Shown here: in pieces, positions 1 to 64,000 of the stretch
Layout of the letters: every line of letters begins with the position of its first letter
How positions within the stretch are numbered: position 1 is the stretch's first letter
Assembly (NCBI GenBank): GCA_016197005.1
Contig: JACPWO010000001.1
Span: 346,544 to 410,543 of the forward strand
Source: Candidatus Anderseniibacteriota bacterium
Lineage (GTDB): Bacteria > Patescibacteriota > Andersenbacteria > UBA10190
Reading direction: 5' to 3'
DNA length: 64,000 nt
Made by a program: the position numbers and the translations under genes
Notes under the pieces: generated by a model
The model's database searches: none
What the model saw: the letters and a program-made list of their open reading frames with translations, nothing else
Told to the model about the DNA's origin: nothing

Positions 1-495
1 GGAGGGCTCGCTAAAGGGCATGTCTTCGTGCTTGGTGTTAGCTCCATGATCAAGGTGCAGATGGTCAAGTCCATGTTCGCTCAATTCTTCTTCGTATTGT
101 TGAATAAAAGGGTGCTCCTTTTCCGCACGTTCCCGCCAGCCCATCTTTTCAATACGAGGAAGGCCATATTCGGCAATGACATCACGCCGCGCTAAACGAT
201 CTATTAGTTCCTGCCAAAAGGTCTCGTCATCGTACTCCTCGATAAAGCGCTGAATGTCAGTTTCTTCTTCAAAGGCACGATTGGTAAATATTTCGCCGTC
301 AGCCTCATCAGGATCAAGGTACTTGGTTAACCCAGCGTCTTTGGCGTTCCGTAGAATAAGCTGCTCAATTTCCTCATACTGTTTTAGCGGATTGTCACGA
401 TGGCTGTTAATGAGCCAATTGCCGCAGTAGGCCAGCTTCATGAGGCGCTCATACTGCTCGGGAGAGAATTCAACGGTAATGGTGGATTTGGGCAT
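1..495 (-). CDS. Hypothetical protein, C-terminally truncated by the window edge (165 codons from ATG at 495 run off position 1 without a stop)
   Basis: Manual reverse-complement translation gives MPKSTITVEFSPEQYERLMKLAYCGNWLINSH... with no stop codon. The six-frame track omits it because it is open-ended. No recognisable family. Confidence 0.4.
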   Translation of the reverse strand, partial: MPKSTITVEFSPEQYERLMKLAYCGNWLINSHRDNPLKQYEEIEQLILRNAKDAGLTKYLDPDEADGEIFTNRAFEEETDIQRFIEEYDDETFWQELIDRLARRDVIAEYGLPRIEKMGWRERAEKEHPFIQQYEEELSEHGLDHLHLDHGANTKHEDMPFSEPS

Positions 496-499
496 AAAG

Positions 500-922
500 C
501 TACTGTAAGTTAGTTTCTTTAAAACCCCTCCGAACTACCTTGCGCATGACATCGGTGATAGGTTCAAGGCGATTTAGTTCCTCCGCTGTAACCCACATGA
601 ATTTTTGATGTTCAGGACTAAGTACTACATTCGGCTCTTCTATGAGTTTGCACAGATATGCAATCTCACACATCAAATGGCCATCTGCATGGGTATATTC
701 AAATTGGTGATATGAGTGTAAAGGCTTCACCGTTATTCCTGCTTCTTCTTTGACTTCTCGTATAACTGCTTCCTCATGACTTTCATTCGGTTCGACTTTA
801 CCACCAACTTGTTCCCAGTAATTCGGCAGGAATTCCTCACCTGCGACACGCTGCACTAAAAGGGCTTTTCCTTGCCATGGGATAAAGGCAGTGACGAAGA
901 TATTATCGTACTGCGCTTTCAT
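500..922 (-). CDS. NUDIX hydrolase
   Basis: Nudix box GGKVEPNESHEEAVIREVKEEAGI (GX5EX7REUXEEXGU). Size is about 140 aa. Confidence 0.8.
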   Translation of the reverse strand: MKAQYDNIFVTAFIPWQGKALLVQRVAGEEFLPNYWEQVGGKVEPNESHEEAVIREVKEEAGITVKPLHSYHQFEYTHADGHLMCEIAYLCKLIEEPNVVLSPEHQKFMWVTAEELNRLEPITDVMRKVVRRGFKETNLQ

Positions 923-940
923 AAAAGGGTAGAAAACTAC

Positions 941-1231
941 TCATTGCTTAACTATTTTCTTTGAGACAGCACCTGTAAACAACCTGTAGGCAGGTCTGTT
1001 TTCTTTTTTGTAGATCTTCTTAATTCCCAGAACCTCACTGCACTTTGGACACGACAACTTAGTTGCTGTTGTTGAATAATTCAAAATCCTATCGAGGTAG
1101 AGTCTCTTGAGAATGCCTGGGCCGTCTTTTTGATATCTAAATAGTTCTTTTCCGCAATGTGAGCACGATAACTGTAATATTCTTGAGTACCCTCCTCGCG
1201 CTTTGCGGTATTTATCGTTTTTCATAATCAA
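941..1231 (-). CDS. Small zinc-ribbon protein (CxxC...CxxC)
   Basis: Two Cys pairs, CSHCGK and CPKCSE, in a basic 96-aa protein. It sits between two NUDIX genes in the same operon. Confidence 0.45.
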   Translation of the reverse strand: MIMKNDKYRKARGGYSRILQLSCSHCGKELFRYQKDGPGILKRLYLDRILNYSTTATKLSCPKCSEVLGIKKIYKKENRPAYRLFTGAVSKKIVKQ

Positions 1232-1243
1232 CTCTGTACTATG

Positions 1244-1666
1244 TTACTCTTTCCATCTTCTGACAAATTCAAATCCGGCTAGGAGTGCTTGCCGTTCAGA
1301 ATCAGGCATAGGATTAACGGCCTTACCCCCTTCTTCTGTAACCCACTGGTATGCCTGATGTTCTGGGCTAAGGGAAATAGTTGGCTCACCGATTAATTCA
1401 CAAATAACTGCTATTTCTACTTCATGTTGTTCATCATTTCGAATAATGTCACATAGCCAATATGGTTGAACTGGTTTAATCTCTAAACCAGTTTCTTCCT
1501 TCACTTCACGAATTAAGCCGTCGAACGGCTTTTCACCCCACTCAATCTTGCCACCTACTTGTTCCCAATTATTGGGGCGGAAATTATCTTTGGCTGATCG
1601 TTGAACGATAAGAGCTTTATCGTCATGTACAATAAAGGCCGAGACCGCAATATTTTGGTACTTCAT
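1244..1666 (-). CDS. NUDIX hydrolase (second paralog)
   Basis: Nudix box GGKIEWGEKPFDGLIREVKEETGLEI. Paralogous to 500..922. Confidence 0.8.
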   Translation of the reverse strand: MKYQNIAVSAFIVHDDKALIVQRSAKDNFRPNNWEQVGGKIEWGEKPFDGLIREVKEETGLEIKPVQPYWLCDIIRNDEQHEVEIAVICELIGEPTISLSPEHQAYQWVTEEGGKAVNPMPDSERQALLAGFEFVRRWKE

Positions 1667-1668
1667 AA

Positions 1669-2436
1669 TTAATACTCTCGCTTCATTCCATCAAAGGCGA
1701 TTGTGTACTGTGGGAATTTCTGCTCTAAGTCAGCATGCGTCAGATCTTGATACGATCCAATATTTGTCAGAATAATCTCCTTCGCACTAAGCTTTCTTAA
1801 GAATGGAATAATCTGTTCCTTCTGAAGGTGGGTTGGATCATCACTAATATCTGATTCTAAATACGTAGCGTCCGTGATAATAGCGTCACTGTCTTTAACG
1901 AGTTCGGCTGTTTTTATGGGAATGCCGCGCAAGTCTGAAAGGTAAGCAATCTTTTTGTTGGTTGTCATGTCTTCAAAAAAGAATCCGTCCGTATCCTCAA
2001 CATGATTAATAGTGATAGGGGTGATACGGACATTATCTATCTCAAATGGTTTGTACGACTCAAATACCTGGAAATCTACGTTAATATGGCTCATACGGGA
2101 GTCGTACCACTCTTTTGTTATGCTGTTGCCATAGACGGTGAGTTTGTTTTTCTCGGTATACCAATCTAACTCCATTAACCCGAAAAGGTGATCATAGTGC
2201 CAGTGGGAAATGAGGAAAGCATCAGGTTTGCCGAGCTTGAATTTCCATGATTGGAGCCGAATATCTGGAGTAGCTTCGACAATAATATTTTTGCCATGTT
2301 CAGTTTGGATATGGGCTGAGGTTCTAAAACGAAAATCTTTGGAATCCCACTCTACCTTCTGGCTAATTTCGTCGTCGCCAAAAGGCGCTGGAATTCCTTG
2401 CCAACAACCGCTGCCGAGAAAAGTTAATTTAATCAT
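1669..2436 (-). CDS. MBL-fold metallo-hydrolase
   Basis: HxHxDH motif SHWHYDHLFG. There are 2 nt between its start and the stop of the upstream NUDIX gene. Confidence 0.7.
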   Translation of the reverse strand: MIKLTFLGSGCWQGIPAPFGDDEISQKVEWDSKDFRFRTSAHIQTEHGKNIIVEATPDIRLQSWKFKLGKPDAFLISHWHYDHLFGLMELDWYTEKNKLTVYGNSITKEWYDSRMSHINVDFQVFESYKPFEIDNVRITPITINHVEDTDGFFFEDMTTNKKIAYLSDLRGIPIKTAELVKDSDAIITDATYLESDISDDPTHLQKEQIIPFLRKLSAKEIILTNIGSYQDLTHADLEQKFPQYTIAFDGMKREY

Positions 2437-2517
2437 GTGAACTATATTTATACGAAAAATAGTCTTAACTATGTATTCAGATTAGACTAAATTTAGCGAG
2501 TATGACACGCCTATTTT

Positions 2518-3330
2518 ATGATCATTGACGCTCACACCCATATCGGCGCCATGGGTAAAGATGACCGCAATGTGACGGTGGCCGATTTACTGCAATCAAT
2601 GGATGAGGCAGGAATTGACATGTCGTTGATTCTCGCGAATGACATTGCCGTGTCGGATGATTGGCGTGGTATGTCAGCTGATGACATTCTGACTCAATGT
2701 GCAGGGAACGATCGAATAAAAGTGATTGGTAATATTACTATTAGTCGAGATATCAATGATCAGCTTCTACGACTCAGAGAACATGTGGAAGCTGGGGTTG
2801 TTGTTGGTATTAAACTGTACCCTGGCTATGAAAACTTTTATCCGTCAGACGAGCGACTGAAGCCAGTGTATGAGTTTTGCCAAAAATTTAATATTCCGGT
2901 CGTGCTGCACACAGGGTTTCTTCTGCAAGGATCTCCCGGTATTCAGGAGCAAGCCCATCCTAACAGTATTGATAAGATCGTTAATCTTTTCCCCGAGCTT
3001 ATTTTCATAATGGCTCATTTTGGCAATCCATGGACAGCTGAAGCAGCCAGGGTTATAGCCCAGCATCAAAACATTTACGCTGATCTTTCTGGTTTTTTTA
3101 CGGAATACGATGAACATATCTCTCTAGAAGAAAAGGCTGATTTTTACCAGAAAATGAAAGAATTTATTAGTATTACTGGCAATCTAAAGAAATGCCTCTT
3201 TGGTACTGATTGGCCACTCTACAGTCAGAAAGAATATCTGGCAGCAGTACAAGAACTGCCTATGAAAGATGAGGAGCGTGATCTCTTTTTTTGGAAAAAT
3301 TCGAGCAGGATATTTGGTCTGGCAGCATAA
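2518..3330 (+). CDS. Amidohydrolase-family metal-dependent hydrolase (TIM barrel)
   Basis: N-terminal IIDAHTHIG metal-binding motif typical of amidohydrolase_2 / TatD-like folds. Internal His/Asp residues are at expected positions. Confidence 0.6.
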   Translation: MIIDAHTHIGAMGKDDRNVTVADLLQSMDEAGIDMSLILANDIAVSDDWRGMSADDILTQCAGNDRIKVIGNITISRDINDQLLRLREHVEAGVVVGIKLYPGYENFYPSDERLKPVYEFCQKFNIPVVLHTGFLLQGSPGIQEQAHPNSIDKIVNLFPELIFIMAHFGNPWTAEAARVIAQHQNIYADLSGFFTEYDEHISLEEKADFYQKMKEFISITGNLKKCLFGTDWPLYSQKEYLAAVQELPMKDEERDLFFWKNSSRIFGLAA

Positions 3331-3352
3331 TTTTCTAATTCAATCTTATGAC

Positions 3353-4294
3353 TTATCTGCTAAGCGGTGTCACCGTATACTTCTTTAAAATCTGACAAGG
3401 ATAATAGCCTTTTTTAGCTTCCCTTAATCCAGGCAGTCCAGCATCCTGTTCGAGATTTAAGTATTGACACCCGCGCGTTGCCAGCGCTCGGGCCGTCTCC
3501 TGCCTCAAATAAGGATAGACTCCTGTAAATGAAATTGCATCGGCTTTTTCAAAATGCAAAAGAGCATAAGACTTTCCAACTACTTCGCTGATAGAAAATC
3601 CAATTAGCTGTTTATTAACGAATATCCCAATAGTAATAAGTTGAAATGACTTAGCATGTTTCAGAAGGCGATGAAATGGAAGAAACTCATCCGTCTCCTG
3701 CGTGTTAAACCCTTTTTGTTTTGCCCAGAATGAAAATAGTTCTTGAATCATCGTCTGAACATCAGGATCATTTAAATCACACTCATTCGTCGTTGACCGA
3801 TATAGCTTGCGGAAACGGTTTACGAAATTTCGCTTTCCGCGTAGGGCATGACTTCTGTATGTCATGAGTTCAGGGATAGACAGAATATAATCAAAATTGT
3901 TTGGGTCCTCCTTAATGGTAAACTGATCCGCTCTGATTCCATTGATGCATTCCTCAGGCACAAGACGTAATTTCTTCTTCAAACCTTTGTTGTCAACAAA
4001 AGCAAATAGCTGGTTCAGAGCTTCTTGGGATAGATGACGGCTTAAGAATGAATAAAATGGCTTTCCGGTAAAGTAGTCAGTAAATCGTACTATGAGGTTT
4101 TCTTCAAGCTGGGATAACTGTATTTCATCCTTTACGTTCCAAATCCATAAACTAGTAAAGTTGTAGTCTGAATAAGGCAAAAAAGATTGCGTAAAGGATT
4201 CAATCGCAAGGTGGTCAGCGAGCTGTAATTTCTTGAAATTAGGGAATTGAGGAATCACGTTCGTCATACTATTGCAGTAATCCTTGTTTTTCAA
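3353..4294 (-). CDS. Conserved hypothetical, DUF2156-like (MprF C-domain / VlmA-like aminoacyl-tRNA-dependent transferase fold); paralog of 16605..17534
   Basis: N-terminal pattern FPNFKKLQLADHLAIESF...YSDYNFTSLWIWN resembles the start of DUF2156 / LPG_synthase_C proteins of about 300 aa. There is a clear paralog elsewhere in the window. Family assignment is from memory, not a search. Confidence 0.45.
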   Translation of the reverse strand: MKNKDYCNSMTNVIPQFPNFKKLQLADHLAIESFTQSFLPYSDYNFTSLWIWNVKDEIQLSQLEENLIVRFTDYFTGKPFYSFLSRHLSQEALNQLFAFVDNKGLKKKLRLVPEECINGIRADQFTIKEDPNNFDYILSIPELMTYRSHALRGKRNFVNRFRKLYRSTTNECDLNDPDVQTMIQELFSFWAKQKGFNTQETDEFLPFHRLLKHAKSFQLITIGIFVNKQLIGFSISEVVGKSYALLHFEKADAISFTGVYPYLRQETARALATRGCQYLNLEQDAGLPGLREAKKGYYPCQILKKYTVTPLSR

Positions 4295-4349
4295 ATTATT
4301 ATCTTTCTGCTAGCTTAATTAGTTACGGCCAATAAGATATTTTCTCAAA

Positions 4350-5426
4350 ATGAACCATACCCCTACAACTGTGAATTCTTACAATGAATGGGATCCTCTG
4401 GAGGAGGTCATTGTTGGCGTTGTTGAGGGCTCAACCATTCCCCAGTGGCATGTGACGCTTGAGGCAACAATGCCAAAAAAATATTGGAGCCTATTTCGTC
4501 AAAAAGGCGGAAAATTGTTTCCAGAGGGTCAAATAACTGCGGCAAAAAAAGAACTTGATGAATTTTGTCGTTTATTGGAATCAGAAGGAGTTACTGTCCG
4601 TCGTCCTGATACAATTCCTTTCAATAAACCTTACTCCTCTCCAGAATGGACTTCTCACGGCGGATTATATGCTGCAATGCCGAGAGACATATTACTAGTC
4701 ATAGGAAACGAAATAATTGAATCGCCTATGGCTTGGCGATCCAGATATTTTGAGATTGAAGCCTATCGTTCACTTTTGAAGGATTACTTTGCAAAAGGAG
4801 CAAAGTGGAGTTCAGCACCCAAACCATTGCTGGGTGGTAAACTTTATAATGATGCCTATGGTAAAAACCAAACTCAGGACAAATTAGAATACGCAATCAC
4901 TGAACATGAACCTGTCTTTGATGCCGCAGATTTCATACGCTGCGGCAGAGATATTTTCGTACAGCAAAGCAACGTCACTAACCAATTAGGAATTGAGTGG
5001 TTGCAAAGACACTTGGGTAGTACTTACAGGATTCATACGCTTAAGTTTGAAGATAAACACCCAATGCATATCGATGCAACTTTTATGCCGCTAGCCCCAG
5101 GAAAGCTCCTCATTAATCCTGAGAGAGTCGGGCAGATTCCTTCAATGTTTAAGGGCTGGGATATTTTGACTGCACCGCGACCATCTATTCCAGGTGAACA
5201 CCCTCTTTATTTTACGAGCAAATGGGTAAGCATCAATGTCCTGATGCTCGATGAAGAAAGAGTGATTGTGGAGAAAAATGAATTACCGTTAATACATTCC
5301 TTCAAAAGCTGGGGTTTTAAAGTAATCCCTTGTAGTTTCCGTAATTTCAATACTTTTGGTGGTTCATTTCATTGCGCCACAGTGGACATTCGGAGAAGAG
5401 GTACGCTCCAATCATATTTTGACTAA
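4350..5426 (+). CDS. Amidinotransferase (AGAT / StrB1 family)
   Basis: N-terminal NEWDPLEEVIVG, catalytic-His region PMHIDATFMPL and C-terminal catalytic Cys in GGSFHCATVD. Length 358 aa is typical for the family. Confidence 0.75.
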   Translation: MNHTPTTVNSYNEWDPLEEVIVGVVEGSTIPQWHVTLEATMPKKYWSLFRQKGGKLFPEGQITAAKKELDEFCRLLESEGVTVRRPDTIPFNKPYSSPEWTSHGGLYAAMPRDILLVIGNEIIESPMAWRSRYFEIEAYRSLLKDYFAKGAKWSSAPKPLLGGKLYNDAYGKNQTQDKLEYAITEHEPVFDAADFIRCGRDIFVQQSNVTNQLGIEWLQRHLGSTYRIHTLKFEDKHPMHIDATFMPLAPGKLLINPERVGQIPSMFKGWDILTAPRPSIPGEHPLYFTSKWVSINVLMLDEERVIVEKNELPLIHSFKSWGFKVIPCSFRNFNTFGGSFHCATVDIRRRGTLQSYFD

Positions 5427-5451
5427 ATTGAAGCGTCGTCAGTTTACTGAA

Positions 5452-6657
5452 TCAAATTTTTTCAATTGCTTTCTCGAGCAAATCAATATCTCTTGTAACG
5501 CAGACCCGAGTCCATGATCCTTCATCCATAGGATTAAGCATAAATGCCTCACCGGGATAGGTGGCCAAGCCTTTACTCATAAATTCTCTTACAAAATCTG
5601 GTGCGGGAAGATCTTTATAGTAGCGAAAGAAAATACTATTTCCCCCATCGGGAGGGATTACGTCTTTTACTTTCGGATGGTTTTTTAGCTTGGCAACTAT
5701 ACGTTTGTTGTACTGTTCTTGAAGATTCATATTATTTGAAATTGTATCTGTATAATTTGTAATTTCTGGCTCTGAAAAATATTTAAGATCAGGATGTTTG
5801 ACTCCTGAAAGTTCTTTATAACGTAGTGCAATATCAAGAAGAAGGAGATAATCTGAAATAATCCCGTTCGAAATATTTCTGACCATTTGAATTTTTTCAA
5901 TACCGGGCAGTAGTCTCTTATCACCCACACAGTAACCACAACGAATTCCAGTCATTCCCGGCCGATCTTTAGACGGACCAAAAAACTTAACATAATTTTT
6001 ATAGCCACCATTGACCCCAGCAATATGGACGGGCTGTTGATCTCTATATAGAGAGTCAATGTAGATCTCATCAGACAATATAAAGAAATCGTACCGACGC
6101 GATAACTTAACTAAAGCATTAACCCATTCTCGAGAGAACGATTTACCAGTTGGATTATTTGGGTTAGAAAAAAGAACAGCTGCCGTCCTTGTGCTCACAG
6201 TATTCTCTAATTGATCAACTGTTGGTAGAAAATCATTCTCACGCAAGGAACGGATTACAATAGGCATTCCTTTCGCACTCTCAACCACCGAATGAAATAT
6301 TGGATAATCCGGAGAAAATAGTACTACCTCTCGTCTCTTATCATCCAAATCAAACACTGCTTGAAGAACAGGATATATAAGGTTGCTGACTCCGCTTCCA
6401 ATAAAAGAAAATGGCTTATCATTTGTCTTGCGTTGAGCTAGATACCCTTCATACTCAATCACTAGTTTTCTCAGACGTTTAATACCACCAAAGTCAGAAT
6501 AGGTTAGTCTATGGTACTCAAATACCAAGTCAATGGCGCGTTTAAATATTACGGGCATTTTAAATACACGAGTGTCATAGTCCATCCATTCCAGCCGATC
6601 TAGGCTTTCAAATTCAAGAAATTCCTTCTCGTAATCAAACATCCTCTTATAAATCAT
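5452..6657 (-). CDS. PLP-dependent aminotransferase, class I/II
   Basis: NPNNPTG motif and a lysine region SKDRPGMTGIRCGY. Length is about 400 aa. It is the last gene of the minus-strand operon. Confidence 0.7.
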   Translation of the reverse strand: MIYKRMFDYEKEFLEFESLDRLEWMDYDTRVFKMPVIFKRAIDLVFEYHRLTYSDFGGIKRLRKLVIEYEGYLAQRKTNDKPFSFIGSGVSNLIYPVLQAVFDLDDKRREVVLFSPDYPIFHSVVESAKGMPIVIRSLRENDFLPTVDQLENTVSTRTAAVLFSNPNNPTGKSFSREWVNALVKLSRRYDFFILSDEIYIDSLYRDQQPVHIAGVNGGYKNYVKFFGPSKDRPGMTGIRCGYCVGDKRLLPGIEKIQMVRNISNGIISDYLLLLDIALRYKELSGVKHPDLKYFSEPEITNYTDTISNNMNLQEQYNKRIVAKLKNHPKVKDVIPPDGGNSIFFRYYKDLPAPDFVREFMSKGLATYPGEAFMLNPMDEGSWTRVCVTRDIDLLEKAIEKI

Positions 6658-6672
6658 ATGCGAATAGCAAAG

Positions 6673-7077
6673 TTATGTACTCTTTTCATAAACAAAGCCG
6701 CGGCGAATTATTTTGACCTTAAATTTTTTAAGACCGTACGCTAAAAATTCTCTTTTAAGAGTATCAATCGCAACTTCTGTTTTCTCCCGCGCACTACAGG
6801 TAAAAAGATCAATAGCGATATATTTCTTCTCTGGCCATGTATGAAAGGCAAGGTGAGATTCAGAAAGTAGATAGAAACCTGTCAGTCCAAATTCCTTAAA
6901 TTCATGAAATTCCTTTTTGATTACATTCAATTCTGCATGGTTAACGACATTCTCGATTTTCTTCCCGAATGTTGTTGAATGATGCAATTCTTCTGGATAG
7001 TTCTTCAAAAGAATTTCAATCAGAGCGTGATATCCGCGATTTTGATTATTTTTTCTCTTGGTAAAAATGCCTAACAT
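6673..7077 (-). CDS. speH: S-adenosylmethionine decarboxylase proenzyme, pyruvoyl type (SpeH/class 1B)
   Basis: FGLTGFYLLSESHLAFHTWPE and AIDLFTC match the SpeH ESH-S-HTWPE processing motif. The start was moved to the internal Met (MLGIF...), because the track ORF 6673..7188 would overlap speE by about 100 nt. Confidence 0.8.
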   Translation of the reverse strand: MLGIFTKRKNNQNRGYHALIEILLKNYPEELHHSTTFGKKIENVVNHAELNVIKKEFHEFKEFGLTGFYLLSESHLAFHTWPEKKYIAIDLFTCSAREKTEVAIDTLKREFLAYGLKKFKVKIIRRGFVYEKST

Positions 7078-7084
7078 AGCTGCC

Positions 7085-7972
7085 TTACCCTGAATTACCA
7101 TTGAAAAAGTTTGGGACAGTAAAAATAGAACGTAGGTTCCGTGGAGTAATGTATTTGAGGCTAATTTTGGAATCCATGCGTTTTTCAAATTGATTTTCGG
7201 TCATATCCAAGGGGTTTAAAGCCTGATCGTTAGTGGCAAGTAAGAACCCCCAAGAACATTCAAAGAAAGGTACATAGACTCGATAGGAAAAGACGTTGGC
7301 GAAAATGTTGTGTAGGAGTTTACTCATAGCTAAATGCTTGTGATAGTGTATTTCGGTTAACTCGGAAGAATGCATAGCCAAGATACCATTCGTTTTTAAT
7401 CTTTTCTTAATTAATTCATAAAAATCAGCTTGCTCGCGAGCTTCGGCTGCGCCGAGATTAAAAAAGTTGACGTCAGTAATATCTGAAATTATTACATCGT
7501 ACTGATTAACTGTACTTTTAAGAAAATCGCCCGCGTTTCTAAATTGTAAATTCACTTTCTGATGGTCATACGAATTATGATGCATTTCCTTAAGGTGCTT
7601 TTGAAATAGCTGAACGGCCTGACGATCAACATCAATAGCGTCAATGTTTTTTATATGGTCATATTTTAGTAGCTCTCTCAAAGAAGCACCCTCGCCGGCA
7701 CCTAACACCAGTACACGAAAATTGTGATTGTGCTGGCTACAAACCATCGCGGGATGTACTAGGCATTCATGGTATATCCATTCATCTTTAGTCGCACTTT
7801 GCGGTATGCCGTCAATGAATAGACTCAATCCATAGTCATAGAGGTCATAAATTTCAACCTTTTGAAAAGGTGTTTGTTCTTGAACGATGACTTCTTTAAT
7901 CCGATGACGGATTATTTCGTTTTTACAGTAGGCATCTTCAGCCCATTCTTGTAGTAATAACATCGCTATCAA
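7085..7972 (-). CDS. speE: Polyamine aminopropyltransferase (spermidine synthase family)
   Basis: VLVLGAGEGASLRELLKY, IDAIDVDRQAV and YDVIISDITD (dcSAM and amine binding motifs). It sits directly upstream of speH. Confidence 0.75.
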   Translation of the reverse strand: MIAMLLLQEWAEDAYCKNEIIRHRIKEVIVQEQTPFQKVEIYDLYDYGLSLFIDGIPQSATKDEWIYHECLVHPAMVCSQHNHNFRVLVLGAGEGASLRELLKYDHIKNIDAIDVDRQAVQLFQKHLKEMHHNSYDHQKVNLQFRNAGDFLKSTVNQYDVIISDITDVNFFNLGAAEAREQADFYELIKKRLKTNGILAMHSSELTEIHYHKHLAMSKLLHNIFANVFSYRVYVPFFECSWGFLLATNDQALNPLDMTENQFEKRMDSKISLKYITPRNLRSIFTVPNFFNGNSG

Positions 7973-8916
7973 CTAGGATTAGACCCGGTAATAGGTCGCG
8001 TCTGGAATATGTAGAGGTGCTTACCAAAAAAGGACCATTCAATGTCCTGGGAAGCTTGCATGATCTTTTCAATTTTTGATGCCGTTTTAGCAACAGTCAT
8101 AATCGCTTCTCCCGTGAGCTTTTGATTCTTCTGTTCCTTTCTAATGATATTCTTTTGCAACTTTTCCCCTTTATAACTGTTCAGATTTTTGTTCTGAGAA
8201 CCTACTTCAATATCGAGAATTATTCCCTTTTTCTTATCGATCCAATATCTATCTGGTGTCACATCGCCATGAACCAAAAGTTCACCAAGCCCCCAAATGG
8301 CCTCGATAACGATGAGATTAGAATCGTCACTGCTGGGATCTTTCGTAAAACACACTCCGGATACGTCACTATTGATCATTTGTTGAACAAGCACTGCCAT
8401 GTCATTTGCAAAAGGCAGATTATGTTTATTCGCATACATCAATGCTCGGGATGTGTAGAGAGATGCCCAACATTTTTTAATATGCTGCATCAAACCACCT
8501 GCATTGACAAAGGTGTATGTATCGAATTCTCCGGCCCATGAGTGATTCTCTTGATCCTCACAAGACGCTGAGGATCGTACGGCTACATAGTCAGTATTGA
8601 GCTCTTGAAAGGCTGCACTAATTGCCGATTCAATGTGATGGGGAATTTTAAGTTCTTCCAAAACTTTTCGCAAACTTTGAGACACACTATCCACATTTTT
8701 CATTTTTGAGTCTCGAAGCTCAGTTAAAAGGCTATCTATTTTTTTGTCCAATCCATCTGACGTTCTAATATCACTCAAAACTGAAGCAAGGATAACAAAG
8801 CCCTTAGGAACATTTATATGATTTGTTACTAATGTGCCAAGAGGCAAGGCTTTACCACCCACCTCTTGTACATCGAATTTATGTACTTGAGCTAATGGTA
8901 TGGTTACTTTTGTCAT
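7969..8916 (-). CDS. PEP-utilising enzyme, ATP-binding N-domain only (PPDK_N / PEP synthase-like phosphotransferase)
   Basis: VQEVGGKALPLGTLV...VPKGFVI matches the PPDK_N consensus GGKxxNLxxL...VPxGFxI. There is no swivel His domain in this ORF. It overlaps the upstream gene by 4 nt. Confidence 0.7.
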   Translation of the reverse strand: MTKVTIPLAQVHKFDVQEVGGKALPLGTLVTNHINVPKGFVILASVLSDIRTSDGLDKKIDSLLTELRDSKMKNVDSVSQSLRKVLEELKIPHHIESAISAAFQELNTDYVAVRSSASCEDQENHSWAGEFDTYTFVNAGGLMQHIKKCWASLYTSRALMYANKHNLPFANDMAVLVQQMINSDVSGVCFTKDPSSDDSNLIVIEAIWGLGELLVHGDVTPDRYWIDKKKGIILDIEVGSQNKNLNSYKGEKLQKNIIRKEQKNQKLTGEAIMTVAKTASKIEKIMQASQDIEWSFFGKHLYIFQTRPITGSNPS

Positions 8917-8928
8917 ACAAAGTGCAGT

Positions 8929-10098
8929 TTAGATAATCGAGACTTCTGCATTGGTGGCGTCAACCAATAGCTGCATACCTGTTTTCAAAGTTTTAGTTGC
9001 ATAAGATGTTCCAACAATACAAGGTATCTTCATTTCTCGAGCAATTAAAGCTGCATGAGAAGTAATACCACCTTCATCCGTGACAATGGCTGCCACATCT
9101 TTAAATACTGGAACCAACTCTGGTGATGTCATGGGAGCGACTAATATACCACCCCTTTCAAAGTCCTCTATGAATTGTTCATATTCCTCAGTAGTAACGA
9201 TCGAGGGCAACACTACAGCCTTGCCAGTAACTCTTCCGGGATAAGCGGTTGAGCCCTTAATAGTACGTCCAGTCTGGGTGGGCATAAAAGAGTCTCTAAA
9301 ATCAATAAATTGCTTATCGGTAATCTCAATAAATTCAGTACCATTGACTTTGAGAGCAAACGCTTCCTTGCGTTTGTTGGCATTATTGATATCAGGCTTT
9401 ATGTCCTTCAAGAGCAGATCTTTAAGTTCTCGATAGTTGAGACTCGAAACTTGGGTTACTGCCAAATAAAACCTTCGTGCTGTTTCCTCAAGCAAGGCAT
9501 CAGCATAATGAGTTGTGATTAAACTGTTACGTTTTGCTTCAAATCGCTTTTTTGATATCTCGCGTAGAAACTGGATTATCTGCTTAATCTCCTGCTCAAG
9601 CGCCATACCAACATCAACCCCCGCTAAAAGTTTGGCTTTGAGATATTCTCTTTTTTCCTTGTTCTTCTCCTGCTTTTCTAAGAGTTGGTCTATTTTCCCC
9701 TCTAGTAAGTCAAGATAATGTGGCTCTGTATAACGATAGTAATACAAAAATCGCCTCATTAAATCGAACAATTCTTTATATAAATCAAACAGGGCGCTGT
9801 TACTTGCCTTTCTGAGTACTTGTTTGGAATAGCGTTTTCTTGTCACCTCTGTTTCTTTGGCTATAGCCAAAAGATTTTTCTCAACATCTGCATATTTATC
9901 TTGGACAAATAGAGATTCGCCAAGTTTTTGTATCATAGTGAGTTCTCTAACAGTAGCGTAGGCGCTGAGCTGAGTGTGCTCATACACCAATACCCCCTCT
10001 TTTTGAAAATAGGTTGGCGCAACTACGTTTTCTGTCCACAAATAATCGATATAGCTTTCTCTCCAAAGAAAAACATGCTTTTCTGCCGCCTTTTTCAT
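8929..10098 (-). CDS. PEP-utilising enzyme, substrate-domain plus C-terminal phospho-His swivel domain
   Basis: C-terminal DEGGITSHAALIAREMKIPCIVGT is the PEP-utilizers mobile-domain signature with the phosphoryl-carrier His. The N-terminal 280 aa have no recognisable motif. Confidence 0.7.
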   Translation of the reverse strand: MKKAAEKHVFLWRESYIDYLWTENVVAPTYFQKEGVLVYEHTQLSAYATVRELTMIQKLGESLFVQDKYADVEKNLLAIAKETEVTRKRYSKQVLRKASNSALFDLYKELFDLMRRFLYYYRYTEPHYLDLLEGKIDQLLEKQEKNKEKREYLKAKLLAGVDVGMALEQEIKQIIQFLREISKKRFEAKRNSLITTHYADALLEETARRFYLAVTQVSSLNYRELKDLLLKDIKPDINNANKRKEAFALKVNGTEFIEITDKQFIDFRDSFMPTQTGRTIKGSTAYPGRVTGKAVVLPSIVTTEEYEQFIEDFERGGILVAPMTSPELVPVFKDVAAIVTDEGGITSHAALIAREMKIPCIVGTSYATKTLKTGMQLLVDATNAEVSII

Positions 10099-11204
10099 AT
10101 ATTCTGCGTTCGTATTATAAATTTCAGTTGGTTTGTTCTAACTAAGTTAAATACATCATAGTTAGTCTCAGAAACTTTCTCGATTATTTTTCTGGATTGA
10201 GAAGCTGATATCTGGTCTACGTCAAGATAGATATAAGCAATTCCTTCCTTAACACTAACTTTGATCTTATATTGGGGGACATGTCCCAAGACTTCTTGCA
10301 GAATCTCTTGCATGTTTTTCTGTCTGATCTTCACCCCATCTAGCAGATAATGGGTTTTGCCAACCCGGCCACGTAGTATTAAACGAGGATTCCTTAAACC
10401 ACAAGAGCATTGATCTCGCAAAATTTTGCCAGCATCACCAGTGCAATAGCGAATAATCGGCTGAGCATGACACATTAAGTTAGTCATCACGATCTCGCCA
10501 AATCTACCATCTGGGACAATATTGTCGCTTTTAAGAGATTTAATCTCCAAATAGACTTTATCCTCTCGGTAGTGATAGCCATTATGATTTTTGCACTCTA
10601 CCCCAACTACTCCTTCCGTAAGACCATAAGCATCAAATATCTCTGCATTATAGATTTTCTCCAGCCTCGCTCTTTGTTTTTCATTCATGGGCTCACCTGT
10701 AGTTTCCAGAACCTTAAAGTTCCTTTTAGATAATATGTCCGCATACTCCTCAAGTTTTGAAGGCAACGTAGAGATCACTGTTGGAGCGACAGCATCCAAC
10801 ACTTCGGTAATTGCTTCTTTAGATCTTAAATCAATCGGTATAACAGAATTACCCGCTGCAATGTGACCAAGACACGTAAGCGGCCCAACAGCCCAGAACG
10901 AGTGATCCATGAGCACGGCCACTGTTTCGCCACCAGCAATTCCTTCTACCTCACAAAACCATTGAATATAATCAGCGGTATTTCGAATATCGCTTGAGTT
11001 GGAATAGAGCGCTTTAGGTTTCTTAGTCGTGCCGCTCGTAAAATATACGCGTAAATCACTCTCAAATCTGAAAAGTAACTCATTGATTTTTGCCTCAAGC
11101 GAAGTCTCGTGCATGAATGGTAGTGATTTCAGAAGAGCAGTGAAATTTCTGCCTAGAACCCGCTCTCTTGCCTCATCTTCTATTTTAGTAAAAATCTGAC
11201 TCAT
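10095..11204 (-). CDS. PaaK/CapK-like adenylate-forming ligase (coenzyme F390 synthetase family)
   Basis: YFTSGTTKKPKALY (SGTTGKPK-type AMP-binding loop) and YGLTEG. Length 369 aa fits PaaK-like enzymes. Confidence 0.65.
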   Translation of the reverse strand: MSQIFTKIEDEARERVLGRNFTALLKSLPFMHETSLEAKINELLFRFESDLRVYFTSGTTKKPKALYSNSSDIRNTADYIQWFCEVEGIAGGETVAVLMDHSFWAVGPLTCLGHIAAGNSVIPIDLRSKEAITEVLDAVAPTVISTLPSKLEEYADILSKRNFKVLETTGEPMNEKQRARLEKIYNAEIFDAYGLTEGVVGVECKNHNGYHYREDKVYLEIKSLKSDNIVPDGRFGEIVMTNLMCHAQPIIRYCTGDAGKILRDQCSCGLRNPRLILRGRVGKTHYLLDGVKIRQKNMQEILQEVLGHVPQYKIKVSVKEGIAYIYLDVDQISASQSRKIIEKVSETNYDVFNLVRTNQLKFIIRTQNI

Positions 11205-12523
11205 ACTCTTGAGCTCCTAAATTTTCTTAGATCACGAATTTCAACTTTTCTATTTTGCTGGGAAGTATCTCTATCTATGCTCCGGATAATAACAGCGATA
11301 TGTGCATACTCCTCAAACATTACATCATTAAAATCAAGCGATAATGTTCTAATAGCTTGAGTTACTTTTTGAGTGAGAAACTTTTTCTGCCTCTGTGTTG
11401 ATACATCTTTTGCATTAAAGAAAGCTGTAAATTTTATCAAATCTTTGCCGCCATGATCGTCTTTGATCACTACATCACATTTTTGAACTTTTGGATTGAG
11501 TCCGTCCAAAGCTTGTTCTACTTGATATGAATGGAGATTCACTCCTCCTGATATTTCATAGTAGTCACCATCTCTGCCAGTCCACTGCAGTCTTGGCCAA
11601 TCACTTCCGCACTGACATTTCTGGTAATTGATTTTTCCACGATCTCCAGACTTGTACCGAATAATAGGAATTGCCTCTGAGGTTAGATCGGTTAACAGAA
11701 CAGAACCTTCCGACTCAGTTGGTAAATTATTTTGTGGATCAACCACCTCAACTAGTATTCTGTCAGGATCAAAATGATAGCCACATTGATATTTACACTC
11801 CATTCCCATAAAACATTCACTTGATCCATACGATGCCAGAAGATTAACGCCGTACTTATCTTTGTAGTAACCCCTCAGCTCGTTTGAAACGTGATCTCCT
11901 GAAGTTATGACCTTCTCAATTGGAGAAAGCTTGCCTTCCTCAATCGAGCTTTCGATAAACTTTAGAATACTCGGCGTTGTGGCTATTATATTAATATTCA
12001 TTTGTTTAGCCTGATTCCATATGTGCCGCATGACATACTGGTCATTACTAAGACCAGCAGGAAGAACATTGGATTCCAAAATATGAAAAGCGTGCTGGGC
12101 AGAATGGCCAGCAGCCCACGGACCAAACGGCAATGCAATCCATACGCTGTCAAATTTCGTAATGCCAGCAAGCCGGTAACAATTAGCGCGGTATTCATTT
12201 CGAGCTCGCCATTCCTTTTTTGTTACTGGAATAACCTTTGGTTTTCCGGTAGTGTCGCCGGTCAAAAAATAATAAGCGACGTTACTTCGCTTAATAGCGA
12301 CATTTTTTATTGCGAATAATGACTTATCGGCCGGTTTAAGTTTGAAGAAGTCATCCCAATCAACCGAAGCCTCATTCCATATTCCTTCCCAGATCTGTTG
12401 ATAGTAAATAGATTTTTTGTATGCCTCTTTTGCCAGCGACCATACACTGGCTAAAACCTGATCCTGGTATGTTGTTTTAGGTTCGAGGTCGGCATTTTTG
12501 TTAATTGCTAAAATATTAGCCAT
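11201..12523 (-). CDS. PaaK/CapK-like adenylate-forming ligase, second paralog
   Basis: FLTGDTTGKPKVIPVT and YGSSEC. The start is placed at internal Met MANILAINK. The track ORF extends to 12568, which would leave only 37 bp to the divergent gene. Confidence 0.6.
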   Translation of the reverse strand: MANILAINKNADLEPKTTYQDQVLASVWSLAKEAYKKSIYYQQIWEGIWNEASVDWDDFFKLKPADKSLFAIKNVAIKRSNVAYYFLTGDTTGKPKVIPVTKKEWRARNEYRANCYRLAGITKFDSVWIALPFGPWAAGHSAQHAFHILESNVLPAGLSNDQYVMRHIWNQAKQMNINIIATTPSILKFIESSIEEGKLSPIEKVITSGDHVSNELRGYYKDKYGVNLLASYGSSECFMGMECKYQCGYHFDPDRILVEVVDPQNNLPTESEGSVLLTDLTSEAIPIIRYKSGDRGKINYQKCQCGSDWPRLQWTGRDGDYYEISGGVNLHSYQVEQALDGLNPKVQKCDVVIKDDHGGKDLIKFTAFFNAKDVSTQRQKKFLTQKVTQAIRTLSLDFNDVMFEEYAHIAVIIRSIDRDTSQQNRKVEIRDLRKFRSSRV

Positions 12524-12605
12524 ACGCCTAAAAATTGCATAGAATGCGGAATTTGGCAATATTGGCACACTATAAAAAACCTGATATAGTCCTCAGGATT
12601 ACCAT

Positions 12606-13076
12606 ATGCATATTTATGTCACATCCGGCACGGGCACCGGCCCCACCCCCTTAGCTGCTTTTGATGCGGCCGTGATGGCAGCCAGTGAATCGAATCATAA
12701 TATGATTTATCTTTCTTGCTTTATTCCCCCCGGCAGTGTGATAGTACGCGCTCGAAACCCTCTTCTACTTAAGTCGTGGGGTCAACGAATTTATGTTGTG
12801 ATGTCTCGTCAGGATGCTTCTGAAATAGGACAGGAAGCTTGGACTAGTTTGGGTTGGGTGCAGGATCAGAGCGGGCGAGGTATGTTTGTTGAACATCATG
12901 GAAGAAGCAAGAAGGAAGTTCATAATGATATTCAAGCCACTCTAAATTTTATGGTAAGAAGCCGCAATATGGACTTTGGCCCTATTGAGCACGAACTTAC
13001 GGGCATCAAATGTGAAGGCCAGCCCGTATGCGCCGTAACCATGGCAGTGTATAAAATTGAAAACTGGGAGAGTTAA
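12606..13076 (+). CDS. Pyruvoyl-dependent arginine decarboxylase-like protein (PdaD family)
   Basis: VTSGTGTGPTPLAAFDAAVMAA...NMIYLSCFIPP parallels the PdaD N-terminal consensus (tSGvGeGetpLnAFDaAL...NLvrvSSIiPP). It is 156 aa and transcribed divergently from the operon. Confidence 0.65.
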   Translation: MHIYVTSGTGTGPTPLAAFDAAVMAASESNHNMIYLSCFIPPGSVIVRARNPLLLKSWGQRIYVVMSRQDASEIGQEAWTSLGWVQDQSGRGMFVEHHGRSKKEVHNDIQATLNFMVRSRNMDFGPIEHELTGIKCEGQPVCAVTMAVYKIENWES

Positions 13077-13106
13077 AGCAGAGTGGCACAGCAGCTTTAC
13101 TGAGAA

Positions 13107-13583
13107 TTATTGGGATTCTTTTTCTTGTAAATCTCTAATTTTTCTTTCCGCACCCGCTATATCTATTACTCCCTTAGCAGCCGTGAATACCTCTTCAGGC
13201 GTTGTTTTTGCCTTCACTAAATAATCTGCCGCTTGTAGCTCCCTGGCTCTGTCGTGATCCTGTTTCGTATCAAGATTAGACAAAATAATGACTGGAATAT
13301 CCTTAATATCTGGATCTCCTTTCAGCATGATTAAAAAGTTGAAGCCATAATTCTTATCAGTCTCAGAGACTGGAGTATTAGGTTCTTTGCCTAAAATAAG
13401 ATCGAGTAAGATTACGTCGGGCTTCTTCTCTCGAGCCAAGCGATCACCCTCTACGGTATTGTTCGCGCTGATAAACTCGATCTCTTCATGGGATCGCGCA
13501 GTCATCTCATACAATTTAAGGAGCATTGGATCATCATCGATCATGAGAATCTTATTTTTTACTACATTTTTAGAATCAGTCAT
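13107..13583 (-). CDS. Response regulator, receiver domain only (CheY-like)
   Basis: ILMIDDDPMLL...DVILLDLILG...ILSN has the phospho-acceptor Asp and the acidic pocket. No output domain. Confidence 0.75.
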   Translation of the reverse strand: MTDSKNVVKNKILMIDDDPMLLKLYEMTARSHEEIEFISANNTVEGDRLAREKKPDVILLDLILGKEPNTPVSETDKNYGFNFLIMLKGDPDIKDIPVIILSNLDTKQDHDRARELQAADYLVKAKTTPEEVFTAAKGVIDIAGAERKIRDLQEKESQ

Positions 13584-13600
13584 AAGTGTGATAAAAAATA

Positions 13601-14011
13601 TTAACCCTGAAAATCGTGGCTGCCAAGAAATTGGTGAACATGCTCAACAATTTCTCGGGGTAGATACTTCGCTTTCAAAATATAGTCAGCTGCCCCTAAT
13701 CGTTTTACCTCATCAGCCATGTCTTTTTCCCTTTTATTAGACAGGATAATCACCGGAATATTTGCAGTCGAAGGATCTTCTTTAATTTTCTTTAAAACCT
13801 CTAGTCCGTCTAAATCTAGCGTCCCTTCCAAAATAAGGTCAAGCAAGACCAGATCAGGGAGATCATTCTTGACACTCTCCAATCCCTCCTGCGCTGTAGT
13901 CACTGCCTTAAAGTTTTTATACCCCAATTGTTTAAACTGAAAATCATACATAAAACGATGCTGCTTGTTATCTTCGATCATCAGTATCTTGGCTTCAGTG
14001 GCTTCTGGCAT
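13601..14011 (-). CDS. Response regulator, receiver domain only (CheY-like)
   Basis: ILMIEDNKQHRFMY...DLVLLDLILEG...IILSNK. Second stand-alone REC in tandem. Confidence 0.75.
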   Translation of the reverse strand: MPEATEAKILMIEDNKQHRFMYDFQFKQLGYKNFKAVTTAQEGLESVKNDLPDLVLLDLILEGTLDLDGLEVLKKIKEDPSTANIPVIILSNKREKDMADEVKRLGAADYILKAKYLPREIVEHVHQFLGSHDFQG

Positions 14012-14020
14012 AGGTTATGG

Positions 14021-15427
14021 CTAATGAGGTTGTTGCAAAGGAAGTGTAACCCTGAATGTTGTTCCCTTACCTACTCCTTCGCTTTCCAGCATAACACGCC
14101 CATTGTGCTCTTCGACAATCTTTTTGATAATAAAGAGGCCTAAGCCACTGCCGTCTGTGTGCATTCGTTCTGATTTTTTCCCACGTACAAACTTGCCAAA
14201 TAGCTTGTGGATTTCGGTTGAATCAATACCCATTCCAGTATCGGTAACTGCCACTTCAATTTCATTACTCTTAAGGTTAGCTTTGATGGTCACGCCGCCT
14301 TTCTCAGTATATTTTTCAGCGTTATCGATAATATTCAAAAAAACCTGACGTAAGTATCCCGGATCAGCTTCTAGTTTGGGTAGGGGTTTGCCAGATTTTT
14401 CAAAAACTAATGAGAGGCCTTTTTTATCATAATTCAGCTTAAGGGTCTTAATTGAGTCCTCAATAACATTTTCTAACTGAACAGGCTCCACCTTAAAGTT
14501 AAGGCTGCCACCCTCAAGCTCCATTGCATCTAATAAATCATTAACAATACTGTTGAGTTGGGTAGCTCCGCTAAACATGTTCTGTTGCAACTCCCTTCTC
14601 TCTTCAGTAGGAAGTTTGTCGAATTCTCCCTTAGCCTGCATTTCTAAAAATCCGCGCAAACTGGTCAGTGGCGTTCGCAGCTGATGAGAGGCAATATGCA
14701 AGAATTCTGTCTTAACATCCATGAGCTCCTTAAGGTGTTTATTAGCAGCGCTCAACTGTTTAGTAGTGCGTTGTAAGTCCTCGTAAATCTTCGCCTTGTA
14801 CATGGCTAACGACGTAAGGCTCACGACGCCTTCAATGGACTCATGTTCATATTTACTTAATTCATGAAGATTACGATCAGAGCTAAAGGTGAGCACACCC
14901 AAGGCTTTTTGCTCAAAAAAGAGTGGATAGATCATGGAGCTCTGTACTCTCTCCACCACGCTACTACCATTTACATCTTTAAGACGCTGCAGTAACTCAT
15001 GAGGGAAAACTCCCTCGGTACCTTTCACTAGAACAGGCTCCGTCTGTGTTCCCGTCAAAATATGAACCGAAGCAAGAGAATTGGTTACTGGAGCTTGAAG
15101 CGTACGAGGCGGAAAGTCACTGAGAATAGTAGCTAAGTCAGGCTCTGAAGAAGCGAGAGCTAACCACTGCAGAGCGTTGCCTTTCTCATCAAGAATAGCT
15201 ACTGATACCATTTCGTAACTAAACTCAACGGCGATAGCTAAAACAATCTCTCTGGCCATATTGTCCATACTCAGAGCCGAGAGCGATATTTCATCCAATT
15301 TTCTTAGTAAGGCGAGTGTCTTAATACGCACCGCCAATTCTGCATTGCGCTTGTATAGCTCACGATTAACTTCTTGAACGTCATCTGAGTTACTTCCCGG
15401 ATTTTCTTGATCTTCAGTGGTTGTCAT
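14021..15427 (-). CDS. Sensor histidine kinase, soluble, GAF-like sensory domain plus HisKA plus HATPase_c
   Basis: H-box HIASHQLRTPLTSLRGF and G-boxes DTGMGI...GSGLGLFIIKKIV. No predicted TM helix. The N-terminal coiled segment YKRNAELAVRIKTLALLRKLDE is shared with the 34662..36152 paralog. Confidence 0.8.
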   Translation of the reverse strand: MTTTEDQENPGSNSDDVQEVNRELYKRNAELAVRIKTLALLRKLDEISLSALSMDNMAREIVLAIAVEFSYEMVSVAILDEKGNALQWLALASSEPDLATILSDFPPRTLQAPVTNSLASVHILTGTQTEPVLVKGTEGVFPHELLQRLKDVNGSSVVERVQSSMIYPLFFEQKALGVLTFSSDRNLHELSKYEHESIEGVVSLTSLAMYKAKIYEDLQRTTKQLSAANKHLKELMDVKTEFLHIASHQLRTPLTSLRGFLEMQAKGEFDKLPTEERRELQQNMFSGATQLNSIVNDLLDAMELEGGSLNFKVEPVQLENVIEDSIKTLKLNYDKKGLSLVFEKSGKPLPKLEADPGYLRQVFLNIIDNAEKYTEKGGVTIKANLKSNEIEVAVTDTGMGIDSTEIHKLFGKFVRGKKSERMHTDGSGLGLFIIKKIVEEHNGRVMLESEGVGKGTTFRVTLPLQQPH

Positions 15428-15456
15428 AGAGAACGATGATCGGTCGGCCTCTCGAA

Positions 15457-15735
15457 CTATCGAAGAGCAGTTGGCAGCTGGTCTTCAGGAATTTTTGCAA
15501 TGAAAGGACGGACAGCGTCTCGGCATACATCGCGAGATACCTGTCCAAAGAGTCGCTCATAGCGAGCAACGAGTGCCTCAAGCACCGCCTTCACATCTCC
15601 CTCTACATAAACCATATGGGCTATTGCATCCAGACGTAACCCCGAAACCTTTCCGGCTTCTTTCCAGGCAAGAGGGCCAATAATGAGCTCCTGCTCCTTA
15701 ATGATTTGATTTGCGACTCGATCTTTAATATCCAT
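15457..15735 (-). CDS. Conserved 92-aa hypothetical protein; paralog of 36220..36498
   Basis: About 60% identical to the 36220 copy (KIIKEQELI-GP-AW-EAGKV-GLR-D...YERLFG--SR-VCRDAVRP). Same position between the membrane protein and the HK in both copies. Confidence 0.5.
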   Translation of the reverse strand: MDIKDRVANQIIKEQELIIGPLAWKEAGKVSGLRLDAIAHMVYVEGDVKAVLEALVARYERLFGQVSRDVCRDAVRPFIAKIPEDQLPTALR

Positions 15736-15742
15736 AATACTT

Positions 15743-16582
15743 TTACTTTACCGAATCTTCGGCTTCTATATACCTCATTTTAAGTTGGAATAATCCCAGG
15801 GCCATCAATAAATAAGCAAGTAGGTATATGTAGTCCCCATATCCACCGTTTTGCCATGTCTCATTGATAGTCTGGTATAAAAAGTTATAATCCGCCAAAT
15901 ATTGGACTACTAATGCTGCAAGAATAAAAAATATTCGAGGCCGCATGACTCCACCTAATGCTTTTTTTGATAGTAGGTAGGTCAAGATTGCAATTGATAC
16001 ATAAACCGCCTGCCCTAGAGGATAGCCAAAGTCAAAAAATATTCTGAATGGACTTGACCAATCAAATTCATAATTTCTTAAGAAAAAAATGTAAGAAAAA
16101 ATAAGCATTGCCAGCGGAATCAGCAAAGCCTGTATTTTATTCTTAAATGATCTTAAAGATACTGTGACGCCAGAGGCTCGAGCTAAAACAGCAATCCCAT
16201 AAATGTATAAGGGAATACTCCCAAAAAAACCAAGGTCTGCCAATGAAGGATACGGAATATCAACATTGAGTATGAGGTTATAGAAACTAAAAGTACTTTG
16301 CCCAAAAGTCTGCAGAAGAAGGCCTAGCGCAAAGGCTCCAATAGATCGACCCATGATACTCCGTAACCCTCCCCATGATCGAGCAATCAAAAGTCCCAAT
16401 ATACCCCCCAGAAAAGCAATAATTTGATAAGAAGCTGCCCAGATTAGATTTCTAAATTCACTCGTTTCTTCAAAGCCTATAATCTGCAATACTACCCACC
16501 ATATCGAAAGAACGACAAAGAGGAACAAGGCTACTTGAGCGGATCTATCTTTCATCAACAGCTGTCGTGCATTCTGCCACAT
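15743..16582 (-). CDS. Polytopic membrane protein (about 7-8 TM); paralog of 36505..37317
   Basis: Hydrophobic segments throughout. Conserved motifs WGG(L/V)...PYPS(L/V)ADLGF are shared with the paralog. No known family recognised. Confidence 0.55.
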   Translation of the reverse strand: MWQNARQLLMKDRSAQVALFLFVVLSIWWVVLQIIGFEETSEFRNLIWAASYQIIAFLGGILGLLIARSWGGLRSIMGRSIGAFALGLLLQTFGQSTFSFYNLILNVDIPYPSLADLGFFGSIPLYIYGIAVLARASGVTVSLRSFKNKIQALLIPLAMLIFSYIFFLRNYEFDWSSPFRIFFDFGYPLGQAVYVSIAILTYLLSKKALGGVMRPRIFFILAALVVQYLADYNFLYQTINETWQNGGYGDYIYLLAYLLMALGLFQLKMRYIEAEDSVK

Positions 16583-16604
16583 GTTTTCATACTAGCACAA
16601 AAGT

Positions 16605-17534
16605 CTATATTGAGGAAAAGGCACTGTCTTGGACGGTTAAAATGTATTTTTTTAAATACGCGCAAGGCTGATAGGACTCTTTGCATTTCTTTAGCCCAGG
16701 AATTCCTAGATCCTGTTCATAATTGAGAAATTCGCATTCTTGACTAAAGATTGCCTTGGCCGTCTCCTGCATAACATATGGGTAAATTCCGACATAAGAT
16801 ACTGTATCGGCTTTCTCGAAATGCAAAATTGCGTATCCGTTACCCACGATCTCATTAATTGAAAAACCGATTAAATTTTCGTTTGATAAGATGCCTACGG
16901 TAATGAATTGTGAGCATTGAGCAACGGTAAATACTCGAGATAGAGCAGCAAATTCATTCTCAATATCTTCATGGCTAAAGCTTTTATGTTTAGCCCACAA
17001 AAGAAACAAATCTTTGATTTTTTCCTGAACAATCTCGTCACTGAGATTAAGAATGTGAGTAGTGGATCGGTATTTTTTTTTAAAACGATTTACAAAGTTT
17101 CTTTTTGCTCCTAGTTTGTTTCCTTTGTACGTCATCAAATCAGGGACCGATAGAATATAATCAAAATTATTAGAATCCTCGCTGGTAATAATATCCCGAG
17201 AATTAATATTATGAATTGAATATTCTGGAAGCAGTTTCAATATTGGTGTGGCGCCTGTATTTTTTACCCAACGGAGCAATCTCCGTACCGTATTATCCGT
17301 TTCGTTGCTACCTAAAAAAGAATAAAATGGCTCACCAGTAATATAATCAGTGAATTTAATAACGAGACTGCCATTCAAAATTGAAACCTGGGCTTCATCT
17401 TTAGTATTCCAACTCCACAGACTGGTAAAGTTGTAATCAGAATAAGGTGGGTACTGCTTGGTGAAATTTTCGATGATAGGCTTATCGGTAATTTCGAGTT
17501 TCTTGAATCTTGGAAATTCAGGAATCATTGCCAT
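16605..17534 (-). CDS. DUF2156-like conserved hypothetical; paralog of 3353..4294
   Basis: FPRFKKLEITDKPIIENFTKQYPPYSDYNFTSLWSWNTKDE aligns with the 3353 copy along its whole length. Confidence 0.45.
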   Translation of the reverse strand: MAMIPEFPRFKKLEITDKPIIENFTKQYPPYSDYNFTSLWSWNTKDEAQVSILNGSLVIKFTDYITGEPFYSFLGSNETDNTVRRLLRWVKNTGATPILKLLPEYSIHNINSRDIITSEDSNNFDYILSVPDLMTYKGNKLGAKRNFVNRFKKKYRSTTHILNLSDEIVQEKIKDLFLLWAKHKSFSHEDIENEFAALSRVFTVAQCSQFITVGILSNENLIGFSINEIVGNGYAILHFEKADTVSYVGIYPYVMQETAKAIFSQECEFLNYEQDLGIPGLKKCKESYQPCAYLKKYILTVQDSAFSSI

Positions 17535-17631
17535 TAATTAAGGGTAACACTTAGGGCTACAGTCATAAACACATGTTATGAAAAAACCTGAGGGCTCGAA
17601 TGCGAACCGCTCAGGTTGACTCTCGCTTTGA

Positions 17632-17964
17632 TCATCCCGACTCCATGATCACAATGGCAACGATGGCCAAAATGATACCCGCCCACTTCTGAGCAGAAAT
17701 ATCCTCATGGAAGACAAGGTTGCTCACCGCAATAATGAAAATGCAGTTTGAGACTAAGAAAAGAATCACGCAGTGAGCCAGGGGACCCTTTTTTAACATG
17801 AGTAGAAAAAGGGTGAGGGCAACGATCCAAGACAGATAGCCGCCTCCGATCCACCACCACCTTCCTCCATGTTTCGCCCACTGATTCAGGAATGCATCAC
17901 CGATGCCTCCAATCAGCCCCGCCGAGATTGCCAGAAGGTAGAAAGCCCATCGGGGCATATCCAT
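17632..17964 (-). CDS. Small 4-TM membrane protein, SMR/EamA-like (DMT superfamily)
   Basis: 110 aa with four hydrophobic helices. Pattern resembles EmrE/ArnE-like small transporters. Confidence 0.5.
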   Translation of the reverse strand: MDMPRWAFYLLAISAGLIGGIGDAFLNQWAKHGGRWWWIGGGYLSWIVALTLFLLMLKKGPLAHCVILFLVSNCIFIIAVSNLVFHEDISAQKWAGIILAIVAIVIMESG

Positions 17965-18070
17965 GATAAATCTCCTCTGTTGGTGCCAAAGTAAAGGAAC
18001 GAACTGACTGCGTATAATACAGCAATATCATTTCCGTGTCAAATTTTGCTGGAAATTCTATCTGAAAAAA

Positions 18071-18430
18071 CTATCCACGATTTATAACTGTTGATTTAGC
18101 ATCCTGCGCTTGAAAATAAGCCTTGGAAAATTCTTCCGCTTTTTTAGCGTCGAAATCCTTACAGCTGAATATATCAATAAAAGCCCTGTTGCCTACCTCA
18201 TCTAAATGAACCGAAATAGAGGAGGTTTCAATAAATTGCATGGCTGAATATCCCTCAAGCTCTCCTTGACCAAATCTCTGCACATAGCATTCTCCTTGAG
18301 CAACCATATCAACTATGACAACAAGTTCGCTCACGAATTGTTTTAGCCCTTCAGAACTAATTAATTTATCATGCTCGCACCCGGCCAGATCAATGGCCAG
18401 GGACTTACCCCATGGCTTAGTTTTATCCAT
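18071..18430 (-). CDS. AdoMetDC-family (PF02675-like) pyruvoyl enzyme paralog, divergent active-site motif
   Basis: LAIDLAGCEHDKL...GYSAMQFIETSSISVHLDE...AFIDIFSCKDFD is collinear with SpeH (GRHVIAEFYGC...VTAVVLLAESHISIHTWPE...AAVDVFTCGD). ESH is replaced by ETS, and HTWPE by HLDE. Confidence 0.55.
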   Translation of the reverse strand: MDKTKPWGKSLAIDLAGCEHDKLISSEGLKQFVSELVVIVDMVAQGECYVQRFGQGELEGYSAMQFIETSSISVHLDEVGNRAFIDIFSCKDFDAKKAEEFSKAYFQAQDAKSTVINRG

Positions 18431-18479
18431 GTTTCTATTATACTAAAAGACTGGTTTAAAAACACGAGCAGTGAGCTTT

Positions 18480-18698
18480 TTACCGAAACACTTTAAATAT
18501 CTCAGCCAGCGATACATTAAGCGCTCGGGCAATCTTTTGGATATTTACAATCGATACGTTCTGCTCGCCCCGCTCGATTGATCCAATGTAGGTGCGATGA
18601 AGTTTTGACTTCATGCCCAAGCCCTCTTGCGATAGCCCCTGCTGTTCTCGTAGGTCGCGAATGCGCTGACCAAAGTAGTATCGAATATCCCTAGCCAT
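18480..18698 (-). CDS. XRE-family HTH transcriptional regulator
   Basis: LSQEGLGMKSKLHRTYIGSIERGEQNVSIVNIQKIARAL is a canonical HTH_3 motif. 72 aa. Confidence 0.75.
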   Translation of the reverse strand: MARDIRYYFGQRIRDLREQQGLSQEGLGMKSKLHRTYIGSIERGEQNVSIVNIQKIARALNVSLAEIFKVFR

Positions 18699-18716
18699 GC
18701 CCTAAATGCTGGCCGG

Positions 18717-18737
18717 CTGTAGTCAATAGTTCTACAG
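18717..18737. promoter_or_regulatory. Palindromic candidate operator CTGTAG-N9-CTACAG in the divergent promoter region
   Basis: ggCTGTAGtcaatagttCTACAGtcaataac has inverted hexamers with an internal TCAATA direct repeat. It lies between the start of the minus-strand XRE gene (18698) and the plus-strand gene at 18820. Confidence 0.3.
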
Positions 18738-18819
18738 TCAATAACTAGCGTTTTTACAGGGAAGCTGATACTGTGAGCTTACAAAAACGAGTTACCAACA
18801 GCTTCATTGAAGCACAACA

Positions 18820-19488
18820 GTGGGCTCAACCCGTCAAATAAAAGTGCTTAACCTTAATAATAATCATATGAACGAGAACAACGCTCAAAACCAACAACGC
18901 AAAAACTGGTTCGCCCGGCACAAAATTATGACGGGTATTATGGTAGTGATTATCTTCCTCATCGTGCTTGGCATGATTGGCGGTAGCGGTGATCAGTCAG
19001 GCAGCTCGACCTCTACTCAAAAGACAAGTTCGGGTGGTAGTGAGGCAGAGACAACCACCGCGACTGCTCCTGCGGCAACCGTGGCTAAGATCGGTGAGCC
19101 GGTGACTGATGGTGACCTGACCTTCACCGTCACGGGTGTCACCACGAAGCAAACTCTTGGCAACACATTCACCCAGCGTGATGCCCAAGGCACCTTCCAT
19201 GTAGTGATGCTCAAGATCGAGAACAAGGGCAAGGAAACAAAAACAACTGATAGCTCAATGTTCAAAATCGTGGACAGCCAAGGTAGAGAATTTGAACGGT
19301 CTATCGACGGGCAAACGGCTGTCGGGTTATCACAAGGAAAAGTTGATCTCTTCCTGCAGCAGATTCAGCCAGGACTCTCGGTCACCGGAGATATTGTCTT
19401 CGACCTCCCTGCCGATGCGACCGGTACACAGTTAATAGTCAAAGGCAGTCTCTTCAGCAAGGGAGCCAAGATTCTGCTGGAGCAATAG
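18820..19488 (+). CDS. DUF4352 domain protein, N-terminal TM anchor
   Basis: TM helix IMTGIMVVIIFLIVLGMIG, a Ser/Thr-rich linker, then LTFTVTGVTT...FHVVMLKIENKGKE...FKIVDSQGREFE...GDIVFDLP, typical of DUF4352. The true start is possibly the internal MNENNAQ. Confidence 0.6.
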   Translation: MGSTRQIKVLNLNNNHMNENNAQNQQRKNWFARHKIMTGIMVVIIFLIVLGMIGGSGDQSGSSTSTQKTSSGGSEAETTTATAPAATVAKIGEPVTDGDLTFTVTGVTTKQTLGNTFTQRDAQGTFHVVMLKIENKGKETKTTDSSMFKIVDSQGREFERSIDGQTAVGLSQGKVDLFLQQIQPGLSVTGDIVFDLPADATGTQLIVKGSLFSKGAKILLEQ

Positions 19489-19574
19489 GCTTGCTGAATC
19501 TTGGAGTTAAAATCCGCCTATGCCCGGGAGGGTACAGGTGGATTTGGGTGTGCCCAACGAAAGCGTTACTATGA

Positions 19575-20687
19575 GTGCATATGCCCGTCTTAAAAGAAAC
19601 AAAACGAAGCATGAAGAACACACCAAAGCGGTGGGCTGCCTCTGGGAATCAGAGATACTTGAGTGATCAGCAAAAAGAAGCATTGGGGCATGCAGTAAAT
19701 TTTCAGAACAAACTCTCCAGCATCTCAAACGCAGCTAATGTGTCCCTTACCAAACGGCAGGTTGATGTGGTTGTCCAAAGCCCAGCCTTACAAGTCGCTG
19801 TGCAGGTACAGGAAAATATCATTTCGATCCAGGATACGCATGATGCACTACTTGGTGGTTTTAGAGCTGTTGTACAAGTCAGCGAAGCTATCGGGCATGT
19901 CTTTAAGGCATACGAGCAGCAATTCAGCGCAATTGCCGAAGTCGCTAATAATATTGGCCGAACAGTAAAAACCGTGGGTGAGTGGCACAGCCAGGTTGTT
20001 GAGCGCGGAAACCTTCTGGGACATCAACTGCAGGTTGTGGGCGAGAATTTTAAATTAATCGCGGAGAGCATCTCCTTACAATCACCTAATACAAATCCCG
20101 AAATATACCCCGTGCGAGCTACATACCGAGAGGCTTCGGTCTCCGTTTGCCTCGAGCGGGACCAAGTGGAAGAAATAGCTGAACTCGCTGCACACTTGGT
20201 CTTAGGAAAACTGGAGGAGAAGCTTTTGTTATCCCTTAAGCCATTATCTGACCAGCCATCAATCGCGCCTGCGCTTGAAATAACAGCCCCATCACTAACG
20301 AGCACCGCCCTAACAGAAAAAAAGGGGGTTCAGTGGGGAGGGATTCTTATTGATCTTGACCATGCCACGTTGCAGTACAAAGAAAATCCCGCCATTGAAA
20401 TTGTGCCAAAAAATGCGGAAATAAAATGGCTGCTTTGTGTTCTTCGCAAAGAAGGAGAAGTGGCCGAGCATACTGAGATCGCCGTGGCCACCGGCATCAT
20501 TACTGATCAGCAGTCAGATAAAACCAATCAGGCCGTGGCACGACGAGTCCAGTTTATTAGAAAACGTGTTGTCCTTGTTTTAAAAAGTGCTGGTATGACA
20601 CCGGCAGAGATCAAGCAAATGCTCCTTTCTAAGCCTGGAATTGGCTATGCAGCAAGGAGTATTAATAATCACACCCATGCCGCATAA
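19575..20687 (+). CDS. Hypothetical protein (370 aa), GC-rich, island-encoded
   Basis: Long ORF with GC content matching the island. No recognisable motifs. It is followed by a strong rho-independent terminator. Confidence 0.4.
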   Translation: MHMPVLKETKRSMKNTPKRWAASGNQRYLSDQQKEALGHAVNFQNKLSSISNAANVSLTKRQVDVVVQSPALQVAVQVQENIISIQDTHDALLGGFRAVVQVSEAIGHVFKAYEQQFSAIAEVANNIGRTVKTVGEWHSQVVERGNLLGHQLQVVGENFKLIAESISLQSPNTNPEIYPVRATYREASVSVCLERDQVEEIAELAAHLVLGKLEEKLLLSLKPLSDQPSIAPALEITAPSLTSTALTEKKGVQWGGILIDLDHATLQYKENPAIEIVPKNAEIKWLLCVLRKEGEVAEHTEIAVATGIITDQQSDKTNQAVARRVQFIRKRVVLVLKSAGMTPAEIKQMLLSKPGIGYAARSINNHTHAA

Positions 20688-20715
20688 ATAGCCACACATA
20701 CGCCGTCGATCCCCT

Positions 20716-20752
20716 AAAACTGCTCCTCCATACTAGGAGCAGTTTTATTTTT
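20716..20752 (+). terminator. Rho-independent terminator
   Basis: aaaactgctcct-ccatact-aggagcagtttt followed by atttttaa: a 12-bp stem and 7-nt loop with a T-tract. Confidence 0.5.
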
Positions 20753-20764
20753 AATTACAAACCT

Positions 20765-22069
20765 ATGTCTAAAAAACGAAAGGCAGCAAAAAAGAAAAAC
20801 AAAAAGTTACAGGTGGTCTATGTTCCGATCGAGGAATTAAGGCCCGCCGACTATAACCCACGCAGGTGGGATGATGCGGCGATTGCGCAGCTACAAGAAA
20901 GCATTAAACGGTTTGGGGTGGTCGACCCCATAATCGTTAACTGCGCTCCCAACCGTCGCAATGTGGTAATCGGAGGCCACTTTAGGCTCAAGGTTGCTAA
21001 GGATCTTGGTATGACCGAGATCCCAGTGGTGTATGTCTACATTGCAAATATCGACATCGAAAAAGAGCTCAACCTGAGGTTAAACCGCAACACCGGCGCG
21101 TGGGATTTTAAACTACTCAAAAACTTTACCCTGGAGACTTTGCTCAATGTCGGCTTTGATGATACCGACCTCTCAAACATTTGGGACGATGTGTTGCAAA
21201 CCGAAGACGACGACTTCGATGTCGATAAGGCAGTCGCGGAAATTAAGACGCCCAAGACCAAACCGGGTGACATCTATCAAGTGGGCTCGCACACGGTAGG
21301 CTGTGGAGATTCTACTGACCCGACTTTCATTAAAAAAGTCATGGGAAAACTACAAGCCAGCATGGTGTACTGTGACCCTCCGTATAACATCGGGTTGGAT
21401 TACAACAATGGCCTCACCACGAAAGGAAAGTACCAGGGCCATAAAACTAAAGATCGTCTCACCAACAGTCAATACGCCACCTTGCTGTCTCAGACTATAG
21501 AAAACGCCTTGGCGGTATCTTACGACAATACACACGTCTTCTATTGGTGTGATGAGTCGTCAATCACCCTGATACAAAGTCTCTTCAATTATCATGACCT
21601 AAAGAATCGGCGGGTGTGTCTGTGGCTCAAGAATAACTTCAACATGACACCCCAGGTCGCCTTCAATAAAGTCTACGAGCCATGCATCTACGCCACCCGG
21701 GGAAAGCCATACCTCGCGCCTACAATCACCAACCTGAACGAGGTCATGAACAAAGAGGTTGGCACTGGCAACCGCCTAACTGATGATATCCTTGACCTCC
21801 TAAATATTTGGTTGGTAAACCGCGTAGCCGCGCAGGAGTACGAGCACCCGACCGAGAAGCCGCCGACCTTACACGAGAAGGCACTGCGCCGGTGCACGAA
21901 GCCTGGGGATGTCGTGCTCGATCTTTTCGGCGGCTCCGGCTCTACCCTCATTGCCTGCGAACAAATGAAACGACGGTGCGTCACGGTCGAACTCGAACCG
22001 GTGTTCTGCGATGTCATCATCAAGCGCTTTGAAGCCTTAACGAAAACCCATGCCAAAAAAATCAATTAA
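20765..22069 (+). CDS. ParB-like nuclease domain fused to a beta-class DNA (N6-adenine / N4-cytosine) methyltransferase
   Basis: N-terminal VVYVPIEELRPADYNPRRW...GVVDPIIVN is a ParB/Srx domain. The catalytic motif IV is VYCDPPYNIG. The AdoMet motif I, DLFGGSGSTLIACEQ, is near the C-terminus (order IV then I = beta class). Confidence 0.8.
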   Translation: MSKKRKAAKKKNKKLQVVYVPIEELRPADYNPRRWDDAAIAQLQESIKRFGVVDPIIVNCAPNRRNVVIGGHFRLKVAKDLGMTEIPVVYVYIANIDIEKELNLRLNRNTGAWDFKLLKNFTLETLLNVGFDDTDLSNIWDDVLQTEDDDFDVDKAVAEIKTPKTKPGDIYQVGSHTVGCGDSTDPTFIKKVMGKLQASMVYCDPPYNIGLDYNNGLTTKGKYQGHKTKDRLTNSQYATLLSQTIENALAVSYDNTHVFYWCDESSITLIQSLFNYHDLKNRRVCLWLKNNFNMTPQVAFNKVYEPCIYATRGKPYLAPTITNLNEVMNKEVGTGNRLTDDILDLLNIWLVNRVAAQEYEHPTEKPPTLHEKALRRCTKPGDVVLDLFGGSGSTLIACEQMKRRCVTVELEPVFCDVIIKRFEALTKTHAKKIN

Positions 22070-22811
22070 ATCTGGGGATGTTTTTCGGTTGGGTGCGCAC
22101 CTGTTGGGATGTGGCGATGCCCAGGATAAGGTCTTTGTAGATAGGCTGCTTGGTAAAGAAAAGATTAGCCTGGTACTTTGTGACCCGCCCTACGGCGTGG
22201 CGTATGTAGAAAATAAAAAAGGGTTTAATCCGAAGGGTAAAGAACACCGCGTCATCGTGAACGACCATGCACAAAGCGAGAGTGACTACCGGCATTTCAC
22301 ATACCAGTGGCTCGAAACAACCAAGACCCACCTTGCCCGCAAGAATTCACTCTACATTTTTAATTCGGACAAGATGCTCTTCGCCCTGCGCGACGGTATG
22401 CAAGATGCCGGAGTAAAGTTCGCGCAGTTATTGGTGTGGATTAAAAACCACGCCGTGGTCGGCCGGATGGACTATCTCCCCCAGCACGAATTGATTGCAT
22501 ATGGCTGGTATGGGACGCACGCTTTCCACAAAGCCAAGGATAAGAGCGTGCTGGTCTATCCGAAACCCAGCAAGAGCACGCTTCACCCGACCATGAAGCC
22601 AGTGGGGTTACTGCGTCGCCTCATTCTGAATAGCTCGAAGATTGGTGACGTAGTATACGACCCCTTTTTGGGATCAGGTAGCACGCTCCTGGCCTGTGAA
22701 CAGACGAAACGCGTCTGCTTTGGAATCGAGCTTGATCCGCACTACTGCCAAACCATCATGGATCGGTTTGAAAAACTCACGGGCATTACGCCCAAGAAAA
22801 TTAATCCTTAA
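22050..22811 (+). CDS. DNA methyltransferase, beta class (DPPY)
   Basis: VLCDPPYGVAY (motif IV) precedes DPFLGSGSTLLACEQ (motif I). It overlaps the upstream MTase by 20 nt. Confidence 0.8.
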   Translation: MPKKSIKSGDVFRLGAHLLGCGDAQDKVFVDRLLGKEKISLVLCDPPYGVAYVENKKGFNPKGKEHRVIVNDHAQSESDYRHFTYQWLETTKTHLARKNSLYIFNSDKMLFALRDGMQDAGVKFAQLLVWIKNHAVVGRMDYLPQHELIAYGWYGTHAFHKAKDKSVLVYPKPSKSTLHPTMKPVGLLRRLILNSSKIGDVVYDPFLGSGSTLLACEQTKRVCFGIELDPHYCQTIMDRFEKLTGITPKKINP

Positions 22812-22820
22812 AGCATCTGT

Positions 22821-23291
22821 ATGGAAAAGGTAGTCAGTAAAAACAAACAGGAGAAGCCGCCGGGCGCGGTCGAAGTCCGGCAGTCGAAACAAAAAGAAAT
22901 GTTCATCGAGCAGCTTAAGAAAACGCCTATCGTTCAGGTAGTGTGTGAGAAAATCGGCATCACTCGCACGACCTACTACCGGTGGCACAAAGCTGATCGG
23001 GAGTTCGCCGAAGCAGCGGACATGGCCTTGGCTGACGGATCGGGGTTGGTCAATGATTTAGCTGAAAGCCAGCTCATGACCGCTATCCGAGACGGCAACC
23101 TAACAGCCATCATTTTCTGGCTCAAGAATCATCACCGAGCGTATGCCAATCGCGTCGAGCTGTCGTTGCAACAACCGGTGAGCGAGCAACTCACGCCCGA
23201 GCAAGAAGCCGTAGTCAAAAAAGCCTTGGCTCTCGCCTCCCTCACGGAGCCGGAGCAAGAATCTAATTCTTCATCACAAAACCATGAGTAA
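22821..23291 (+). CDS. Putative terminase small subunit / HTH DNA-binding protein
   Basis: GITRTTYYRWHKADREF is an HTH. 156 aa. It lies immediately upstream of the large-terminase gene and overlaps it by 8 nt. Confidence 0.5.
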   Translation: MEKVVSKNKQEKPPGAVEVRQSKQKEMFIEQLKKTPIVQVVCEKIGITRTTYYRWHKADREFAEAADMALADGSGLVNDLAESQLMTAIRDGNLTAIIFWLKNHHRAYANRVELSLQQPVSEQLTPEQEAVVKKALALASLTEPEQESNSSSQNHE

Positions 23292-24750
23292 TAACATTTC
23301 AGACCCTGAAGTCATTCAGGAATTAATGAGTGACCGTACGGCTCGCTTGGCGAGTGCGCGGCAAAGTCACTACCTGTTCTTTCATCTCTATGAGGCTCGG
23401 TACGTCAAACACAAGACGGCGGAGTTCCAAAAGAACCTCTTCCGCATTACCGAGGACCAGAGCATCAAGCATGCGGCTATCGTCGCGTTTCGCGGATCAG
23501 CCAAGTCAACCATCATGACCTTATCGTACCCACTGTGGGCCGTGTTAGGAATTCAGCAAAAGAAATTTGTCTTACTGCTGAGCCAAACCCAAAATCAGGC
23601 ACGTTCTATGCTCATGAACCTGAAGCGAGAAATTGAGACCAATGACCTGCTGCGGGCAGACTTTGGTGCCCTCGAGTACCAAACGGACGAGTGGGGTCGC
23701 GATTCATTGGTCATTAAAAAGCACGGGGCTCGGATTATGGCTGCGTCTACAGAGACCAGTATTCGTGGACTGCGTCACGGAGAGCATCGCCCCGACCTTA
23801 TCATTGCCGACGACGTTGAGGATCAGAACTCTGTTAAGACACGCGAGGGACGCAACAAAACGTATAGCTGGCTCATGGGTGAAGTTATTCCGGCTGGCGA
23901 TGAGGGCACCAGGCTCATCGTGATTGGAAACCTACTCCATGAAGACTCCCTCTTAATGCGTCTCAAACATGATATTGCCGAGGAGAATCTCGACGGCATT
24001 TTCTGTTGGTACCCCTTGGTGGATAGCACTGGCAAAAGCCTGTGGTCAGGGAAGTACCCTGACCAGGCCAGTATCGACCGGCTTCATAAGAAGGTACCCA
24101 GCCGCGTTGATTGGGAGCGGGAGTATATGTTGAAAATTATCGCTACCCAAGAACAGGTCGTGCATCCTTCATGGATTCAGCCGTATAAGGAAATTCCAGT
24201 GGATACCCGACATTATCGGTATACCGCCATTGGTGTTGATTTGGCCATCTCCAAAAGTGATACGGCTGATTTTACCGCTATGGTGGCTGCTAAAGTGTAT
24301 GGCTCAGGTGAAGATATGCGGGTGTACATCTTGCCCCATCCGGTCAATGAGCGGCTGACGTTTCCGGAGCAAGTTGATCGTACCCGACTGTATTCGGATA
24401 CACTCGATAAGGCCTGGCTGTTTATTGAAGAGGTGGGCTACCAAAGCGCCTTAATCCAAGAACTCAAACAGCGGGGTTATACAGCCGAAGGAGTCAAGAC
24501 GCATGGGGCAGACAAGCGGTCGCGCTTGGCGATCGTCACCCACCTAATCCAAAACGGCCAGGTGTTATTCCCCGAGCATGGCTGCGAGGCCCTTATTCAA
24601 CAGCTGGTGGGCTTTGGAGTAGAGAGTCACGATGACCTGGCTGATGCCTTCGCGATCTTGATGCTGAAAGTGATGGAGAAAAATAACTTTAGTACCGGCA
24701 TGACTATCATCTGGTCGGGCGGGAGCGACTGGCTGCATCAAAACTTTTAA
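23284..24750 (+). CDS. Phage terminase large subunit (ATPase plus RNaseH-like nuclease)
   Basis: Walker A-like AIVAFRGSAKST and Walker B LIIADDVED. The C-terminal nuclease region has TAIGVDLAISKSD...HDDLADAF acidic residues. Confidence 0.75.
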   Translation: MSNNISDPEVIQELMSDRTARLASARQSHYLFFHLYEARYVKHKTAEFQKNLFRITEDQSIKHAAIVAFRGSAKSTIMTLSYPLWAVLGIQQKKFVLLLSQTQNQARSMLMNLKREIETNDLLRADFGALEYQTDEWGRDSLVIKKHGARIMAASTETSIRGLRHGEHRPDLIIADDVEDQNSVKTREGRNKTYSWLMGEVIPAGDEGTRLIVIGNLLHEDSLLMRLKHDIAEENLDGIFCWYPLVDSTGKSLWSGKYPDQASIDRLHKKVPSRVDWEREYMLKIIATQEQVVHPSWIQPYKEIPVDTRHYRYTAIGVDLAISKSDTADFTAMVAAKVYGSGEDMRVYILPHPVNERLTFPEQVDRTRLYSDTLDKAWLFIEEVGYQSALIQELKQRGYTAEGVKTHGADKRSRLAIVTHLIQNGQVLFPEHGCEALIQQLVGFGVESHDDLADAFAILMLKVMEKNNFSTGMTIIWSGGSDWLHQNF

Positions 24751-24883
24751 CCCCACTCCCTTTCCTTACACTCTGTGGCCTAATATGCGGCTTTGAGTTA
24801 CCTACAGCTTAGGCGACTTACCAACTGGATATGTGCACAAGGCAGCGGCACTGTGTCCTTACTAAGTCATATAACTAAGAGCC

Positions 24884-26164
24884 ATGCCCCCTACTCAATA
24901 TTGCCTCTACGCCCGGAAGTCCTCCGAGGACGATGAACGACAAGCCTTATCCATCGACTCGCAGATCAAAGAAATGGTGGCCGTCGCGCAACGTGAGAAT
25001 ATTGAGATCGCCGAAATTCGCAGAGAAAGTCATTCGGCCAAGGCTTCGGGGCAACGGCCGGTCTTCAATCAACTGCTCGGCGACATACGCGGCGGCATGT
25101 TCAGCGGCATCGTGGCCTGGGCACCTGACAGGTTGAGTAGGAATGCCGGGGATTTAGGAAGCTTGGTTGATCTGATGGATAGCAAGCACCTGGAAGAAAT
25201 TCGCACCCATGGACAAAAGTTCAGCAACTCACCGAATGAAAAGTTCCTGCTGATGATCTTGTGCAGCCAGGCCAAGCTCGAGAATGACAACCGAGGTATC
25301 AATGTTAAGCGAGGCCTCAAAAACAAAGCCGAGATGGGCGTGCGACCGGGAGTGGCACCACTGGGATATCTGAATGAACGGAGTCCCGATCGTAACAAGG
25401 GGAAAATAATTATCGACCCGATGCGAGCAACGATTATCAAGAACATGTTTCAGCATGTATCTGACTACGGAGCTAGCGGTAGGACACTCCTAAAATGGTT
25501 GAATAGCGAGGCTGGGTTTACTACCCGCAGCGGTAAGCGACTGACGCTGGGCGGCGTCTACAGAACATTACACAATGAGTTCTACTACGGCAGATTTGAG
25601 TACGGCGGGAAGTGGTATGACGGCACCCATGAGCCGCTCATAACTAAAGAGCTATTCGACGAGGTTCAGGAGCAACTAAAAACGGCACCTAAATCCCGAC
25701 CCGGCACGAAAGAGTTCGACTTCACCAAAATGATCCTCTGCGGAGGGTGTGGGTATGGCATTACGGCTGAGGAGAAATTTAAAAAGCGCCGGGATGGTTC
25801 GATCAAGAAGTATGTCTACTACCACTGCTCACGGTTCGACTACACGTGCAAGCAACCCTATGTCCGCGAGGACTTACTTCTCTCTCAGCTATTAACCCTG
25901 ATTGATCGGGTAGACTTAAGCCAGGTGGGAATCAAGAAAAAGTTGGAAGCTGAGATAGAGCGGCTACAAAAGTTCAGTGTTGGTATCCTCGGACATCGGC
26001 AATCAATAGTAGCGCCGAAAGTGGATACAAAAACGTATGCGAAATATGTCCTGCAGGAAGGTGGACGAGAAGAAAAACGAGAACTGCTCGGGTGCCTCAA
26101 GAGCAAACTCTATCTCAAAGATGAAATCTTAACCTTGAGTGAATCGGTAACGGAAAAAGTTTAG
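24884..26164 (+). CDS. Large serine recombinase (integrase)
   Basis: N-terminal catalytic region YCLYARKSSEDDERQALSIDSQ (Ser nucleophile). It also has a recombinase domain and a C-terminal Cys cluster CGGCGY...HC. 426 aa. Confidence 0.8.
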   Translation: MPPTQYCLYARKSSEDDERQALSIDSQIKEMVAVAQRENIEIAEIRRESHSAKASGQRPVFNQLLGDIRGGMFSGIVAWAPDRLSRNAGDLGSLVDLMDSKHLEEIRTHGQKFSNSPNEKFLLMILCSQAKLENDNRGINVKRGLKNKAEMGVRPGVAPLGYLNERSPDRNKGKIIIDPMRATIIKNMFQHVSDYGASGRTLLKWLNSEAGFTTRSGKRLTLGGVYRTLHNEFYYGRFEYGGKWYDGTHEPLITKELFDEVQEQLKTAPKSRPGTKEFDFTKMILCGGCGYGITAEEKFKKRRDGSIKKYVYYHCSRFDYTCKQPYVREDLLLSQLLTLIDRVDLSQVGIKKKLEAEIERLQKFSVGILGHRQSIVAPKVDTKTYAKYVLQEGGREEKRELLGCLKSKLYLKDEILTLSESVTEKV

Positions 26165-26185
26165 TCGGAGGTAATAATTTTTACC

Positions 26186-27085
26186 TTATATCTTTACCAA
26201 TTCCTCCCCCTGCACTTTATGCTGGGTGAAAAAGCGAAAGGTATCTGGTGACAGCGAATTAGTGGCTAAAGGATTATGAACTAAAATACAGTCCTCACCT
26301 AAACGCTTGGGGTGACGCAGAACAAACTCTTTAGAATAGATGACGGCACTAATGCCGGCATGAGCTGTATTACCAAAGAAATTCATTGGCACTGATCCGC
26401 CCTGCTTTTTTACTAATGAAATTCTCTGCGAGTAGTGAGAGTAAGGACTTCCAACGGTCTCACCTTTTTCCGGGGAAAAATCCATCGACAATGTGAGATG
26501 TCCTAAGCCAAAAAGACATTTGAATATTAATGGTAAATCCGTATCGGGGTAGTCAAAATTTCCGCGGTTAACCGCGATGATAAAAATGTCTTTCGGAGCA
26601 ACAATCCCTTTACTGAGATATTCCTGATATTTTATGAATTTCTCCTTTAAGGCGGCAGAGAGACGTAAGACCATTTCGTCTTCTGGCACCGAGTGAAGAC
26701 CTTCAGTTTGTACATTGGGCACCCTATCCGGGCCCGTTCCCTGGGCTGGAGCGATACATTCGATCCAGATAGTCTGGCCGTTTTTAAAAATCTTAATGTC
26801 TGGCCCCTTATTGCTCGAAGAAATTTGTATTCCATTGGCAATGAAAACGCAAGCGAGATACATCTCCCAAGTCCGTTGATGAAAATTCTTCTTAACCTGT
26901 CTCAAGAAATGACGATCTGCATAAGGCTCATAAGTTTTGTATAGCTCTTCAAATCGTTGCTTCCGGTCAGGAATTGATCCGCTGGCAATGTAATACTCGT
27001 CGTAAGCTGAATACTGAGCCTTCAAGACATTCAGCTCTTTATCACTTCGTACGGTTGGAAAGTTATCAGTGAACAGGGTCGTCAT
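26186..27085 (-). CDS. Hypothetical protein, island cargo
   Basis: 299-aa ORF with no recognisable motif. It sits between the integrase and the tRNAs. Confidence 0.4.
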   Translation of the reverse strand: MTTLFTDNFPTVRSDKELNVLKAQYSAYDEYYIASGSIPDRKQRFEELYKTYEPYADRHFLRQVKKNFHQRTWEMYLACVFIANGIQISSSNKGPDIKIFKNGQTIWIECIAPAQGTGPDRVPNVQTEGLHSVPEDEMVLRLSAALKEKFIKYQEYLSKGIVAPKDIFIIAVNRGNFDYPDTDLPLIFKCLFGLGHLTLSMDFSPEKGETVGSPYSHYSQRISLVKKQGGSVPMNFFGNTAHAGISAVIYSKEFVLRHPKRLGEDCILVHNPLATNSLSPDTFRFFTQHKVQGEELVKI

Positions 27086-27097
27086 GAGTAGCTCAAA

Positions 27098-27925
27098 TTA
27101 TTTCGGGGACAACGTCTGAGCTCTCTTGAACCTTTCACTGCCCATCATTTCTGCCTTGAGTTTTTTGTTTTGTGCCTCTAGATCTTTGAATCTAGGCAGG
27201 AAGTCGTCAACAAATTGAATTGCGTGGTACTTCTTATTGACCCCATAAAACAGGTCAAGAAGTCCCATCGCTATATTTGCTCCATACCATAAATGGCCTT
27301 TCACGTGATGATCATCTTCGAAATCAAAGAAGGGAGTGTGAAATTTTCCCTCTCTCAATAAAAACTTGAAATGCTGGAAGGCATACGCAAGATTGGCGTG
27401 GGCAAAAGATTTGTTAATCAGTTTTTTCGTTGTTTTGAGCGCATCTGATCCTGCCTTAAATTCTTGATCGAGCCACGCATCGCGTGCTTTCTGAAGTCTA
27501 TCTGGTATTTCAATCACACCGTCTTTATCTTCACAAAACCTGGCCTTCTCTTTAAAAGCCAGAGCGTAAGCTGCCCATGCCCCAGCTTCAACTACTTGGC
27601 GTAAATCCATTCCGGCTTGAACGCTATGTAATCGGACAGTGGAGAGTAAAGCAAGAGTATGATGTTTTTTAACCGACGAGAGGTATGCCATAAACATGAA
27701 TTTCTCCGGATCATCAACCGATTTTACAAAGTTGTTTAGTAGTGTATTGAATGCAGAGGCATGGGCAAAATATTCCCCGTATCGGTCACCTGCTGTTAGG
27801 AACATCTGTCGTTCACTATCGATGATGTCACCCATTGTTTTCTGTTTAAAATCCATATGAGGTTTTGAGAAAAAATAGCTAAATAGCTTGGATAATAGGG
27901 ATGAGATTCGAACAAAGAATAACAT
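27098..27925 (-). CDS. Hypothetical protein, island cargo
   Basis: 275-aa ORF. It forms a tight two-gene unit with 26186..27085 (12 bp spacer). No family recognised. Confidence 0.4.
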   Translation of the reverse strand: MLFFVRISSLLSKLFSYFFSKPHMDFKQKTMGDIIDSERQMFLTAGDRYGEYFAHASAFNTLLNNFVKSVDDPEKFMFMAYLSSVKKHHTLALLSTVRLHSVQAGMDLRQVVEAGAWAAYALAFKEKARFCEDKDGVIEIPDRLQKARDAWLDQEFKAGSDALKTTKKLINKSFAHANLAYAFQHFKFLLREGKFHTPFFDFEDDHHVKGHLWYGANIAMGLLDLFYGVNKKYHAIQFVDDFLPRFKDLEAQNKKLKAEMMGSERFKRAQTLSPK

Positions 27926-27960
27926 AAGAGGGTGGGTCGTTTAGACCCAAAACTATCGGG

Positions 27961-28047
27961 CGGACAGGGTGGGATTCGAACCCACGGAACCCTTTCGGGC
28001 TCAACACATTAGCAGTGTGCTGCTTTCGACCGCTCAGCCACCTGTCC
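27961..28047 (-). tRNA. tRNA-Ser (anticodon GCT), long variable arm
   Basis: Reverse complement GGACAGGTGGCTGAGCGGTCGAAAGCAGCACACTGCTAATGTGTTGAGCCCGAAAGGGTTCCGTGGGTTCGAATCCCACCCTGTCCG folds as a cloverleaf. Acceptor is GGACAGG/CCTGTCC, the T-loop is GGTTCGAATCC, and the anticodon loop is CTGCTAA. Confidence 0.85.
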
Positions 28048-28196
28048 CGTAGCTTGTTTCTACCTTATTACTGTCTATGCTTCAAGCGAGCGAGTACTAT
28101 TCACAGTAGTTGCCGATTCAACTTTACCTTCAAGGCGCTTCTTCATAAGACGGGTTGATAGAAGATGTAATTTCTGGTAAAACAGGCAAATAGTTC

Positions 28197-28269
28197 GCGC
28201 CCATAGCTCAGCTGGTAGAGCACCTGACTCTTAATCAGGTTGTCCCAGGTTCGATCCCTGGTGGGCGCA
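28197..28269 (+). tRNA. tRNA-Lys (anticodon CTT)
   Basis: GCGCCCATAGCTCAGCTGGTAGAGCACCTGACTCTTAATCAGGTTGTCCCAGGTTCGATCCCTGGTGGGCGCA. Acceptor is GCGCCCA/TGGGCGC and the anticodon loop is CTCTTAA. Confidence 0.9.
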
Positions 28270-28316
28270 CATCAAAAAAATTGAAGAAGGCGTAAAATTG
28301 TGCTAATATGTAATAT

Positions 28317-29882
28317 ATGACGCGATGGAAACTTCCGTCTTTTTTGATCCTCTTCCTTCTACTTCCAGTTGTTGCAGAGGCTGCTCTTATTGATCAAGTA
28401 AATCAAGCTTTCCGCTCTGTATACGGCCGCACCCCGACTACTACCGAATGGCAGTACTGGGCGGGTAGAGTTCAAAATAAAGAAAAAACGACTTACGACG
28501 CGCTCGTGGGCGCTATGTCGTATCAAAAAGGGTCGACGGGAACCGCGGCAACTGTTACCGTTGCCCCCTCCTCTATTGCTGCCTCCAGTGTGTTTAAAAC
28601 GAGTCGCTCAGCTTATCCATCCTCTCATAACCCCAACTTTCTTCCTGAGGGAACACTTGTAAAATCTGCGAGTAAACCCCAAGTATTTTATATTCAAAAT
28701 GGCAATAAAAGTTGGGTGCTCTCAAGCATTCTTGATCGTTGGCTCGGTGAAAACCATTACTATAAACACGACATCATCCTTACCATCTCGGACGCAGACT
28801 TAGCACGGTACACGCAAACAAAGTCGGTAAACCCTATATACATCGGGAAAATCCTTCAACACCCCGCCGGCACACAGTATTTTATAGACGACAAATTGCG
28901 CAAACGAGAAATCTCTCCAAGTGTACGTGCCGCCTTTAAAATTCCCGCCGGTAACTTGTACCCAACATCAAGCGCACACTTAAGTGAATTCCCTACCGGT
29001 CCCGCTATTACGAAGGCAGACAAATATCCTGGTGGCATGATTGTATACACCGGACCCTACCACGGTGGGCGTTTCTGGAAGATAGAAGAGGTTGAAGCCG
29101 GCAAACTTATCAAGCGTCTTTACCTTACCGACTACATCTACGAAGCAGATGCTAACCCTGACGAAAGTCATCGCGCTCCCGCAATAGATGCTATCTTGGC
29201 TCGGCATGAACGCGGCCCAAATATCGAGAGATATCCGGACGGCTGGACAGCTAGTCTGGATGGGAAAATATTCGTTGTTGAAAACGGGAGCCTGAGACAC
29301 GTCGGCTCTCCGGAGATCCTCGCAGCGATGGGGCACAATCCCAAAAATGCACTTTCGGTCTTCCCTGAATTCCTACGAAAATATCCTCGCGGTTATGCCA
29401 TTACCGCCTTCAAAAGTATTGTAGGCAATACGAGTGGTTCCGTTGGCCCAGCTGCTGCGCCAAACACCTCTGTAAACCTCACGAAAGTCCGCCCCGCCAT
29501 TCGCGCTATCATCGGGGACATGAATAACATCTACTACAGCGTATTCGACAAAGACGTAACGGCTGCAGAGAACAAGTTCTGGGTGGACTATATATACAAC
29601 GGTGAAGTGGCAACAAAAGTTGATCTCGTTGCCGCAATGAAGCGCACGAAGACAACTGGCATAAAGCCTGCTCGCACTTCCCGTACCGCCACCTTGTCGG
29701 AATCGAGACTTGAATCTCATTGGTTCCCTTACTTGTTCTACTTCGTTCATCAGAAAGAGGCTTCACAAGAAGATAAAAACTATTGGTATGGCCGAATTCA
29801 AGCTGGTGACCGCGATACAATCGAAGAACTTGGTGGCACTATCCAGTGGATTAAAGACAACTTCGGCGCAACTCGCAAGTAA
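28317..29882 (+). CDS. Secreted hypothetical protein (521 aa) with signal peptide
   Basis: N-terminal MTRWKLPSFLILFLLLPVVAEAA is a signal peptide. No recognised catalytic motif. Confidence 0.5.
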   Translation: MTRWKLPSFLILFLLLPVVAEAALIDQVNQAFRSVYGRTPTTTEWQYWAGRVQNKEKTTYDALVGAMSYQKGSTGTAATVTVAPSSIAASSVFKTSRSAYPSSHNPNFLPEGTLVKSASKPQVFYIQNGNKSWVLSSILDRWLGENHYYKHDIILTISDADLARYTQTKSVNPIYIGKILQHPAGTQYFIDDKLRKREISPSVRAAFKIPAGNLYPTSSAHLSEFPTGPAITKADKYPGGMIVYTGPYHGGRFWKIEEVEAGKLIKRLYLTDYIYEADANPDESHRAPAIDAILARHERGPNIERYPDGWTASLDGKIFVVENGSLRHVGSPEILAAMGHNPKNALSVFPEFLRKYPRGYAITAFKSIVGNTSGSVGPAAAPNTSVNLTKVRPAIRAIIGDMNNIYYSVFDKDVTAAENKFWVDYIYNGEVATKVDLVAAMKRTKTTGIKPARTSRTATLSESRLESHWFPYLFYFVHQKEASQEDKNYWYGRIQAGDRDTIEELGGTIQWIKDNFGATRK

Positions 29883-29992
29883 TACGCCCGGGTCATCTTT
29901 CGTCGCACAGAGGGCTCTGGTATCATAAGGCTTACATGAATATCCTTCACGAAGTTCCTGTAGCTGTTGCAGCTTAGGGGAAATAACTTGAT

Positions 29993-31018
29993 ATGAGACC
30001 GAGAATCGCTGTTTTTTATGGTGGAGAAGCTGCTAACCATGATCTTTCCATGGAAACAGGTACGTGGGTATGTCAGTATGTACCCCGCGGAGAATACGAT
30101 ATTACCCCGATTGAAGTGACGTCTCAAGGTAAATGGAAAGTACCACTCGGCAACCTGCCTCGCAGCGGCTCCGTTACAACAACCTTGAAGCGCCTGTCCG
30201 AAGCAGTGAAACCAGTTATTCCGGCAGAAGGTATCAACCGTCTACTCTCTCGCCCGATTGATGGTGTTGTAACCGTTGTTCGAGGACACGGTGGTGATGA
30301 TGGTGCGCTTCACAGTTTTGGTTCACTTATTAACGCTGCGGTAGCCGGTTCTCCTTTAGCTGCCTGCCAACAAACATCCGATAAATACGCGTTTAATCAG
30401 TCAGTGAGCGACATTGTTAATACCCCATATACTCAGCGTTTTTCTAAAAAAATGTCCGTCGATTCCATTGTGTCGGAAATCCAAGAAGATTTCTTGCCTC
30501 CCCTTTTCCTCAAGCCAGCTACCCAAGAAGGTAGTTTTGGTATTGAGCACGTTGAAAGTCCGCACCAACTCAAAGCAGCAGTGTCGCGTATTGTGACTAC
30601 CAGCGATCTTATTGCTCAAGAAGCTTTGCCTGGTACCGAATACGCAGTATCAGTAGCCCAAGATGAGCGCGGGAAGATCCACACCCTGCCATCAGTGGCA
30701 GTTCATCCAACCAAAGCATCATTTTATGATCATTTAGCAAAACGCCGCGATGGTCGCGTACAACTTCACACCGCCGATCACTCACCTATTACCGAAGAAT
30801 TAGAAGAGATTGCTCAAGAAATATATGAAGAACTAGGATGTCGCGGCGTTGTCACGATGGATTTTGTAGTAAATGGTGATGATATTTCTATTCTTGAAGC
30901 AAATACTGTTCCAACACTTTCCTCACATACCCCTCTGGTACAGCAACTAAAGGCTGGCGGTCTTCACCCCAGTATCTTGCTCGGCAATACAATCCGTCGC
31001 AGTCTCGAAGAACGTTAA
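29993..31018 (+). CDS. ddl: D-alanine--D-alanine ligase-like ATP-grasp enzyme
   Basis: N-terminal RIAVFYGGEAANHDLSMETG resembles Ddl KIAVLFGGRSAEHEVS. C-terminal GCRGVVTMDFVVNGDDISILEANTVPTLS resembles Ddl GCRGWGRVDFML...LEVNTSPGMT. Confidence 0.7.
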   Translation: MRPRIAVFYGGEAANHDLSMETGTWVCQYVPRGEYDITPIEVTSQGKWKVPLGNLPRSGSVTTTLKRLSEAVKPVIPAEGINRLLSRPIDGVVTVVRGHGGDDGALHSFGSLINAAVAGSPLAACQQTSDKYAFNQSVSDIVNTPYTQRFSKKMSVDSIVSEIQEDFLPPLFLKPATQEGSFGIEHVESPHQLKAAVSRIVTTSDLIAQEALPGTEYAVSVAQDERGKIHTLPSVAVHPTKASFYDHLAKRRDGRVQLHTADHSPITEELEEIAQEIYEELGCRGVVTMDFVVNGDDISILEANTVPTLSSHTPLVQQLKAGGLHPSILLGNTIRRSLEER

Positions 31019-31647
31019 GCGTGTACTCGTACACCCCCACGTCGAGGTGTATGAGTAGATGAGGTTTCTCCAGTCAATTTTTCTTTTGCCTTGGCAACAA
31101 TATGTTTGTCAGTGTCGTACTCAAGCATAGTAATCGCGACATCAAGTGGAAACCATCCAGCTTCATAAAAAAATTCTTCTTTCTGTGGTGAGAGTGCTTT
31201 TTGCTGCGTGATCATGAGATAGTAATGAACTGTTTTACGAACAAGGACGCCTTCGGCTTGGAACGAAAACCGCGCTATTCCTAATTGATCTTTTATGGAT
31301 AGATCTTTTAGACCCGTTTCTTCCCCGACTTCTCGCTTTGCCGCGTCTGATATTCGCTCTTTCTTTTCCAATTCAACGTGCCCTTTTGGTAATACCCATA
31401 CTTTCCCCTTGCGATGTTCGGTTTTAAGTAAAGCTGCCACCCACATACCACGTTCTTGGCGCACAGCTAATCCGCCCGCCGACAGTTCGCGGCGGATGGG
31501 ACGACGACCATGAGCTACCTTTTTACGAGTTGGCTTTGGCGGTCGATTAGTTCGGTTGAGAGGCCGGCGGCTTCGTGTTTTGAGGTGCCGGATTGGGGGT
31601 GGGGGTGGTTGGTGTGGCATTAGGTGGTACGGGTTCACCGTTGGCAA
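31015..31647 (-). CDS. NUDIX hydrolase with basic proline-rich N-terminal extension
   Basis: Nudix box LPKGHVELEKKERISDAAKREVGEETGL. The N-terminal 45 aa are Pro/Arg-rich and overlap the 3' end of the VanW gene in another frame. The true start is possibly downstream. Confidence 0.7.
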   Translation of the reverse strand: MPTVNPYHLMPHQPPPPPIRHLKTRSRRPLNRTNRPPKPTRKKVAHGRRPIRRELSAGGLAVRQERGMWVAALLKTEHRKGKVWVLPKGHVELEKKERISDAAKREVGEETGLKDLSIKDQLGIARFSFQAEGVLVRKTVHYYLMITQQKALSPQKEEFFYEAGWFPLDVAITMLEYDTDKHIVAKAKEKLTGETSSTHTPRRGGVRVHA

Positions 31648-33328
31648 CTAGGACCTTCGGGAACAATTTAGGAGATTTATAATTACTGTAAAATGTATCC
31701 TCGCGCAGCACTTGTCCGTCTTTAGTAACGACCTGCGTTAGCGTCGCTTTCACGGCGCCATCAGGCTGTCGGTTATACGGAGTTGGTCCTGCTATTTCTA
31801 CATCTCGCCCATCATCCGTGCCCCAGAAATCGAAGAGGAGTCTTGTTCCTATGATTCTGGTCTGAACCAGGATATATCCGGGCGTGTTATTGAGGAAACG
31901 TAAATCAGTATACGGAGGGTAGATGGTCGCGTCAAACCCAGGTGTGCCATAGTACGACACAGCGTAGGAATGATTACGACGTTGAGTTATTTCCAGTCCA
32001 GAGTTCAGGGCAGCTCTGAAAGCCGTGGTCGATACTTGGCAGAGTCCCCCACCAAACTCAGGGACAGTAACGTTACTCTTAATAACGAGCTCCGGCTTAA
32101 ATCCGGCTTCGCCTGTTACCGGGCCCAAGTATTTAAGAAAAGAAAATTCTTCTCCGGGAGATATGAGTAGTCCATTATATTTCCCTGCCCCTACTCGAAT
32201 ATTGTGAACACGATTAGCTGGAGAGCCAGCAAAATTAGATTCGCCTTGGGCTAGCAGTGTACGAATACCCAACCGCTCCATATCCGCCACACTGGTAATA
32301 TCAGGTTCAGTGACTGTAACCGCGAGTGGAGAGCGAGGTTCATGCTTCACCAAAGCCTCTTCTACTGTTTTTATGGTGAATGCCAGGTCAACTTCTTGTC
32401 CGCGTTGTGGTTCAGCAAACTGCTGTACGGCTACAGGACCGCTGCCCCCTTCTTGTACTTCAAAACGAGCATCTACCGCTGCTTGGTTCACTTCCGGTGC
32501 AATGGTGTTTTCGAGATAGGCAGTGAGCTCAGCTTCATCAAACGCCACTCCCAAAATCTTATTAACAGCATTTCCCGGGTCCGTTTGGGGAACAAACGTC
32601 AGCATACGACGAACCGAGACCGGTTTAATGACCATCTCTGAATCCTCAAACGTCAACACAAACCCACCAATTAACAGCTGTTGGGCAAATGCACGAGCAC
32701 TTTCTACTTCCTCATCCTGAATATCTGCCGCGGCAGATATAATAGTGAGATCAATCGGACGATCAGTTCCGGCTTTTGCTTTAAGCTCTTCGGCTAAAGA
32801 AATAACATCAATGCGCTCCCCCGGAGCACTCTTCTTAAGGGCGAGGCCAAGACCCGTCGTAACGATAAGAGAGGCGTCTTGTGGCAGTTGCAACCGTTGC
32901 CCAAATCGTTTGTGCACGGTGTCGTAAAGAACGGTGTCTTCAACCGTAACTACTGGCGAGATAGGACTTCTTCCCAGCGATTGCAAAAGTGAAATCGAAA
33001 CTGCTTTTTGTTGTGTTTTTTCAAAATCTAAACTCGCTCCCAGTTCAGCTAACGTAAATATTTGAGATTCTCCTTCGAATAGCAGCGTCACCGTACGATT
33101 CTGGAGTTCCTTATCGTATGCAGCCAGTAGACCTCTGGTATCACTGGCCGAAGCTGCTCCTAGGGCTACTTCCCCCAATGTTACGAGCGGTAATATTCGG
33201 CCATGCATAACAAGTGGCAGGCCGGCCATACCGACTCCCGCTACCACAGCGGCAGTAAGCGCACTTAAGAGTATTTCATGCACGTTCATAGTGTTTTCCC
33301 ATGATGGCACACCGTTAGCTTTCAGCAA
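31547..33328 (-). CDS. VanW-family protein with Pro/Thr-rich C-terminal tail
   Basis: GGGLCQVSTTAFRAALNSGLEITQRRNHSYAVSYY matches the VanW core (GGGVCQVSTTLYNAAL..GLEIVERHNHS). There is an N-terminal TM helix. The C-terminus is PVPPNATPTTPTPNPAPQNTKPP. Confidence 0.75.
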   Translation of the reverse strand: MLKANGVPSWENTMNVHEILLSALTAAVVAGVGMAGLPLVMHGRILPLVTLGEVALGAASASDTRGLLAAYDKELQNRTVTLLFEGESQIFTLAELGASLDFEKTQQKAVSISLLQSLGRSPISPVVTVEDTVLYDTVHKRFGQRLQLPQDASLIVTTGLGLALKKSAPGERIDVISLAEELKAKAGTDRPIDLTIISAAADIQDEEVESARAFAQQLLIGGFVLTFEDSEMVIKPVSVRRMLTFVPQTDPGNAVNKILGVAFDEAELTAYLENTIAPEVNQAAVDARFEVQEGGSGPVAVQQFAEPQRGQEVDLAFTIKTVEEALVKHEPRSPLAVTVTEPDITSVADMERLGIRTLLAQGESNFAGSPANRVHNIRVGAGKYNGLLISPGEEFSFLKYLGPVTGEAGFKPELVIKSNVTVPEFGGGLCQVSTTAFRAALNSGLEITQRRNHSYAVSYYGTPGFDATIYPPYTDLRFLNNTPGYILVQTRIIGTRLLFDFWGTDDGRDVEIAGPTPYNRQPDGAVKATLTQVVTKDGQVLREDTFYSNYKSPKLFPKVLVANGEPVPPNATPTTPTPNPAPQNTKPPASQPN

Positions 33329-34658
33329 GGTTTCCTCGCCCCAGCTGAGCGGCTTGAATAGTAACCTCTGCCTTCTGCCCTGCTCGGAGACTCTCGCTGC
33401 TTCCCGCCGTCGGCAGAAGCATAGAAAAGGTGCTTCCCATGCCTTCCCCCGAACTGTCTACCTGTACTTCCCCGTGGTGCTCTTTTACAATTTGGCGCGC
33501 CACGTAGAGCCCGAGTCCGGTACCCTCAGTGTTAAACCGAGAGGCGCCACCCACCCGCATAAATTTATTAAACAGATGCGCCATATCCTGCTGCTTTATC
33601 CCCTTCCCGGTATCTTTAACTGCAAAGCTAATGTGACGGCCCACTTGTTTCACTCGCACGTCTATTCTCCCGGAAGAGGTGTACTTAATAGCGTTATCAA
33701 TGAAGTTAAGCATTACCTGACGAATACGTTCACGATCAGCTACTACCGGATGAACTGGCTCTTTTGGTTCATGAAATTCTAGTTTGAGTTCCTTGTGCAT
33801 GGCATTCGGAAGTAAATCGGCAACTATTTCTTTACTCATTTCTGGCAAATCCACCATTTCCAAGTTGAGTTCCAGTCGACCGCTCTCAATACGGGAAATA
33901 TCAAGAAGATTTTTAATAAGATCAATAAGACGAGTCGCACTTTTGCCGAGAATCTCGAGGATGGGACGCTGTTTATCAGGTACCGCCCCGTAGTCCCCTT
34001 CCCGCAGCATCGAAATATATCCACGCAGTGCGGTTAAGGGAGTATATAACTGATGACTGGCAATGCTTAAAAATTCGCTCTTCGCTCTGTCTAAGTTCTT
34101 GAGCTGAATACTGGTGCGAGAAAGCTCGTTCATTTTTTCTTCAAGTTCAAGGCGAAGAGAAGCAGTTTCTGCTTGAGATTTCTGGTAGAGATAGGAGCGG
34201 TACAAAGCGGTAGCGACAGATGGCGCCAATTCTTGTAAGAAACTAGCTGCCCCGCGCCCTATTTTTGTCGTGGCTGCTTGATCAAGCAGCAATAACCCAA
34301 CCAATTGACCACGCACAACAAGAGGAATTAAGGCAGTTACCTGGAGCCAATCAATAGCCTCTCGCACTACGGGCGGGGTAGAACGACTCAACCTGCTCTT
34401 GAGCAATGGAATTGGGTGAGACCGGATATATACAGCTAGGGGATGCTGTGAAGCTACTGAAAGCGCCAAATTTCCCGCATTAAACCCTCCGGCCACAACA
34501 AATGCATCGCGCTGATCATTCCACATAAGCACGACTGCCTTACGACAGGCTGCTGCCTCCGCCATTATTTCAAAGACAGTGTCCAGGGCTTCTCCCCACT
34601 CAATTGTCTCGCTGAGCACATCTTTAATGCGTTCAAGTTTTCGTGAAGTCCTCTGCAT
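33315..34658 (-). CDS. Sensor histidine kinase, soluble, GAF-like plus HisKA plus HATPase_c
   Basis: H-box SIASHQLYTPLTALRGY and G-boxes DTGKGI...GTGLGLYVARQIV. Paralog of 14021..15427 and 34662..36152. Confidence 0.8.
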   Translation of the reverse strand: MQRTSRKLERIKDVLSETIEWGEALDTVFEIMAEAAACRKAVVLMWNDQRDAFVVAGGFNAGNLALSVASQHPLAVYIRSHPIPLLKSRLSRSTPPVVREAIDWLQVTALIPLVVRGQLVGLLLLDQAATTKIGRGAASFLQELAPSVATALYRSYLYQKSQAETASLRLELEEKMNELSRTSIQLKNLDRAKSEFLSIASHQLYTPLTALRGYISMLREGDYGAVPDKQRPILEILGKSATRLIDLIKNLLDISRIESGRLELNLEMVDLPEMSKEIVADLLPNAMHKELKLEFHEPKEPVHPVVADRERIRQVMLNFIDNAIKYTSSGRIDVRVKQVGRHISFAVKDTGKGIKQQDMAHLFNKFMRVGGASRFNTEGTGLGLYVARQIVKEHHGEVQVDSSGEGMGSTFSMLLPTAGSSESLRAGQKAEVTIQAAQLGRGNLAES

Positions 34659-34661
34659 ATA

Positions 34662-36152
34662 TTACTTTTCGCTTTCGGCTGCCTTAATTTCTATCTCTCG
34701 CTTATCTCCCACCTTTAGACTGTCAGGTGTTCCTTCAGCCGGAAGAATGAGAGTAAAGGTACTACCCTTTCCTTCTCCAGGACTATCTGCCTTTACGTCT
34801 CCTTTGTGCTCACGAACGATTTGTTCAGCTACATACAATCCCAACCCAGTGCCTTCAGTATGGAACCGAGAAGCGCCCCCTACCCGACTGAATTTGTGGA
34901 ACAGCTTAGGAAGGTCATCTTTACTAATACCCTTACCAGTATCCTGAACAGCAAATACTATTTTCCCTTGATCATTTTTTACCGAAACATCTATCCGACC
35001 TTTCTCGGTGTACTTGATGGAGTTATCAATAAAATTAAGAAGGATTTGTCGAATACGCTCGCGATCGACCACAACGTTAGTACTTCCTGTAGTAGTAGGA
35101 TGAAATTCAAGCTTAAGGCCCTTCTGGACGGCATTGGGTAATAGGTCTCGCACTAATTCTTGTGCCATATCAGCCAAACTTGTCGATTGTAGGTTGAGTT
35201 CAAACTTACCGCGCTCAATACGAGAAATGTCGAGGAGGCCTTTAATAAGACTAATGAGACGCTTAGCACTTTGATCCAAGATACCAAGTACCTTCATTTG
35301 TCCCTCTGGTACCTTGCCAAAGTCTCCCTCTTGCAACATGGAAACATATCCACGCAGTGCCGTGAGAGGGGTGTACAACTGATGACTGGCAACACTTAAG
35401 AACTCGCTTTTTGCTTTATCTAAATCCTTGAGCTGCTGATTGGCTGATGCCAATTCAGCTGAAGTTTCTTGTAAGTCTACGTACAAGTCAGTTTTATACA
35501 TCGCCAACGCAACGAGGCCAATAATGCCCGTTACTGCTTCTTGTTCGTAGCGGGAAAGGTTGCGCAGTTGTCGACTCGAAGAAAGAGTTAATACTCCGAG
35601 CGTTTTACCACCGTAACGAAGCGGATACAACATCGTGTGCTTTACCTCTTCCACATCGGGTGACTGATCAGCAGCGGCAAGGGCAGTAATAAGTTCAGCC
35701 GGATATACGAGCTGGGAATCATCAGCGAAGAGTCGTTTCGTTCCTTGCAGAATCTCTGTAGAAACAAGTCGTTGCGTAAGTGGCACGACGAGCTTCTTCA
35801 TGTCTATTTTCTGGAGCACGGATGTAATCCATGCTACCGAAGATCCCATACCCACCCACTGGAGTGCTTGGCCATCCTCACTCGTAATGGCAATTGAAGC
35901 CACATCATATCCAAGGGCAATGGCGATAGCTCCTGTCATTTTCTTCGCTAAGTCCTCTATTTTAGCTGCCTCGAGTGACAGCTCATCAAGCTGACGCAGC
36001 AAAGCCAGTGTTTTGTTTCTAACAGCAAGTTCTGCGTTCTGCTTATACAACTCCTGAGTAATCCGAGAAGTTTCATCGTGAAAAACTGCATCGTTAGAAG
36101 CATTCACTTTTTTCCTACTCAATACATTCTTTAACTTCCCTCCTAAAGTCAT
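34662..36152 (-). CDS. Sensor histidine kinase, soluble, GAF-like plus HisKA plus HATPase_c
   Basis: H-box SVASHQLYTPLTALRGY and G-box GTGLGLYVAEQIV. The N-terminal YKQNAELAVRNKTLALLRQLDE is shared with the 14021 paralog. Confidence 0.8.
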   Translation of the reverse strand: MTLGGKLKNVLSRKKVNASNDAVFHDETSRITQELYKQNAELAVRNKTLALLRQLDELSLEAAKIEDLAKKMTGAIAIALGYDVASIAITSEDGQALQWVGMGSSVAWITSVLQKIDMKKLVVPLTQRLVSTEILQGTKRLFADDSQLVYPAELITALAAADQSPDVEEVKHTMLYPLRYGGKTLGVLTLSSSRQLRNLSRYEQEAVTGIIGLVALAMYKTDLYVDLQETSAELASANQQLKDLDKAKSEFLSVASHQLYTPLTALRGYVSMLQEGDFGKVPEGQMKVLGILDQSAKRLISLIKGLLDISRIERGKFELNLQSTSLADMAQELVRDLLPNAVQKGLKLEFHPTTTGSTNVVVDRERIRQILLNFIDNSIKYTEKGRIDVSVKNDQGKIVFAVQDTGKGISKDDLPKLFHKFSRVGGASRFHTEGTGLGLYVAEQIVREHKGDVKADSPGEGKGSTFTLILPAEGTPDSLKVGDKREIEIKAAESEK

Positions 36153-36219
36153 ACGTATATATTACCAGACAACAAAGCACAGCCGAACGGCTGTGCTGAT
36201 GCATAGAAACAAACTCAGA

Positions 36220-36498
36220 TTATTTCAGAACTTCGGGGATCTGATCCTGAGGAAATTGAGACAGCAGGGGACGAACTGCGTCGCGACATACTTCGCGAGA
36301 GGCGCGGCCGAAAAGTCGTTCGTATTGAGCAACCAGTTTTTCCAGTACGTCTCGTGGACTACCTTCAATACTGGCGACATGACCGGTTACATCCACGCGT
36401 AGCCCAGTAACTTTTCCAGCCTGTTCCCAGGCCACCGGTCCCATGATCAGTTCTTGTTCCTTTATTATCTTGACTGCAATTTGATCAAGTGCATTCAT
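36220..36498 (-). CDS. Conserved 92-aa hypothetical protein; paralog of 15457..15735
   Basis: Same length and collinear identity with the 15457 copy. It sits between the membrane protein and the HK. Confidence 0.5.
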   Translation of the reverse strand: MNALDQIAVKIIKEQELIMGPVAWEQAGKVTGLRVDVTGHVASIEGSPRDVLEKLVAQYERLFGRASREVCRDAVRPLLSQFPQDQIPEVLK

Positions 36499-36504
36499 GG
36501 ATGT

Positions 36505-37317
36505 TTATACCTCTACCTCTTTTAACTTGTAGAACCCAAGGACGCCTAAGCTGAGAAGAAACGTGCCTGTTGTCAGTAACAAATCTCCCCAATTAGCGTT
36601 GTAATAGGTACCCACCGTCGTAGCGTATGAGAAAGCAGTATCGCCTAAGAACATAACGCCGAGACCTAACAAGATAGCCACAATATCTCCAGTGTGCCGT
36701 CCGCCCATGTATTGGAAAGAGAGTCCCGAGATAATAACCGCAACCGCGAGACTTAGGAAATCACCCAGAGGATACGCAATATCTAAAACTATTTTCAAAG
36801 GAGTTTCTCCTTCTGGTACCAGGACACCACCACGCGCCACAACTACCAGAAGATAATAAGAGGCAGCAAGTATAGCAAAAGGAGCGATTGTCACGAAAAC
36901 TTTAGCGGTTTTACTTCGGAGACCATACTTTGCTCCCGTTACCTTAGATAAATAAAAGGCGCCTAATCCATAAAAGAAAATACTAGGAGCGAATCCAAGG
37001 TCAGCGACCGAAGGATATGGAGCAGGCACACCCAAAAAGAAGTTGTAGTAAGACCAGATCATCTCTCCTGCACCCCAAAACAGAATACCTAGACCCACAA
37101 AGAAAACTGCCTTACCAATAGCGGTTTTAACTCCACCCCACCTCTTGGCACTGAAGATCGCGACAATACCAGCAATCAAAGGAATCAATCCAAAGAGGAA
37201 TGAGTAGAAGTAATTGTAAAAACCTTCAGTAGTATTAGTGAAGAAGAGCGCCACCCAAAAAATCAGTAGAAAAATGTAGAATGCGAGGCTGATTTTTTGA
37301 GGAGTATTTAGGTTCAT
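36505..37317 (-). CDS. Polytopic membrane protein; paralog of 15743..16582
   Basis: Shared motifs KRWGGVKTAIGKAVFF and PYPSVADLGFAPSIFFYG. About 7-8 TM. Confidence 0.55.
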   Translation of the reverse strand: MNLNTPQKISLAFYIFLLIFWVALFFTNTTEGFYNYFYSFLFGLIPLIAGIVAIFSAKRWGGVKTAIGKAVFFVGLGILFWGAGEMIWSYYNFFLGVPAPYPSVADLGFAPSIFFYGLGAFYLSKVTGAKYGLRSKTAKVFVTIAPFAILAASYYLLVVVARGGVLVPEGETPLKIVLDIAYPLGDFLSLAVAVIISGLSFQYMGGRHTGDIVAILLGLGVMFLGDTAFSYATTVGTYYNANWGDLLLTTGTFLLSLGVLGFYKLKEVEV

Positions 37318-37359
37318 AGACCAGTGTTGCTCGTATTATATTCCTTCTATTTTTGCGGG

Positions 37360-38499
37360 TCAAACAAAGTAAACAGCGGGGCGTGGAAACCCATTAAAAG
37401 GACTAGTTGCTACCAGACTATATGCTCCGGCGTCGTGGAATATAAGTTTGTCCCCTACTTCTAGGTCTTGCGGAAGCAATGCTTCACGAGTAATAACATC
37501 AGGAGAATCTCCGGTTGGTCCAGCGAGGGCAAATAACATTTCTCCAGAATCGTATGAGTGCCGCATACTTGTTACTTTGTATCGAGTTGATCCTTGATAC
37601 GCCATGGCTTCAAAAAGCGCACTGTATACGCCTGCATCCAGGAAGAGCCAGGTAGCGCCTTGTCGCTCTACCCTCCCGATAACACTGGTGACTAACACTG
37701 CCGTGGTCGCCACTATCCCCCGCCCCGGCTCCAGTATGAGTTTTGGCTGGTATGGTAATTTCTCGTACTGCGGAAGAGTGTGCTCGGCGATCTCTTCCAG
37801 GGTAAGAGCAGTTTCTGTCGTGCCGTACGCGCACGGGTATCCACCCCCAATATTCAAAACATCTAGTTTAATATCGAGCTTATGCAAGTGCTCAATGGCC
37901 GGCTGAATACTTGTTATAGCATTAGCCCAACTCATCGGATTACTTGCCTGAGAACCCACGTGAAAACTAATCCCGATTGGATCCATTCCTCGCTCTTTTG
38001 CCCGTTGTAGTAGTGGAACAATGTTATCTTTGCTTGTTCCAAACTTTTCTGAAAAACGAAAAACACTGCCGGTGTCGTTGACCGCTACCCGGACATATAC
38101 TTTGGAGCCTGGCGCGACCGAGGCAATCTTTTCTAGTTCGGGGAGAGAGTCAAACGCGAAACGATCAACTCCATACTCAAAAAATTCTTTAATATGTGAA
38201 ATTGGTTTCACAGATGTGCCATAAATGATCTTATCAGCCGGCACACCAATTTTCTTAAGCATGTTGAGCTCGTATACGGAGGCAACCTCGAATCCACTCC
38301 CAGCTTCAAATAAGGTCTGTAGTACTTCCGGCTCAGCATTCGCCTTCATTGCATACTGAATTAAGGCACTGGGAAAGTATTTTTTGAAGTCCTTTAAATT
38401 GTCGGTGAGTCTCTTTTTTGAAAAAACGAAAAAGGGTGTCTCGTGCGTTAAGCTCTCGAGAAATTCAGTGTTAAATTCTGTGTGAGAAGCAGTAGACAT
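37360..38499 (-). CDS. PLP-dependent decarboxylase, fold III (Orn/DAP/Arg/carboxynorspermidine decarboxylase family)
   Basis: ALIQYAMKANAEPEVLQTLFEAGSGFEVASVYE is the PLP-lysine region. NIGGGYP and EPGRGIVA are also present. 379 aa, closest in size to CANSDC or LysA-like enzymes. Confidence 0.7.
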   Translation of the reverse strand: MSTASHTEFNTEFLESLTHETPFFVFSKKRLTDNLKDFKKYFPSALIQYAMKANAEPEVLQTLFEAGSGFEVASVYELNMLKKIGVPADKIIYGTSVKPISHIKEFFEYGVDRFAFDSLPELEKIASVAPGSKVYVRVAVNDTGSVFRFSEKFGTSKDNIVPLLQRAKERGMDPIGISFHVGSQASNPMSWANAITSIQPAIEHLHKLDIKLDVLNIGGGYPCAYGTTETALTLEEIAEHTLPQYEKLPYQPKLILEPGRGIVATTAVLVTSVIGRVERQGATWLFLDAGVYSALFEAMAYQGSTRYKVTSMRHSYDSGEMLFALAGPTGDSPDVITREALLPQDLEVGDKLIFHDAGAYSLVATSPFNGFPRPAVYFV

Positions 38500-38520
38500 A
38501 TTGGGTAAGCCGTGCTCGGG

Positions 38521-39417
38521 TTATAGCACGGACAACATCATAATTCCAACAATAATGATGAGACTTCCGACTGTTTGAATAAGGGTTATCTTTTCTTTTA
38601 AGAACATTCTTGCCAGGATAATTGTCGGCAAAGAAAATGCTCCACTCAGAAGGGCGACGACGCTGGTACGTGGCGTTGCACTGTACCCTAAGCTAATTGC
38701 TAAATAGGCGAAAGTTTCGCATACACCAATTAAGATCAAGAATTTCCAGATAGAAGATTTCACCGCAAACAGGTCAACTCGCTGCACGGCCGATGCTACC
38801 AAAATGGCGAATGTCATAAATGAGTACATAAAGAATGTATACGACAGCCAATCCGCTCCCCCGATAAAAACATCCCATGATAATGTCCACAGACCAGCCA
38901 TGAGCGTGGCAAACGCTACTTCTTTAAAGCCAGGGATACGAGTAAACCTAAGGCGCCGAGAAAAGAATGCCTTAATATCAATGTTCACTAGCAAAATTCC
39001 AATAAAAATAGTTACTAGCCCTACTAAGAGATATCCACCAATTATTTCTCCAAAGAAGACAATGGATAAGACAGCAGTTATACCCGAAAAAGCCGCAAAT
39101 ACTGGACTGAGCAGTCCTACCTGCCCCTTACCAAATCCCTTGTAGACCAAAAAGTAGATAAGAGCCTGCATGACGCCAAAAATGATCATGAAAATCCATG
39201 TTTGTGGATTTTCTGGTAGCGCAATTTCTTTACCTCGTACTTCCATCTGATAAAAAACCATGGTCAGAAGCGTAAGCGTTCCAAATACGTGTCCCCACGC
39301 TAAGCTAGCTATATCCCCAATTTGATCAATTGTTTTTTTCGCAAAAAAGTCAGCAAACCCCCAACCAAGCATTCCTCCGAGTCCGGCAAGTATGGCAACA
39401 AGTAGTTCTGTTTGCAT
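38521..39417 (-). CDS. EamA/DMT-family transporter (10 TM)
   Basis: Two repeated 5-TM halves and a hydrophobic profile typical of EamA. Confidence 0.6.
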   Translation of the reverse strand: MQTELLVAILAGLGGMLGWGFADFFAKKTIDQIGDIASLAWGHVFGTLTLLTMVFYQMEVRGKEIALPENPQTWIFMIIFGVMQALIYFLVYKGFGKGQVGLLSPVFAAFSGITAVLSIVFFGEIIGGYLLVGLVTIFIGILLVNIDIKAFFSRRLRFTRIPGFKEVAFATLMAGLWTLSWDVFIGGADWLSYTFFMYSFMTFAILVASAVQRVDLFAVKSSIWKFLILIGVCETFAYLAISLGYSATPRTSVVALLSGAFSLPTIILARMFLKEKITLIQTVGSLIIIVGIMMLSVL

Positions 39418-39573
39418 GTGCTTAAAAGTGTACTTAATAACTCAGATTTTGTCTTTTAGTAAAGTACTCTACGGGCTTACGCCCGTAGTATCTACTCTAG
39501 TACAAGCTGCGCTTCGCCACCTTGCTGGTGACCCTTAACTACATTACAAAACAAACACTGCATACTTGCTAGT

Positions 39574-39888
39574 TTACGTGCTTGGTATTTCTTTAATCCA
39601 TTTATCATGAAGTGCGCGCTCTAAGTCAACTCCCATCACATCCGCAGCTACAATTGCCATACCAACAACATCAGCAAGCTCTTGAGCAACTTTCTTCGCT
39701 GATTGATCAGGAGGAAGTAGTTTTTCCGGCCGACTCTTTTTTTCCTGAGTTAATATTGCTTCAGCAAATTCTCCTATTTCTTCAACTAGTTTTAGCAACA
39801 CAAAATCCTTATCAATGATGACATTATAGCGTTCACCATAATCTTGGGCATTTGCTATAATCTTCTTTTGTAAATCGTTAAATTCCAT
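39574..39888 (-). CDS. MazG-like nucleotide pyrophosphohydrolase domain protein
   Basis: LVEEIGEFAEAI...ELADVVGMA is the EExxE...D MazG-type motif. 104 aa. Confidence 0.6.
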   Translation of the reverse strand: MEFNDLQKKIIANAQDYGERYNVIIDKDFVLLKLVEEIGEFAEAILTQEKKSRPEKLLPPDQSAKKVAQELADVVGMAIVAADVMGVDLERALHDKWIKEIPST

Positions 39889-40023
39889 ATGAGATCTTTA
39901 AATAAATCTTCAAAATTAAATGCTATCGAACTAACAGTACCCATTACCTATAGATTGCGATTAATTGCCTAATTACCAACTCGTCCGATTTAATATAATG
40001 ACCCGTAAAATCAAACCGAACTT

Positions 40024-40752
40024 TCATAAAATCCTCTCTCCGAGAAAAACCCTTTCAAGTCTAGCACCCTCAAGCAGGGACTTGGGGTTTGGTTCATCAA
40101 TTACAACCTTTCCTCTAGCAAGCACGAAAACTCTATCGGCAACTTCAAGCAATGGTCTAATATTGTGCTCAACTACAAGAATAGCTGTGTTCCTTCTTTC
40201 TTTGATTTCTATTATTTTTTCAAATACCTCTTTTGCAATTTTGGGGGCGAGGCCTAGAGAGGGTTCATCTAGCATGAGAACTTTCGGATCAGTTATCAGT
40301 CCACGAGCCAACGCAAGCATTTGTTGCTGCCCTCCAGAAAGCTCTCTGCCTTTTGCAGATAGTTTATTCTTGAGATCAGGAAACATATCCAAGACATCAG
40401 CAATTCGACTCCGCATGATTTTTTTATCTTTTATTACCACACCTCCTATTTCTAGGTTGTCTTGAACAGTAAGATTAGAAAATATTTGTCGTCCTTGAGG
40501 TACATACGCAACGCCTTGTTGCACCATTTTATAGGACACGGGTTCTATTTCTTTCTCGTGCCATAAAATATGTCCACTTTGGATCGGAGCAAGTCCAAAT
40601 ACACTCTTTATAACAGTTGACTTTCCTGCTCCATTAGGACCTATAAGAGCAACAATTTGCCCCTCACCAATTTCTATTGAGGCTTCATCAAGGGCTTTAA
40701 CACCGCCATAATGCACCGAGACACCAACTAGTTGTAACAGTGTTCCTTTCAT
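40024..40752 (-). CDS. livF: Branched-chain amino acid ABC transporter ATP-binding protein
   Basis: Walker A GPNGAGKST, signature LSGGQQQML and Walker B VLMLDEPS. Confidence 0.8.
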   Translation of the reverse strand: MKGTLLQLVGVSVHYGGVKALDEASIEIGEGQIVALIGPNGAGKSTVIKSVFGLAPIQSGHILWHEKEIEPVSYKMVQQGVAYVPQGRQIFSNLTVQDNLEIGGVVIKDKKIMRSRIADVLDMFPDLKNKLSAKGRELSGGQQQMLALARGLITDPKVLMLDEPSLGLAPKIAKEVFEKIIEIKERRNTAILVVEHNIRPLLEVADRVFVLARGKVVIDEPNPKSLLEGARLERVFLGERIL

Positions 40753-40754
40753 AC

Positions 40755-41486
40755 TTAATCCCCAAGATATGCCGCAATAACACGTTTGTCCTTCAAAACA
40801 TCTTCGGGTTTACCCTCAGCCAATAAAGTCCCTGCATTCATTACAATTACGCGATCACAAAGTCCTCGGATTAACTCTATGTCATGCTCAATAAGTACAA
40901 CGGTCTTATCTTGTATTTTAAGGTCGTAAATTATATCAATGACAATTTTTCTCATCTCTGGAAAGAGACCCGCAAATGGTTCATCAAAAAAATAAATTTC
41001 TGATTTCATTGCAATCGCTCGCGCAATCTCTAGAAGTTTTCTTTGCCCGTATGAAAGTCTTTCAACATTATCATCTTTCTTTTCCCACAGATTTACTCCT
41101 TTTAAAATGGCTTCCGCTTCCGAAATGTGATGTATTTTGTGTCGTTCGAATAGTGCTGAAAAAACATTACGTTCAGTGAGTACGACAAGAATATTATCGA
41201 GGACACTCATTTGTTCAAAAAGTCGCACCGCTTGAAATGTGCGTGTTATGCCATAAGCATGTATGTTAAATGGTTTTACTTTTTCTCGTTTTGTTTCTGA
41301 AACAATTACAGAACCTTTTTCAAAAGGAATTACTCCCGTAAGAATGTTAACGAGAGTAGTTTTGCCAGATCCATTAGGCCCAATAATTCCCGTTATATTT
41401 CCATCTCTGATCTCAATAGTTAAATCGTCTACGGCTTTTATACCGTTAAATATCTTTGTTAAATCTTTGGCTCGGACTTGTGACAT
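40755..41486 (-). CDS. livG: Branched-chain amino acid ABC transporter ATP-binding protein
   Basis: Walker A GPNGSGKTT, signature LSYGQRKLL and Walker B IYFFDEPFAG. Confidence 0.8.
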   Translation of the reverse strand: MSQVRAKDLTKIFNGIKAVDDLTIEIRDGNITGIIGPNGSGKTTLVNILTGVIPFEKGSVIVSETKREKVKPFNIHAYGITRTFQAVRLFEQMSVLDNILVVLTERNVFSALFERHKIHHISEAEAILKGVNLWEKKDDNVERLSYGQRKLLEIARAIAMKSEIYFFDEPFAGLFPEMRKIVIDIIYDLKIQDKTVVLIEHDIELIRGLCDRVIVMNAGTLLAEGKPEDVLKDKRVIAAYLGD

Positions 41487-41549
41487 GGCATCAATTATAA
41501 CAAACCCCCCTTTTATCGGGAGGGCTTTGAGATTCTATTCTTATGGTGG

Positions 41550-42635
41550 CTATTTAATTGTTACTGGCTGACCGTTTTGGATTATTCTTACGGCTGCTGG
41601 TGAAAGAATGATATCGTTTTCTCCCACACTAAGATTCCCCAAAGCACCGTTGAAGTTTTCTACGTCTTTAAGACCTTCAGCTATGTCCTTTGGTGTTGGT
41701 CGCTGAGGTTCGTCTTCAGTAACTGAAACAACAAGATTGAAGATGTCATAGGCGTTTGGAGCACCTAATGTTTGATTCTTACCAGTTCTTGAGTTGAATG
41801 CTTGATTGAATTCATTTGTTGGCTCTGCGGCGTTTACATACCAGTACCCCTCAAACAAGTCCCGTTCCTCAGTCAGTTCAAAAGCTTCGATTGAAGTTAA
41901 AGGAGTTGTAATTCCAGCTTCTTTCATTTGTCTTCCTAGGATTTCAAGCTCAGGAGTAAAAGCAAAAAGAAGATAAATTTCTGGGTTGCCATCCTTTGCC
42001 TTGTTAACTGCGGTTCTAAAATCAGTATCACCAGCATTTATGGTTTGTTCATTAACAATCTCTATATCAGTTCCTTCTAATCTTTCCTTTACAGCATCAG
42101 CAACAGCTACCGCTCCTTGCTGATTAGGAACAATCATTCCAAGACGAGAAATGTTTCTTTTTTCTAATTCTTCCACAAATACACGAGCCTCCTCTGCCGG
42201 AGGGGTCCAGTGAATAAAGTTATAGAAACCATTAGCGACATTTGGGTCAGAAGCGATCCCGAGATGCACAATCTCATTTCTTTCAGCAATAGGTGCTACA
42301 ACATTACCTGAGCCAGAAGAAAAAGATACGAGCACATCTACTCCATCGATATCAATTAATTTATTTGTCGCACTCGCTGTCATTTTCGGATCAAGTTGAT
42401 CGTCTTCGAATATCAACTCGTATTGATATTCAGTATCACCCAATTGTTCCTTAGCTAATAGCATTGCCTCCCTTACTCCTTCTCCCAGGAAAGCAGTGTC
42501 ACCTGTCAGTGGGGCAACTACCCCAATTTTTATAAGACCAGCCTCTGCTTGATCTGGGGATCGATCAAATAGCGCAATCCCGACGATTACAAGAATTACT
42601 GCCGCGATTATTCCAATTATCCATTTAGTTTTCAT
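41550..42635 (-). CDS. ABC transporter substrate-binding protein (type I PBP, LivJ/K-like), N-terminal TM/signal anchor
   Basis: IKIGVVAPLTGDTAFLGEG is the LivJ-like N-terminal motif. 361 aa. It sits between the ATPase and permease genes. Confidence 0.7.
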   Translation of the reverse strand: MKTKWIIGIIAAVILVIVGIALFDRSPDQAEAGLIKIGVVAPLTGDTAFLGEGVREAMLLAKEQLGDTEYQYELIFEDDQLDPKMTASATNKLIDIDGVDVLVSFSSGSGNVVAPIAERNEIVHLGIASDPNVANGFYNFIHWTPPAEEARVFVEELEKRNISRLGMIVPNQQGAVAVADAVKERLEGTDIEIVNEQTINAGDTDFRTAVNKAKDGNPEIYLLFAFTPELEILGRQMKEAGITTPLTSIEAFELTEERDLFEGYWYVNAAEPTNEFNQAFNSRTGKNQTLGAPNAYDIFNLVVSVTEDEPQRPTPKDIAEGLKDVENFNGALGNLSVGENDIILSPAAVRIIQNGQPVTIK

Positions 42636-42672
42636 ATTATTAATATATTACCCCCCGAAACTTAAAATGCAA

Positions 42673-43539
42673 TCAGAGCCTGTACTTACCCAAAAAACCT
42701 TGTGGTCGATAGATCATCAAAACAATAAGAAGGAGGCCATATATAACCTGTCTCATCTGCGCAGCGATATCACTTGGCATGCCGACAAACCTCAAGAATT
42801 CCGGCAAAAGAATGATTGTAGCAGCGCCTAAAGCCGCGCCTTTATTGTCAGCAAGCCCCCCAAGGATAACCATCGAGAGGATAAACACCGATTCAGTAGC
42901 AGCAAAAGAGGAGGGGTCGATAAAAGTGATGTATGAAGCAAAGAATGAACCGGCTACGGCCGCCATCCCCGCGCTTATCATGAATATCGTTAGTTTGTAA
43001 TAATGCGTGCGATAACCAAATATTTGCAGAGCTTTTTCGTCATCTCGTATAGCCTTTATTACTCGACCAAAAGAAGAATTTACTATGAAGTGAGATAAAA
43101 AGTACAAAGCAACAAGAGCAATTAGCGTCAAAGCCAAAAAACTCACATTCGATGTAAAAATAAATCCAAAAAGCTCGGGTCTATCAATACCAGAAATGCC
43201 AAATGGACCTCCCGTTACAGACTGTAGATTAAGAAAAATACTAAAAACGATAATGTTAAATCCTAAAGACGCAAGCGCATAGAAGTCGTCATCAAATTTT
43301 GAAAGTATAAGTCCAATCAGAAAAGAACTGGTAAGCGCCGCAATTATTCCGACAACAACTGACGTAAAGAATCCAATATCTGTCATTGTTAAAAGAATTG
43401 CAGTCGCGTAAGCCCCTATACCGAAAAATGCCACATGCGTGACACTCAATAAACCAGTGTAACCAACCACAAGGTTTAAAGACATGCTCAGCATGACAAA
43501 AATTGAAATCAATATTCCTAAGTGCGCAAGGTATGCCAT
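42673..43539 (-). CDS. livM: Branched-chain amino acid ABC permease
   Basis: Polytopic membrane protein in the Liv operon position. GYTGLLSVTHVAFFGIGAY is the LivM-like N-terminus. Confidence 0.75.
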   Translation of the reverse strand: MAYLAHLGILISIFVMLSMSLNLVVGYTGLLSVTHVAFFGIGAYATAILLTMTDIGFFTSVVVGIIAALTSSFLIGLILSKFDDDFYALASLGFNIIVFSIFLNLQSVTGGPFGISGIDRPELFGFIFTSNVSFLALTLIALVALYFLSHFIVNSSFGRVIKAIRDDEKALQIFGYRTHYYKLTIFMISAGMAAVAGSFFASYITFIDPSSFAATESVFILSMVILGGLADNKGAALGAATIILLPEFLRFVGMPSDIAAQMRQVIYGLLLIVLMIYRPQGFLGKYRL

Positions 43540-44405
43540 TATTTTCTAAATATTCCTTGTGGTCGGAAATATAAGAATAAAATCAGTAGCCCGAAAGCAA
43601 TCGCATCCTTCCACTCTGTACTGATATGCCAAATTCCATAATTTTCAATCAGCCCCAAAAACAAGGCGCCAACTACACCACCATACACATTTCCAACGCC
43701 ACCAATGATTGAAGCAACAACCCCTTTCAAAAGAAGTGAAAATCCCATGGTTGGTGTAATGCCTGTATCAAATCCGACCAATATACCTACCAAGCCTGCT
43801 ATTGCTGACCCAATGAAAAGTACATAGCCAATAATTCTGGATGTGTTGATTCCAACTATTTTTGAAACCTCTTCGCTATCACCAATTGCTCTTATCGATT
43901 TACCAAACGTAGTAAATCGGAAAATTATGGCCAAAGCAAACATTACAACAATACTCGTCCCCAAAATGATTACTTGAATTCTCGTGATAGATCCCCCAAA
44001 CACATGAAATATTCTCTCCGCGTCTACTGGGCCCGATAGAGTGCGAAACTGGCTACTAAAAAAAATCCCAATCACTGCTTGTATAACCGTAAAAATACCT
44101 AAGGAAGCGACAAGTAGAGCCATGTTACTTGCCTTTCTTTTACGTAGAGGCACATAAACAAGTAGATAGATAATGTATCCCGCTATTCCAGCCATAATTG
44201 TTCCAATCAAGATACTTATCGGAAGTGGCAGACCAATCTGTCTCGACAAGAAGAAAACGGTGTAGCCACCTACTGCTATTAAAGCACTGTATCCAAGATC
44301 AAAAAAACGCATTGTGCCATAACTGAGGTTAAAGCCTAAGGCAACCAACGCATATATCGACCCAGCGATCAGTCCGTTTAGAGTCAGTTGAATAAATATG
44401 TCCAT
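43539..44405 (-). CDS. livH: Branched-chain amino acid ABC permease
   Basis: Start MDIFIQLTLNGLIAGSIYALVALGFNLSYG is the classic LivH N-terminus. Confidence 0.75.
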   Translation of the reverse strand: MDIFIQLTLNGLIAGSIYALVALGFNLSYGTMRFFDLGYSALIAVGGYTVFFLSRQIGLPLPISILIGTIMAGIAGYIIYLLVYVPLRKRKASNMALLVASLGIFTVIQAVIGIFFSSQFRTLSGPVDAERIFHVFGGSITRIQVIILGTSIVVMFALAIIFRFTTFGKSIRAIGDSEEVSKIVGINTSRIIGYVLFIGSAIAGLVGILVGFDTGITPTMGFSLLLKGVVASIIGGVGNVYGGVVGALFLGLIENYGIWHISTEWKDAIAFGLLILFLYFRPQGIFRK

Positions 44406-44463
44406 AGCTTGATTACACGATGCTCGAACCTACTTATTCAAAATCTTAAAAGATATAATATAT

Positions 44464-45915
44464 TTAATACGCTTTAGCAAAAATTACTCGTCCTTCTGAC
44501 GGTTTTCCACTTTTGATACACATTCCAGCCTCTTGTACTTGATCAAAAGGAATACAGCGAATGGTCGCACCAGTTTCTTCCTTGATTTGTTCTTCGACCC
44601 CTGCATCTCCGCACCAATGGGCAAGAACGAAGTTTCCTTCCTTGATCTTTTGAGTAAAGTCATCCCATGAGTCTACGGTCTTTGTGTTAGTAACTCTTCT
44701 TTCAAGCGCTTTTGTGTAGAGGTCTTTTTGAATCGTCTCTAAGAGCGTTGTGGTTTCGCTCGCAAGAGCATCGAGCGAAATATGCTGCTTCTCGCCCGTA
44801 TCTCGACGAACAACTACCGCTGTATTCTTTGCGACATCTTTCGGTCCCAACTCCACACGCACTGGTATCCCCTTCTTTTCCCATTCATAGAATTTTTCGC
44901 CTGGACGTAACTCGCGAGCATCTACCTCTGCGCGGATGCCAGCAACTTGAAGTTCCTTCATTATCTCCCGAGCCTTTTCTTCGATACTAGTCGTGTCGTC
45001 ACCATGCCCGATAGTGGTAATAATGACCTGAATCGATGCCAGACGAGGAGGCAAAACAAGCCCTTTATCGTCGCCATGTGCCATAATAAGTCCGCCGATA
45101 GTGCGCGTTGATAACCCCCAACTTGTCTGCGAACCATACTCTTGCTCCCCATTTCTACCAAGAAACGATACATCAAATACTTTTGCGAAATTGGTGCCGA
45201 GGTTGTGCGAAGTTGCGAGCTGAAGCGCTTTACCATCTTGCATCATCGCTTCTATGGAGTAGGTGCGTAGAGCACCGGCGAATTTCTCTGACTCTGACTT
45301 AACTCCGGAAATAACCGGAATTGCCATAACACGTTCTGCAAAGTCCTTATAGACGTCGAGCATCTGACGTGCACGCTTATCGGCGTCTTCCATGGTTTCG
45401 TGTACTGTATGACCTTCCTGCCATAAGAATTCCGTAGTACGCAGAAAAAGTCGTGGGCGCATCTCCCAGCGCACAACATTAGCCCACTGATTGATGAGAA
45501 GCGGTAGATCGCGATACGACTGTATCCAACGAGAAAATGTGTCGTATATAATTGTCTCTGACGTCGGCCTAACAACGAGGGGTTCCTCAAGCTTTTTACC
45601 ACCCGCATGCGTTACTACTGCAATCTCCGGTGCGAATCCTTCTACATGATCCGCTTCGCGCTTTAAGAATTTTTCCGGAATGAACATTGGAAAGTATGCG
45701 TTCTGTACTCCAGTTTCCTTGAATCGCGCATCAAGAATATCCTGAATTCTCTCCCAGAGCGCGTAACCATATGGCTTGATAATCATAGTACCTCGTACCG
45801 GTCCATTCTCCGCCAAATCTGCTGCCGTAATGACGTCAAGGTACCACTGCGAAAAATCATTTGCGCGAGAAGTTATGCTCTTTTCTGACGCTTTAATATT
45901 TTTGACATGTGACAT
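44464..45915 (-). CDS. proS: Prolyl-tRNA synthetase, archaeal/eukaryotic-type (short, no editing insertion)
   Basis: FSQWYLDVITAADLAENGPVRGTMIIKPYGYALWERIQD and class II motifs. 483 aa. Confidence 0.85.
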   Translation of the reverse strand: MSHVKNIKASEKSITSRANDFSQWYLDVITAADLAENGPVRGTMIIKPYGYALWERIQDILDARFKETGVQNAYFPMFIPEKFLKREADHVEGFAPEIAVVTHAGGKKLEEPLVVRPTSETIIYDTFSRWIQSYRDLPLLINQWANVVRWEMRPRLFLRTTEFLWQEGHTVHETMEDADKRARQMLDVYKDFAERVMAIPVISGVKSESEKFAGALRTYSIEAMMQDGKALQLATSHNLGTNFAKVFDVSFLGRNGEQEYGSQTSWGLSTRTIGGLIMAHGDDKGLVLPPRLASIQVIITTIGHGDDTTSIEEKAREIMKELQVAGIRAEVDARELRPGEKFYEWEKKGIPVRVELGPKDVAKNTAVVVRRDTGEKQHISLDALASETTTLLETIQKDLYTKALERRVTNTKTVDSWDDFTQKIKEGNFVLAHWCGDAGVEEQIKEETGATIRCIPFDQVQEAGMCIKSGKPSEGRVIFAKAY

Positions 45916-46028
45916 AATATATCTTACGAAATTATTCCACTATTTTTTACCGTGTTTGGCGTTAAGAATTATTTTTCCACATATTTTAAGAATAACTTAA
46001 CTCCACATTTTGCATAGCAGCTTTACTA

Positions 46029-46808
46029 CTAGTTTATTACTTCTTTTTTTAACTTCTTCCCAGTGACAATACACTCAATACTCGCTACATCTCGTAACTT
46101 TTGTTTAATTTCTTGATGCCTCTTCAAGTAGTTGACTAGACTTTCTGCTACCACCTTCGGTTGATCAAAGAGCTGAATGGTGTTTGGAATGAGTTCAGCA
46201 AAGAGTTGATGCTTGAAAGAATAATGAGTGCAACCAAGTAAGATCGCATCCGGTGGATGATCACTCTTTTTGAGTAGCATACTAACGAATACAGCCGCCT
46301 TTTCCTTTATTTCCTCATCCGGTGCTCCCTCCTCAATGAGATCCACAAGACCTGGGCAAGCTTGCTCAATCAATTTCATATCTGGTGCTCGCTTTTTTAT
46401 TTCCCGCTCGTACGCACCGCTGGCAATAGTAGCCTTCGTGGCCAAAATACCAAGCGATTTATATGTATCCGTTGTTACCTGCTCAATCGTCGGCACGAGG
46501 ATTCCTAATACCTTTCGATCAGGATAATGAATAGGTAGCCATTCTTGCTGCAGACGTCGTAGTGCGCACGCAGAGGCAGAATTACAGGCCAAGATCACTA
46601 AAATACAGCCCTTTTCAAACAGAATTTCTACTGATTTTTTTGTAAGTACGTAAATTTCTTCTGCCGTCTTATCTCCATACGGCGTATTCGCGTTGTCAGC
46701 TAGATAGATATACGAATATTGCGGGAGCAGCTTTCGGATTGCGCTCAGAATTGATAACCCTCCAATACCAGAGTCAAAGACGCCAATACTACTGCCCGCT
46801 TTTGACAT
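46029..46808 (-). CDS. murI: Glutamate racemase
   Basis: IGVFDSGIGGLSIL, ACNSASA and GCTHY motifs. The start is placed at internal Met MSKAGSS. The track ORF extends to 46895 through an Arg-rich extension that would overlap rfbB. Confidence 0.8.
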   Translation of the reverse strand: MSKAGSSIGVFDSGIGGLSILSAIRKLLPQYSYIYLADNANTPYGDKTAEEIYVLTKKSVEILFEKGCILVILACNSASACALRRLQQEWLPIHYPDRKVLGILVPTIEQVTTDTYKSLGILATKATIASGAYEREIKKRAPDMKLIEQACPGLVDLIEEGAPDEEIKEKAAVFVSMLLKKSDHPPDAILLGCTHYSFKHQLFAELIPNTIQLFDQPKVVAESLVNYLKRHQEIKQKLRDVASIECIVTGKKLKKEVIN

Positions 46809-47793
46809 ACAGCTGCTCAGCTTCCTCTTTGAGCGGACGCCACCACGCCTCATTCTGCTGGTACCACGTAATTGTTTCCTTAAGCCACTCTTCAAATGAA
46901 TGCTCAGGTTCCCATCCTAGATCTTTATTAATTCGGCTCCAGTCTACTGCGTAGCGCCGATCGTGTCCGGGCCGATCCTTCACAAATTCAATCTTATCTT
47001 CACTAAGATTCATGTGTTGCAGCAGTAGCTTAGCAACCTCGAGGTTATTAACATCATTGGACATTCCACCAACCAGATATGTCTCTCCACTCTTTCCAGA
47101 TTGCAATACCGCATCGATGGCTCGACAGTGATCTAAGACGTGCAGCCAATCCCGAACATATTTACCATCCCCATATACTTTTACTGGCTGGCCATCACTG
47201 AGGTTCGTAATCATGCGGGGAATAAATTTTTCTGGGTGCTGATACGGACCAAAGTTGTTCGAACAATTAGTAATAGTATACGCGAGACCGTAGGTGTCGC
47301 CATATGCCCGCACTAGATGGTCAGAGGCAGCTTTACTAGCGGAATATGGACTATGTGGATAGTATGGAGTCGCTTCGGTAAACTTTTCCGCAGAATCCAA
47401 AGCGAGGGCTCCAAATACTTCGTCAGTTGAAATATGGTGAAAATGTATTTTTCTTTGGCGGACGGCGTCGAGTAATACAAACGTGCCTTTTACGTTCGTT
47501 TCAACAAATGCTTCGGGACCTAAAATGGAGCGATCCACATGGGATTCAGCAGCAAAGTGAACCACTATATCTGCCTCCCCTACCAGTCGACCCACAATCT
47601 CCTTATCTAAAATATTTCCTTTCAGGAAAGAGTATTTTGAATTGTCTTGAACGTCGGCTAAGTTAGCCTCATTACCCGCGTACGTTAAGGCATCAAGATT
47701 AGTAATAGAATCTTCAGGGTGTTGCGAGAGCCAGTAACTAATAAAGTTACTACCAATAAAGCCCGCCCCACCGGTAACTAACAGTTTAGACAT
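46789..47793 (-). CDS. rfbB: dTDP-glucose 4,6-dehydratase
   Basis: MSKLLVTGGAGFIGSNF Rossmann motif and catalytic YSASKAASD. The start is at the internal Met (track ORF 46789..47862). Confidence 0.8.
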   Translation of the reverse strand: MSKLLVTGGAGFIGSNFISYWLSQHPEDSITNLDALTYAGNEANLADVQDNSKYSFLKGNILDKEIVGRLVGEADIVVHFAAESHVDRSILGPEAFVETNVKGTFVLLDAVRQRKIHFHHISTDEVFGALALDSAEKFTEATPYYPHSPYSASKAASDHLVRAYGDTYGLAYTITNCSNNFGPYQHPEKFIPRMITNLSDGQPVKVYGDGKYVRDWLHVLDHCRAIDAVLQSGKSGETYLVGGMSNDVNNLEVAKLLLQHMNLSEDKIEFVKDRPGHDRRYAVDWSRINKDLGWEPEHSFEEWLKETITWYQQNEAWWRPLKEEAEQLYVKSGQ

Positions 47794-47961
47794 ACCCTTA
47801 TACTTCAGGAGAGTTTGAATATTGACAAGGGAGTAAGATTTAATTGCACAACCCAGAAACAATTTTTCATCCAGGACAGAGACTCATACCAACAAATCTA
47901 ATGTAGGTTTCAATGAGAGAATCATGGCTTTTTATTTGAGGTAGTTTTAAGCTAATGAGCT

Positions 47962-48696
47962 ATGCTTGATCTTCTATTAACTTTTGGAGTCGGGGTCCTA
48001 GCCAGTATTGTTAGTGGCATGGCTGGAGGCGGAGGTGGCCTTATTTCTGCTCCTTTTTTCATTTTTATCGGCCTGCCACCTCAAATTGCTCTAGCCACTA
48101 CGAAGTTCGGTGCGCTTGGACTCACGCTTGGCGCAATAGCTAAATTCAGAAAAACTGAACATGTCAGAAAAGATTTTGTCATCTTTCTATCTCTTTTAAG
48201 TATCGCGGCTGCAATTGCGGGAAGCAGAATTTTACTATCTTCTACTGATGAATACATTGAGAAACTTGTCGGCATGATGATGCTTGCCACGATTCCATTC
48301 CTCTTTATGAAAGAAATGGGATTGCAAAGTTTTAAGCCTAGTTATTGGAAAGAAGTGTTAGGCTACATCTTCTACTTTGTAGTTTTAGTGTTACAAGCTG
48401 CTTTTGGTGCTGGCGTAGGAATGATGTTGATGGTTGTCATGATGGGTCTGTTTGGATTTACGGCCTTAGAATCGAATGCCACAAGGCGCATTCCTGGATT
48501 TATTCTCGCAGCTGTTTCTCTAGGAATTTATATATTCAACGATGTTGTGTATTACGGACACGGATTAGCCATGCTTGCCGGCATGATAGTAGGAGGATAC
48601 ATAGGAACGCATATCGCGATTAAAAAAGGAAGCGGATTTGTGAAAATGGTTTTTGCCATTGTCGTAGCTATTATGGGACTTCAACTGGTAGTTTAA
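47962..48696 (+). CDS. TSUP-family membrane transporter (TauE/SafE sulfite/sulfonate exporter-like)
   Basis: GMAGGGGGLISAPFFIFIGLPPQIALATTKF is the TauE signature. Two 4-TM repeats. Confidence 0.7.
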   Translation: MLDLLLTFGVGVLASIVSGMAGGGGGLISAPFFIFIGLPPQIALATTKFGALGLTLGAIAKFRKTEHVRKDFVIFLSLLSIAAAIAGSRILLSSTDEYIEKLVGMMMLATIPFLFMKEMGLQSFKPSYWKEVLGYIFYFVVLVLQAAFGAGVGMMLMVVMMGLFGFTALESNATRRIPGFILAAVSLGIYIFNDVVYYGHGLAMLAGMIVGGYIGTHIAIKKGSGFVKMVFAIVVAIMGLQLVV

Positions 48697-48776
48697 CATT
48701 TACAAAATAGGTAAACTGTGCCATTGTCTACGGTTGTTCTTTACCAACCTATTCTCAAACAAGCGAGGCTATAATC

Positions 48777-49676
48777 GTGGCACAAAAGAAAATGAAGGTT
48801 ACCGACCGGGATCAACGCAAAGAGCTTGATCGGTGGCAGTGCAAGGATTTTCAAGATTGCTACGAAGACACCAGCAATTTCGTCTCCAACAAGCGGATCT
48901 TCGTAATCTGCGGCTGCGGACGAAGCGGCACTAGTCTGCTGCGGGTGATGCTTGATACGCACTCTTTGTTAGCCTGCGGACCGGAAACATTGCTGTTTCT
49001 GCCAATTCCTACCAAGGTGGATGACCTCCACCGGAAGTTCGAGATTCCTTTGAAGGATCTGCGTTCATGGAAGCGTTTGGGTGAATCGCGAGCAGAGTTT
49101 GCCATTCGCCTTCAGGAAGCATATCTTTCGCTGCGTGAGCGGAATATCTGGGGTGACAAGACATCCCGCAATATCCACCGACTTAAGCAGATTTGGCGAC
49201 ATTTTCCAAATGCGAAGATTATCCATGTGGTACGAGATGCGCGGGATGTAGTGCGCTCGCTCAAGACTCACCGCAAACGCAAAGTGGTGGAAGGTCAAGT
49301 CGTGCCTACGGGTTGGATTCAACCACTGGACGATTGCATTGGGCGCTGGTTGCGAGCAATGCAAGATGCTTGGTCATTTCGCGACCATTCGAATTATATA
49401 GAGATGAAATATGAGGATCTCATTTTCAATACGGTCCCCACACTTACGAAGGTCTGCTGCCATATCGGTGTTTACTTCGAAGAGCAAATGCTCGAATTCC
49501 ATACAGTGAAAGGTAGGTCTCGAGACGCTGCGCTCTTTCCCCAGAACATTGAGGCTATTCAACCATTGTCGACTACCTCAGTTGGAAAGTGGAAAGAAGA
49601 ACTGACCAATGAAGAGGCAGAAGAGGTTATGCGGCGTACGCAGAACTACATGATCCAACTCGGCTACGAACTCTGA
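48777..49676 (+). CDS. Sulfotransferase (PAPS-dependent, Sulfotransfer_3-like)
   Basis: The 5'-PSB motif is ICGCGRSGTSLL and the 3'-PB motif is VVRDARDVVRSL. Confidence 0.65.
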   Translation: MAQKKMKVTDRDQRKELDRWQCKDFQDCYEDTSNFVSNKRIFVICGCGRSGTSLLRVMLDTHSLLACGPETLLFLPIPTKVDDLHRKFEIPLKDLRSWKRLGESRAEFAIRLQEAYLSLRERNIWGDKTSRNIHRLKQIWRHFPNAKIIHVVRDARDVVRSLKTHRKRKVVEGQVVPTGWIQPLDDCIGRWLRAMQDAWSFRDHSNYIEMKYEDLIFNTVPTLTKVCCHIGVYFEEQMLEFHTVKGRSRDAALFPQNIEAIQPLSTTSVGKWKEELTNEEAEEVMRRTQNYMIQLGYEL

Positions 49677-49693
49677 CACAGGAGATATGCCTA

Positions 49694-50659
49694 ATGGCAA
49701 GCATCATTCTTATCGACAAAGATCGCGTGGCAGGCGTGATCAACAACATGGCGTTAGTTAAGCAAGCCGTTCTCGAAGCGCTGCGTGTGCACTATGAGGC
49801 GACATATGTGCAGCCTCCTAAGGTGTATCTGCAGGAAGGGCCGCGTGCGCACACGGCCGATCGGATCATTGCCATGCCGGTGTATGTGAAAAGTTACGCA
49901 CCGGTGTCCGGCCTTAAATGGATCGGCAGTAAGCACACTAACCCGCAACGCGGACTGAATCGTGCCAGCGCGTTAATTGTACTGAACGACCAGACCACGA
50001 ATGCACCAATGGCCTTGCTGGACGGTACGCTCATCAGTGCTATGCGTACGACAGCTGTGTCGCTGATTGCAATTGACCGCCTGCGGCCAAGTTTTCGCAC
50101 AGCTGCCATTCTCGGTATGGGTCGTCTTGGTAAGATGCACGCGGAGATTCTGGTAAAGGAATACCACTCTGTGCAGGAAATTCGTTGCTTTAGCCAGCAT
50201 GCTCTGTTCGATGATTTGATGAATCAGATTCCTCAAATAGTTAGGTGCAGCACATTCGAGGACGCACTCAAGGGAGCTGATGTGGTAGTCACCACGACCA
50301 CCGCTAACAGCCCCTACATTGAGCCACATCATGTCCCTGGCGATCCCCTGCTTATCAACTTGTCACTTATGGACTTCACAATTCCCATCTTCACTGACTC
50401 GGACATCATCGTGGATGACTGGCGGCAGTGTCGACTAGCAAAGAAAGTTCTCAAGGAAGCCATTGATCAGGGATTAGTGTTACAGGCTGATGCGCATGAG
50501 CTGTCTGAGGTGCTGTATGGAGCGATGAAGCACAAGCAGTTTCCCGGACGCACCATCGTCAACCCGCTTGGCATGGCGCTCGAGGATATTATCGTTGCTT
50601 GGGAAGTGTATCAGCAAGTGAAAGACGATCCATCGCTTCCCTTGTTTGAGATTGAATAA
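49694..50659 (+). CDS. Ornithine cyclodeaminase / mu-crystallin family NAD(P)-enzyme
   Basis: Rossmann AILGMGRLGKMHAEIL. The family N-terminal region and a length of 321 aa also fit. Confidence 0.7.
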   Translation: MASIILIDKDRVAGVINNMALVKQAVLEALRVHYEATYVQPPKVYLQEGPRAHTADRIIAMPVYVKSYAPVSGLKWIGSKHTNPQRGLNRASALIVLNDQTTNAPMALLDGTLISAMRTTAVSLIAIDRLRPSFRTAAILGMGRLGKMHAEILVKEYHSVQEIRCFSQHALFDDLMNQIPQIVRCSTFEDALKGADVVVTTTTANSPYIEPHHVPGDPLLINLSLMDFTIPIFTDSDIIVDDWRQCRLAKKVLKEAIDQGLVLQADAHELSEVLYGAMKHKQFPGRTIVNPLGMALEDIIVAWEVYQQVKDDPSLPLFEIE

Positions 50660-50673
50660 ATTTCGATTGAACG

Positions 50674-50708
50674 CCTCGATTGGCTGTATGCTAGTCGAGG
50701 ATTTTTTC
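50674..50708. terminator. Hairpin plus T-tract between convergent genes
   Basis: cctcga-ttggctgtatgctag-tcgagg followed by attttttc. Confidence 0.4.
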
Positions 50709-50757
50709 AACCTTAAAAACCTGCCTTTAATGCAAGGATAATTTGATTTGCGCCTTT

Positions 50758-52194
50758 TTATTTTCTCAAAAAAAGTGGAGTGGGTGGCTTTAGAATTGGG
50801 CGTGCAGATAATATGGCAGAAAGTTTTTCGTGTGTCTGGGGTAAAAATGGCGCAAGATGCATATTCACAGCTACCAACGTAGCGTAGAGCTCCTGGAGGA
50901 TACCCGTAACACGTGCTGTGTCGCCCGCTTTTGCTAGTTGCCATGGTTTCGTCTCTTCGATTAACCCGTCAGCCCAGGCAATTGCCTGCCAAATACTTTC
51001 GAGAGCCTTATCAAATGCAAGAGATTCAATATAAGCAGATACCGAGGAAAGGGTGGCGTCTACTTCGGCAGGCAGCTGCGCACCATCAGCGTCAAATGTA
51101 TCTCCACCAAATTGCTGAATCATATTGAGTGTACGCGAAACTAGGTTGCCTAAACCGTTTGCTAAATCAGCGTTATACCGTTCTTTCAGTCGCTCGTGAG
51201 AAAAGTCACCATCGTTTCCAAAAGGAATATCTCGTAATACATAGTAGCGAATAACATCAAACGGGTATTCTTTGGCTAGTGTCATTGGATCAATAGCATT
51301 ACCTAAGCTTTTGCTTATTTTTTGTCCGTCGACAGTGAAAAACCCATGAGCAAAGACTCGTTTAGGTAACGGTAAACCCGCAGACAGCAACATTGCCGGC
51401 CAAATCGCACAGTGAAACTTAATAATATCCTTCCCAATTAAGTGAAGATCAGCCGGCCAGAACTTTTCGAATTTCTTATCTGGGAAGCCAGTAACGGTAA
51501 GGTAATTAATAAGAGCATCGAACCACACATAGACTGCATGGTCATCATTCTGGGGAAGGCGTATCCCCCATTTTTGTGACTGCCGCGAAATTGAAACGTC
51601 TTCCATTTCATGTTCGATGTAATGAAGCATTTTATTACGAGCGGAGGAAGGCTGGAGAAACTCTGGATTATCTTTGAAATGATCCAGAAGTTTTTGGCGA
51701 TACTTAGACAGTGCAAAAAAATAATTCTTCTCGGTTATTTTTTGCGGAACTGTTTTGTGAATCGGGCATTTGCCATCCACGAGTTCGTCTTCCTTTAGAA
51801 ATGTTTCGCAACCAACGCAGTACAGTCCCTCGTAGTCACCAACGTACATGTCCCCCGCCTTATCAATCCGCTCAATGAATGCTTGAACGGCTTGGACGTG
51901 TTCAGGCGCCGTGGTTCGAATAAAGGTATCAAAGGAAAAGCCGAGGTCAGTAAAAATCCGTTTCCATTCTTCTGCCATCTCGTCGACGTACCCCTGCACA
52001 TCCTTACCCGCTTTTTCGGCTGCTTCAACGTTCTTTTGCGAGTTCTCGTCAGTGCCTGTAGAAAACAGAACCTCGCGTCCTTTGGCGCGATAATACCGAG
52101 CCAGCACATCAGCAGCGATATTGGTATATACGTGGCCAATATGTGGCCGCGCATTTACATAGTAGATGGGGGTAGTTAGGAAAAACTTGTCCAT
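50758..52194 (-). CDS. metG: Methionyl-tRNA synthetase (short form)
   Basis: HIGH region TTPIYYVNARPHIGHVYT, KMSKS as KISKSLGN, and Cys knuckle CVGCETF...CPIH. Confidence 0.85.
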   Translation of the reverse strand: MDKFFLTTPIYYVNARPHIGHVYTNIAADVLARYYRAKGREVLFSTGTDENSQKNVEAAEKAGKDVQGYVDEMAEEWKRIFTDLGFSFDTFIRTTAPEHVQAVQAFIERIDKAGDMYVGDYEGLYCVGCETFLKEDELVDGKCPIHKTVPQKITEKNYFFALSKYRQKLLDHFKDNPEFLQPSSARNKMLHYIEHEMEDVSISRQSQKWGIRLPQNDDHAVYVWFDALINYLTVTGFPDKKFEKFWPADLHLIGKDIIKFHCAIWPAMLLSAGLPLPKRVFAHGFFTVDGQKISKSLGNAIDPMTLAKEYPFDVIRYYVLRDIPFGNDGDFSHERLKERYNADLANGLGNLVSRTLNMIQQFGGDTFDADGAQLPAEVDATLSSVSAYIESLAFDKALESIWQAIAWADGLIEETKPWQLAKAGDTARVTGILQELYATLVAVNMHLAPFLPQTHEKLSAILSARPILKPPTPLFLRK

Positions 52195-52234
52195 GCCGCG
52201 AAGCGTACTGCCTTATGCCTTATGCGTAAAGATA

Positions 52235-52762
52235 TTATGAACTTTGTACTGCTCTTGGATCGTATACATATATAGCGGCACACTTAGGTTCTTTTATGAC
52301 CTTAACGGGAACAATGTCCTTAAAAGGAAAAGCATAGCTCATAACATATTTGAGTGTTGGCATGGACTGCTCTTTTAAATATTTCTTCAGACGTGGCATT
52401 GTCTCTGGGAGTAGAAATACAAACACGGCCGTCGTATTAGCTGGCAGCGGCTTTTTATAAAAATTTCCCCATATCACTTGAGCTCGTCCAAGCGTCCGTA
52501 GTGTGGCAATAACCCACATAATTGGTGAAAGTTCGAAACCAATGGCAGTAGCCCCATTACTTACTGCGGCAACTAGGACTTTTCCATCGCCTGCACCAAG
52601 GTCAACAACAGTGCTGCCTTTCCCTATCTCTAATTCTTGCAGGGCCTTCATAATAGCTCGTTTACGAGTTGGGACCCATGGGGCACCAATTTTTCCAGCG
52701 TAGGCCGTCGGAATAAGTAAAATAACTCCAACTACAAGAAGCCAGTACCAGACCGATGGCAC
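52235..52762 (-). CDS. Class I SAM-dependent methyltransferase with N-terminal TM helix
   Basis: VVDLGAGDGKVLVAA is motif I. 175 aa. Confidence 0.6.
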   Translation of the reverse strand: MPSVWYWLLVVGVILLIPTAYAGKIGAPWVPTRKRAIMKALQELEIGKGSTVVDLGAGDGKVLVAAVSNGATAIGFELSPIMWVIATLRTLGRAQVIWGNFYKKPLPANTTAVFVFLLPETMPRLKKYLKEQSMPTLKYVMSYAFPFKDIVPVKVIKEPKCAAIYVYDPRAVQSS

Positions 52763-53319
52763 TAGCTTGCCTTAACTTTCAGTTTTCTTGTTACCGCGGT
52801 ATTAGCTTTTGGAATGCGAATAGTGAGGATGCCGTTCTTGATCCGAGCTTCTGCCCGGTCAGCATCAATTTCAACAGGGAGAATAATAGAGCGGGAGAAT
52901 GTTCCCCAATAACACTCTTGGTAGAAATAATCTTCTTCGTCAGTAGTATATTGTTTGCGGCGCTCGCCCCGAATCGTGACCATGTCGTTGGTAATTGAAA
53001 CATCAAGGTCTTCAGAAGCAACGCCGGCAATGGTGCTTTGGATAATAATATTTTCATCGTCTTGAAAGACATCAACGGTAAGTTGTCCTTCCTGCTCTTC
53101 TTCCGGAGCAGCTGGTGTGGGTAAGTCTTCTTCAAACGTTTCTGATTCTACTTCTGTTTCCTCAAGTGCATCTTCATCCTGAGAAGCAAATGGTGGTTGG
53201 TATGGGACGTCCCGATTCGACGTTACTTCGGGTGCGTACTGCTCTTCGTCCTCAACCGAAGGGTTTAAAACCCGGGCTCCGGTTAACCGTTCAAAAAAAC
53301 TTTTTGGCTCTGATGGCAT
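52762..53319 (-). CDS. Hsp20/alpha-crystallin small heat-shock protein with acidic N-terminal extension
   Basis: Alpha-crystallin domain LTVDVFQDD...FSRSIILPVEID...GILTIRIPK. Confidence 0.8.
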   Translation of the reverse strand: MPSEPKSFFERLTGARVLNPSVEDEEQYAPEVTSNRDVPYQPPFASQDEDALEETEVESETFEEDLPTPAAPEEEQEGQLTVDVFQDDENIIIQSTIAGVASEDLDVSITNDMVTIRGERRKQYTTDEEDYFYQECYWGTFSRSIILPVEIDADRAEARIKNGILTIRIPKANTAVTRKLKVKAS

Positions 53320-53385
53320 GGATTTAATATTACTACGTTTATTATGTTGTGAATACTATACCACTGCAACCAGAAGGACGTAAGA

Positions 53386-55953
53386 CTACTCGTCAAGTAA
53401 GTCGTAGCTACGACGAATATCTTCTAGCTGCTGTTCTGTTGTAGCAACCAACGCTTCTTTCTCACTAATTTTGTCTTCAGCTGCCCTTCCGCGCATGGCG
53501 GCAATGATGCGCTTGGTACTAGTAATTAAGTTTTCTGCTTTTTCTTCGGTTTTCTTAAGTCGCGCTCGCGCCGCGGCCAGACTATCTGGAGTAATTTCAT
53601 CTGATCCAAAAAACAGTTGAGTGCCTGACTGAAGGGGCAATGCACGCATACCTTCCTTCTTTTCCGAAGAAATAGTTATCTTAGCCAGCGCTTCCAATGC
53701 CTGCGAGAGCGGCAGTGCGTTTTCAGTAAATATCGTAATCTTGCTGCCTGGCTTTATCCCCAGCAAAATACGTGCCGAGCGGATAGCACCCACAACTTCT
53801 TGAAATATGGCAATATCTTTACTGGTGTCATCAACAACGACTCCTTCTGCCGTCCATGCTGAGATAGCAAGAAGTTTAGGTTCTCCTGCTTGTGCCCATA
53901 ACACTTCCGTTATATGTGGCATAAATGGGTGTAGCAGTCGAAGCGTCGTTTTAAATACTTCGCGAGCAATTACAGTTGAGCCCTCTACTTTTATAATCTC
54001 AAGGTACCAGTCAGCGTAATCTCCCCAAACAAACTCGTGAAGAATGCGCGCAGCTTCCCCAAATTTATATAGAGACAAAAGGTTAGTAACTTCACTCGCC
54101 ACGGCCTGCAGACGATTTTGAATCCAGGCGTCGGCAACCGATTCGGTAGCTCGATCCGGCAAACTTTCCAGTAGTCGAGCAATATTCCACAGCTTATTTG
54201 AGAAGTTGCGAGCAGCTTTTATTCCTTCTTCATCAAACTTAATTGCCTGGCTGTCGTAACTCATCTGGTACATGAGCCCAAAGCGCGTCGCATCAGCCCC
54301 ATATTTTTCAATAAGTTCAAGTGGATCAATCCCCGTGCCAAGACTTTTACTCATACGCTGTCCTTTTTTTGTAAGAACAGTGGGATGGATAAACACATCG
54401 TGAAAAGGAATACGAGCTTCTATGGCTGGCCGACTGTATTTTTTATCTTTCAAAAGCTCAAGGCCGGAGAAAATCATACGAGCTACCCATAAATACAAAA
54501 TGTCTCGACCGGTAACTAGTACACTGGTTGGATAATATGTTTTTAAGTCATCTGTTGGCTCTGGCCAGCCGAGGGTGGCAAATGGCCACAAAGCGGACGA
54601 AAACCAGGTATCAAGTACATCCGGGTCTTGTTCGTAGTCTCCAGCTGGCTTTTCAATGGAGACAACAAAATTTCCTTCTTCACTATCCGTACCGTGTGTT
54701 CCAGCCTTCCACCACACCGGCAGTCGGTGTCCTAACCAGATTTGGCGGTTGATATTCCAGTCATAGACATTCTCCATCCAATCAATAAAGTGTTTTTTCC
54801 AGCGTGGGGGTACAAATCTGATCAAGTCTTTTTTGGCAACTTCAATCGTGTCCCCTTTCAACTTCTTCATATCCACGAACCACTGACGCATGACCTGTGG
54901 CTCAATGACTCCTTTGCCGCGATCGTTGAGCGCTACATTGTGTTCGTAGTTTTCATTAATGCTTACCAGCAGCCCCTTGGCTTGTAGTTTTTCGACGATT
55001 TTTGGGCGAGCCTCGGATGTTTCAAGTCCAGTGAATTCTCCGGCAACTGGCAGTAATTTTCCGTCAAAACCAATGATTTGCTCCATATCCAAGTTGTGCC
55101 GCCGAGCAATTTCAAAATCGGTCGTATCATGCCACGGCGTTATGGTCATAACACCGGTACCAAATTTCATATCAATAACTTCATCTTTAATGACCGTGGC
55201 TGTAACTGATCCATTGATCCACTCCGCTTCAAACATCTCTCCGTCTTTGTACTTGGCGTATCTCTTATCATCAGGATGCATAACGACATACTTGTCACCG
55301 AACTTTGTTTCAGGACGAGCGGTTGAAATTTCAAACGGGCCGTAGGTAAAGGTATACAAAGGAGCCTTTTCTGTTTTCCAATCTATTTCTAGATCAGATA
55401 CAGTCGTTTGTGTTTTTGGATCCCAATTCACAATACGAGCGCCACGATAGATATATCCCTGTTCGTAGTAGCGAACGAATGCTTCATTAACTGCTTCTAC
55501 GTAGCCATCATCCTGAGTAAAACGAGCTCGTCCCCAATCGCAAGAACAACCCAGACGCTTCATCTGATTTAATATTTCGGCGCCGGTTTTTGCGTACCAC
55601 TGCTCCGTCCGCTCCATGAATGCTTCCCGGCCAATATCCCATCGAGTTTTTCCTTCTGTATATAACTGGTTTTCTATTACTTTATTCGTGGCAATGGCCG
55701 CGTGGTCAGTTCCGGGCACCCATACTGTTTTATCGCCCATCATGCGATGCCAGCGAATAAGGATGTCCATGATTGTATCCTGCAAGGCATGGCCCATATG
55801 CAAGCTGCCCGTGATGTTTGGAGGTGGCAACATAATAACGAAGGGCTTTCCAGACGCTTTTTCTGACGGGGCAAAGATACCAGCATCCTCCCACTTCTTA
55901 TATATCTTCTCTTCGTGCTGTTTTGGATCGTATTGTTTGGGTAATTCTGCCAT
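53386..55953 (-). CDS. valS: Valyl-tRNA synthetase
   Basis: PPPNITGSLHMGHAL (HIGH), RMSKSLGT (KMSKS), a C-terminal coiled coil and 855 aa. Confidence 0.85.
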   Translation of the reverse strand: MAELPKQYDPKQHEEKIYKKWEDAGIFAPSEKASGKPFVIMLPPPNITGSLHMGHALQDTIMDILIRWHRMMGDKTVWVPGTDHAAIATNKVIENQLYTEGKTRWDIGREAFMERTEQWYAKTGAEILNQMKRLGCSCDWGRARFTQDDGYVEAVNEAFVRYYEQGYIYRGARIVNWDPKTQTTVSDLEIDWKTEKAPLYTFTYGPFEISTARPETKFGDKYVVMHPDDKRYAKYKDGEMFEAEWINGSVTATVIKDEVIDMKFGTGVMTITPWHDTTDFEIARRHNLDMEQIIGFDGKLLPVAGEFTGLETSEARPKIVEKLQAKGLLVSINENYEHNVALNDRGKGVIEPQVMRQWFVDMKKLKGDTIEVAKKDLIRFVPPRWKKHFIDWMENVYDWNINRQIWLGHRLPVWWKAGTHGTDSEEGNFVVSIEKPAGDYEQDPDVLDTWFSSALWPFATLGWPEPTDDLKTYYPTSVLVTGRDILYLWVARMIFSGLELLKDKKYSRPAIEARIPFHDVFIHPTVLTKKGQRMSKSLGTGIDPLELIEKYGADATRFGLMYQMSYDSQAIKFDEEGIKAARNFSNKLWNIARLLESLPDRATESVADAWIQNRLQAVASEVTNLLSLYKFGEAARILHEFVWGDYADWYLEIIKVEGSTVIAREVFKTTLRLLHPFMPHITEVLWAQAGEPKLLAISAWTAEGVVVDDTSKDIAIFQEVVGAIRSARILLGIKPGSKITIFTENALPLSQALEALAKITISSEKKEGMRALPLQSGTQLFFGSDEITPDSLAAARARLKKTEEKAENLITSTKRIIAAMRGRAAEDKISEKEALVATTEQQLEDIRRSYDLLDE

Positions 55954-56061
55954 AACGTGGATAAGTATAACGTAAATCGTTCTTGCCAGGCATTTTTAGA
56001 ACAAAAGCAGTACAAGAACTGCTTATTATGCGAACCTTTCCGATAAAAAACAACCTAGTAA

Positions 56062-56538
56062 ATGGGTGCGTGGCACGGTATGCTGAAGCTTATCATGCCT
56101 ACTTCGATCGCATTTGGCGGCTTAACAGCGACAATTTCTGACGCGTTCGATAATTTTCCAACACAGTATGACTGCCAAGACGCGTACCACGGCTGCATGC
56201 CCTCTTTTGTCTTTAGTATTGCCGGACAAGTACGTTTTCGAGCGGCGCTGGATCACATGCTCACCTGTAACAAACAAATGTGTATGTCACTTCGGAAAAA
56301 AGTAAAAGATGGTATGCACGTAAAATTACAATGGTTGTTTCAAGAAGATGCTCTTTTGGGATGCGTTCACGTCCAACCGTTTTTGTATGGGTCAAAAAAT
56401 CCGGTAGATATTCGGATGCAGCGTCGCTTTTTACCAGTTGCTTCTCACCTCGCTCAATGTCCACATGATTCTTGTTCTCGACTGCGTCGAGCAATGTTAC
56501 TCACCATTCGCGATCTCGTTAGTCCGAACGCGCGCTAA
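56062..56538 (+). CDS. Questionable ORF: Cys-rich hypothetical protein in a 565-bp gap
   Basis: It is the only long ORF in the tsaD-valS spacer. There is no motif support. It may be non-coding. Confidence 0.2.
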   Translation: MGAWHGMLKLIMPTSIAFGGLTATISDAFDNFPTQYDCQDAYHGCMPSFVFSIAGQVRFRAALDHMLTCNKQMCMSLRKKVKDGMHVKLQWLFQEDALLGCVHVQPFLYGSKNPVDIRMQRRFLPVASHLAQCPHDSCSRLRRAMLLTIRDLVSPNAR

Positions 56539-57574
56539 AACTTTCTAAACTCATACGCGCCTTGGCATCAACGTTCTGCCAAGATTCTTTGCGTCCGGCT
56601 TCAAATGCCAGCAAACCTACCTGTCCAATCATGACCGCGTTGTCTCCGCAAAGAGATAGCGGTGCAATGCAAAGTTTAATTCCTTGATTGACTGCTAATG
56701 TTCCTATTTCTGCTCGCAGAAGTGCATTGGCCGCAACTCCTCCCGAGAGCAACAGGGTTTTGTATTCCTCTATCTCTAACGCCTGCTCAGTCTTTTTGAG
56801 TAAGGAATCTACAACCGCCATCTGAAAACTGGCGGCAATATCTTCTTTTTTTGCACTGGGATTGTCTCGCAGTGCGTAAAGCACAGCCGTTTTTAGACCA
56901 GAAAAACTAAAATGTAAGTCTCCTGAGTGAATCATTGGTCGGGGGAACTTGAAGGCATTTACATCTCCCCGCTCAGCTATTTTGCTAACGTGCGGACCGC
57001 CTGGGTACGGCAGCTTGAGCATACGCGCTACTTTGTCGAATACTTCACCAGCAGCATCATCCTTGGTCTGTCCTAAAAGCTGGTAGTGCAAGAAGTCATC
57101 TGTCCGCACCAGCATAGTGTGTCCCCCAGAGACAATGAGAGCCAGAGCCGGAAAAGGAGAAGCTGGAATAGTGTACGTGCTCTTTATTCCTTCTTCACCT
57201 AAAAGGGCGGAAACAATGTGCCCTTCTAAGTGATGGACAGGAACAAGAGGTTTATTCCAGGCAAAGGCGAGCGTTCGTGCTGCTTGTACGCCAACGGATA
57301 ATGCCGGCATAAGCCCAGGACCAACGGTAACGGCAATAGCATCAATTGTTTCTTTGTTTTTTCCCGACTGCTGCAGGATTTTTTTTATCAGAGGGGTAAT
57401 TACTTTGACGTGCTCACGCGCCGCTACGTCTGGCACAACTCCGCCGGTTTCCGCATGAATATCTATTTGAGAAGCAACCGCACTAGCATAAACGGTAATT
57501 TTCTCCCCCTTCTTTTCCATCACAGCGACGCCGGTTTCGTCACACGAAGTTTCAATTGCTAGTACGGTGGACAT
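56519..57574 (-). CDS. tsaD: tRNA N6-adenosine threonylcarbamoyltransferase
   Basis: LAIETSCDETGVAV and HHLEGH metal-binding motif. The start is at the internal Met MSTVLAIE (track ORF extends to 57658). Confidence 0.8.
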   Translation of the reverse strand: MSTVLAIETSCDETGVAVMEKKGEKITVYASAVASQIDIHAETGGVVPDVAAREHVKVITPLIKKILQQSGKNKETIDAIAVTVGPGLMPALSVGVQAARTLAFAWNKPLVPVHHLEGHIVSALLGEEGIKSTYTIPASPFPALALIVSGGHTMLVRTDDFLHYQLLGQTKDDAAGEVFDKVARMLKLPYPGGPHVSKIAERGDVNAFKFPRPMIHSGDLHFSFSGLKTAVLYALRDNPSAKKEDIAASFQMAVVDSLLKKTEQALEIEEYKTLLLSGGVAANALLRAEIGTLAVNQGIKLCIAPLSLCGDNAVMIGQVGLLAFEAGRKESWQNVDAKARMSLESFSARSD

Positions 57575-57667
57575 ATAGGTAGTGTATTGGTTGTCAGCTA
57601 TCTTGGCATAGCACTGTAGAAGAAACCAGTATTCCTCGGCAAGGTAGGCGCATGACACTTCTAGGAG

Positions 57668-57874
57668 GTGATCAGCATGCCATATAGTACTCGAACGCAG
57701 CTGCCGCAGTCAGTGCGGTCGCACCTACCACCGTATGCACAGGAGATTTACAAGGAAGCATTCAATAGTGCTCGGAGGCAGTATGGGCAAGAATCCCGCG
57801 CTCACAAAGTAGCGTGGGCAGCGGTTAAGAAAAAGTATGCAAAAGGCAGTGATCGGGACTGGCATCGGAAGTAG
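57668..57874 (+). CDS. ChaB-family small protein
   Basis: LPQSVRSHLPPYAQEIYKEAFNSA...RAHKVAWAAVKKKY matches the ChaB pattern. Confidence 0.55.
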   Translation: MISMPYSTRTQLPQSVRSHLPPYAQEIYKEAFNSARRQYGQESRAHKVAWAAVKKKYAKGSDRDWHRK

Positions 57875-57937
57875 CGATACAAAAAAGAGTGCTTTTCCTT
57901 AAAGGCACTCTTTCTTGGTACAACCTATCTTTTTTAC

Positions 57938-58441
57938 TTAAGCTGTCGCGCGCGCTCGCGCTGTTTGATGTTGATACACCTCATACGCACCATAATCTCT
58001 CAAGGTCTGGGCAACTACTTCCCGGCCTGTTCTCCCCGTCGTAACCGCAACCAGTATGTCTCCATGCTCGAGTGCTGTCTGAACTTTCACTGCTTCGTCT
58101 TCCGCACCAAACCATTTTTTGAAAAGACCAATGATTCCCCCAGCGGCGGCACCAACTCCGGCGCCTGATAGAGCACCAGCAATGAGTGTCCCCGCTCCAA
58201 TAACCGGACCTATACCGGGAATGACGAATGGAGCTGCTCCCGCCAAAAGACCAATGAGACCACCAATACCCGCTCCCTTACCAGCATCCTCAGCCGCTTC
58301 GGAATGATGGTGTTCGCTTGTCAAAGCTTCTGCTTGTCCTAAAACGCTAATATTACTTGTCCCATAGCCAATCGCATTTAAGGCAGCGACCGCTTGGTCA
58401 GCTTCCTGAAAGGTCTCAAAGAGACCTGATACAACATGCAT
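57938..58441 (-). CDS. Glycine-zipper membrane protein (general stress protein-like)
   Basis: Central Gly-rich GxxxG repeats IGGLIGLLAGAAPFVIPGIGPVIGAGTLIAGALSGAGVGAAAGGIIG. Confidence 0.45.
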   Translation of the reverse strand: MHVVSGLFETFQEADQAVAALNAIGYGTSNISVLGQAEALTSEHHHSEAAEDAGKGAGIGGLIGLLAGAAPFVIPGIGPVIGAGTLIAGALSGAGVGAAAGGIIGLFKKWFGAEDEAVKVQTALEHGDILVAVTTGRTGREVVAQTLRDYGAYEVYQHQTARARATA

Positions 58442-58579
58442 GTGCAGTCACCTCCCCTCGATAGATCATATATTCACCCTACTGGCCTCGTGCCTTCGCT
58501 CAAGGTTATATTGGTACTTTGCTGTCAGATTTACTGACAGGGTGGACGGAAGAGGGAAAAACCGTTAAAACATATTCAC

Positions 58580-58651
58580 GGCTCCATCGTCTAATGGCTA
58601 GGACGCTAGATTTTCACTCTGGCAATAGGGGTTCGATTCCCCTTGGAGCTA
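58580..58651 (+). tRNA. tRNA-Glu (anticodon TTC)
   Basis: GGCTCCATCGTCTAATGGCTAGGACGCTAGATTTTCACTCTGGCAATAGGGGTTCGATTCCCCTTGGAGCTA. The anticodon loop is TTTTCAC and the T-loop is GGTTCGATTCC. Confidence 0.85.
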
Positions 58652-59344
58652 CTTTCTTGGTGAGGCAAATAGTCGTCTTACCCGATATACCCCCAAAAGC
58701 ATCTCCGCCCGTCCAATTTGTAGAATCATACGTATTCGCCTCCACATACCGGCCACCACTCCATACTTCTTCTCCTTTATTGTTTGCGAAAGCCCAGTAA
58801 ATACTTTGTACTGAAATCCCTTGCCTTCATGTTTAGAAAATGAGTTTAATGCAGCTTCAATAAGAAAGCGCTGCTTAAAATGAATTGGCACCTTCTCCCA
58901 CAACTCGCGCGTCACTGCTCGCTCGCCTCCGAGCAGCATGACGTACGGTAAAATAAAGTCGTTCGTGAAAATTTTCCGGTCACGCATTGCTACTGACATA
59001 TCTACTTTTCCTTCTAGTACCGGCTCCAGTATTTCTCGGAGCATGTAGTGTGTAAGACCACTGACGTCAGCATCAGAGAAAAAGAAAACATCACCTGAGG
59101 CTTCGGCAGCAGCTCGCCCCATTGCTTGTCCCTTTCCATAATTTTTTTCTTGCATGAGTACTCGCACTGGGAATTGGGCGGCAATGGCGGCCGTATTATC
59201 AGTTGAGCCATCGTCAACAACAATGACTTCTGTAAAATCGGGATAGGTGGTTAGTACTTCAAGTACCACACCGATCCGCTTTGCCTCGTTATATGCCGGA
59301 ACAATTGCGGTTATGGCTGTTTTGTTACCTTTTTTGTTATCCAT
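58649..59344 (-). CDS. Family 2 glycosyltransferase (Dpm1/polyprenol-phosphate sugar transferase-like)
   Basis: AIVPAYNEAKRI...VIVVDDGSTDNT...FFSDADV (DxD-type motifs). Confidence 0.75.
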   Translation of the reverse strand: MDNKKGNKTAITAIVPAYNEAKRIGVVLEVLTTYPDFTEVIVVDDGSTDNTAAIAAQFPVRVLMQEKNYGKGQAMGRAAAEASGDVFFFSDADVSGLTHYMLREILEPVLEGKVDMSVAMRDRKIFTNDFILPYVMLLGGERAVTRELWEKVPIHFKQRFLIEAALNSFSKHEGKGFQYKVFTGLSQTIKEKKYGVVAGMWRRIRMILQIGRAEMLLGVYRVRRLFASPRK

Positions 59345-59898
59345 AGACTAATGAATCGGTATACAACTCCACTTATAACTAATACAAATATCGCGACTTG
59401 AAGAACGTTTAAACTGGGCAGAGCATCAGCTGTTCCTTTAGCGGCGAGGTACCCGAGCGGGAGAATAACAATGAGCCAAATAATTGTTCCCAGGCAGTCA
59501 AAGAAGATGAAAGCCGGCAACGACACTCGTCTAGCAGCGAGATATAAAATCATAGCCGTTCGACTACCATACAGAAACTTTACAAATAAGAGAGCAATGA
59601 ATGGTCGCTGACCAACGAGTTTTTCTAGAAGCGTACTTACTTTCTGACGTTGTTTTTGCCACCGCTTCAGACGAGAAAATTTCTCTCGTAAAAACCCACC
59701 GGCTAGAAACCAGCCAATATCTGCTAAAACCGTACCCACAAACGCAGCGGCAAATATCCGGGGCATGTCCCAGCTCAATTGCGCTGCCAAGTACGCCGCC
59801 GTAATGATGACGCTTTCTCCAAAGAAGAAGGAACCAATAAACACTGCGGAAACATAGTGGAGAATGAAGAGCTGTTCAATTGTGGGAATGTCTATCAT
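59311..59898 (-). CDS. DedA/VTT-domain membrane protein
   Basis: Hydrophobic 195-aa protein with the FxGxxxxxxAA...GxxxxxxxW pattern of the DedA family. Confidence 0.55.
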   Translation of the reverse strand: MIDIPTIEQLFILHYVSAVFIGSFFFGESVIITAAYLAAQLSWDMPRIFAAAFVGTVLADIGWFLAGGFLREKFSRLKRWQKQRQKVSTLLEKLVGQRPFIALLFVKFLYGSRTAMILYLAARRVSLPAFIFFDCLGTIIWLIVILPLGYLAAKGTADALPSLNVLQVAIFVLVISGVVYRFISLWITKKVTKQP

Positions 59899-59957
59899 GT
59901 GAACTATTTAAGTATTGTGGTTGTTGAACTTCTTTACCATCCGCCTATACTAAAGGT

Positions 59958-60503
59958 ATGCAATGGAAATGGAAATTCTCGTTTATGAGCGGCGCATTTG
60001 GAATAGCGCTTGGCTTGTTTTATATTCTCCTTCTGAGAGCGATTGCAGTACAGGTTACCCCACCCCCCGACATCATGAACGAACCATATCCAGACATCAG
60101 CACGGAACAATTATGCGATGAAGCTGGAGGCAGATGGGTGCCAAATCCTTCCAAAGAAACATCTTCTACTGCTCCAGTCCGTATTGAGGATGGTCAGGTA
60201 GTTGCCTACTGCCAAGGACCTCTGAAATTTGAACGAGAGCGAGAAATCCAGCTTGAGGATAGTCGTCAAACTTCTCTCTTAGTATTTGCCATTGGCGGAG
60301 CACTCGCGGTAGCCGGGGCTCTTCTCTGGCCCGTACTTGCTCCAATTGCTCCCGGACTTATGGTTGGTGGTATTGTTTCCTTCTTCATTACGGCCGTGCA
60401 TGTCTGGATGTTATCCGCAAGTATTGGACGCCTCATAACACTTGTTGTGATCTTTGCCGCTTTAGCAGTTGCTGGCCTATACGCTTTCCGGGACAAGAAT
60501 TAG
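59958..60503 (+). CDS. Hypothetical membrane protein
   Basis: N-terminal and C-terminal TM segments. It is followed by a terminator hairpin. Confidence 0.4.
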   Translation: MQWKWKFSFMSGAFGIALGLFYILLLRAIAVQVTPPPDIMNEPYPDISTEQLCDEAGGRWVPNPSKETSSTAPVRIEDGQVVAYCQGPLKFEREREIQLEDSRQTSLLVFAIGGALAVAGALLWPVLAPIAPGLMVGGIVSFFITAVHVWMLSASIGRLITLVVIFAALAVAGLYAFRDKN

Positions 60504-60524
60504 CTACGAGCGTTCTCGCAATAA

Positions 60525-60555
60525 AAGGAGCGCCCTTTCGGGCGCTCCTTTATTT
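60525..60555. terminator. Bidirectional rho-independent terminator
   Basis: aaggagcgccc-tttc-gggcgctcctt with a T-rich tail on the plus strand. It lies between convergent genes. Confidence 0.5.
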
Positions 60556-60569
60556 CCAACTAAAAGCCT

Positions 60570-60875
60570 TTAGGCTCGTTTGAAGTGCTCTCGGCAATAT
60601 ACCGGGCGTCCTTCTGTTGGTTTGAAAGGCACCTGCGTTGGTGCACCACAAGTGGCGCATACTGCATCGTGCATTTCACGTGGGCCGCGGGAGAATCCCC
60701 CGTTGCTTCCACCACTCCCACCCCGGTCTGAACGACGCTTTGCGAAGCAGTCGCGGCAGTACACTGGGCGTTCGCCGGATGGTTTGAACGGAACTTGCGT
60801 TGCGTTTCCACACTCGGCGCATGTAGCATCGTGCATCTCACGTGCTGGCATAGATTGGTCCATGGTTTTGTGCAT
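60570..60875 (-). CDS. Tandem zinc-ribbon protein (two CxxC-x17-C-x2-C repeats)
   Basis: The units REMHDATCAECGNATQVPFKPSGERPVYCRDCF and REMHDAVCATCGAPTQVPFKPTEGRPVYCREHF form an internal duplication, also visible at the nucleotide level. Confidence 0.5.
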   Translation of the reverse strand: MHKTMDQSMPAREMHDATCAECGNATQVPFKPSGERPVYCRDCFAKRRSDRGGSGGSNGGFSRGPREMHDAVCATCGAPTQVPFKPTEGRPVYCREHFKRA

Positions 60876-60998
60876 TAAGGATTAAGATTCGAGGTCTGTT
60901 GACTCACTTTCGACGCTCGAATCTTAACGATTGACCACGCCTCACTTGAGTTTATTTCCTCGTGCCGTCACTATTAATCATTTACGGTTGGATGTCAA

Positions 60999-61493
60999 AT
61001 GAATTACACTTTTCTTATGATCCTGAAGCTCGTATACAGAAAACAAAAATATCCCCATAGCTGTGGTCCAGCGGTGCTCGAAATGATGCTCCATGCAGCC
61101 GGAACACGCGTATCCCACGAACGCCTGATTCGAGATACCAAGGCTACCCCCACTTATGGCACGAGTAGAGCAGACATGATTCGAGTACTGCGTCAATATG
61201 GCCTGCACACCCATACGCACATTAATAGTAGCCTCGCAGAGATTACGTTCTTTTTACAACACCACATTCCGGTGGCTGTAAACTACCGCGACTTGGTAGA
61301 AAACCAAGGACATTTTGCGGTAGTAGTCGGCATAAAGAATAATGTCGTGTATTTGCACGATCCCGACTACCAAGCTCATTACAAAATACCAGCCAAAGTG
61401 TTTATGCGCCGCTGGCACGGACGTCACCTTACAACTAACCGAAAATGGATCCTTACTGCTTCTAATTCGCCGCTACCGTCGTTCCACCACTAG
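60999..61493 (+). CDS. Peptidase C39-like (papain-fold Cys protease) domain protein
   Basis: Candidate catalytic Cys in YPHSCGPAVLEMML, His in QGHFAVVVG and Asp in LHDPD. 164 aa. Confidence 0.5.
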   Translation: MNYTFLMILKLVYRKQKYPHSCGPAVLEMMLHAAGTRVSHERLIRDTKATPTYGTSRADMIRVLRQYGLHTHTHINSSLAEITFFLQHHIPVAVNYRDLVENQGHFAVVVGIKNNVVYLHDPDYQAHYKIPAKVFMRRWHGRHLTTNRKWILTASNSPLPSFHH

Positions 61494-62182
61494 ACGTCCT
61501 TCGCCATACAATCAACGTCGAAGCGATTTACATCTTTAGATACCTTGGCACCAATGTAGTTTGCTAGGGTTGTCACCGTATCTGCCAAACGAGTCCAGAC
61601 AGAAGGATCCCCGATTTGTTCTTCTGCGATTGGTTCCTTCTTTAGTTCCACTTTCTGTTTTACTTCCCGAATAGGGGCGCCGGCCTCGGTGTAGCCTTTG
61701 ACGGTTACGGTTTGTTTGCGACGACCAAATTCTAAAGCAGAAGAGGTGGAGGGGAACCAAAGATCAATAAAGTATCCACTGTACCGTGAATTCATGCGAT
61801 CTTCGACAATATATTCCTCCCCATTAATATCGAGGAGTGTACCGATTGGCAAAAAGTTTGAAGCAACTACTCCAGGACGAACGCGCGTCCCAGCCGCAGT
61901 CACACAGGGAGTAGCATCTGTTTGGTACGGCGAAGAGGCATAAGCGCTTGATTGGACAATAAACTTCGTACCGACAGCTGGTTTTTGCCTAGCCGGTGCT
62001 CGTACGCCGAGTAATCCTTTAATCCGTCCCCAAAATGTTACTGGCTCAGTTGAGCCAGACGGTTGCACAATCTCCAAACGTACCGATGCGTCTGAAGTAT
62101 CTGATAAGTATTGTTCTACTGACTGCGCATATACCGGCAGCGCTAAAGCACTTAATACGACTAGGCTAATAATTTTTTTCAT
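61490..62182 (-). CDS. Secreted 3D-domain protein (MltA/RlpA-like fold)
   Basis: Signal peptide MKKIISLVVLSALALPVYAQS. 3D-domain region with conserved Asp residues ...TDATPCVTAAG...LLDINGEEYIVEDR... Confidence 0.6.
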   Translation of the reverse strand: MKKIISLVVLSALALPVYAQSVEQYLSDTSDASVRLEIVQPSGSTEPVTFWGRIKGLLGVRAPARQKPAVGTKFIVQSSAYASSPYQTDATPCVTAAGTRVRPGVVASNFLPIGTLLDINGEEYIVEDRMNSRYSGYFIDLWFPSTSSALEFGRRKQTVTVKGYTEAGAPIREVKQKVELKKEPIAEEQIGDPSVWTRLADTVTTLANYIGAKVSKDVNRFDVDCMAKDV

Positions 62183-62846
62183 GAAGGTAAATTTAATACT
62201 TGATACTTCATACTATATACTTTTATGCATGGCAGGCGAAGTAGGACATGTTGTGTATGCCGCTCGCATCCTTCACTATCTCGGCGAGCATGTTTCCGAT
62301 CCATCGTATTGGGCCGGTACTCTCCTTCCAGATATTAAACACTTTGGAATTATTAGTCGTCGCCGTACCCACGCGGAGGGCGTCAGTCTTTCCAATCTCG
62401 TTGGAAAAACAGATTTTCAAACTGGAATGCGCGTTCATGCCTGGATTGATGCCACTCGAGAAAAATTTCTAAACGAGCAACATATTAAAGAGGCACTCCC
62501 TTGGCATCCGTTCGTACCGCATGCACTGAAACTGGCCGAAGATGAACTCATGTACGACATGTATGATGATTGGAATTTAATTCATCGAGTCTTAAACGAA
62601 GTTCGAGGTGAAGAACTGGAATACATTCCTTCACGAGATCACGTACAAAAGTGGCACACTATCTTACAGGATTACTTCAAACAAAAACCTACGAATGAGT
62701 CACGGCGTCGACTATCACTCGGAATTGGATTATCTGAACACAGCAGCGATGAATTAAATAGTGTGGTGACAATGTTACGACAACAAGCAAAAGTACAACA
62801 ACTACTTACCGACTTTGCCAGTCGTCTAGAAGATATTCTGAAGTAG
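62181..62846 (+). CDS. Hypothetical protein
   Basis: 221-aa ORF with no recognised motifs. A terminator lies downstream. Confidence 0.4.
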   Translation: MKVNLILDTSYYILLCMAGEVGHVVYAARILHYLGEHVSDPSYWAGTLLPDIKHFGIISRRRTHAEGVSLSNLVGKTDFQTGMRVHAWIDATREKFLNEQHIKEALPWHPFVPHALKLAEDELMYDMYDDWNLIHRVLNEVRGEELEYIPSRDHVQKWHTILQDYFKQKPTNESRRRLSLGIGLSEHSSDELNSVVTMLRQQAKVQQLLTDFASRLEDILK

Positions 62847-62871
62847 GCGGAAGAATAACTCGAGAAATATC

Positions 62872-62899
62872 AAAACCCCGCCAGAAGGCGGGGTATTTG
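62872..62899. terminator. Rho-independent terminator (best fit for the minus-strand mini-gene)
   Basis: aaaaccccgcc-agaa-ggcgggg. On the minus strand the hairpin is followed by TTTTGATATTT. Confidence 0.55.
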
Positions 62900-62921
62900 A
62901 TCCTGTAGACATTACGAAAGT

Positions 62922-63062
62922 TTATCGCCTCTTGCGTCGTGAGGTGGTCTTTCGACGGCGAGTCGTTTTTCGACCGCTGCTGCGCTTGCGAGTCGTCTTA
63001 CGACGAGTTGTTCGCTTGCGAGCTGTTGCCTTACGGCGTGTCTTTCGTTTTCGAGCTGCCAT
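62922..63062 (-). CDS. 46-aa Lys/Arg/Thr-rich mini-protein
   Basis: Minus-strand ATG at 63062 lies 5 nt after a GGAGGTGG Shine-Dalgarno. It encodes MAARKRKTRRKATARKRTTRRKTTRKRSSGRKTTRRRKTTSRRKRR and ends just before the terminator. The track shows only the plus-strand mirror ORF 62932..63117. Confidence 0.4.
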   Translation of the reverse strand: MAARKRKTRRKATARKRTTRRKTTRKRSSGRKTTRRRKTTSRRKRR

Positions 63063-63226
63063 ACGTACCACCTCCTTCACATTAAAATATATTTTTCTGC
63101 AACGAACTGTTTGTTGAACTGTTTCCTCTCCGAATAAACATTTCTGTCGTGCGTTCGTTCGCAGTTACCTATCATTAAAACAAGAAAGCAGTGCACATGC
63201 AATGAAGTTATGCACATCACGTAAAT

Positions 63227-63736
63227 CTAAATTGATTTTTTTATGTTCAATGTGTACCCAATGTAACTCACACCAAATGAAAGTGCACCAAATAATATGA
63301 TGGCAAACATAACTTGTTGCCAAGTAAGTGAAACAAAAAACAGTGCAACAATTAAAGCACCAATGACGTAATCAATTTGATCAAACGGTCGCCATGGTTT
63401 TCCTGAACTGATACGAAGTCTGCGTTTGAAAAAACTTTTTATCATATCTCCGCCGATTGCACCTGCCCCAAGGAGTGCCCCAAGTGTCAGTGAGAATACC
63501 GAGCTCTCATATATATACACATCAAAAAGACTGATAATATATCCCGCAATAGAGCCAAATAGTAAGCCGATAATAAGCCCTCTTACTGTTTTGTTATCTC
63601 CTACTATTCCTCTGCCGCCATCAATTGGCTTGTTCAGACCAGGGAGCCAATTATACCGGGCTGCAAATATCGGCATTGTGTTGGCAACCCCCGCCGGCAA
63701 CAGTAACAGTAGTACTTCTAATATTGCGTGCGTCAT
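63227..63736 (-). CDS. CTP-transferase family membrane protein, CarS-like (CDP-archaeol synthase / DUF46-like)
   Basis: GDNKTVRG (GxNKTxxG) motif, a basic loop FFKRRLRISSGKPWRPFDQID and about 5 TM in 169 aa, resembling CarS. Confidence 0.5.
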   Translation of the reverse strand: MTHAILEVLLLLLPAGVANTMPIFAARYNWLPGLNKPIDGGRGIVGDNKTVRGLIIGLLFGSIAGYIISLFDVYIYESSVFSLTLGALLGAGAIGGDMIKSFFKRRLRISSGKPWRPFDQIDYVIGALIVALFFVSLTWQQVMFAIILFGALSFGVSYIGYTLNIKKSI

Positions 63737-63787
63737 ATTTCGATTGTACGTTTAGTAGTTACGAGTTGCTAGACCTTACACATTGAT

Positions 63788-64000
63788 ATGAAAATAAAAC
63801 GTTTGCCAAAGAAATTTTATTCGCGCGACACACACATTGTTGCAAAAGATCTGCTGGGTAAGTTACTTGTGCGTACATATCGCAATCACACGTATATTGC
63901 ACGTATTTGTGAAGTTGAGTGTTATGCCGGCGAAAATGACGGCGCATCACATGCACGACGCGGCAAAACAAAACGCACCGAAGTTATGTTTGGTGAAGCG
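63788..64000 (+). CDS. DNA-3-methyladenine glycosylase (Mpg/AAG family), 5' fragment running off the window
   Basis: MKIKRLPKKFYSRDTHIVAKDLLGKLLVRTY...ARICEVECYAGENDGASHARRGKTKRTEVMFG matches the Mpg N-terminal consensus (FF.R.T..VA..LLGK.LV...GRIVETEAY.G..D.ASHA). Confidence 0.7.
   Translation, partial: MKIKRLPKKFYSRDTHIVAKDLLGKLLVRTYRNHTYIARICEVECYAGENDGASHARRGKTKRTEVMFGEA

What the first reader, a model, noticed from the sequence alone, without database searches (positions are those of the whole stretch)
3353..13076. Candidate undescribed polyamine / guanidino-amine tailoring pathway (7-gene overlapping operon plus divergent and flanking genes)
Operon layout, seen directly:
- Genes 12523 to 5452 on the minus strand form one tightly packed unit with 4-nt overlaps at 11204/11201, 10098/10095 and 7972/7969.
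- Order is PaaK-like ligase, PaaK-like ligase, PEP-utiliser His-domain protein, PEP-utiliser ATP-grasp protein, SpeE aminopropyltransferase, SpeH pyruvoyl AdoMetDC, class I/II aminotransferase.
- A PdaD-like pyruvoyl arginine decarboxylase is transcribed divergently from the same 82-bp promoter region.
- An AGAT/StrB1-family amidinotransferase and a DUF2156-like gene lie immediately beyond.

What established knowledge predicts: the agmatine to N1-aminopropylagmatine to spermidine route needs only ArgDC, AdoMetDC, SpeE and an agmatinase-type ureohydrolase.

What differs here:
- No ureohydrolase is present.
- The core is joined to two adenylating amide-bond-forming enzymes, a phosphotransferase, a transaminase and an amidino-group transferase.

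Inference: the product is likely a conjugated or N-acylated/amidinated polyamine, or a different aminopropylated metabolite, not plain spermidine. I know of no described pathway with this gene combination.
Basis: partly seen in the sequence, partly recalled or inferred. Interest (0 to 1): 0.8.

Follow-up and report, generated by a model that had tools for sequence, protein, structure and literature searches.

The report
Polyamine genes fused to unknown ligase-kinase module
A tiny-genome groundwater bacterium (Candidatus Andersenbacteria) carries a tightly packed operon that joins polyamine-making enzymes to a rare four/five-gene set of two acid-activating ligases, a split rifampin-phosphotransferase-like kinase and a dedicated aminotransferase; the set recurs in related bacteria and its product is unknown, most likely a modified (acylated, transiently phosphorylated) polyamine.

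Summary
Seven minus-strand genes (12523→5452) are packed with three 4-nt overlaps, and every family call was confirmed, including an AGAT-type amidinotransferase 55% identical to the human enzyme. The source is a Candidatus Andersenbacteria (CPR) MAG.

Comparative genomics changes the picture. The conserved unit is ligase–ligase–His-domain protein–ATP-grasp, found in 14 distinct loci, with an aminotransferase in 12. Each of these clades is very small. SpeE-family genes sit next to this core in 9 of 14 loci, in several different arrangements including SpeH–SpeE fusions, which argues for functional coupling. PdaD, AGAT and DUF2156 occur only in the Andersenbacteria loci.

The "PEP-utiliser" pair is a split rifampin-phosphotransferase/PigC-type small-molecule phosphotransferase, not PEP synthase. 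A second AdoMet_dc homolog (18071–18430) fits the published pyruvoyl ornithine decarboxylase (SpeDC) signature, so plain spermidine could be made without a ureohydrolase.

No described pathway matches. The closest logic is phevamine (amidinotransferase plus two ligases on spermidine). The product is unknown. My best guess is an ATP-dependent acyl or aminoacyl conjugate of an aminopropylated amine, made via a phosphorylated intermediate.

The parts
11201..12523 (-). Ligase 1: PaaK-like ANL adenylating enzyme (440 aa from ATG 12523)
   Evidence: PF00501 and PaaK-type NCBIfam hits, all far below equivalog cutoffs. Best PDB matches are PaaK 9s3l/4r1l at E 1e-20, plus NatL2/AjiA1. The clade has about 13 clusters and lacks PF14535. 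ANL motifs TGDTTGKPK, YGSSE, SGD and GRDGD can be read directly in the translation.
10095..11204 (-). Ligase 2: PaaK-like/DVU_1553-like ANL adenylating enzyme (369 aa), a paralog of ligase 1
   Evidence: NF045666 at 146 bits (cutoff 300) and PF00501. PDB 4r1l at E 2e-22. 28% identical to Lig1. 4-nt overlaps on both sides.
8929..10098 (-). Substrate-binding plus phospho-His swivel-domain protein of a split RPH/PigC-type phosphotransferase
   Evidence: PF00391 at residues 313-383. Residues 136-388 align to the C-terminal 250 residues of RedH/PigC/Rph models. AF2 model pLDDT 91.5. Best Foldseek hit is rifampin phosphotransferase 5fbu, E 1e-11, TMq 0.50. TDEGGxTSH (His348) is invariant in 15 homologs.
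7969..8916 (-). ATP-grasp (PPDK_N) nucleotide-binding subunit of the split phosphotransferase
   Evidence: PF01326 at 261 bits. It matches the N-terminal 310 residues of PEP synthase, PigC, RedH and Rph models. It always follows the His-domain gene in the 14 core loci.
7085..7972 (-). SpeE aminopropyltransferase, Thermus triamine/agmatine type
   Evidence: PF01564 at 112 bits; NF002010 at 202 bits (cutoff 260). Best PDB match is T. thermophilus 3anx/1uir at 157 bits, against about 112 for other spermidine synthases, aligned over the full length with GAGEGA and DITD motifs.
6673..7077 (-). SpeH/SpeD class 1b pyruvoyl AdoMet decarboxylase (134 aa)
   Evidence: TIGR03330 at 88 bits, above its cutoff of 75.65. 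LLSESHLAFHTWPE with the diagnostic Pro.
5452..6657 (-). Dedicated class I aminotransferase
   Evidence: PF00155 at 104 bits. PLP motifs NPNNPTG, SDEIY and GPSKDRPGMTGIRCGY read in the translation. Best PDB match is T. maritima AspAT at 2e-25. Only 9 representatives at E<=1e-30 among 1.84 billion proteins. Adjacent to the core in 12 of 14 loci.
12524..12605 (.). 82-bp divergent intergenic region
   Evidence: Sequence read. Promoter-like TTGGCA-17-TATAGT with TG on the + strand at 12562-12590. Overall promoter-like counts in the region do not exceed shuffles.
12606..13076 (+). PdaD-like pyruvoyl arginine decarboxylase homolog with Cys at the pyruvoyl-precursor position
   Evidence: PF01862 at 75 bits; TIGR00286 at 57 bits (cutoff 107). 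The alignment to M. jannaschii PdaD keeps D35, N47 and E109, but S53 aligns with Cys38 (codon TGC, 12717-12719). L009 also has Cys; the L007 ortholog has Ser (AGC).
4350..5426 (+). AGAT-family amidinotransferase
   Evidence: E 3e-131 and 55% identity to human AGAT. C407, H303, D305, R322 and M302 are kept and N300 is His. Present only in the window, L007 and L009.
3353..4294 (-). DUF2156 / LPG_synthase_C protein, copy a
   Evidence: PF09924 at 90 bits. Syntenic in L007 and L009.
2518..3330 (+). Amidohydro_2 metal-dependent hydrolase/decarboxylase-fold protein (probable accessory)
   Evidence: PF04909 at 120 bits. Homologs sit inside the operon between the ATP-grasp and AT genes in L011 and L089, and beside it in L009. 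Best PDB match is the uncharacterised BB4693.
1244..2436 (-). NUDIX hydrolase (1244-1666) and PhnP-like MBL phosphodiesterase (1669-2436): possible phosphohydrolase accessories
   Evidence: Phosphohydrolases of various families neighbour the core in 7 of 14 loci.
13107..15427 (-). Two single-domain response regulators and a histidine kinase
   Evidence: Translations. Syntenic in L008/L009.
15457..17964 (-). Syntenic block: 92-aa protein, 279-aa multi-pass membrane protein, DUF2156 copy b (16605-17534) and a 110-aa EamA-like 4-TM protein
18071..18430 (-). Second AdoMet_dc homolog: probable neofunctionalised pyruvoyl ornithine (or arginine) decarboxylase (SpeDC-like)
   Evidence: PF02675 at 66 bits; TIGR03330 at 38 bits (cutoff 75.65). 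The centre AMQFIETSSISVHLDE...FIDIFSC keeps Ser/His/Cys, has Gln and Thr, and lacks the AdoMetDC Pro. This matches the SpeDC description in PMC10407285. Large conserved family of 565 clusters.

Best explanation
The locus combines two modules.

Module A, the conserved and CPR-restricted core, comprises two paralogous PaaK-like adenylating ligases, a split rifampin-phosphotransferase/PigC-type phosphotransferase (an ATP-grasp subunit plus a substrate-binding/His-swivel subunit) and a dedicated class I aminotransferase.

Module B supplies amines: SpeH makes decarboxylated SAM, a Thermus-type SpeE transfers the aminopropyl group, a PdaD-like enzyme makes agmatine from arginine, a SpeDC-like enzyme probably makes putrescine from ornithine, and an AGAT-type enzyme moves amidino groups between arginine/ornithine and an amine.

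The most likely working is as follows. Module B makes an aminopropylated amine, either N1-aminopropylagmatine (an amidinospermidine) or spermidine. Each ligase activates a carboxylate as an acyl-adenylate (an amino acid or 2-oxo/aryl acid that the aminotransferase makes or adjusts) and couples it to an amine without CoA. The phosphotransferase uses ATP -> AMP + Pi through a phospho-His to phosphorylate an oxygen of the intermediate or product, either as a transient activating group or as a masking group that neighbouring phosphohydrolases later remove. The product would be an acylated or aminoacylated (guanidino)polyamine.

Shown: gene families, operon packing, conservation, co-occurrence, and the fold of the His-domain protein. 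Inferred: every substrate, the order of steps, amide (rather than CoA-thioester) formation, and the role of the phosphate.
For: Core conservation: Lig1-Lig2-HisDom-ATPgrasp occurs in 14 distinct loci, with AT in 12. Each clade is very small and therefore dedicated.

Coupling to aminopropyl transfer: SpeE-family genes are adjacent in 9 of 14 loci and AdoMet_dc in 8 of 14, in different arrangements. These are in-operon SpeE-SpeH (window, L006, L007, L009), SpeE alone (L092), a fused SpeH-SpeE plus a second SpeE paralog (L012), flanking genes (L013, L091), and a divergent fused SpeH-SpeE (L098).

SpeE is closest to the Thermus agmatine/triamine aminopropyltransferase, and a PdaD homolog is divergently transcribed.

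Both ligases keep the ANL motifs but score far below the PaaK equivalog cutoffs and lack the PaaK C-terminal Pfam domain. Their PDB relatives include NatL2/AjiA1, PaaK-like enzymes that form bonds without CoA (my knowledge of those entries).

The His-domain protein has the RPH fold and an invariant catalytic His. RPH/PigC/HapC enzymes phosphorylate small molecules through His~P.

Phosphohydrolases of six unrelated families neighbour the core in 7 of 14 loci.

There is precedent for amidinospermidine acylated by two ATP-dependent ligases: phevamine.
Against: No substrate has been determined. Five core loci have no SpeE within the available flanks (L003, L005, L011, L089, L096), so the core can work without an adjacent polyamine module. 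Two loci lack the aminotransferase (L096, L098).

PaaK-like enzymes are classically CoA ligases, and CoA dependence cannot be excluded from sequence.

CPR operons are compact, and adjacency alone can mislead.

The phosphohydrolase association involves common gene families and was not tested statistically.

The PdaD copy in this genome has Cys at the pyruvoyl site and may be slow or inactive.

Plain spermidine synthesis is possible from the genes present.
Confidence: 0.42

Rival explanations
1. There are two unrelated functions side by side. The polyamine genes simply make the cell's spermidine, by ornithine -> putrescine -> spermidine via the SpeDC-like enzyme, SpeH and SpeE, and/or by arginine -> agmatine -> aminopropylagmatine. 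The ligase/phosphotransferase/aminotransferase core does something else (for example salvage or modification of amino or aryl acids, or xenobiotic phosphorylation) and is co-located only because CPR genomes are compact.
For: A complete ureohydrolase-free spermidine route is plausibly encoded. Five core loci have no SpeE nearby. RPH-type enzymes are known as drug- or xenobiotic-modifying enzymes. Relatives of the His-domain protein occur in unrelated contexts (L010, L014) and as tandem arrays (L029, L030).
Against: SpeE/SpeH adjoin the core in 9 of 14 loci across Andersenbacteria, Saccharibacteria and Moraniibacteriota. The arrangements differ and the SpeE types are of different origin, including fusions placed directly against the core, which is hard to explain without selection for linkage. 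In the window SpeE overlaps the ATP-grasp gene by 4 nt.
Confidence: 0.2
2. The aminopropyltransferase does not act on an ordinary polyamine precursor. Instead it aminopropylates a product of the core, for example a phosphate ester or another nucleophile installed by the RPH-like enzyme. This would be analogous to the aminopropyl decoration on the phosphoramidate of microcin C, but reached by decarboxylating SAM first. The product would be an aminopropylated phospho-metabolite rather than an acyl-polyamine.
For: Divergent, truncated SpeE-like paralogs (240-254 aa; 119-145 bits against a cutoff of 260) accompany the core in L012, L013, L091 and L098, in L098 fused to SpeH. Loci L012, L013 and L098 show no diamine-forming decarboxylase in the flanks. 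The phosphotransferase and SpeE genes are adjacent and overlapping in the window. The microcin C analogy rests on my own knowledge.
Against: The window's SpeE keeps the Asp residues of the amine-deprotonating DxTD motif, is closest to an agmatine-using enzyme, and sits beside an arginine decarboxylase homolog. No SpeE-family enzyme is known to me to alkylate a phosphate oxygen.
Confidence: 0.12
3. The core recycles or supplies substrates for SAM/dcSAM chemistry. One version is a non-canonical methylthioadenosine/methionine salvage route in which the aminotransferase makes methionine from its 2-oxo acid, the RPH-like enzyme acts as the sugar kinase, and neighbouring phosphatases and a cupin play the later roles.
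For: The aminotransferase is usually adjacent to SpeE/SpeH. Phosphatases, and in L003 a cupin, follow the core. SpeE releases methylthioadenosine (established biochemistry).
Against: No known salvage route uses two ANL adenylating enzymes, and these are the most conserved part of the core. No isomerase, dehydratase or enolase homologs were seen. Loci without SpeE still keep the core.
Confidence: 0.07
4. The core builds a cofactor-like molecule with two amide bonds and one phosphate, following the logic of pantothenate -> 4'-phosphopantetheine (ligase, kinase, ligase, pyruvoyl decarboxylases). The polyamine or pyruvoyl-decarboxylase genes would supply a 3-carbon amine unit.
For: The count of activities matches: two ligases, one kinase, an aminotransferase and several pyruvoyl decarboxylase homologs. 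NUDIX hydrolases are frequent neighbours. CPR bacteria generally lack canonical cofactor pathways (my knowledge).
Against: There is no homology to any pantothenate/CoA enzyme, no pantoate-forming genes and no thiol-introducing step. This rival is purely an analogy of reaction counts.
Confidence: 0.04

Closest known systems
hsv operon / phevamine A biosynthesis (Pseudomonas syringae, Erwinia amylovora; PMC6187163)
   Same: An AGAT-family amidinotransferase (the window protein matches HsvA at E 2e-122) works with two ATP-dependent amide-forming ligases to give an acylated amidinospermidine. N1-aminopropylagmatine, the expected PdaD+SpeH+SpeE product, is itself an amidinospermidine (a regioisomer).
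   Different: HsvB/HsvC are ATP-grasp ligases, whereas the ligases here are ANL/PaaK-like. hsv uses preformed spermidine and has no SpeE, SpeH, ArgDC, aminotransferase or phosphotransferase. AGAT is present in only 3 of the 14 core loci.
N1-aminopropylagmatine route to spermidine (Thermus thermophilus, Thermococcus kodakarensis)
   Same: An arginine decarboxylase, a pyruvoyl AdoMetDC and an aminopropyltransferase whose closest solved relative is the Thermus agmatine/triamine enzyme.
   Different: No aminopropylagmatine ureohydrolase was detected in the 64-kb window. The genes are embedded in an operon with ligases, a phosphotransferase and an aminotransferase. The PdaD homolog has Cys at the pyruvoyl position.
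Rifampin phosphotransferase / PigC-HapC-RedH / phenylphosphate synthase class (PEP-synthase-like three-domain enzymes)
   Same: An ATP-grasp domain, a helical substrate-binding domain and a swivelling phospho-His domain. Best fold match is RPH-Lm. The catalytic His motif is conserved. The mechanism ATP -> AMP + Pi with His~P transfer to a small molecule is described.
   Different: Here the enzyme is split into two polypeptides (as in phenylphosphate synthase, from my knowledge), with a much shorter substrate-binding domain (about 280 aa against about 410). Scores are far below family cutoffs (205 against 999 for Rph; 211 against 1300 for PigC). The substrate is unknown.
PaaK phenylacetate-CoA ligase and PaaK-like bond-forming enzymes (NatL2/AjiA1, BagE/FevW, coenzyme F390 synthetase)
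   Same: ANL fold and motifs. These are the best PDB and NCBIfam relatives.
   Different: Scores of 79-146 bits against equivalog cutoffs of 300-800. The clade lacks the PF14535 C-terminal domain signature. The two paralogs are always in tandem. The acceptor (CoA, amine or hydroxyl) is unknown.
Neofunctionalised AdoMetDC homologs SpeDC/SpeDA (Li, Liang, Phillips, Michael 2023; PMC10407285)
   Same: A second SpeD homolog sits in a polyamine cluster of a CPR genome, with catalytic Ser/His/Cys retained, no AdoMetDC Pro, and Gln and Thr at positions consistent with the ODC group.
   Different: Activity was not tested. The positions of the Phe and Tyr diagnostics could not be checked because the figure was unavailable. 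None of the published clusters includes the ligase/phosphotransferase core.

Membership tests
N1-aminopropylagmatine spermidine pathway | Arginine decarboxylase present | tested here: inconclusive
   The PvlArgDC Pfam score of 75 bits exceeds GA 22.7, but TIGR00286 scores 57 against a cutoff of 107. The pyruvoyl-precursor Ser53 is Cys in this genome.
N1-aminopropylagmatine spermidine pathway | AdoMet decarboxylase present | tested here: met
   TIGR03330 at 88 bits, above its cutoff of 75.65, with the ESH...HTWPE motif.
N1-aminopropylagmatine spermidine pathway | Agmatine-accepting aminopropyltransferase | tested here: inconclusive
   The closest solved relative is the Thermus agmatine/triamine enzyme (157 bits against about 112 for others). 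NF002010 scores 202 against a cutoff of 260. Substrate choice cannot be read from sequence.
N1-aminopropylagmatine spermidine pathway | Aminopropylagmatine ureohydrolase (arginase family) | tested here: not met
   No GGDH, DAHxD or SxDxDxxDP motif in any frame of the 64-kb window, and no arginase-family hit among the ORFs scanned. The rest of the genome was not available.
hsv / phevamine pathway | HsvA-type amidinotransferase | tested here: met
   E 2e-122 to HsvA 5wpi. The catalytic Cys/His/Asp are retained in the alignment to AGAT. Acceptor specificity was not determined.
hsv / phevamine pathway | Two ATP-grasp amide ligases (HsvB, HsvC) | tested here: not met
   The two ligases are ANL/PaaK-like (PF00501). 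The only ATP-grasp protein is of the PPDK_N type.
Rifampin phosphotransferase / PigC class | ATP-grasp + substrate-binding + swivel His domains with a catalytic His | tested here: met
   PPDK_N at 261 bits on one protein. The RPH-like fold (E 1e-11, TMq 0.50) and the invariant TDEGGxTSH motif are on the other. The architecture is split over two genes.
Rifampin phosphotransferase / PigC class | Score above the curated equivalog cutoff (Rph, PigC, RedH) | tested here: not met
   205 against 999 (Rph), 211 against 1300 (PigC) and 200 against 1350 (RedH) for the ATP-grasp subunit; 62-70 bits for the His-domain subunit.
PEP synthase / pyruvate phosphate dikinase | C-terminal PEP/pyruvate-binding TIM-barrel domain (PEP-utilizers_C) | tested here: not met
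   Neither protein has a PEP-utilizers_C hit. Matches to PEP synthase models cover only positions 5-336 and 356-456 of 798.
PaaK phenylacetate-CoA ligase | Equivalog-level similarity and the PaaK C-terminal domain | tested here: not met
   TIGR02155 scores 79 and 86 against a cutoff of 646. No PF14535 in the window proteins or in most of the clade.
PaaK phenylacetate-CoA ligase | Forms a CoA thioester | not testable with these tools
   Needs an enzyme assay.
L-arginine:glycine amidinotransferase (AGAT) | Catalytic Cys407/His303 and substrate-binding Asp305/Arg322 | tested here: met
   All are conserved in the alignment to 1jdx, with 55% identity overall. Asn300 is His here.
L-arginine:glycine amidinotransferase (AGAT) | Glycine as the amidino acceptor | not testable with these tools
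   Close homologs use glycine (AGAT, CyrA), an amino-ketone (SxtG) or spermidine (HsvA).
SpeDC pyruvoyl ornithine decarboxylase | Ser/His/Cys retained, AdoMetDC Pro absent, diagnostic Gln-Thr-Phe-Tyr | tested here: inconclusive
   Ser/His/Cys are kept, there is no Pro, and Gln and Thr are present in AMQFIETSS. The Phe and Tyr positions could not be mapped without the published figure.
Known anti-phage defence systems (PADLOC) | Any component matches a defence-system model | tested here: not met
   Only a methyltransferase-fold hit of SpeE to mad2.

The most novel reading that the evidence does not exclude
A CPR-specific pathway makes a new class of metabolite: an aminopropylated (guanidino)amine joined to one or two acids by PaaK-like amide synthetases, then O-phosphorylated by a split RPH-type enzyme to drive a further step, for example cyclisation of an N-acyl-aminopropylamine to a cyclic amidine, or release as a masked phospho-prodrug. 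In the Andersenbacteria version the AGAT-type enzyme would replace the missing ureohydrolase by passing the amidino group of aminopropylagmatine back to ornithine. That would regenerate arginine and give a urea-free, arginine-catalytic route to spermidine.
Probability: 0.15. Interest if true: 0.85.

Novelty: new variant of a known kind. Interest (0 to 1): 0.64.

Why it matters
CPR/Patescibacteria have very small genomes with little biosynthetic capacity, yet several lineages keep a costly dedicated module (at least three ATP -> AMP steps plus SAM) tied to polyamine synthesis. Three things would follow from identifying the product:
- It would assign a function to a conserved set of proteins now annotated as hypothetical or "phenylacetate-CoA ligase family".
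- It could reveal a new polyamine conjugate relevant to the episymbiotic lifestyle, such as a host-interaction molecule, an envelope component or a cofactor.
- It would extend the known chemistry of PaaK-like ligases and RPH/PigC-type phosphotransferases.

The locus also offers direct tests of two smaller questions. One is whether an amidinotransferase can substitute for a ureohydrolase in polyamine synthesis. The other is whether a PdaD enzyme can form its pyruvoyl group from cysteine.

Tried and rejected
- **PEP synthase/PPDK reading of the PEP-utiliser pair:** rejected. There is no PEP-utilizers_C domain and the best fold match is RPH.
- **Anti-phage defence system:** no PADLOC match.
- **Literature searches for a described pathway:** nothing relevant for aminopropylagmatine + Patescibacteria, for PaaK-like + PEP-utilizing + aminotransferase, or for RPH + PigC + BGC. 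The HsvA structure paper was not held.
- **GntC-like cyclodehydratase reading of the aminotransferase:** not adopted. It scores 135 bits against a cutoff of 415, barely above generic AspAT models, and the PDB neighbours are AspATs.
- **NatAM-like role for Amidohydro_2:** no sequence support. The only PDB neighbours are uncharacterised proteins.
- **Housekeeping aminotransferase:** rejected, because the clade is very small.
- **Promoter/terminator scans:** counts do not exceed shuffles, so they add little beyond the one site in the 82-bp gap.
- **Pocket analysis of the AF2 model:** coordinates are not exposed to scripts.
- **Strict correlation of Thermus-type SpeE with PdaD+AGAT:** does not hold. 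L006 and L092 have that SpeE type without either gene in the available flanks.
- **Horizontal transfer inferred from low GC (0.38-0.41 in the cluster):** not pursued, because GC is heterogeneous across the window.

Full report
**Observation.** The window comes from a Candidatus Andersenbacteria (CPR/Patescibacteria) metagenome-assembled genome. The His-domain protein is identical to an NCBI protein of that taxon carried on a 576-kb contig. The seven minus-strand genes from 12523 to 5452 are present as described. They have 4-nt overlaps at 11204/11201, 10098/10095 and 7972/7969, and gaps of 7-15 nt elsewhere. Two gene starts needed refinement. Ligase 1 starts at ATG 12523 (440 aa, as in independent gene calls), which leaves the 82-bp gap to the PdaD ATG at 12606. 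SpeH starts at ATG 7077 (134 aa, as in orthologs).

Pfam and NCBIfam confirm every family call. The amidinotransferase has no Pfam hit, but it matches human AGAT at E 3e-131 (55% identity), and also SxtG, the polyamine amidinotransferase HsvA, and StrB1. The catalytic Cys407 and His303 and the binding residues Asp305 and Arg322 are retained, and Asn300 is replaced by His.

**What the individual parts are.** The "PEP-utiliser" pair is not a PEP synthase. Neither protein has the PEP/pyruvate-binding domain. The N-terminal 280 residues of the His-domain protein fold confidently (pLDDT 91.5) into a helical domain, and the best structural match for the whole protein is rifampin phosphotransferase (Foldseek E 1e-11, TMq 0.50). 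The swivel-domain motif TDEGGxTSH is invariant in 15 homologs. RPH, PigC and HapC use an ATP-binding domain, a substrate-binding domain and a swivelling phospho-His domain to phosphorylate small molecules. Here the ATP-binding domain is a separate polypeptide.

The two ligases are paralogs (28% identity) with intact ANL motifs. They score far below all PaaK-type equivalog cutoffs, and their clade lacks the PaaK C-terminal Pfam domain. Their solved relatives include PaaK itself and NatL2/AjiA1.

SpeE aligns over its full length with the Thermus thermophilus triamine/agmatine aminopropyltransferase (157 bits, against about 112 for ordinary spermidine synthases) and keeps the GxGEGA and D-x-T-D motifs. 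SpeH passes its equivalog cutoff and has the ESH...HTWPE motif. The aminotransferase has all the PLP motifs, and its nearest solved relatives are aspartate aminotransferases.

**Comparative genomics.** Full-length relatives of the His-domain protein in species-representative genomes are all from the CPR wherever taxonomy is given: Andersenbacteria, Saccharibacteria and Moraniibacteriota. I combined exact-protein look-ups, the genome scan and a metagenome scan, and found 14 distinct loci carrying Lig1-Lig2-HisDom-ATPgrasp in that order. The tally across these 14 loci:

| Neighbouring gene | Loci |
|---|---|
| Aminotransferase | 12 |
| SpeE-family gene | 9 |
| AdoMet_dc gene | 8 |
| Phosphohydrolase of any kind | 7 |
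| Amidohydro_2 | 4 |
| PdaD plus AGAT | 3 (Andersenbacteria-type loci only) |

The SpeE/SpeH association appears in at least five different arrangements:
- in-operon SpeE-SpeH
- SpeE alone
- a fused SpeH-SpeE of the canonical type plus a truncated SpeE paralog (L012)
- flanking genes (L013, L091)
- a divergently transcribed fused SpeH-SpeE-like gene (L098)

The phosphohydrolases belong to unrelated families: NUDIX, PhnP-like MBL, His_Phos_1, LMWPc, Phosphodiest and Acylphosphatase.

The Lig1 clade has about 13 sequence clusters before scores drop to generic PaaK levels. The aminotransferase has only 9 representatives at E<=1e-30 among 1.84 billion proteins. The full-length His-domain clade has about 18 clusters. 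These are dedicated, co-occurring proteins rather than housekeeping enzymes. Relatives of the His-domain protein also occur alone (L010, L014) and as tandem arrays with a single ATP-grasp gene (L029, L030), so only the whole set defines the module.

**The ureohydrolase argument.** No arginase-family motif is present in any frame of the window. However, the syntenic block contains a second AdoMet_dc homolog (18071-18430), which lies directly beside PdaD in L007. It scores below the AdoMetDC equivalog cutoff (38 against 75.65). It keeps the catalytic Ser, His and Cys, lacks the Pro that marks a bona fide AdoMetDC, and has Gln and Thr around the cleavage site.

Li et al. (PMC10407285) showed experimentally that such second SpeD homologs are pyruvoyl ornithine decarboxylases (SpeDC, diagnostic Gln/Thr/Phe/Tyr) or arginine decarboxylases (SpeDA, no Pro), and that they are common in the CPR. 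The family here is large and well conserved (565 clusters). Ornithine -> putrescine -> spermidine is therefore plausibly encoded without any ureohydrolase, and the absence of that enzyme does not by itself imply an unusual product. A further PLP-dependent Orn/DAP/Arg decarboxylase lies at 37360-38499.

The PdaD homolog keeps Asp35, Asn47 and Glu109 of the M. jannaschii enzyme. The Ser that becomes the pyruvoyl group is Cys here (TGC at 12717-12719) and in L009, whereas L007 has Ser.

**Interpretation.** The best-supported reading is that an amine-supply module has repeatedly been joined to a dedicated conjugation module. The supply module is SpeH and SpeE, plus PdaD-like, SpeDC-like and AGAT in Andersenbacteria. 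The conjugation module is the two adenylating ligases, the RPH-type phosphotransferase and the aminotransferase. The likely product is an acylated or aminoacylated aminopropyl-amine, guanidinylated in this lineage, with a phosphorylated intermediate or masked product. That would be consistent with the recurrent phosphohydrolase neighbours.

The closest described logic is phevamine, in which an HsvA amidinotransferase and two ATP-grasp ligases build Phe-Val-amidinospermidine. The ligase superfamily differs, though, and hsv has no aminopropyl-transfer, aminotransferase or phosphotransferase genes. All substrates, the order of steps, and amide rather than CoA-thioester formation are inferences.

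**Rivals.** I considered four alternatives:
- The polyamine genes and the core have independent functions.
- SpeE aminopropylates a core product rather than a polyamine precursor.
- The core performs a SAM by-product salvage role.
- The core makes a cofactor-like molecule with two amide bonds and one phosphate.

The role of AGAT is open. It could amidinate a polyamine as HsvA does, make a guanidino acid, supply ornithine, or, most interestingly, transfer the amidino group of aminopropylagmatine to ornithine and so replace the ureohydrolase.

**Novelty.** NCBIfam, PADLOC and full-text literature searches gave no described pathway with this gene set. GenBank annotates the proteins as "hypothetical" or "phenylacetate-CoA ligase family". 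All component families are known and polyamine conjugation is a known kind of pathway, so I rate this a new variant of a known kind. It remains uncharacterised and can be tested directly by heterologous expression.

Noticed in passing
window 12717-12719 (PdaD codon 38): The Ser that self-cleaves to form the pyruvoyl cofactor in M. jannaschii PdaD (Ser53) is Cys (TGC) here and in L009, while the L007 ortholog has Ser (AGC). Either the pyruvoyl group forms from Cys, as in proline and glycine reductases (my knowledge), or this copy is impaired.
   Followed up: partly
window 18071-18430 (-): A second AdoMet_dc homolog fits the published SpeDC/SpeDA neofunctionalised decarboxylase signature. It lies outside the finding's coordinates but is syntenic with it.
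   Followed up: yes
window 37360-38499 (-), with 38521-39417 and 40024-44405: A PLP-dependent Orn/DAP/Arg decarboxylase (best model lysA, 211 bits, below the cutoff of 298) sits next to an EamA transporter and a Liv-type amino-acid ABC transporter operon. It may be another source of a diamine.
   Followed up: partly
window 20765-26164 (+), tRNAs at 27961-28047 and 28197-28269: Two DNA methyltransferases (one with a ParB_N domain), a terminase large-subunit-like protein and a serine recombinase, with higher GC (0.49-0.51), lie next to tRNA genes. This looks like a prophage or integrated-element remnant.
   Followed up: no
L029 3769-13034 and L030 608-10564: Five tandem paralogs of the His-domain (substrate-binding + swivel) protein are followed by a single PPDK_N ATP-grasp gene. 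This suggests one ATP-binding subunit serving several substrate-specific subunits in some CPR genomes.
   Followed up: no
L012 12025-13362; L098 7793-8854: Single ORFs fuse AdoMet decarboxylase to an aminopropyltransferase. L012 (445 aa) has both halves above the equivalog cutoffs. L098 (353 aa) has the truncated SpeE-like type.
   Followed up: partly
L012 13352-14074; L013 5649-6413; L091 1537-2283: A clade of short (240-254 aa) divergent SpeE-like proteins (119-145 bits against a cutoff of 260) accompanies the core alongside, or instead of, a canonical SpeE. The acceptor is unknown.
   Followed up: partly
L098 13297-14908; L096 6301-6624; L092 6907-7659; L013 13063-13455; L003 12746-13681; window 1244-2436: Phosphohydrolases of unrelated families (three tandem NUDIX genes, acylphosphatase, His_Phos_1, LMW phosphatase, phosphodiesterase, PhnP-like MBL + NUDIX) lie directly beside the core in 7 of 14 loci. 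Significance was not tested statistically.
   Followed up: partly
window 3353-4294 and 16605-17534 (-): Two paralogous stand-alone DUF2156/LPG_synthase_C proteins (the aminoacyl-tRNA-dependent transferase fold of MprF) are present. One is next to a 279-aa multi-pass membrane protein and a 110-aa EamA-like protein. Whether they aminoacylate a lipid or a pathway product is unknown.
   Followed up: no
L006 14921-18380: Downstream of the operon in L006 are a methyltransferase, a ThiF-family protein and an aromatic amino-acid ammonia-lyase, flanked by several glycosyltransferases. These may be further tailoring genes in that organism.
   Followed up: no
window 29993-33328: A D-Ala-D-Ala ligase family gene (29993-31018, +) lies near a VanW-like protein with a peptidoglycan-binding domain (31547-33328, -). 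Two GAF-domain histidine kinases follow at 33315-36152.
   Followed up: no

What the first reader, a model, noticed from the sequence alone, without database searches (positions are those of the whole stretch)
4350..5426. Amidinotransferase adjacent to an aminopropyltransferase operon
Catalytic His (PMHIDATF) and Cys (GGSFHCATVD) of the AGAT/StrB1 family are present. An amidinotransferase next to ArgDC, SpeE and SpeH could either strip the amidino group from aminopropylagmatine, replacing the missing ureohydrolase, or add guanidino groups to a polyamine to make hirudonine-like diamidino products. Either would be an unusual bacterial polyamine route.
Basis: inference. Interest (0 to 1): 0.55.

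Follow-up and report, generated by a model that had tools for sequence, protein, structure and literature searches.

The report
Amidinotransferase in CPR polyamine gene cluster
A real arginine-type amidinotransferase gene sits in a conserved ten-gene cluster of an ultra-small (Candidatus Andersenbacteria) bacterium, next to enzymes that make aminopropyl-agmatine and to ligases and a kinase; it most likely helps build a guanidine-decorated polyamine compound and does not simply finish ordinary spermidine synthesis.

Summary
The ORF at 4350-5426 (+) is an intact 358-aa AGAT-family amidinotransferase. It matches human AGAT at E=3e-131 (54% identity), SxtG at 55% and HsvA at 50%, and all catalytic and guanidino-binding residues are present. 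Pfam and NCBIfam give no family-level hit, so the call rests on direct homology to solved structures.

The window comes from a Candidatus Andersenbacteria (CPR) genome. SpeE and SpeH are not a housekeeping operon. They are embedded in a tightly packed operon: lig2-lig1-PEPutilizer-PPDK_N-SpeE-SpeH-PLP aminotransferase. The amidinotransferase, a DUF2156/LPG_synthase_C protein and a pyruvoyl arginine decarboxylase flank it.

All ten genes recur in close relatives and in a much more diverged lineage (PEP-utilizer 46%, AMT 64% identity). Related clusters without the decarboxylase also lack the amidinotransferase. In other CPR genomes, AMT homologues sit directly beside basic-amino-acid decarboxylases.

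No arginase-fold ureohydrolase is in the window.

The closest precedent is HsvA/phevamine, where an amidinotransferase and ligases act on spermidine. I favour arginine-driven guanidinylation of a decarboxylase/SpeE-derived amine (~0.5). Less likely are supply of a guanidino acid (~0.2) and amidino stripping (~0.1).

Novelty: a new variant of a known kind.

The parts
4350..5426 (+). AGAT-family amidinotransferase (AMT), 358 aa. Catalytic D191/H240/C342 correspond to AGAT D254/H303/C407. H237 replaces AGAT N300; R259 corresponds to R322; F288 replaces M353.
3353..4267 (-). Soluble DUF2156/LPG_synthase_C protein (a putative aminoacyl-tRNA-dependent transferase), divergent from AMT. It travels with the cluster in every AMT-containing version.
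   Evidence: PF09924, 90 bits; synteny
5452..6657 (-). Class I/II PLP aminotransferase, the last gene of the seven-gene operon and convergent with AMT. The best NCBIfam hit is GntC-like but far below its cutoff.
6673..7101 (-). SpeH-type pyruvoyl S-adenosylmethionine decarboxylase with the ESH processing motif.
   Evidence: (TIGR03330 88.1 bits, above cutoff 75.65)
7085..7963 (-). SpeE aminopropyltransferase. Its closest solved relative is the Thermus thermophilus polyamine aminopropyltransferase.
   Evidence: 1uir/3anx at 4.9e-45 versus the next hit at 2.4e-31
7969..8916 (-). PPDK_N ATP-grasp domain protein, the first half of a split PEP-synthase/PigC/Rph-like phosphotransferase.
8929..10098 (-). 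Protein with a substrate-side domain plus the PEP-utilizers phosphohistidine swivel domain, the second half of the split phosphotransferase.
10095..11204 (-). PaaK-like adenylate-forming ligase 1 (DVU_1553-family-like).
11201..12523 (-). PaaK-like adenylate-forming ligase 2, the first gene of the seven-gene operon.
12606..13076 (+). Pyruvoyl-dependent arginine decarboxylase homologue, divergent from the operon. Its processing site is Ser-Cys (LS|CFIPP).
2518..3330 (+). Amidohydro_2 metal hydrolase, a possible accessory gene. It is kept in L004/L031/L032 and inside the related core cluster of L038, but is absent in L003 and L034.
500..2436 (-). Two Nudix hydrolases, a Zn-ribbon protein and a PhnP-like MBL hydrolase, all possible accessory genes. 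Two Nudix genes also follow the core cluster in L043.
13107..15427 (-). Two response regulators and a histidine kinase flanking the cluster. They are conserved in L004/L031/L032, and histidine kinases also flank the L027 and L034 clusters and the stand-alone CPR AMTs.

Best explanation
The gene encodes an active L-arginine-dependent amidinotransferase that works by the ping-pong, Cys-amidino intermediate mechanism known for AGAT. It is a dedicated tailoring enzyme of a CPR-specific specialised polyamine pathway. Inferred sequence of steps: PvlArgDC makes agmatine from arginine; SpeH makes decarboxylated SAM; SpeE aminopropylates agmatine to N1-aminopropylagmatine. The AMT then transfers an amidino group from a second arginine onto a free primary amine of this intermediate. 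The most likely target is the propylamine end, as with HsvA, which would give a hirudonine-type bis-guanidino moiety; a close derivative is also possible. Ornithine is released as by-product. The two PaaK-like ligases, the split phosphohistidine phosphotransferase, the PLP aminotransferase and the DUF2156 transferase build or attach the rest of the molecule. Shown here: the family, the intact active site, the cluster composition and its conservation. Inferred: the direction of transfer, the acceptor and the final product.
For: The active site is intact and homology to solved amidinotransferases spans the full length. The ten-gene set is conserved in Andersenbacteria relatives: L003, L004 and L031/L032 at 79-84% AMT identity. 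It is also conserved in the diverged lineage L034/L035 (PEP-utilizer 46%, AMT 64%) despite rearrangement of LPGsynC. AMT is present only where PvlArgDC is present. It is absent from related clusters that have SpeE/SpeH but no ArgDC (L027, L042/L043) and from the five-gene cores (L028-L030, L037-L040). In other CPR contigs the AMT homologue lies immediately downstream of a PLP Orn/DAP/Arg decarboxylase (L102, L012, L104), and L104 also has two PvlArgDC genes within 3 kb. This points to decarboxylated basic amines as substrates. SpeE's best structural relative is the T. thermophilus polyamine aminopropyltransferase, which from my own knowledge is the agmatine/triamine-specific enzyme. [quoted passage not shown] From established knowledge, every characterised AGAT-family enzyme uses arginine as the physiological donor. 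Two residues, C73 and F288 (two positions before the substrate-binding Ser290), are shared by all cluster-associated AMTs and are almost absent in 87 other homologues. That is consistent with a cluster-specific substrate.
Against: The acceptor site looks generic, not HsvA-like. AGAT R322, which from my own knowledge is the carboxylate binder, is kept (R259); it is W in HsvA and absent in SxtG, and AGAT N300 is His as in 83 of 96 bacterial homologues. The protein is no closer to HsvA (50%) than to AGAT (54%). If both ends of the polyamine became guanidines, no primary amine would be left for the ligases. The AMT of L034 does not group with the Andersenbacteria AMTs in an NJ tree, where the deep nodes are unresolved. 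The AMT is a separate transcription unit on the opposite strand. No product or activity is known for any member of this cluster, and the held literature has no paper on it.
Confidence: 0.5

Rival explanations
1. Guanidino-acid supplier. The AMT amidinates a carboxylate-bearing amine, such as glycine, beta-alanine, GABA, ornithine or lysine. This gives guanidinoacetate or a homologue, which a PaaK-like ligase adenylates and joins to the free amine of aminopropylagmatine.
For: R259 (AGAT R322) and S290 (S355), the carboxylate-binding pair of AGAT, are retained, whereas the two characterised non-amino-acid acceptors, HsvA and SxtG, have lost the Arg. The adenylating ligases in the operon need a carboxylic acid substrate. 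Many homologues at 55-67% identity sit next to giant ORFs that are probably NRPS/PKS (inferred from size only; their domains were not checked), where guanidino-acid starter units would be expected.
Against: R322 is retained by 91 of 96 homologues in very different contexts, so it may serve only donor binding. The AGAT glycine determinant N300 is replaced by His. This model does not explain the tight AMT-decarboxylase pairing in CPR.
Confidence: 0.2
2. Ureohydrolase substitute. The AMT runs in the opposite sense, moving the amidino group of N1-aminopropylagmatine (or agmatine) onto ornithine or glycine. This releases spermidine (or putrescine) and, with ornithine as acceptor, regenerates arginine.
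For: No arginase-fold ureohydrolase is in the cluster or the window. AMT co-occurs strictly with PvlArgDC, as expected if the pair together supplies the di- or triamine. From established knowledge of AGAT, amidino transfer is reversible and roughly isoenergetic.
Against: No AGAT-family enzyme is known to work physiologically with a polyamine donor. In L102/L012/L104 a PLP Orn/DAP/Arg-type decarboxylase lies next to the AMT, and if it is an ornithine decarboxylase the bypass would be redundant. Only 64 kb of the genome was examined, so an agmatinase may lie elsewhere. L027-type clusters work without AMT/ArgDC while having a 69%-identical SpeE.
Confidence: 0.1
3. The AMT is functionally independent of the neighbouring operon. 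It could be a stand-alone arginine:glycine amidinotransferase, or an arginine-to-ornithine converter regulated by the adjacent two-component system, and it is only syntenic by descent.
For: It lies on the opposite strand as a single-gene unit. Related CPR genomes carry the AMT without the operon, next to histidine kinases. Most of the synteny evidence comes from closely related genomes.
Against: The association survives to 46% PEP-utilizer identity with gene-order changes elsewhere in the cluster (L034/L035). There is a strict presence/absence correlation with PvlArgDC. Cluster-specific residues lie near the substrate loop.
Confidence: 0.1

Closest known systems
HsvA and the hsvABC/phevamine pathway (Erwinia amylovora, Pseudomonas syringae)
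   Same: An AGAT-family amidinotransferase is encoded with amide-forming ligases and acts on a spermidine-type polyamine. HsvA puts the amidino group on the propylamine end, which is the only free primary amine of aminopropylagmatine (PMC6187163). The match to PDB 5wpi is E=1.9e-122.
   Different: Identity is only 50%. The HsvA-type residues at AGAT positions 300 and 322 (A, W) are H and R here. The ligases are PaaK-like adenylating enzymes, not ATP-grasp. This cluster carries its own ArgDC/SpeE/SpeH plus a phosphohistidine phosphotransferase, a PLP aminotransferase and DUF2156. The host is a CPR bacterium, not a plant pathogen.
Human/vertebrate L-arginine:glycine amidinotransferase (AGAT, PDB 1jdw)
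   Same: It is the best-scoring solved relative (E=3e-131, 54% identity). The Cys-His-Asp triad, D170/D305 and R322/S355 are the same.
   Different: N300 is His, W352 is Tyr, M353 is Phe and W408 is Ala. There is no creatine pathway context, and glycine specificity cannot be assumed.
SxtG and other AGAT-like amidinotransferases encoded in natural-product gene clusters
   Same: Identity to SxtG is 55% (PDB 6u1r, E=5.7e-124). The protein shares the C-terminal GSFHCAT motif and a role as a pathway-dedicated amidinotransferase (PMC12371840).
   Different: SxtG has an insertion and non-Arg residues around AGAT position 322. No PKS/NRPS is present here.
N1-aminopropylagmatine route to spermidine (Thermus thermophilus, Thermococcus), from my own knowledge of the pathway
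   Same: PvlArgDC, SpeH and an SpeE closest to the T. thermophilus polyamine aminopropyltransferase are all present.
   Different: The last enzyme, the arginase-fold aminopropylagmatine ureohydrolase, is missing from the cluster and the window. The genes are embedded among ligases and a phosphotransferase.

Membership tests
AGAT/StrB1 amidinotransferase family (guanidino-group-modifying enzyme superfamily) | Full-length sequence homology to structurally characterised amidinotransferases | tested here: met
   AGAT E=3e-131 over residues 7-358; SxtG 5.7e-124; HsvA 1.9e-122; StrB1 1e-67
AGAT/StrB1 amidinotransferase family (guanidino-group-modifying enzyme superfamily) | Catalytic Cys407/His303/Asp254 and guanidino-binding Asp170/Asp305 (AGAT numbering) | tested here: met
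   C342, H240, D191, D113 and D242 are present, and these positions are invariant in 96 aligned homologues
AGAT/StrB1 amidinotransferase family (guanidino-group-modifying enzyme superfamily) | Hit to a curated family HMM above threshold | tested here: not met
   Pfam best hit is PF02274 ADI at E=0.087; NCBIfam has only ArgZ/DDAH hits of about 20 bits against cutoffs of 340-1025. These libraries gave no AGAT-specific hit, so this failure says nothing against homology.
AGAT/StrB1 amidinotransferase family (guanidino-group-modifying enzyme superfamily) | Arginine-dependent amidino transfer activity | not testable with these tools
   Requires an enzyme assay
Glycine amidinotransferase (AGAT sensu stricto) | AGAT-type 300-flap residue N300 together with M302 | tested here: not met
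   The motif is KHPMH: N300 is His and M302 is kept. JGI's automatic name 'glycine amidinotransferase' for homologues is therefore unproven.
HsvA-type polyamine amidinotransferase | HsvA-like acceptor-site residues (A at AGAT 300, W at AGAT 322) and closer similarity to HsvA than to other family members | tested here: not met
   H and R at those positions; 50% identity to HsvA versus 54-55% to AGAT and SxtG
HsvA-type polyamine amidinotransferase | Genomic association with ATP-grasp ligases (hsvB/hsvC) | tested here: not met
   The neighbours are PaaK-like AMP-forming ligases and a PPDK_N/PEP-utilizers pair. The arrangement is analogous in logic but not homologous.
N1-aminopropylagmatine spermidine pathway | Arginine decarboxylase, AdoMet decarboxylase and an agmatine-accepting aminopropyltransferase | tested here: inconclusive
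   PvlArgDC scores 75 bits on Pfam but 57 bits against a cutoff of 107 on TIGR00286, with D35/N47/E109 conserved. SpeH is above its NCBIfam cutoff. SpeE's best PDB hit is the T. thermophilus polyamine aminopropyltransferase, but its acceptor specificity was not tested.
N1-aminopropylagmatine spermidine pathway | Arginase-fold aminopropylagmatine ureohydrolase | tested here: not met
   None among the Pfam-scanned ORFs of the window. The rest of the genome was not examined.

The most novel reading that the evidence does not exclude
A ureohydrolase-free, urea-free spermidine route in which arginine acts catalytically. ArgDC and SpeE make N1-aminopropylagmatine. The amidinotransferase then passes its amidino group to ornithine, releasing spermidine and regenerating arginine. 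The net reaction is ornithine + dcSAM -> spermidine. This would be a new primary polyamine pathway, and the first amidinotransferase used physiologically to remove a guanidino group.
Probability: 0.1. Interest if true: 0.75.

Novelty: new variant of a known kind. Interest (0 to 1): 0.5.

Why it matters
CPR/Patescibacteria are thought to have minimal biosynthetic capacity, yet this one keeps a cluster of at least ten genes that spends arginine, SAM and ATP on a polyamine-derived compound. If the product is a guanidino-polyamine conjugate, like the plant-immunity suppressor phevamine, it would be a candidate effector or signal in the epibiont-host interactions of these uncultured bacteria.

It would also extend polyamine amidinotransferases beyond plant pathogens. 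The nested cluster family (five-gene core; plus SpeE/SpeH; plus ArgDC/AMT/DUF2156) offers a natural set of variants for working out an uncharacterised pathway by heterologous expression.

Tried and rejected
- **Family HMMs for the AMT.** Pfam and NCBIfam scans gave no usable family hit, so I used PDB homology instead.
- **Defence-system reading.** A PADLOC scan of ten cluster proteins hit only the two Nudix genes, against a generic candidate model, so I dropped this reading.
- **Literature.** No paper combines aminopropylagmatine with amidinotransferase. Hirudonine, amidinospermidine and related terms appear only in the phevamine paper. Nothing was found on PaaK-like + PEP-utilizing + spermidine synthase clusters or on amidinotransferases in CPR. 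The search for AGAT Arg322 found only a clinical genetics paper. The HsvA and SxtG structure papers are not held, so the roles I give to AGAT residues rest on my own knowledge.
- **Phylogeny.** The first tree script timed out. The NJ tree with bootstrap resolves the Andersenbacteria AMT clade (71/100) but not deeper nodes, so single versus repeated recruitment of the AMT into the cluster is undecided.
- **Promoter and terminator scan of 3200-13300.** Promoter-like sites were not enriched. Terminator-like sites were above the shuffle expectation (16 versus 7.6) but mostly lie inside genes, so the scan was uninformative.
- **Neighbourhoods of AMT homologues at 67% identity or less.** They share no SpeE/SpeH/ArgDC with the query, so the cluster is lineage-restricted and not a general property of the family.

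Full report
**Observation**

The ORF at 4350-5426 (+) is an uninterrupted 358-aa reading frame.

Against all PDB sequences it matches human L-arginine:glycine amidinotransferase at E=3e-131 over residues 7-358. It matches SxtG at 5.7e-124, HsvA at 1.9e-122 and StrB1 at 1e-67. In a MAFFT alignment it is 54% identical to AGAT, 55% to SxtG and 50% to HsvA.

The AGAT catalytic residues Asp254, His303 and Cys407 are all present, as are the guanidino binders Asp170 and Asp305 and the pair Arg322/Ser355. These positions are invariant or nearly so across 96 aligned homologues.

The family call is therefore sound, with one honest caveat. The curated HMM libraries do not make the call. Pfam's best hit is ADI at E=0.087, and NCBIfam has only ~20-bit hits to arginine dihydrolase and DDAH. 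This is a gap in the libraries, not a sign of divergence.

**Organism and immediate context**

A neighbouring protein is 100% identical to an NCBI protein of a Candidatus Andersenbacteria MAG on a 576-kb contig. The closest genome locus for the AMT is also Candidatus Andersenbacteria, at 84% identity. The window is therefore from a CPR/Patescibacteria genome.

Around the AMT lie the following genes:

| Coordinates | Strand | Gene |
|---|---|---|
| 3353-4267 | - | soluble DUF2156/LPG_synthase_C protein |
| 4350-5426 | + | AMT |
| 11201-12523 | - | PaaK-like ligase 2 (first gene of the operon) |
| 10095-11204 | - | PaaK-like ligase 1 |
| 8929-10098 | - | PEP-utilizers phosphohistidine protein |
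| 7969-8916 | - | PPDK_N ATP-grasp protein |
| 7085-7963 | - | SpeE |
| 6673-7101 | - | SpeH |
| 5452-6657 | - | class I/II PLP aminotransferase (last gene of the operon) |
| 12606-13076 | + | pyruvoyl arginine decarboxylase homologue |

The seven minus-strand genes from ligase 2 to the aminotransferase form a tightly packed, partly overlapping operon.

- SpeH passes its NCBIfam equivalog cutoff.
- SpeE's best solved relative, by a wide margin (4.9e-45 versus 2.4e-31), is the Thermus thermophilus polyamine aminopropyltransferase. From my own knowledge this enzyme is agmatine/triamine-specific.
- The ArgDC homologue passes Pfam (75 bits) but not the TIGR00286 cutoff (57 versus 107 bits). It keeps Asp35, Asn47 and Glu109 of the Methanocaldococcus enzyme.
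- The PPDK_N/PEP-utilizers pair aligns with the N- and C-terminal parts of PigC, RedH and Rph. It therefore looks like a split small-molecule phosphotransferase.

No arginase-fold ureohydrolase was found in any Pfam-scanned ORF of the 64-kb window.

**The cluster is conserved and modular**

All ten genes recur, in the same order, in three further Andersenbacteria-type loci. These are L003 (AMT 79%), and L004 and L031/L032 (AMT 84%).

A metagenome scan seeded with an alignment of PEP-utilizer homologues, followed by tblastn of all cluster proteins, gave two further results.

First, it found the full set in a much more diverged lineage, L034/L035:

| Protein | Identity to the window (%) |
|---|---|
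| PEP-utilizer | 46 |
| PPDK_N | 45 |
| SpeE | 58 |
| PvlArgDC | 66 |
| AMT | 64 |
| LPGsynC | 45 |

In L034/L035 LPGsynC has moved to the other end of the cluster.

Second, it revealed a nested family of clusters:

- **Five-gene core.** PLP aminotransferase, two ligases, PEP-utilizer and PPDK_N, without any polyamine gene (L028-L030, L037-L040).
- **Core plus SpeE/SpeH.** L027, and L042/L043, where SpeH and SpeE are fused into one 353-aa protein.
- **Full version.** The above plus PvlArgDC, AMT and DUF2156.

Within the DNA available, the AMT is present exactly where PvlArgDC is present and nowhere else. SpeE and SpeH are therefore components of a specialised pathway, not a housekeeping polyamine operon. 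The AMT is an accessory module gained together with the arginine decarboxylase.

**What the wider AMT family does**

The family is large: 4710 proteins at E<=1e-20, from many phyla. Homologues at 55-67% identity have unrelated neighbourhoods, often next to giant ORFs that are probably NRPS/PKS.

In an NJ tree the Andersenbacteria AMTs form a clade (71/100 bootstrap). The tree places this clade next to other CPR sequences (Berkelbacteria, Saccharibacteria-like), but that node was not bootstrapped. Deeper nodes are unresolved, and the L034 AMT is not placed with the Andersenbacteria clade.

The CPR relatives are informative:

- In three Saccharibacteria-like contigs (L102, L012, L104) a PLP Orn/DAP/Arg-type decarboxylase lies immediately upstream of the AMT. 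L104 also carries two PvlArgDC genes within 3 kb.
- In another contig the AMT follows a class-III aminotransferase, an AMP-ligase and an aldehyde dehydrogenase.
- In Berkelbacteria the AMT follows a 514-aa unknown protein that is homologous (E=6e-59) to the unknown protein flanking the L027 cluster.

The recurrent partner of the CPR AMTs is thus a basic-amino-acid decarboxylase. This points to agmatine, putrescine or cadaverine-type amines as substrates.

**Active-site reading**

The acceptor region is the 'generic bacterial' type. His replaces AGAT Asn300 (as in 83 of 96 homologues), Arg322 is retained (91 of 96) and Tyr replaces Trp352. HsvA has Ala and Trp at positions 300 and 322, and SxtG also lacks the Arg. 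By these markers the protein is not HsvA-like, and its specificity cannot be read from sequence.

Two residues are shared by every cluster-associated AMT, including L034, and are nearly absent in the other 87 sequences. They are Cys73 and Phe288; the latter replaces an almost invariant Met two residues before the substrate-binding Ser290. I take this as weak evidence for a cluster-specific substrate. The functional roles I give to AGAT residues come from my own knowledge of the AGAT structure, because the relevant papers are not in the held library.

**Mechanism**

The best precedent is the hsv operon. [quoted passage not shown]

In the present cluster, ArgDC and SpeE would make N1-aminopropylagmatine, whose only free primary amine is that same propylamine end. 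I therefore favour arginine-driven guanidinylation of this intermediate, or of a closely related decarboxylase-derived amine. This would be one tailoring step of a guanidino-polyamine conjugate assembled by the ligases, the phosphotransferase, the aminotransferase and the DUF2156 transferase (confidence about 0.5).

The rivals are:

- **Guanidino-acid supplier (0.2).** The AMT would provide a guanidino acid for the adenylating ligases. The retained Arg322/Ser355 support this.
- **Amidino stripping (0.1).** It is compatible with the strict ArgDC-AMT co-occurrence and the reversibility of the reaction. It has no precedent, and it would be redundant where an ornithine-type decarboxylase sits next to the AMT.
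- **Functional independence from the operon (0.1).**

None of these can be settled without assays.

**Comparison and novelty**

The gene is a member of the AGAT/StrB1 amidinotransferase family. It cannot be filed as a glycine amidinotransferase (Asn300 is not conserved) or as an HsvA-type enzyme (marker residues and ATP-grasp partners are absent).

The cluster resembles the hsv/phevamine system in logic: an amidinotransferase, ligases and a spermidine-type polyamine. Its upstream half resembles the Thermus/Thermococcus aminopropylagmatine route. It differs from both in its enzymes and in its host.

I found no description of it in the held literature. I rate it a new variant of a known kind, of moderate interest (0.5). 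It is a clear, testable lead on specialised metabolism in CPR bacteria, but there is no evidence yet for the product, and a good precedent exists for the chemistry.

Noticed in passing
window 12606-13076; L003 10861-11334; L004 18262-18732; L034 3573-4112: At the position of the pyruvoyl-forming Ser53 of M. jannaschii PvlArgDC, the ArgDC homologue has Ser-Cys (LS|CFIPP). The window, L004 and L034 have Cys; the L003 orthologue has Ser. A Cys-derived pyruvoyl group would be unusual for this family.
   Followed up: partly
window 18820-26164: A mobile or prophage-like island with higher GC (46-51%). It contains DUF4352, ParB_N fused to an N6/N4 DNA methylase, a second methylase, an HTH_Tnp_1_2 helix-turn-helix protein, a Terminase_6C large terminase and a serine recombinase.
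   Followed up: partly
window 15743-17534 and 36505-39417: A second LPG_synthase_C paralogue (16605-17534) lies next to a 279-aa polytopic membrane protein with no Pfam hit (15743-16582). A 270-aa paralogue of that membrane protein (36505-37317) sits beside a lysA-like PLP decarboxylase (37360-38499, below the lysA cutoff) and an EamA transporter. That decarboxylase is 41% identical to the one directly upstream of AMT homologues in Saccharibacteria-like contigs L102 and L012.
   Followed up: partly
L043 4944-6005 and 10448-11318: In a distant relative of the core cluster, SpeH and SpeE are fused into one 353-aa protein. Two Nudix genes follow PPDK_N, echoing the two Nudix genes at window 500-922 and 1244-1666.
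   Followed up: partly
L027 5903-7432; L100 8380-9924: A ~510-aa protein with no Pfam domain flanks both the AMT-less seven-gene cluster (L027) and the stand-alone AMT of Berkelbacteria (30% identity over 436 aa, E=6e-59). In both places it lies next to a HisKA_7TM histidine kinase.
   Followed up: partly
window 1-17534 versus 27000-64000: Cluster genes have GC of 0.35-0.42 (PvlArgDC 0.47), whereas the aminoacyl-tRNA synthetases, TsaD and Ddl in the same window have 0.45-0.49. The cluster may be a horizontally acquired island.
   Followed up: no
window 47962-50659: A TauE exporter, a sulfotransferase and an SbnB-family/ornithine-cyclodeaminase-like dehydrogenase (TIGR03944, 258 bits versus cutoff 327) lie together. 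This is a possible small sulfated or diamino-acid metabolite unit, unrelated to the finding.
   Followed up: no
L005, L008, L009, L016, L024, L025, L026 (AMT homologue loci): AMT homologues at 55-67% identity from Blastocatellia, Entotheonella, Anaerolineales and others sit beside very large ORFs that are probably NRPS/PKS (inferred from size only; domains not checked). Public annotation calls most family members 'glycine amidinotransferase' without evidence.
   Followed up: no
L027 14921-18380; L034 15743-17566; L100 6245-7063: ThiF-family genes recur near the cluster or near the stand-alone AMT. In L027 the ThiF gene is accompanied by an aromatic ammonia-lyase and a methyltransferase, and in L034 by a nitroreductase-like gene. 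Their significance is unknown.
   Followed up: no

What the first reader, a model, noticed from the sequence alone, without database searches (positions are those of the whole stretch)
7969..10098. PEP-utilising phosphotransferase split into two ORFs with permuted domain order
Gene A (8929..10098) ends with the phospho-His swivel motif GGITSHAALIAREMKIPCIVGT. Gene B (7969..8916), starting 13 nt downstream, carries only the PPDK_N ATP-binding domain (GGKALPLG...VPKGFVI). In PEP synthase, PPDK and rifampin phosphotransferase the order in one polypeptide is ATP-grasp, then substrate domain, then His (RPH) or ATP-grasp, then His, then TIM barrel (PEPS). Here the substrate-plus-His protein comes first and the ATP-grasp second, as separate proteins. 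This suggests a two-subunit kinase phosphorylating an unknown small molecule via AMP+Pi chemistry inside the putative biosynthetic operon.
Basis: partly seen in the sequence, partly recalled or inferred. Interest (0 to 1): 0.6.

Follow-up and report, generated by a model that had tools for sequence, protein, structure and literature searches.

The report
Two-protein small-molecule dikinase in CPR bacterium
The two adjacent genes are real and encode the two halves of an ATP-driven kinase that passes phosphate through a swinging histidine domain, a split layout already known from bacterial phenol-degrading kinases; this copy is a small, rare branch from ultra-small (CPR) bacteria whose substrate is unknown.

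Summary
On the minus strand, gene A (10098..8929, 389 aa) is a helical domain plus a C-terminal phosphohistidine swivel domain (His348). Gene B (8916..7969, 315 aa), 12 nt downstream, is a complete stand-alone ATP-grasp domain.

The split is not an artefact. Six independent metagenome contigs (33-79% identity) keep the A-then-B pair with spacers of 1-82 nt, in differing frames.

The layout is not new. The substrate-plus-His protein followed by a separate ATP-grasp protein defines the two-component small-molecule dikinases (PpsAB, CreHI, HpeHI; JBC 2025), which are split homologues of rifampin phosphotransferase.

What is new is the branch:
- The substrate domain is about 280 aa, against roughly 470 aligned residues in HpeH.
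- It has only 35 sequence clusters among 1.84 billion representatives, all from proteins of similar size.
- It lies in a conserved module of aminotransferase, two PaaK-like ligases, A and B, found in Andersenbacteria and Paceibacteria.
- In this window the module also carries polyamine genes.

The substrate is unknown. Verdict: new member of a known kind, modest interest.

The parts
8929..10098 (-). Gene A: His component (389 aa), made of an N-terminal putative substrate-binding domain plus a C-terminal phosphohistidine swivel domain
   Evidence: ORF. Pfam PEP-utilizers at residues 313-383, E=1.9e-25. NCBIfam RPH/PigC/RedH models align to residues ~136-388. AF2 model pLDDT 92.5. Best Foldseek PDB hits are RPH 5fbu/5fbs/5fbt.
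9262..10098 (-). A residues 1-279: mostly helical domain with a small beta-sheet; inferred binding site for the second substrate
   Evidence: Secondary structure. phmmer of residues 1-280 found only 35 clusters in 1.84 billion representatives, the near-full-length ones 380-499 aa, mostly about 380-430. Family-wide conserved residues are Y121 (32/32), E205, R209, E224, R243 (30-31/32), Q216 and R185.
8932..9261 (-). A residues 280-389: swivel phosphohistidine domain
   Evidence: Aligns to PEP synthase 8a8e residues 381-478, E=1e-21. The A1 profile aligns to RPH residues 700-866.
9055..9057 (-). Codon of His348, the predicted phospho-carrier histidine in the motif T340-D-E-G-G-I-T-S-H348
   Evidence: Translation. 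H348 is invariant in 20 and in 32 family members. The motif fits the T/SxxGGxxxH signature described for HpeH, RPH and PEP synthase (PMC12167813).
8917..8928 (-). 12-nt spacer between A's stop codon (TAA) and B's ATG; A and B are in the same frame here
   Evidence: Sequence. Orthologue spacers are 13, 1, 3, 3, 12 and 82 nt, so the frame relation is not conserved.
7969..8916 (-). Gene B: stand-alone ATP-grasp (nucleotide-binding) component, 315 aa
   Evidence: Pfam PPDK_N E=2.1e-77. phmmer to RPH ATP-grasp 5hv6 E=1.8e-43 and to HpeI 9goj E=6.7e-35. AF2 model pLDDT 92.2. Foldseek TM-score 0.90 to RPH 5hv1 and E=1.7e-24 to HpeI. K22, R114 and E293 are invariant in 25 homologues.
8851..8853 (-). 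Codon of Lys22 of B, equivalent to RPH/PPDK Lys22, which contacts the ATP phosphates
   Evidence: Translation. Alignment to RPH. The RPH Lys22Ala variant is inactive (PMC4844700).
10095..11204 (-). ANL2: PaaK-like adenylate-forming ligase (369 aa); its stop overlaps A's start by 4 nt; conserved partner
   Evidence: Pfam AMP-binding. NCBIfam DVU_1553-family and PaaK models. PDB PaaK 4r1l E=1.8e-22. Present directly upstream of A in L001, L002, L003, L005, L087 and L094 at 41-87% identity.
11201..12568 (-). ANL1: PaaK-like adenylate-forming ligase (455 aa), first gene of the operon
   Evidence: Conserved at 33-79% identity in the same loci.
7085..7972 (-). SpeE-like aminopropyltransferase (295 aa); overlaps B's end by 4 nt
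   Evidence: Pfam Spermine_synth E=3.1e-32. Present only in L001, L002 and L087.
6673..7077 (-). Pyruvoyl-type S-adenosylmethionine decarboxylase (probable 134-aa form; the longest ORF runs to 7188)
   Evidence: Pfam AdoMet_dc E=2.9e-23. Orthologues are 134 aa. Translation.
5452..6657 (-). Class I/II PLP aminotransferase (401 aa), last gene of the operon and a conserved partner of A/B
   Evidence: Pfam Aminotran_1_2 E=1.4e-29. Present in every full orthologous locus at 44-80% identity.
2518..3330 (+). Amidohydro_2 protein (270 aa), a possible accessory member of the system
   Evidence: Pfam E=2e-34. It is 43% identical to the gene lying between B and the aminotransferase in L094.
4350..5426 (+). 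AGAT/HsvA-like amidinotransferase (358 aa), convergent with the operon; accessory gene in Andersenbacteria-type loci
   Evidence: PDB human AGAT E=3e-131, SxtG 5.7e-124, HsvA 1.9e-122. Syntenic in L087 at 79% identity.
12606..13076 (+). Pyruvoyl-dependent arginine decarboxylase (156 aa), divergent from the operon
   Evidence: Pfam PvlArgDC E=8.3e-21. Syntenic in L001 and L087.

Best explanation
A and B are the two components of an RPH-type small-molecule dikinase with the same architecture as PpsAB, CreHI and HpeHI.

Proposed mechanism:
1. B, a free-standing ATP-grasp protein, binds MgATP.
2. The C-terminal swivel domain of A docks transiently on B. His348 attacks the beta-phosphate, releasing AMP.
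3. The gamma-phosphate is hydrolysed to Pi, leaving phospho-His348.
4. The swivel domain returns to A's own ~280-residue helical domain and transfers the phosphate to an oxygen nucleophile of a small molecule bound there.

The pair is co-transcribed and probably translationally coupled with two PaaK-like adenylating ligases and a PLP aminotransferase. In this genome the operon also holds SpeE and AdoMetDC. The substrate is therefore most likely an intermediate of that conserved module, probably derived from an aryl acid, a keto acid or an amino acid.

Shown here: domain content, conserved catalytic residues, fold similarity, conserved gene pairing and operon context. Inferred: the chemistry, the A:B interaction and the substrate class.
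For: Domains:
- A has a PEP-utilizers domain (1.9e-25) and B a PPDK_N domain (2.1e-77).
- Together they cover the RPH, PigC and RedH NCBIfam models without overlap: B aligns to model positions ~5-312 and A to ~627-880.

Folds:
- The A model (pLDDT 92.5) best matches RPH, the only PDB protein aligned well beyond the swivel.
- The B model (pLDDT 92.2) has TM-score 0.90 to the RPH ATP-grasp and matches HpeI 9GOJ at E=1.7e-24.

Catalytic residues:
- His348 sits in the T-x-x-G-G-x-x-x-H motif and is invariant in 32 family members.
- B residues K22, R114, T133 and E293 align with RPH Lys22, Arg117, Thr136 and Glu297.

Gene pairing:
- The A-then-B pair is kept in L001, L002, L003/L004, L005, L087 and L094.
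- A and B diverge in parallel: A 79/73/53/36/35/33% and B 81/74/50/37/37/37% identity.

Precedent: HpeHI, PpsAB and CreHI are experimentally proven two-component dikinases with the His component encoded first. In that work His-to-Gln abolishes activity, AMP is the product, and the His component alone catalyses phosphate exchange (PMC12167813; PMC7500099).

Free-standing ATP-grasp proteins are common. All 120 best homologues of B are 309-350 aa PPDK_N-only proteins, and the few that carry an organism name are from Patescibacteria or DPANN.
Against: - No biochemical data exist for this clade.
- A's N-terminal domain shows no sequence-level similarity to the substrate domain of a PpsA/HpeH-type protein. 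hhalign against a 632-aa haloarchaeal homologue aligns only the swivel.
- The domain is about 280 aa, against about 430 aa for the RPH rifampin-binding domain. It could serve a role other than substrate binding, such as docking or regulation.
- The Foldseek global TM-score to RPH is only 0.50.
- Equivalents of the RPH Arg666/Glu667 catalytic dyad were not located by explicit alignment.
- The genomic context is unlike that of any characterised two-component dikinase. There is no carboxylase or phosphatase, and no evidence of phenol catabolism.
Confidence: 0.8

Rival explanations
1. A PigC/RedH-like condensing enzyme in two pieces. The first half-reaction is the same (ATP, phospho-His348). The phosphate is then placed on a carbonyl or enol oxygen only to make it a leaving group. 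The real product would be a C-N or C-C bond, for example coupling of an aldehyde or keto intermediate to an amine such as a polyamine. It would not be a stable phosphate ester.
For: A aligns to the undecylprodigiosin ligase RedH model (1.3e-19, residues 136-388) and the prodigiosin ligase PigC model (3.2e-17) at least as well as to the RPH model (4.6e-17). B aligns to PigC at 3e-62. The operon supplies amines (SpeE, AdoMetDC, arginine decarboxylase, amidinotransferase) and an aminotransferase.
Against: All scores lie far below the family cut-offs (about 62-70 bits against 1300-1350), so there is no specific affiliation. The polyamine genes are absent from the more distant orthologous loci L003, L005 and L094. 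No pyrrole or aldehyde-forming genes are nearby.
Confidence: 0.15
2. A xenobiotic or antibiotic-inactivating kinase like RPH, or a scavenging 'trap' kinase for a diffusible host metabolite, that is only incidentally linked to the neighbouring genes.
For: RPH is the closest solved structure for both A and B. [quoted passage not shown] CPR and DPANN genomes carry arrays of diversified His components.
Against: The linkage to two ligases and an aminotransferase is conserved from 79% down to 33% identity, with overlapping or abutting genes. That argues for a shared pathway rather than a stand-alone resistance gene.
Confidence: 0.07
3. A split PEP synthase or PPDK of central carbon metabolism that interconverts pyruvate and PEP.
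For: The best single HMM hits for both proteins are PEP synthase models. The swivel motif GGITSHAA, with Thr at position His-2, matches the PEP synthase consensus. Source databases label orthologues 'phosphoenolpyruvate synthase/pyruvate phosphate dikinase'.
Against: No PEP/pyruvate-binding TIM-barrel domain is found in A, B or the neighbouring genes. PEP synthase similarity in A is confined to residues ~278-386. A's N-terminal domain is instead RPH-like.
Confidence: 0.02
4. An artefact or pseudogene: a single gene broken by a sequencing error, a misassembly or decay.
For: In this window A and B are in the same frame, separated only by TAA and 4 codons.
Against: Fusing them would give a circularly permuted order, not the canonical one. 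Six independent contigs from different samples keep two ORFs, with spacers of 13, 1, 3, 3, 12 and 82 nt, several of them out of frame. Both proteins are full-length, confidently folded domains.
Confidence: 0.01

Closest known systems
HpeHI of Rhodococcus rhodochrous GD02, with CreHI of Corynebacterium glutamicum and AcvAB of Sphingobium: two-component small-molecule dikinases (PMC12167813)
   Same: Two polypeptides. The His component (substrate-binding plus swivel domain) is encoded first and the ATP-grasp component second. The T/SxxGGxxxH motif is present. Both are RPH-like folds. B matches the HpeI crystal structure 9GOJ by sequence (E=6.7e-35) and by fold (E=1.7e-24).
   Different: HpeH is 71 kDa and A is about 45 kDa, with a substrate domain of ~280 aa against ~470 aligned residues. 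No sequence similarity outside the swivel was found to a PpsA/HpeH-type protein. His-2 is Thr in A and Met in HpeH, CreH and PpsA. The known enzymes act on phenolics in catabolic clusters, whereas this pair sits with PaaK-like ligases, an aminotransferase and polyamine genes in CPR bacteria.
Phenylphosphate synthase PpsAB(C) of Thauera aromatica, and phenylphosphoamidate synthase Pas-alpha/beta of Desulfatiglans anilini (PMC7500099)
   Same: A split dikinase. The alpha subunit carries the phospho-His and binds the acceptor, and the beta subunit is the ATP-binding N-terminal part of a PEP-synthase-like protein. In Thauera aromatica alpha is encoded immediately before beta (consecutive locus tags). 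Products are AMP + Pi.
   Different: The alpha subunit is about 70 kDa. A stimulating gamma subunit exists in Thauera. The enzyme is followed by a phenylphosphate carboxylase in anaerobic phenol or aniline degradation. None of this context is present here.
Rifampin phosphotransferase RPH (PDB 5HV1, 5FBS; PMC4844700)
   Same: It is the closest solved structure for both A and B. It has the same three domain types, the same ATP-site residues (Lys22, Arg117, Thr136, Glu297 corresponding to B K22, R114, T133, E293), and the catalytic His within 50 residues of the C-terminus.
   Different: RPH is one chain in the order ATP-grasp, rifampin-binding domain, swivel. Here there are two chains with the gene order reversed. 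The substrate domain is about one-third shorter, and there is no link to rifamycin resistance.
PigC / RedH / HapC prodiginine-condensing enzymes
   Same: The same three domain types. NCBIfam models align to B and to A residues ~136-388 about as well as the RPH model does. They work in biosynthesis rather than catabolism.
   Different: They are single 880-aa chains that use phosphorylation to drive a condensation. Scores here are far below the family cut-offs.
PEP synthase / pyruvate phosphate dikinase
   Same: ATP-grasp and swivel domains, with the swivel motif GGxTSHAA including Thr at His-2. These give the best raw HMM scores for both proteins.
   Different: No PEP/pyruvate TIM-barrel domain. 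In PEP synthase the His domain is central and in one chain, whereas here it is C-terminal on a separate protein.

Membership tests
Two-component small-molecule dikinases (HpeHI/CreHI/PpsAB type) | The ATP-grasp (PPDK_N) domain is a separate polypeptide of ~35-40 kDa | tested here: met
   B is 315 aa and PPDK_N only. The model has TM-score 0.90 to the RPH ATP-grasp and matches HpeI 9GOJ at E=1.7e-24.
Two-component small-molecule dikinases (HpeHI/CreHI/PpsAB type) | The second polypeptide ends in a swivel phosphohistidine domain with the T/SxxGGxxxH motif | tested here: met
   T340-DE-GG-ITS-H348. H348, G343 and G344 are invariant in 32 sequences.
Two-component small-molecule dikinases (HpeHI/CreHI/PpsAB type) | Adjacent genes, with the His component upstream of the ATP-grasp component | tested here: met
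   Window and orthologous loci L001, L002, L003, L004, L005, L087 and L094. A haloarchaeal PpsAB-like pair in L092 has the same order.
Two-component small-molecule dikinases (HpeHI/CreHI/PpsAB type) | A substrate-binding domain homologous to that of HpeH/CreH/PpsA (~45% identity among them; ~470 residues aligned to RPH) | tested here: not met
   hhalign of the A family profile against a 632-aa PpsA/HpeH-type protein (L092) aligns only the swivel, positions 258-390. phmmer of A residues 1-280 finds no 600-aa proteins among 1.84 billion representatives. Caveat: HpeH, CreH and PpsA themselves were not available for comparison.
Two-component small-molecule dikinases (HpeHI/CreHI/PpsAB type) | Dikinase chemistry: both components are required, ATP gives AMP + Pi, and the beta-phosphate passes to the acceptor via phospho-His | not testable with these tools
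   Needs enzymology. Inferred from conserved residues only.
Two-component small-molecule dikinases (HpeHI/CreHI/PpsAB type) | Phenolic substrate and an aromatic-catabolic gene context | tested here: inconclusive
   No carboxylase or phosphatase is nearby. The neighbours are PaaK-like aryl-acid-type ligases, an aminotransferase and an Amidohydro_2 protein. This is compatible with aromatic chemistry but does not show it.
RPH / PRK06241-type single-chain small-molecule dikinases (RPH, PigC, RedH) | One chain in the order ATP-grasp, substrate domain, C-terminal swivel | tested here: not met
   Two ORFs with reversed order, conserved in orthologues.
RPH / PRK06241-type single-chain small-molecule dikinases (RPH, PigC, RedH) | ATP-site residues Lys22, Arg117, Thr136 (and Glu297) of RPH-Lm | tested here: met
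   B residues K22, R114, T133 and E293 align with them (positions). K22, R114 and E293 are invariant in 25 homologues. The roles of these residues are taken from PMC4844700.
RPH / PRK06241-type single-chain small-molecule dikinases (RPH, PigC, RedH) | The substrate-domain fold is shared with the RPH rifampin-binding domain, including the Arg666-Glu667 phosphotransfer dyad | tested here: inconclusive
   RPH is the top Foldseek hit over 414-555 alignment columns, but TM-score is only 0.39-0.50. HMM alignments reach back to A residues 136-212. Conserved R185, E205 and R209 are candidates for the dyad, but no explicit residue mapping was possible.
RPH / PRK06241-type single-chain small-molecule dikinases (RPH, PigC, RedH) | Scores reach the curated family cut-offs (RPH 999, PigC 1300, RedH 1350 bits) | tested here: not met
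   A scores 62-70 bits and B 200-211 bits.
PEP synthase / PPDK | A PEP/pyruvate-binding TIM-barrel domain C-terminal to the swivel | tested here: not met
   A ends 41 residues after His348. No such Pfam domain occurs in A, B or the neighbouring genes.
PEP synthase / PPDK | The GGxT(S/C)HAA motif with Thr at His-2 | tested here: met
   GGITSHAA is present, and T346 is conserved in at least 90% of 20 sequences.

The most novel reading that the evidence does not exclude
The conserved five-gene module (PLP aminotransferase, two PaaK-like ligases, A, B) may be an undescribed pathway specific to CPR/Patescibacteria. In it a minimal two-component dikinase would work in biosynthesis or salvage rather than in phenol catabolism. 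It would phosphorylate, or phospho-activate in the manner of PigC, an intermediate derived from an aryl acid or amino acid. In Andersenbacteria that intermediate would then be joined to an aminopropylated or amidinated polyamine made by the co-located SpeE, AdoMetDC, arginine decarboxylase and AGAT/HsvA-like amidinotransferase, giving a phevamine-like conjugate. This would be the first non-catabolic role for a two-component dikinase, and a rare specialised-metabolite pathway in an ultra-small episymbiont.
Probability: 0.2. Interest if true: 0.6.

Novelty: new member of a known kind. Interest (0 to 1): 0.3.

Why it matters
- Annotation. These genes are currently labelled 'hypothetical protein', 'PEP/pyruvate-binding domain-containing protein' or 'phosphoenolpyruvate synthase'. 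Treating them as PEP synthase would wrongly credit CPR genomes with a gluconeogenic step. They are better described as a two-component small-molecule dikinase.
- Range of the family. This pair extends the recently recognised two-component dikinase family beyond aromatic catabolism in cultured Proteobacteria and Actinobacteria, into Patescibacteria and into a ligase/aminotransferase/polyamine context.
- A tractable target. The ~280-residue acceptor domain would be the smallest in the family, which makes it attractive for structure and specificity work.
- The module itself. It is one of the few multi-gene, apparently non-housekeeping pathways in a reduced CPR genome, so its product may matter for interaction with the host.

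Tried and rejected
- Frameshift or misassembly. Rejected, because six independent orthologous contigs keep two ORFs with different spacers and frames.
- Split PEP synthase. Rejected, because there is no TIM-barrel domain.
- Modelling an A-B pseudo-fusion from window:7969-10098. The tool refuses sequences with an internal stop. Paired orthologue alignments from loci are not admissible, so no model of the complex was obtained.
- The genome-contig scan with the A family alignment was saturated by the swivel motif.
- Looking for HpeH-like sequences among actinobacterial hits and Rhodococcus plasmids. These turned out to be ordinary ~800-aa PEP synthases.
- The promoter and terminator scan was no better than shuffled sequence for promoters. 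It showed no terminator-like site at the A/B junction; one weak minus-strand match lies inside B at 8048-8031.
- Rfam found no riboswitch, only 3 tRNAs.
- PADLOC found no defence-system match.
- Accessory genes of distant loci (aromatic ammonia-lyase, ThiF and methyltransferase in L002; cupin and phosphodiesterase in L003) are not shared with the window. They give no clue to the substrate.
- Literature searches found nothing on this module or on CPR/DPANN His-component arrays.

Full report
**1. Observation**

- A has one Pfam domain, PEP-utilizers, at residues 313-383 (E=1.9e-25).
- B has one Pfam domain, PPDK_N, covering residues 17-312 of a 328-position model (E=2.1e-77).
- The motif GGITSHAALIAREMKIPCIVGT is at A residues 343-364, with His348 at codon 9057..9055.
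- GGKALPLG is at B residues 20-27.
- The junction is TAA, 12 nt, then ATG. A and B are in the same frame here.
- Neither gene has a paralogue elsewhere in the window.

**2. The split is real and conserved**

An exact copy of A is recorded as hypothetical protein HYZ61_01875 of a Candidatus Andersenbacteria MAG, on a contig of 575,969 bp.

Orthologues of A lie on independent metagenome contigs, and each is followed at once by a PPDK_N-only gene:

| Locus | A identity | A-B spacer |
|---|---|---|
| L001 | 79% | 13 nt |
| L087 | 73% | 12 nt |
| L002 | 53% | 1 nt |
| L003/L004 | 36% | 3 nt |
| L005 | 35% | 3 nt |
| L094 | 33% | 82 nt |

- The frames differ between loci, so read-through fusion is not a conserved feature and a sequencing error is excluded.
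- A and B diverge in parallel. B identities in the same order are 81, 74, 50, 37, 37 and 37%, as expected for co-inherited partners.
- Fusing A to B would in any case give a circular permutation, not a canonical gene.

**3. What the two proteins are**

*Gene B*
- Its AF2 model (pLDDT 92.2) superposes on the RPH ATP-grasp with TM-score 0.90 and rmsd 2.4 Å, and matches HpeI at E=1.7e-24.
- RPH residues shown by mutagenesis to position ATP (Lys22, Arg117, Thr136) and the Mg ligand Glu297 (PMC4844700) correspond to B K22, R114, T133 and E293. K22, R114 and E293 are invariant in 25 homologues.

*Gene A*
- Its last ~110 residues are a swivel domain most similar to that of PEP synthase (8a8e, E=1e-21).
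- The motif T340-xx-GG-xxx-H348 fits the T/SxxGGxxxH signature of the family (PMC12167813). H348 is invariant in 32 relatives.
- NCBIfam models of RedH, PigC and RPH align from A residue ~136-147 to 388, against model positions ~627-880.
- A profile of the A family reaches RPH residues 700-866.
- The AF2 model of A (pLDDT 92.5, pTM 0.90) has RPH as its top six Foldseek hits (E 2.6e-11 to 3.2e-9), aligned over 414-555 columns. Most of the remaining significant matches are other swivel-domain proteins.

So A corresponds to a shortened RPH-like acceptor domain plus the swivel, and B to the ATP-grasp. Together they tile the RPH, PigC and RedH models without overlap.

**4. This architecture is already known**

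- Dexter et al. (J Biol Chem 2025, PMC12167813) characterised HpeHI. [quoted passage not shown]
  - HpeH (71 kDa) is the substrate-binding plus swivel component.
  - HpeI (40.6 kDa) is the ATP-grasp component, PDB 9GOJ.
  - CreHI and phenylphosphate synthase PpsAB are homologues.
- The mechanism is established for PpsAB and HpeHI. The ATP-grasp protein presents ATP. The His attacks the beta-phosphate. The gamma-phosphate is hydrolysed. Phospho-His then phosphorylates the acceptor, and AMP is the product. A His-to-Gln change abolishes activity. The His component alone exchanges phosphate between product and substrate.
- Pas-alpha/beta of Desulfatiglans is another example. In Thauera the alpha (His) gene immediately precedes beta (PMC7500099).
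- Annotated genomes show the pattern too. A haloarchaeal plasmid carries a 632-aa 'PEP-utilizing enzyme' followed by a 360-aa 'PEP/pyruvate-binding' protein next to aromatic-catabolic genes (L092). A Bacillus cereus plasmid carries the opposite order inside an NRPS cluster (L091).
- All 120 best homologues of B are stand-alone 309-350 aa proteins. The few that carry an organism name are from Patescibacteria or DPANN.

The 'permuted, split' layout is therefore the norm for a described family, not an anomaly.

**5. What is different here**

- A is much smaller than HpeH, PpsA or CreH (389 aa against ~600-650 aa). Its acceptor domain is about 280 aa.
- That domain is rare. phmmer of residues 1-280 against 1.84 billion representatives found 35 clusters at E<=1e-3. 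The near-full-length hits are 380-499 aa, mostly about 380-430, and none is a protein of 600-870 aa.
- hhalign of the family profile against the PpsA/HpeH-type protein of L092 aligned only the swivel. Against the B. cereus NRPS-linked His component it aligned from residue 146. So the acceptor domain is closer to the RPH/PigC side than to the phenol-kinase side.
- The residue at His-2 is Thr, as in PEP synthase. It is Met in HpeH, CreH, PpsA and RPH.
- Residues conserved across the family in the acceptor domain are Y121 (32/32), E205, R209, E224, R243 (30-31/32), Q216 and R185. They are candidate acceptor or phosphate ligands, but they have not been mapped in 3D.

**6. Context**

A and B lie in a tightly packed minus-strand operon:
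- ANL1 (12568..11201)
- ANL2 (11204..10095; 4-nt overlaps at both ends)
- A
- B
- SpeE-like (7972..7085; 4-nt overlap with B)
- AdoMetDC (7077..6673)
- PLP aminotransferase (6657..5452)

- Both ANL proteins are PaaK-like adenylate-forming enzymes. Their nearest solved relatives are phenylacetate-CoA ligases and the ester/amide-forming AjiA1 and other PaaK-like ligases.
- A presence/absence comparison shows the invariant core is aminotransferase + ANL1 + ANL2 + A + B, present in L001, L002, L003, L005, L087 and L094.
- SpeE and AdoMetDC occur only in the closer loci. The arginine decarboxylase and the amidinotransferase occur only in the Andersenbacteria-type loci.
- L094 has an Amidohydro_2 gene between B and the aminotransferase. 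It is 43% identical to window 2518..3330.
- The AspRS gene next to the L005 module is 84% identical to Paceibacteria/Parcubacteria proteins. The module therefore occurs in at least two CPR lineages.
- No riboswitch, no defence-system match and no informative promoter or terminator signal was found.

**7. Mechanism and its rivals**

*Best explanation (confidence 0.8).* A two-component RPH-type dikinase. B binds MgATP. A-His348 is pyrophosphorylated and then reduced to phospho-His. The swivel returns to A's own domain and phosphorylates an oxygen of a module intermediate, with AMP + Pi as products.

The substrate class is inferred only weakly. PaaK-like ligases, the aminotransferase and Amidohydro_2 would fit intermediates derived from aryl acids, arylpyruvates or amino acids. 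The known two-component dikinases act on phenolic OH groups.

*Rivals.*
- A PigC/RedH-like phospho-activation that drives a condensation, for instance with a polyamine. Homology cannot tell this apart from a simple kinase.
- A stand-alone xenobiotic or scavenging kinase. The conserved operon argues against it.
- A split PEP synthase. There is no TIM barrel.
- An artefact. This is refuted.

**8. Verdict**

The feature belongs to a known kind, the two-component small-molecule dikinases.

The new elements are a rare, minimal clade, its occurrence in Patescibacteria, and a conserved ligase/aminotransferase (plus polyamine) context with an unknown product. Interest is modest (0.3). It would rise if the module proves to make a specialised metabolite.

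A side observation may be of wider interest. CPR/DPANN and some other MAGs carry tandem arrays of up to ten diversified His components with a single ATP-grasp gene, and giant one-ATP-grasp, many-swivel fusions.

Noticed in passing
L021 412-15499; L015; L024; L012; L008; L006 2704-9098; giant ORFs L013 1296-12599, L037 5952-11942, L054 2-6040, L010 3072-7301, L027 5955-9653: In CPR/DPANN and a few other MAGs, stand-alone His components (350-540 aa) occur in tandem arrays of 4-10 genes. L021 has ten in a row followed by a single B-like ATP-grasp gene (317 aa, 41% identity to B). Some genomes fuse one ATP-grasp with 2-8 swivel modules into ORFs of 1233-3768 aa. In L021 the nine complete paralogues share 51% identity in the swivel but only 24% in the N-terminal parts, and seven of the nine keep the H-A-A core after the catalytic His (two have HAS or HVA). 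This suggests one ATP-grasp serving a battery of diversified acceptor modules. Three literature searches found no description of it.
   Followed up: partly
window 4350-5426 (+): A 358-aa amidinotransferase strikingly similar to human L-arginine:glycine amidinotransferase (E=3e-131), SxtG (5.7e-124) and the polyamine amidinotransferase HsvA (1.9e-122). Pfam reports no domain for it. It sits beside SpeE, AdoMetDC and a pyruvoyl arginine decarboxylase and is syntenic in L087 (79% identity). This hints at an amidino-polyamine, as in phevamine biosynthesis.
   Followed up: partly
window 8917-8931: A and B are in the same reading frame, separated only by TAA and four codons. Orthologues have spacers of 1, 3, 12, 13 and 82 nt, so the in-frame relation is not conserved and read-through is unlikely to be functional.
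   Followed up: yes
window 2518-3330 (+); L094 10080-10871: The Amidohydro_2 protein 2 kb from the operon is 43% identical to a gene located inside the orthologous operon of L094, between B and the aminotransferase. That is more conserved than A itself between these loci, so it may belong to the same pathway. Its closest solved structure is an uncharacterised Bordetella protein, 3irs.
   Followed up: partly
L091 4944-7548 (Bacillus cereus SB1 plasmid p1, NZ_CP045607.2): A split dikinase in the opposite gene order (332-aa ATP-grasp, then a 538-aa His component). It sits directly after an NRPS gene and before a thioesterase and a PPTase. It is an annotated but apparently uncharacterised biosynthetic two-component dikinase, and its His component aligns with A from residue 146.
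   Followed up: partly
window 6673-7188 (-): The longest AdoMetDC ORF (171 aa, TTG start) overlaps the SpeE-like gene by 104 nt. Orthologues are 134 aa, which points to the ATG at 7077 as the real start, 7 nt after the SpeE stop codon.
   Followed up: yes
window 3353-4294 (-) and 16605-17534 (-); 13107-15427 (-): Two paralogous stand-alone LPG_synthase_C (aminoacyl-phosphatidylglycerol synthase C-terminal-like, DUF2156) genes and a histidine kinase with two single-domain response regulators flank the cluster. They are syntenic in L001 and L087. It is unknown whether they belong to the same system.
   Followed up: no
window 18001-26000: G+C rises to 0.46-0.51, against about 0.38-0.43 in the dikinase region, with positive AT skew. 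The cause was not examined.
   Followed up: no
window 500-922 and 1244-1666 (-): Two NUDIX hydrolase genes of identical length (140 aa) lie close together next to a metallo-beta-lactamase-fold gene. They are not found in the orthologous loci.
   Followed up: no
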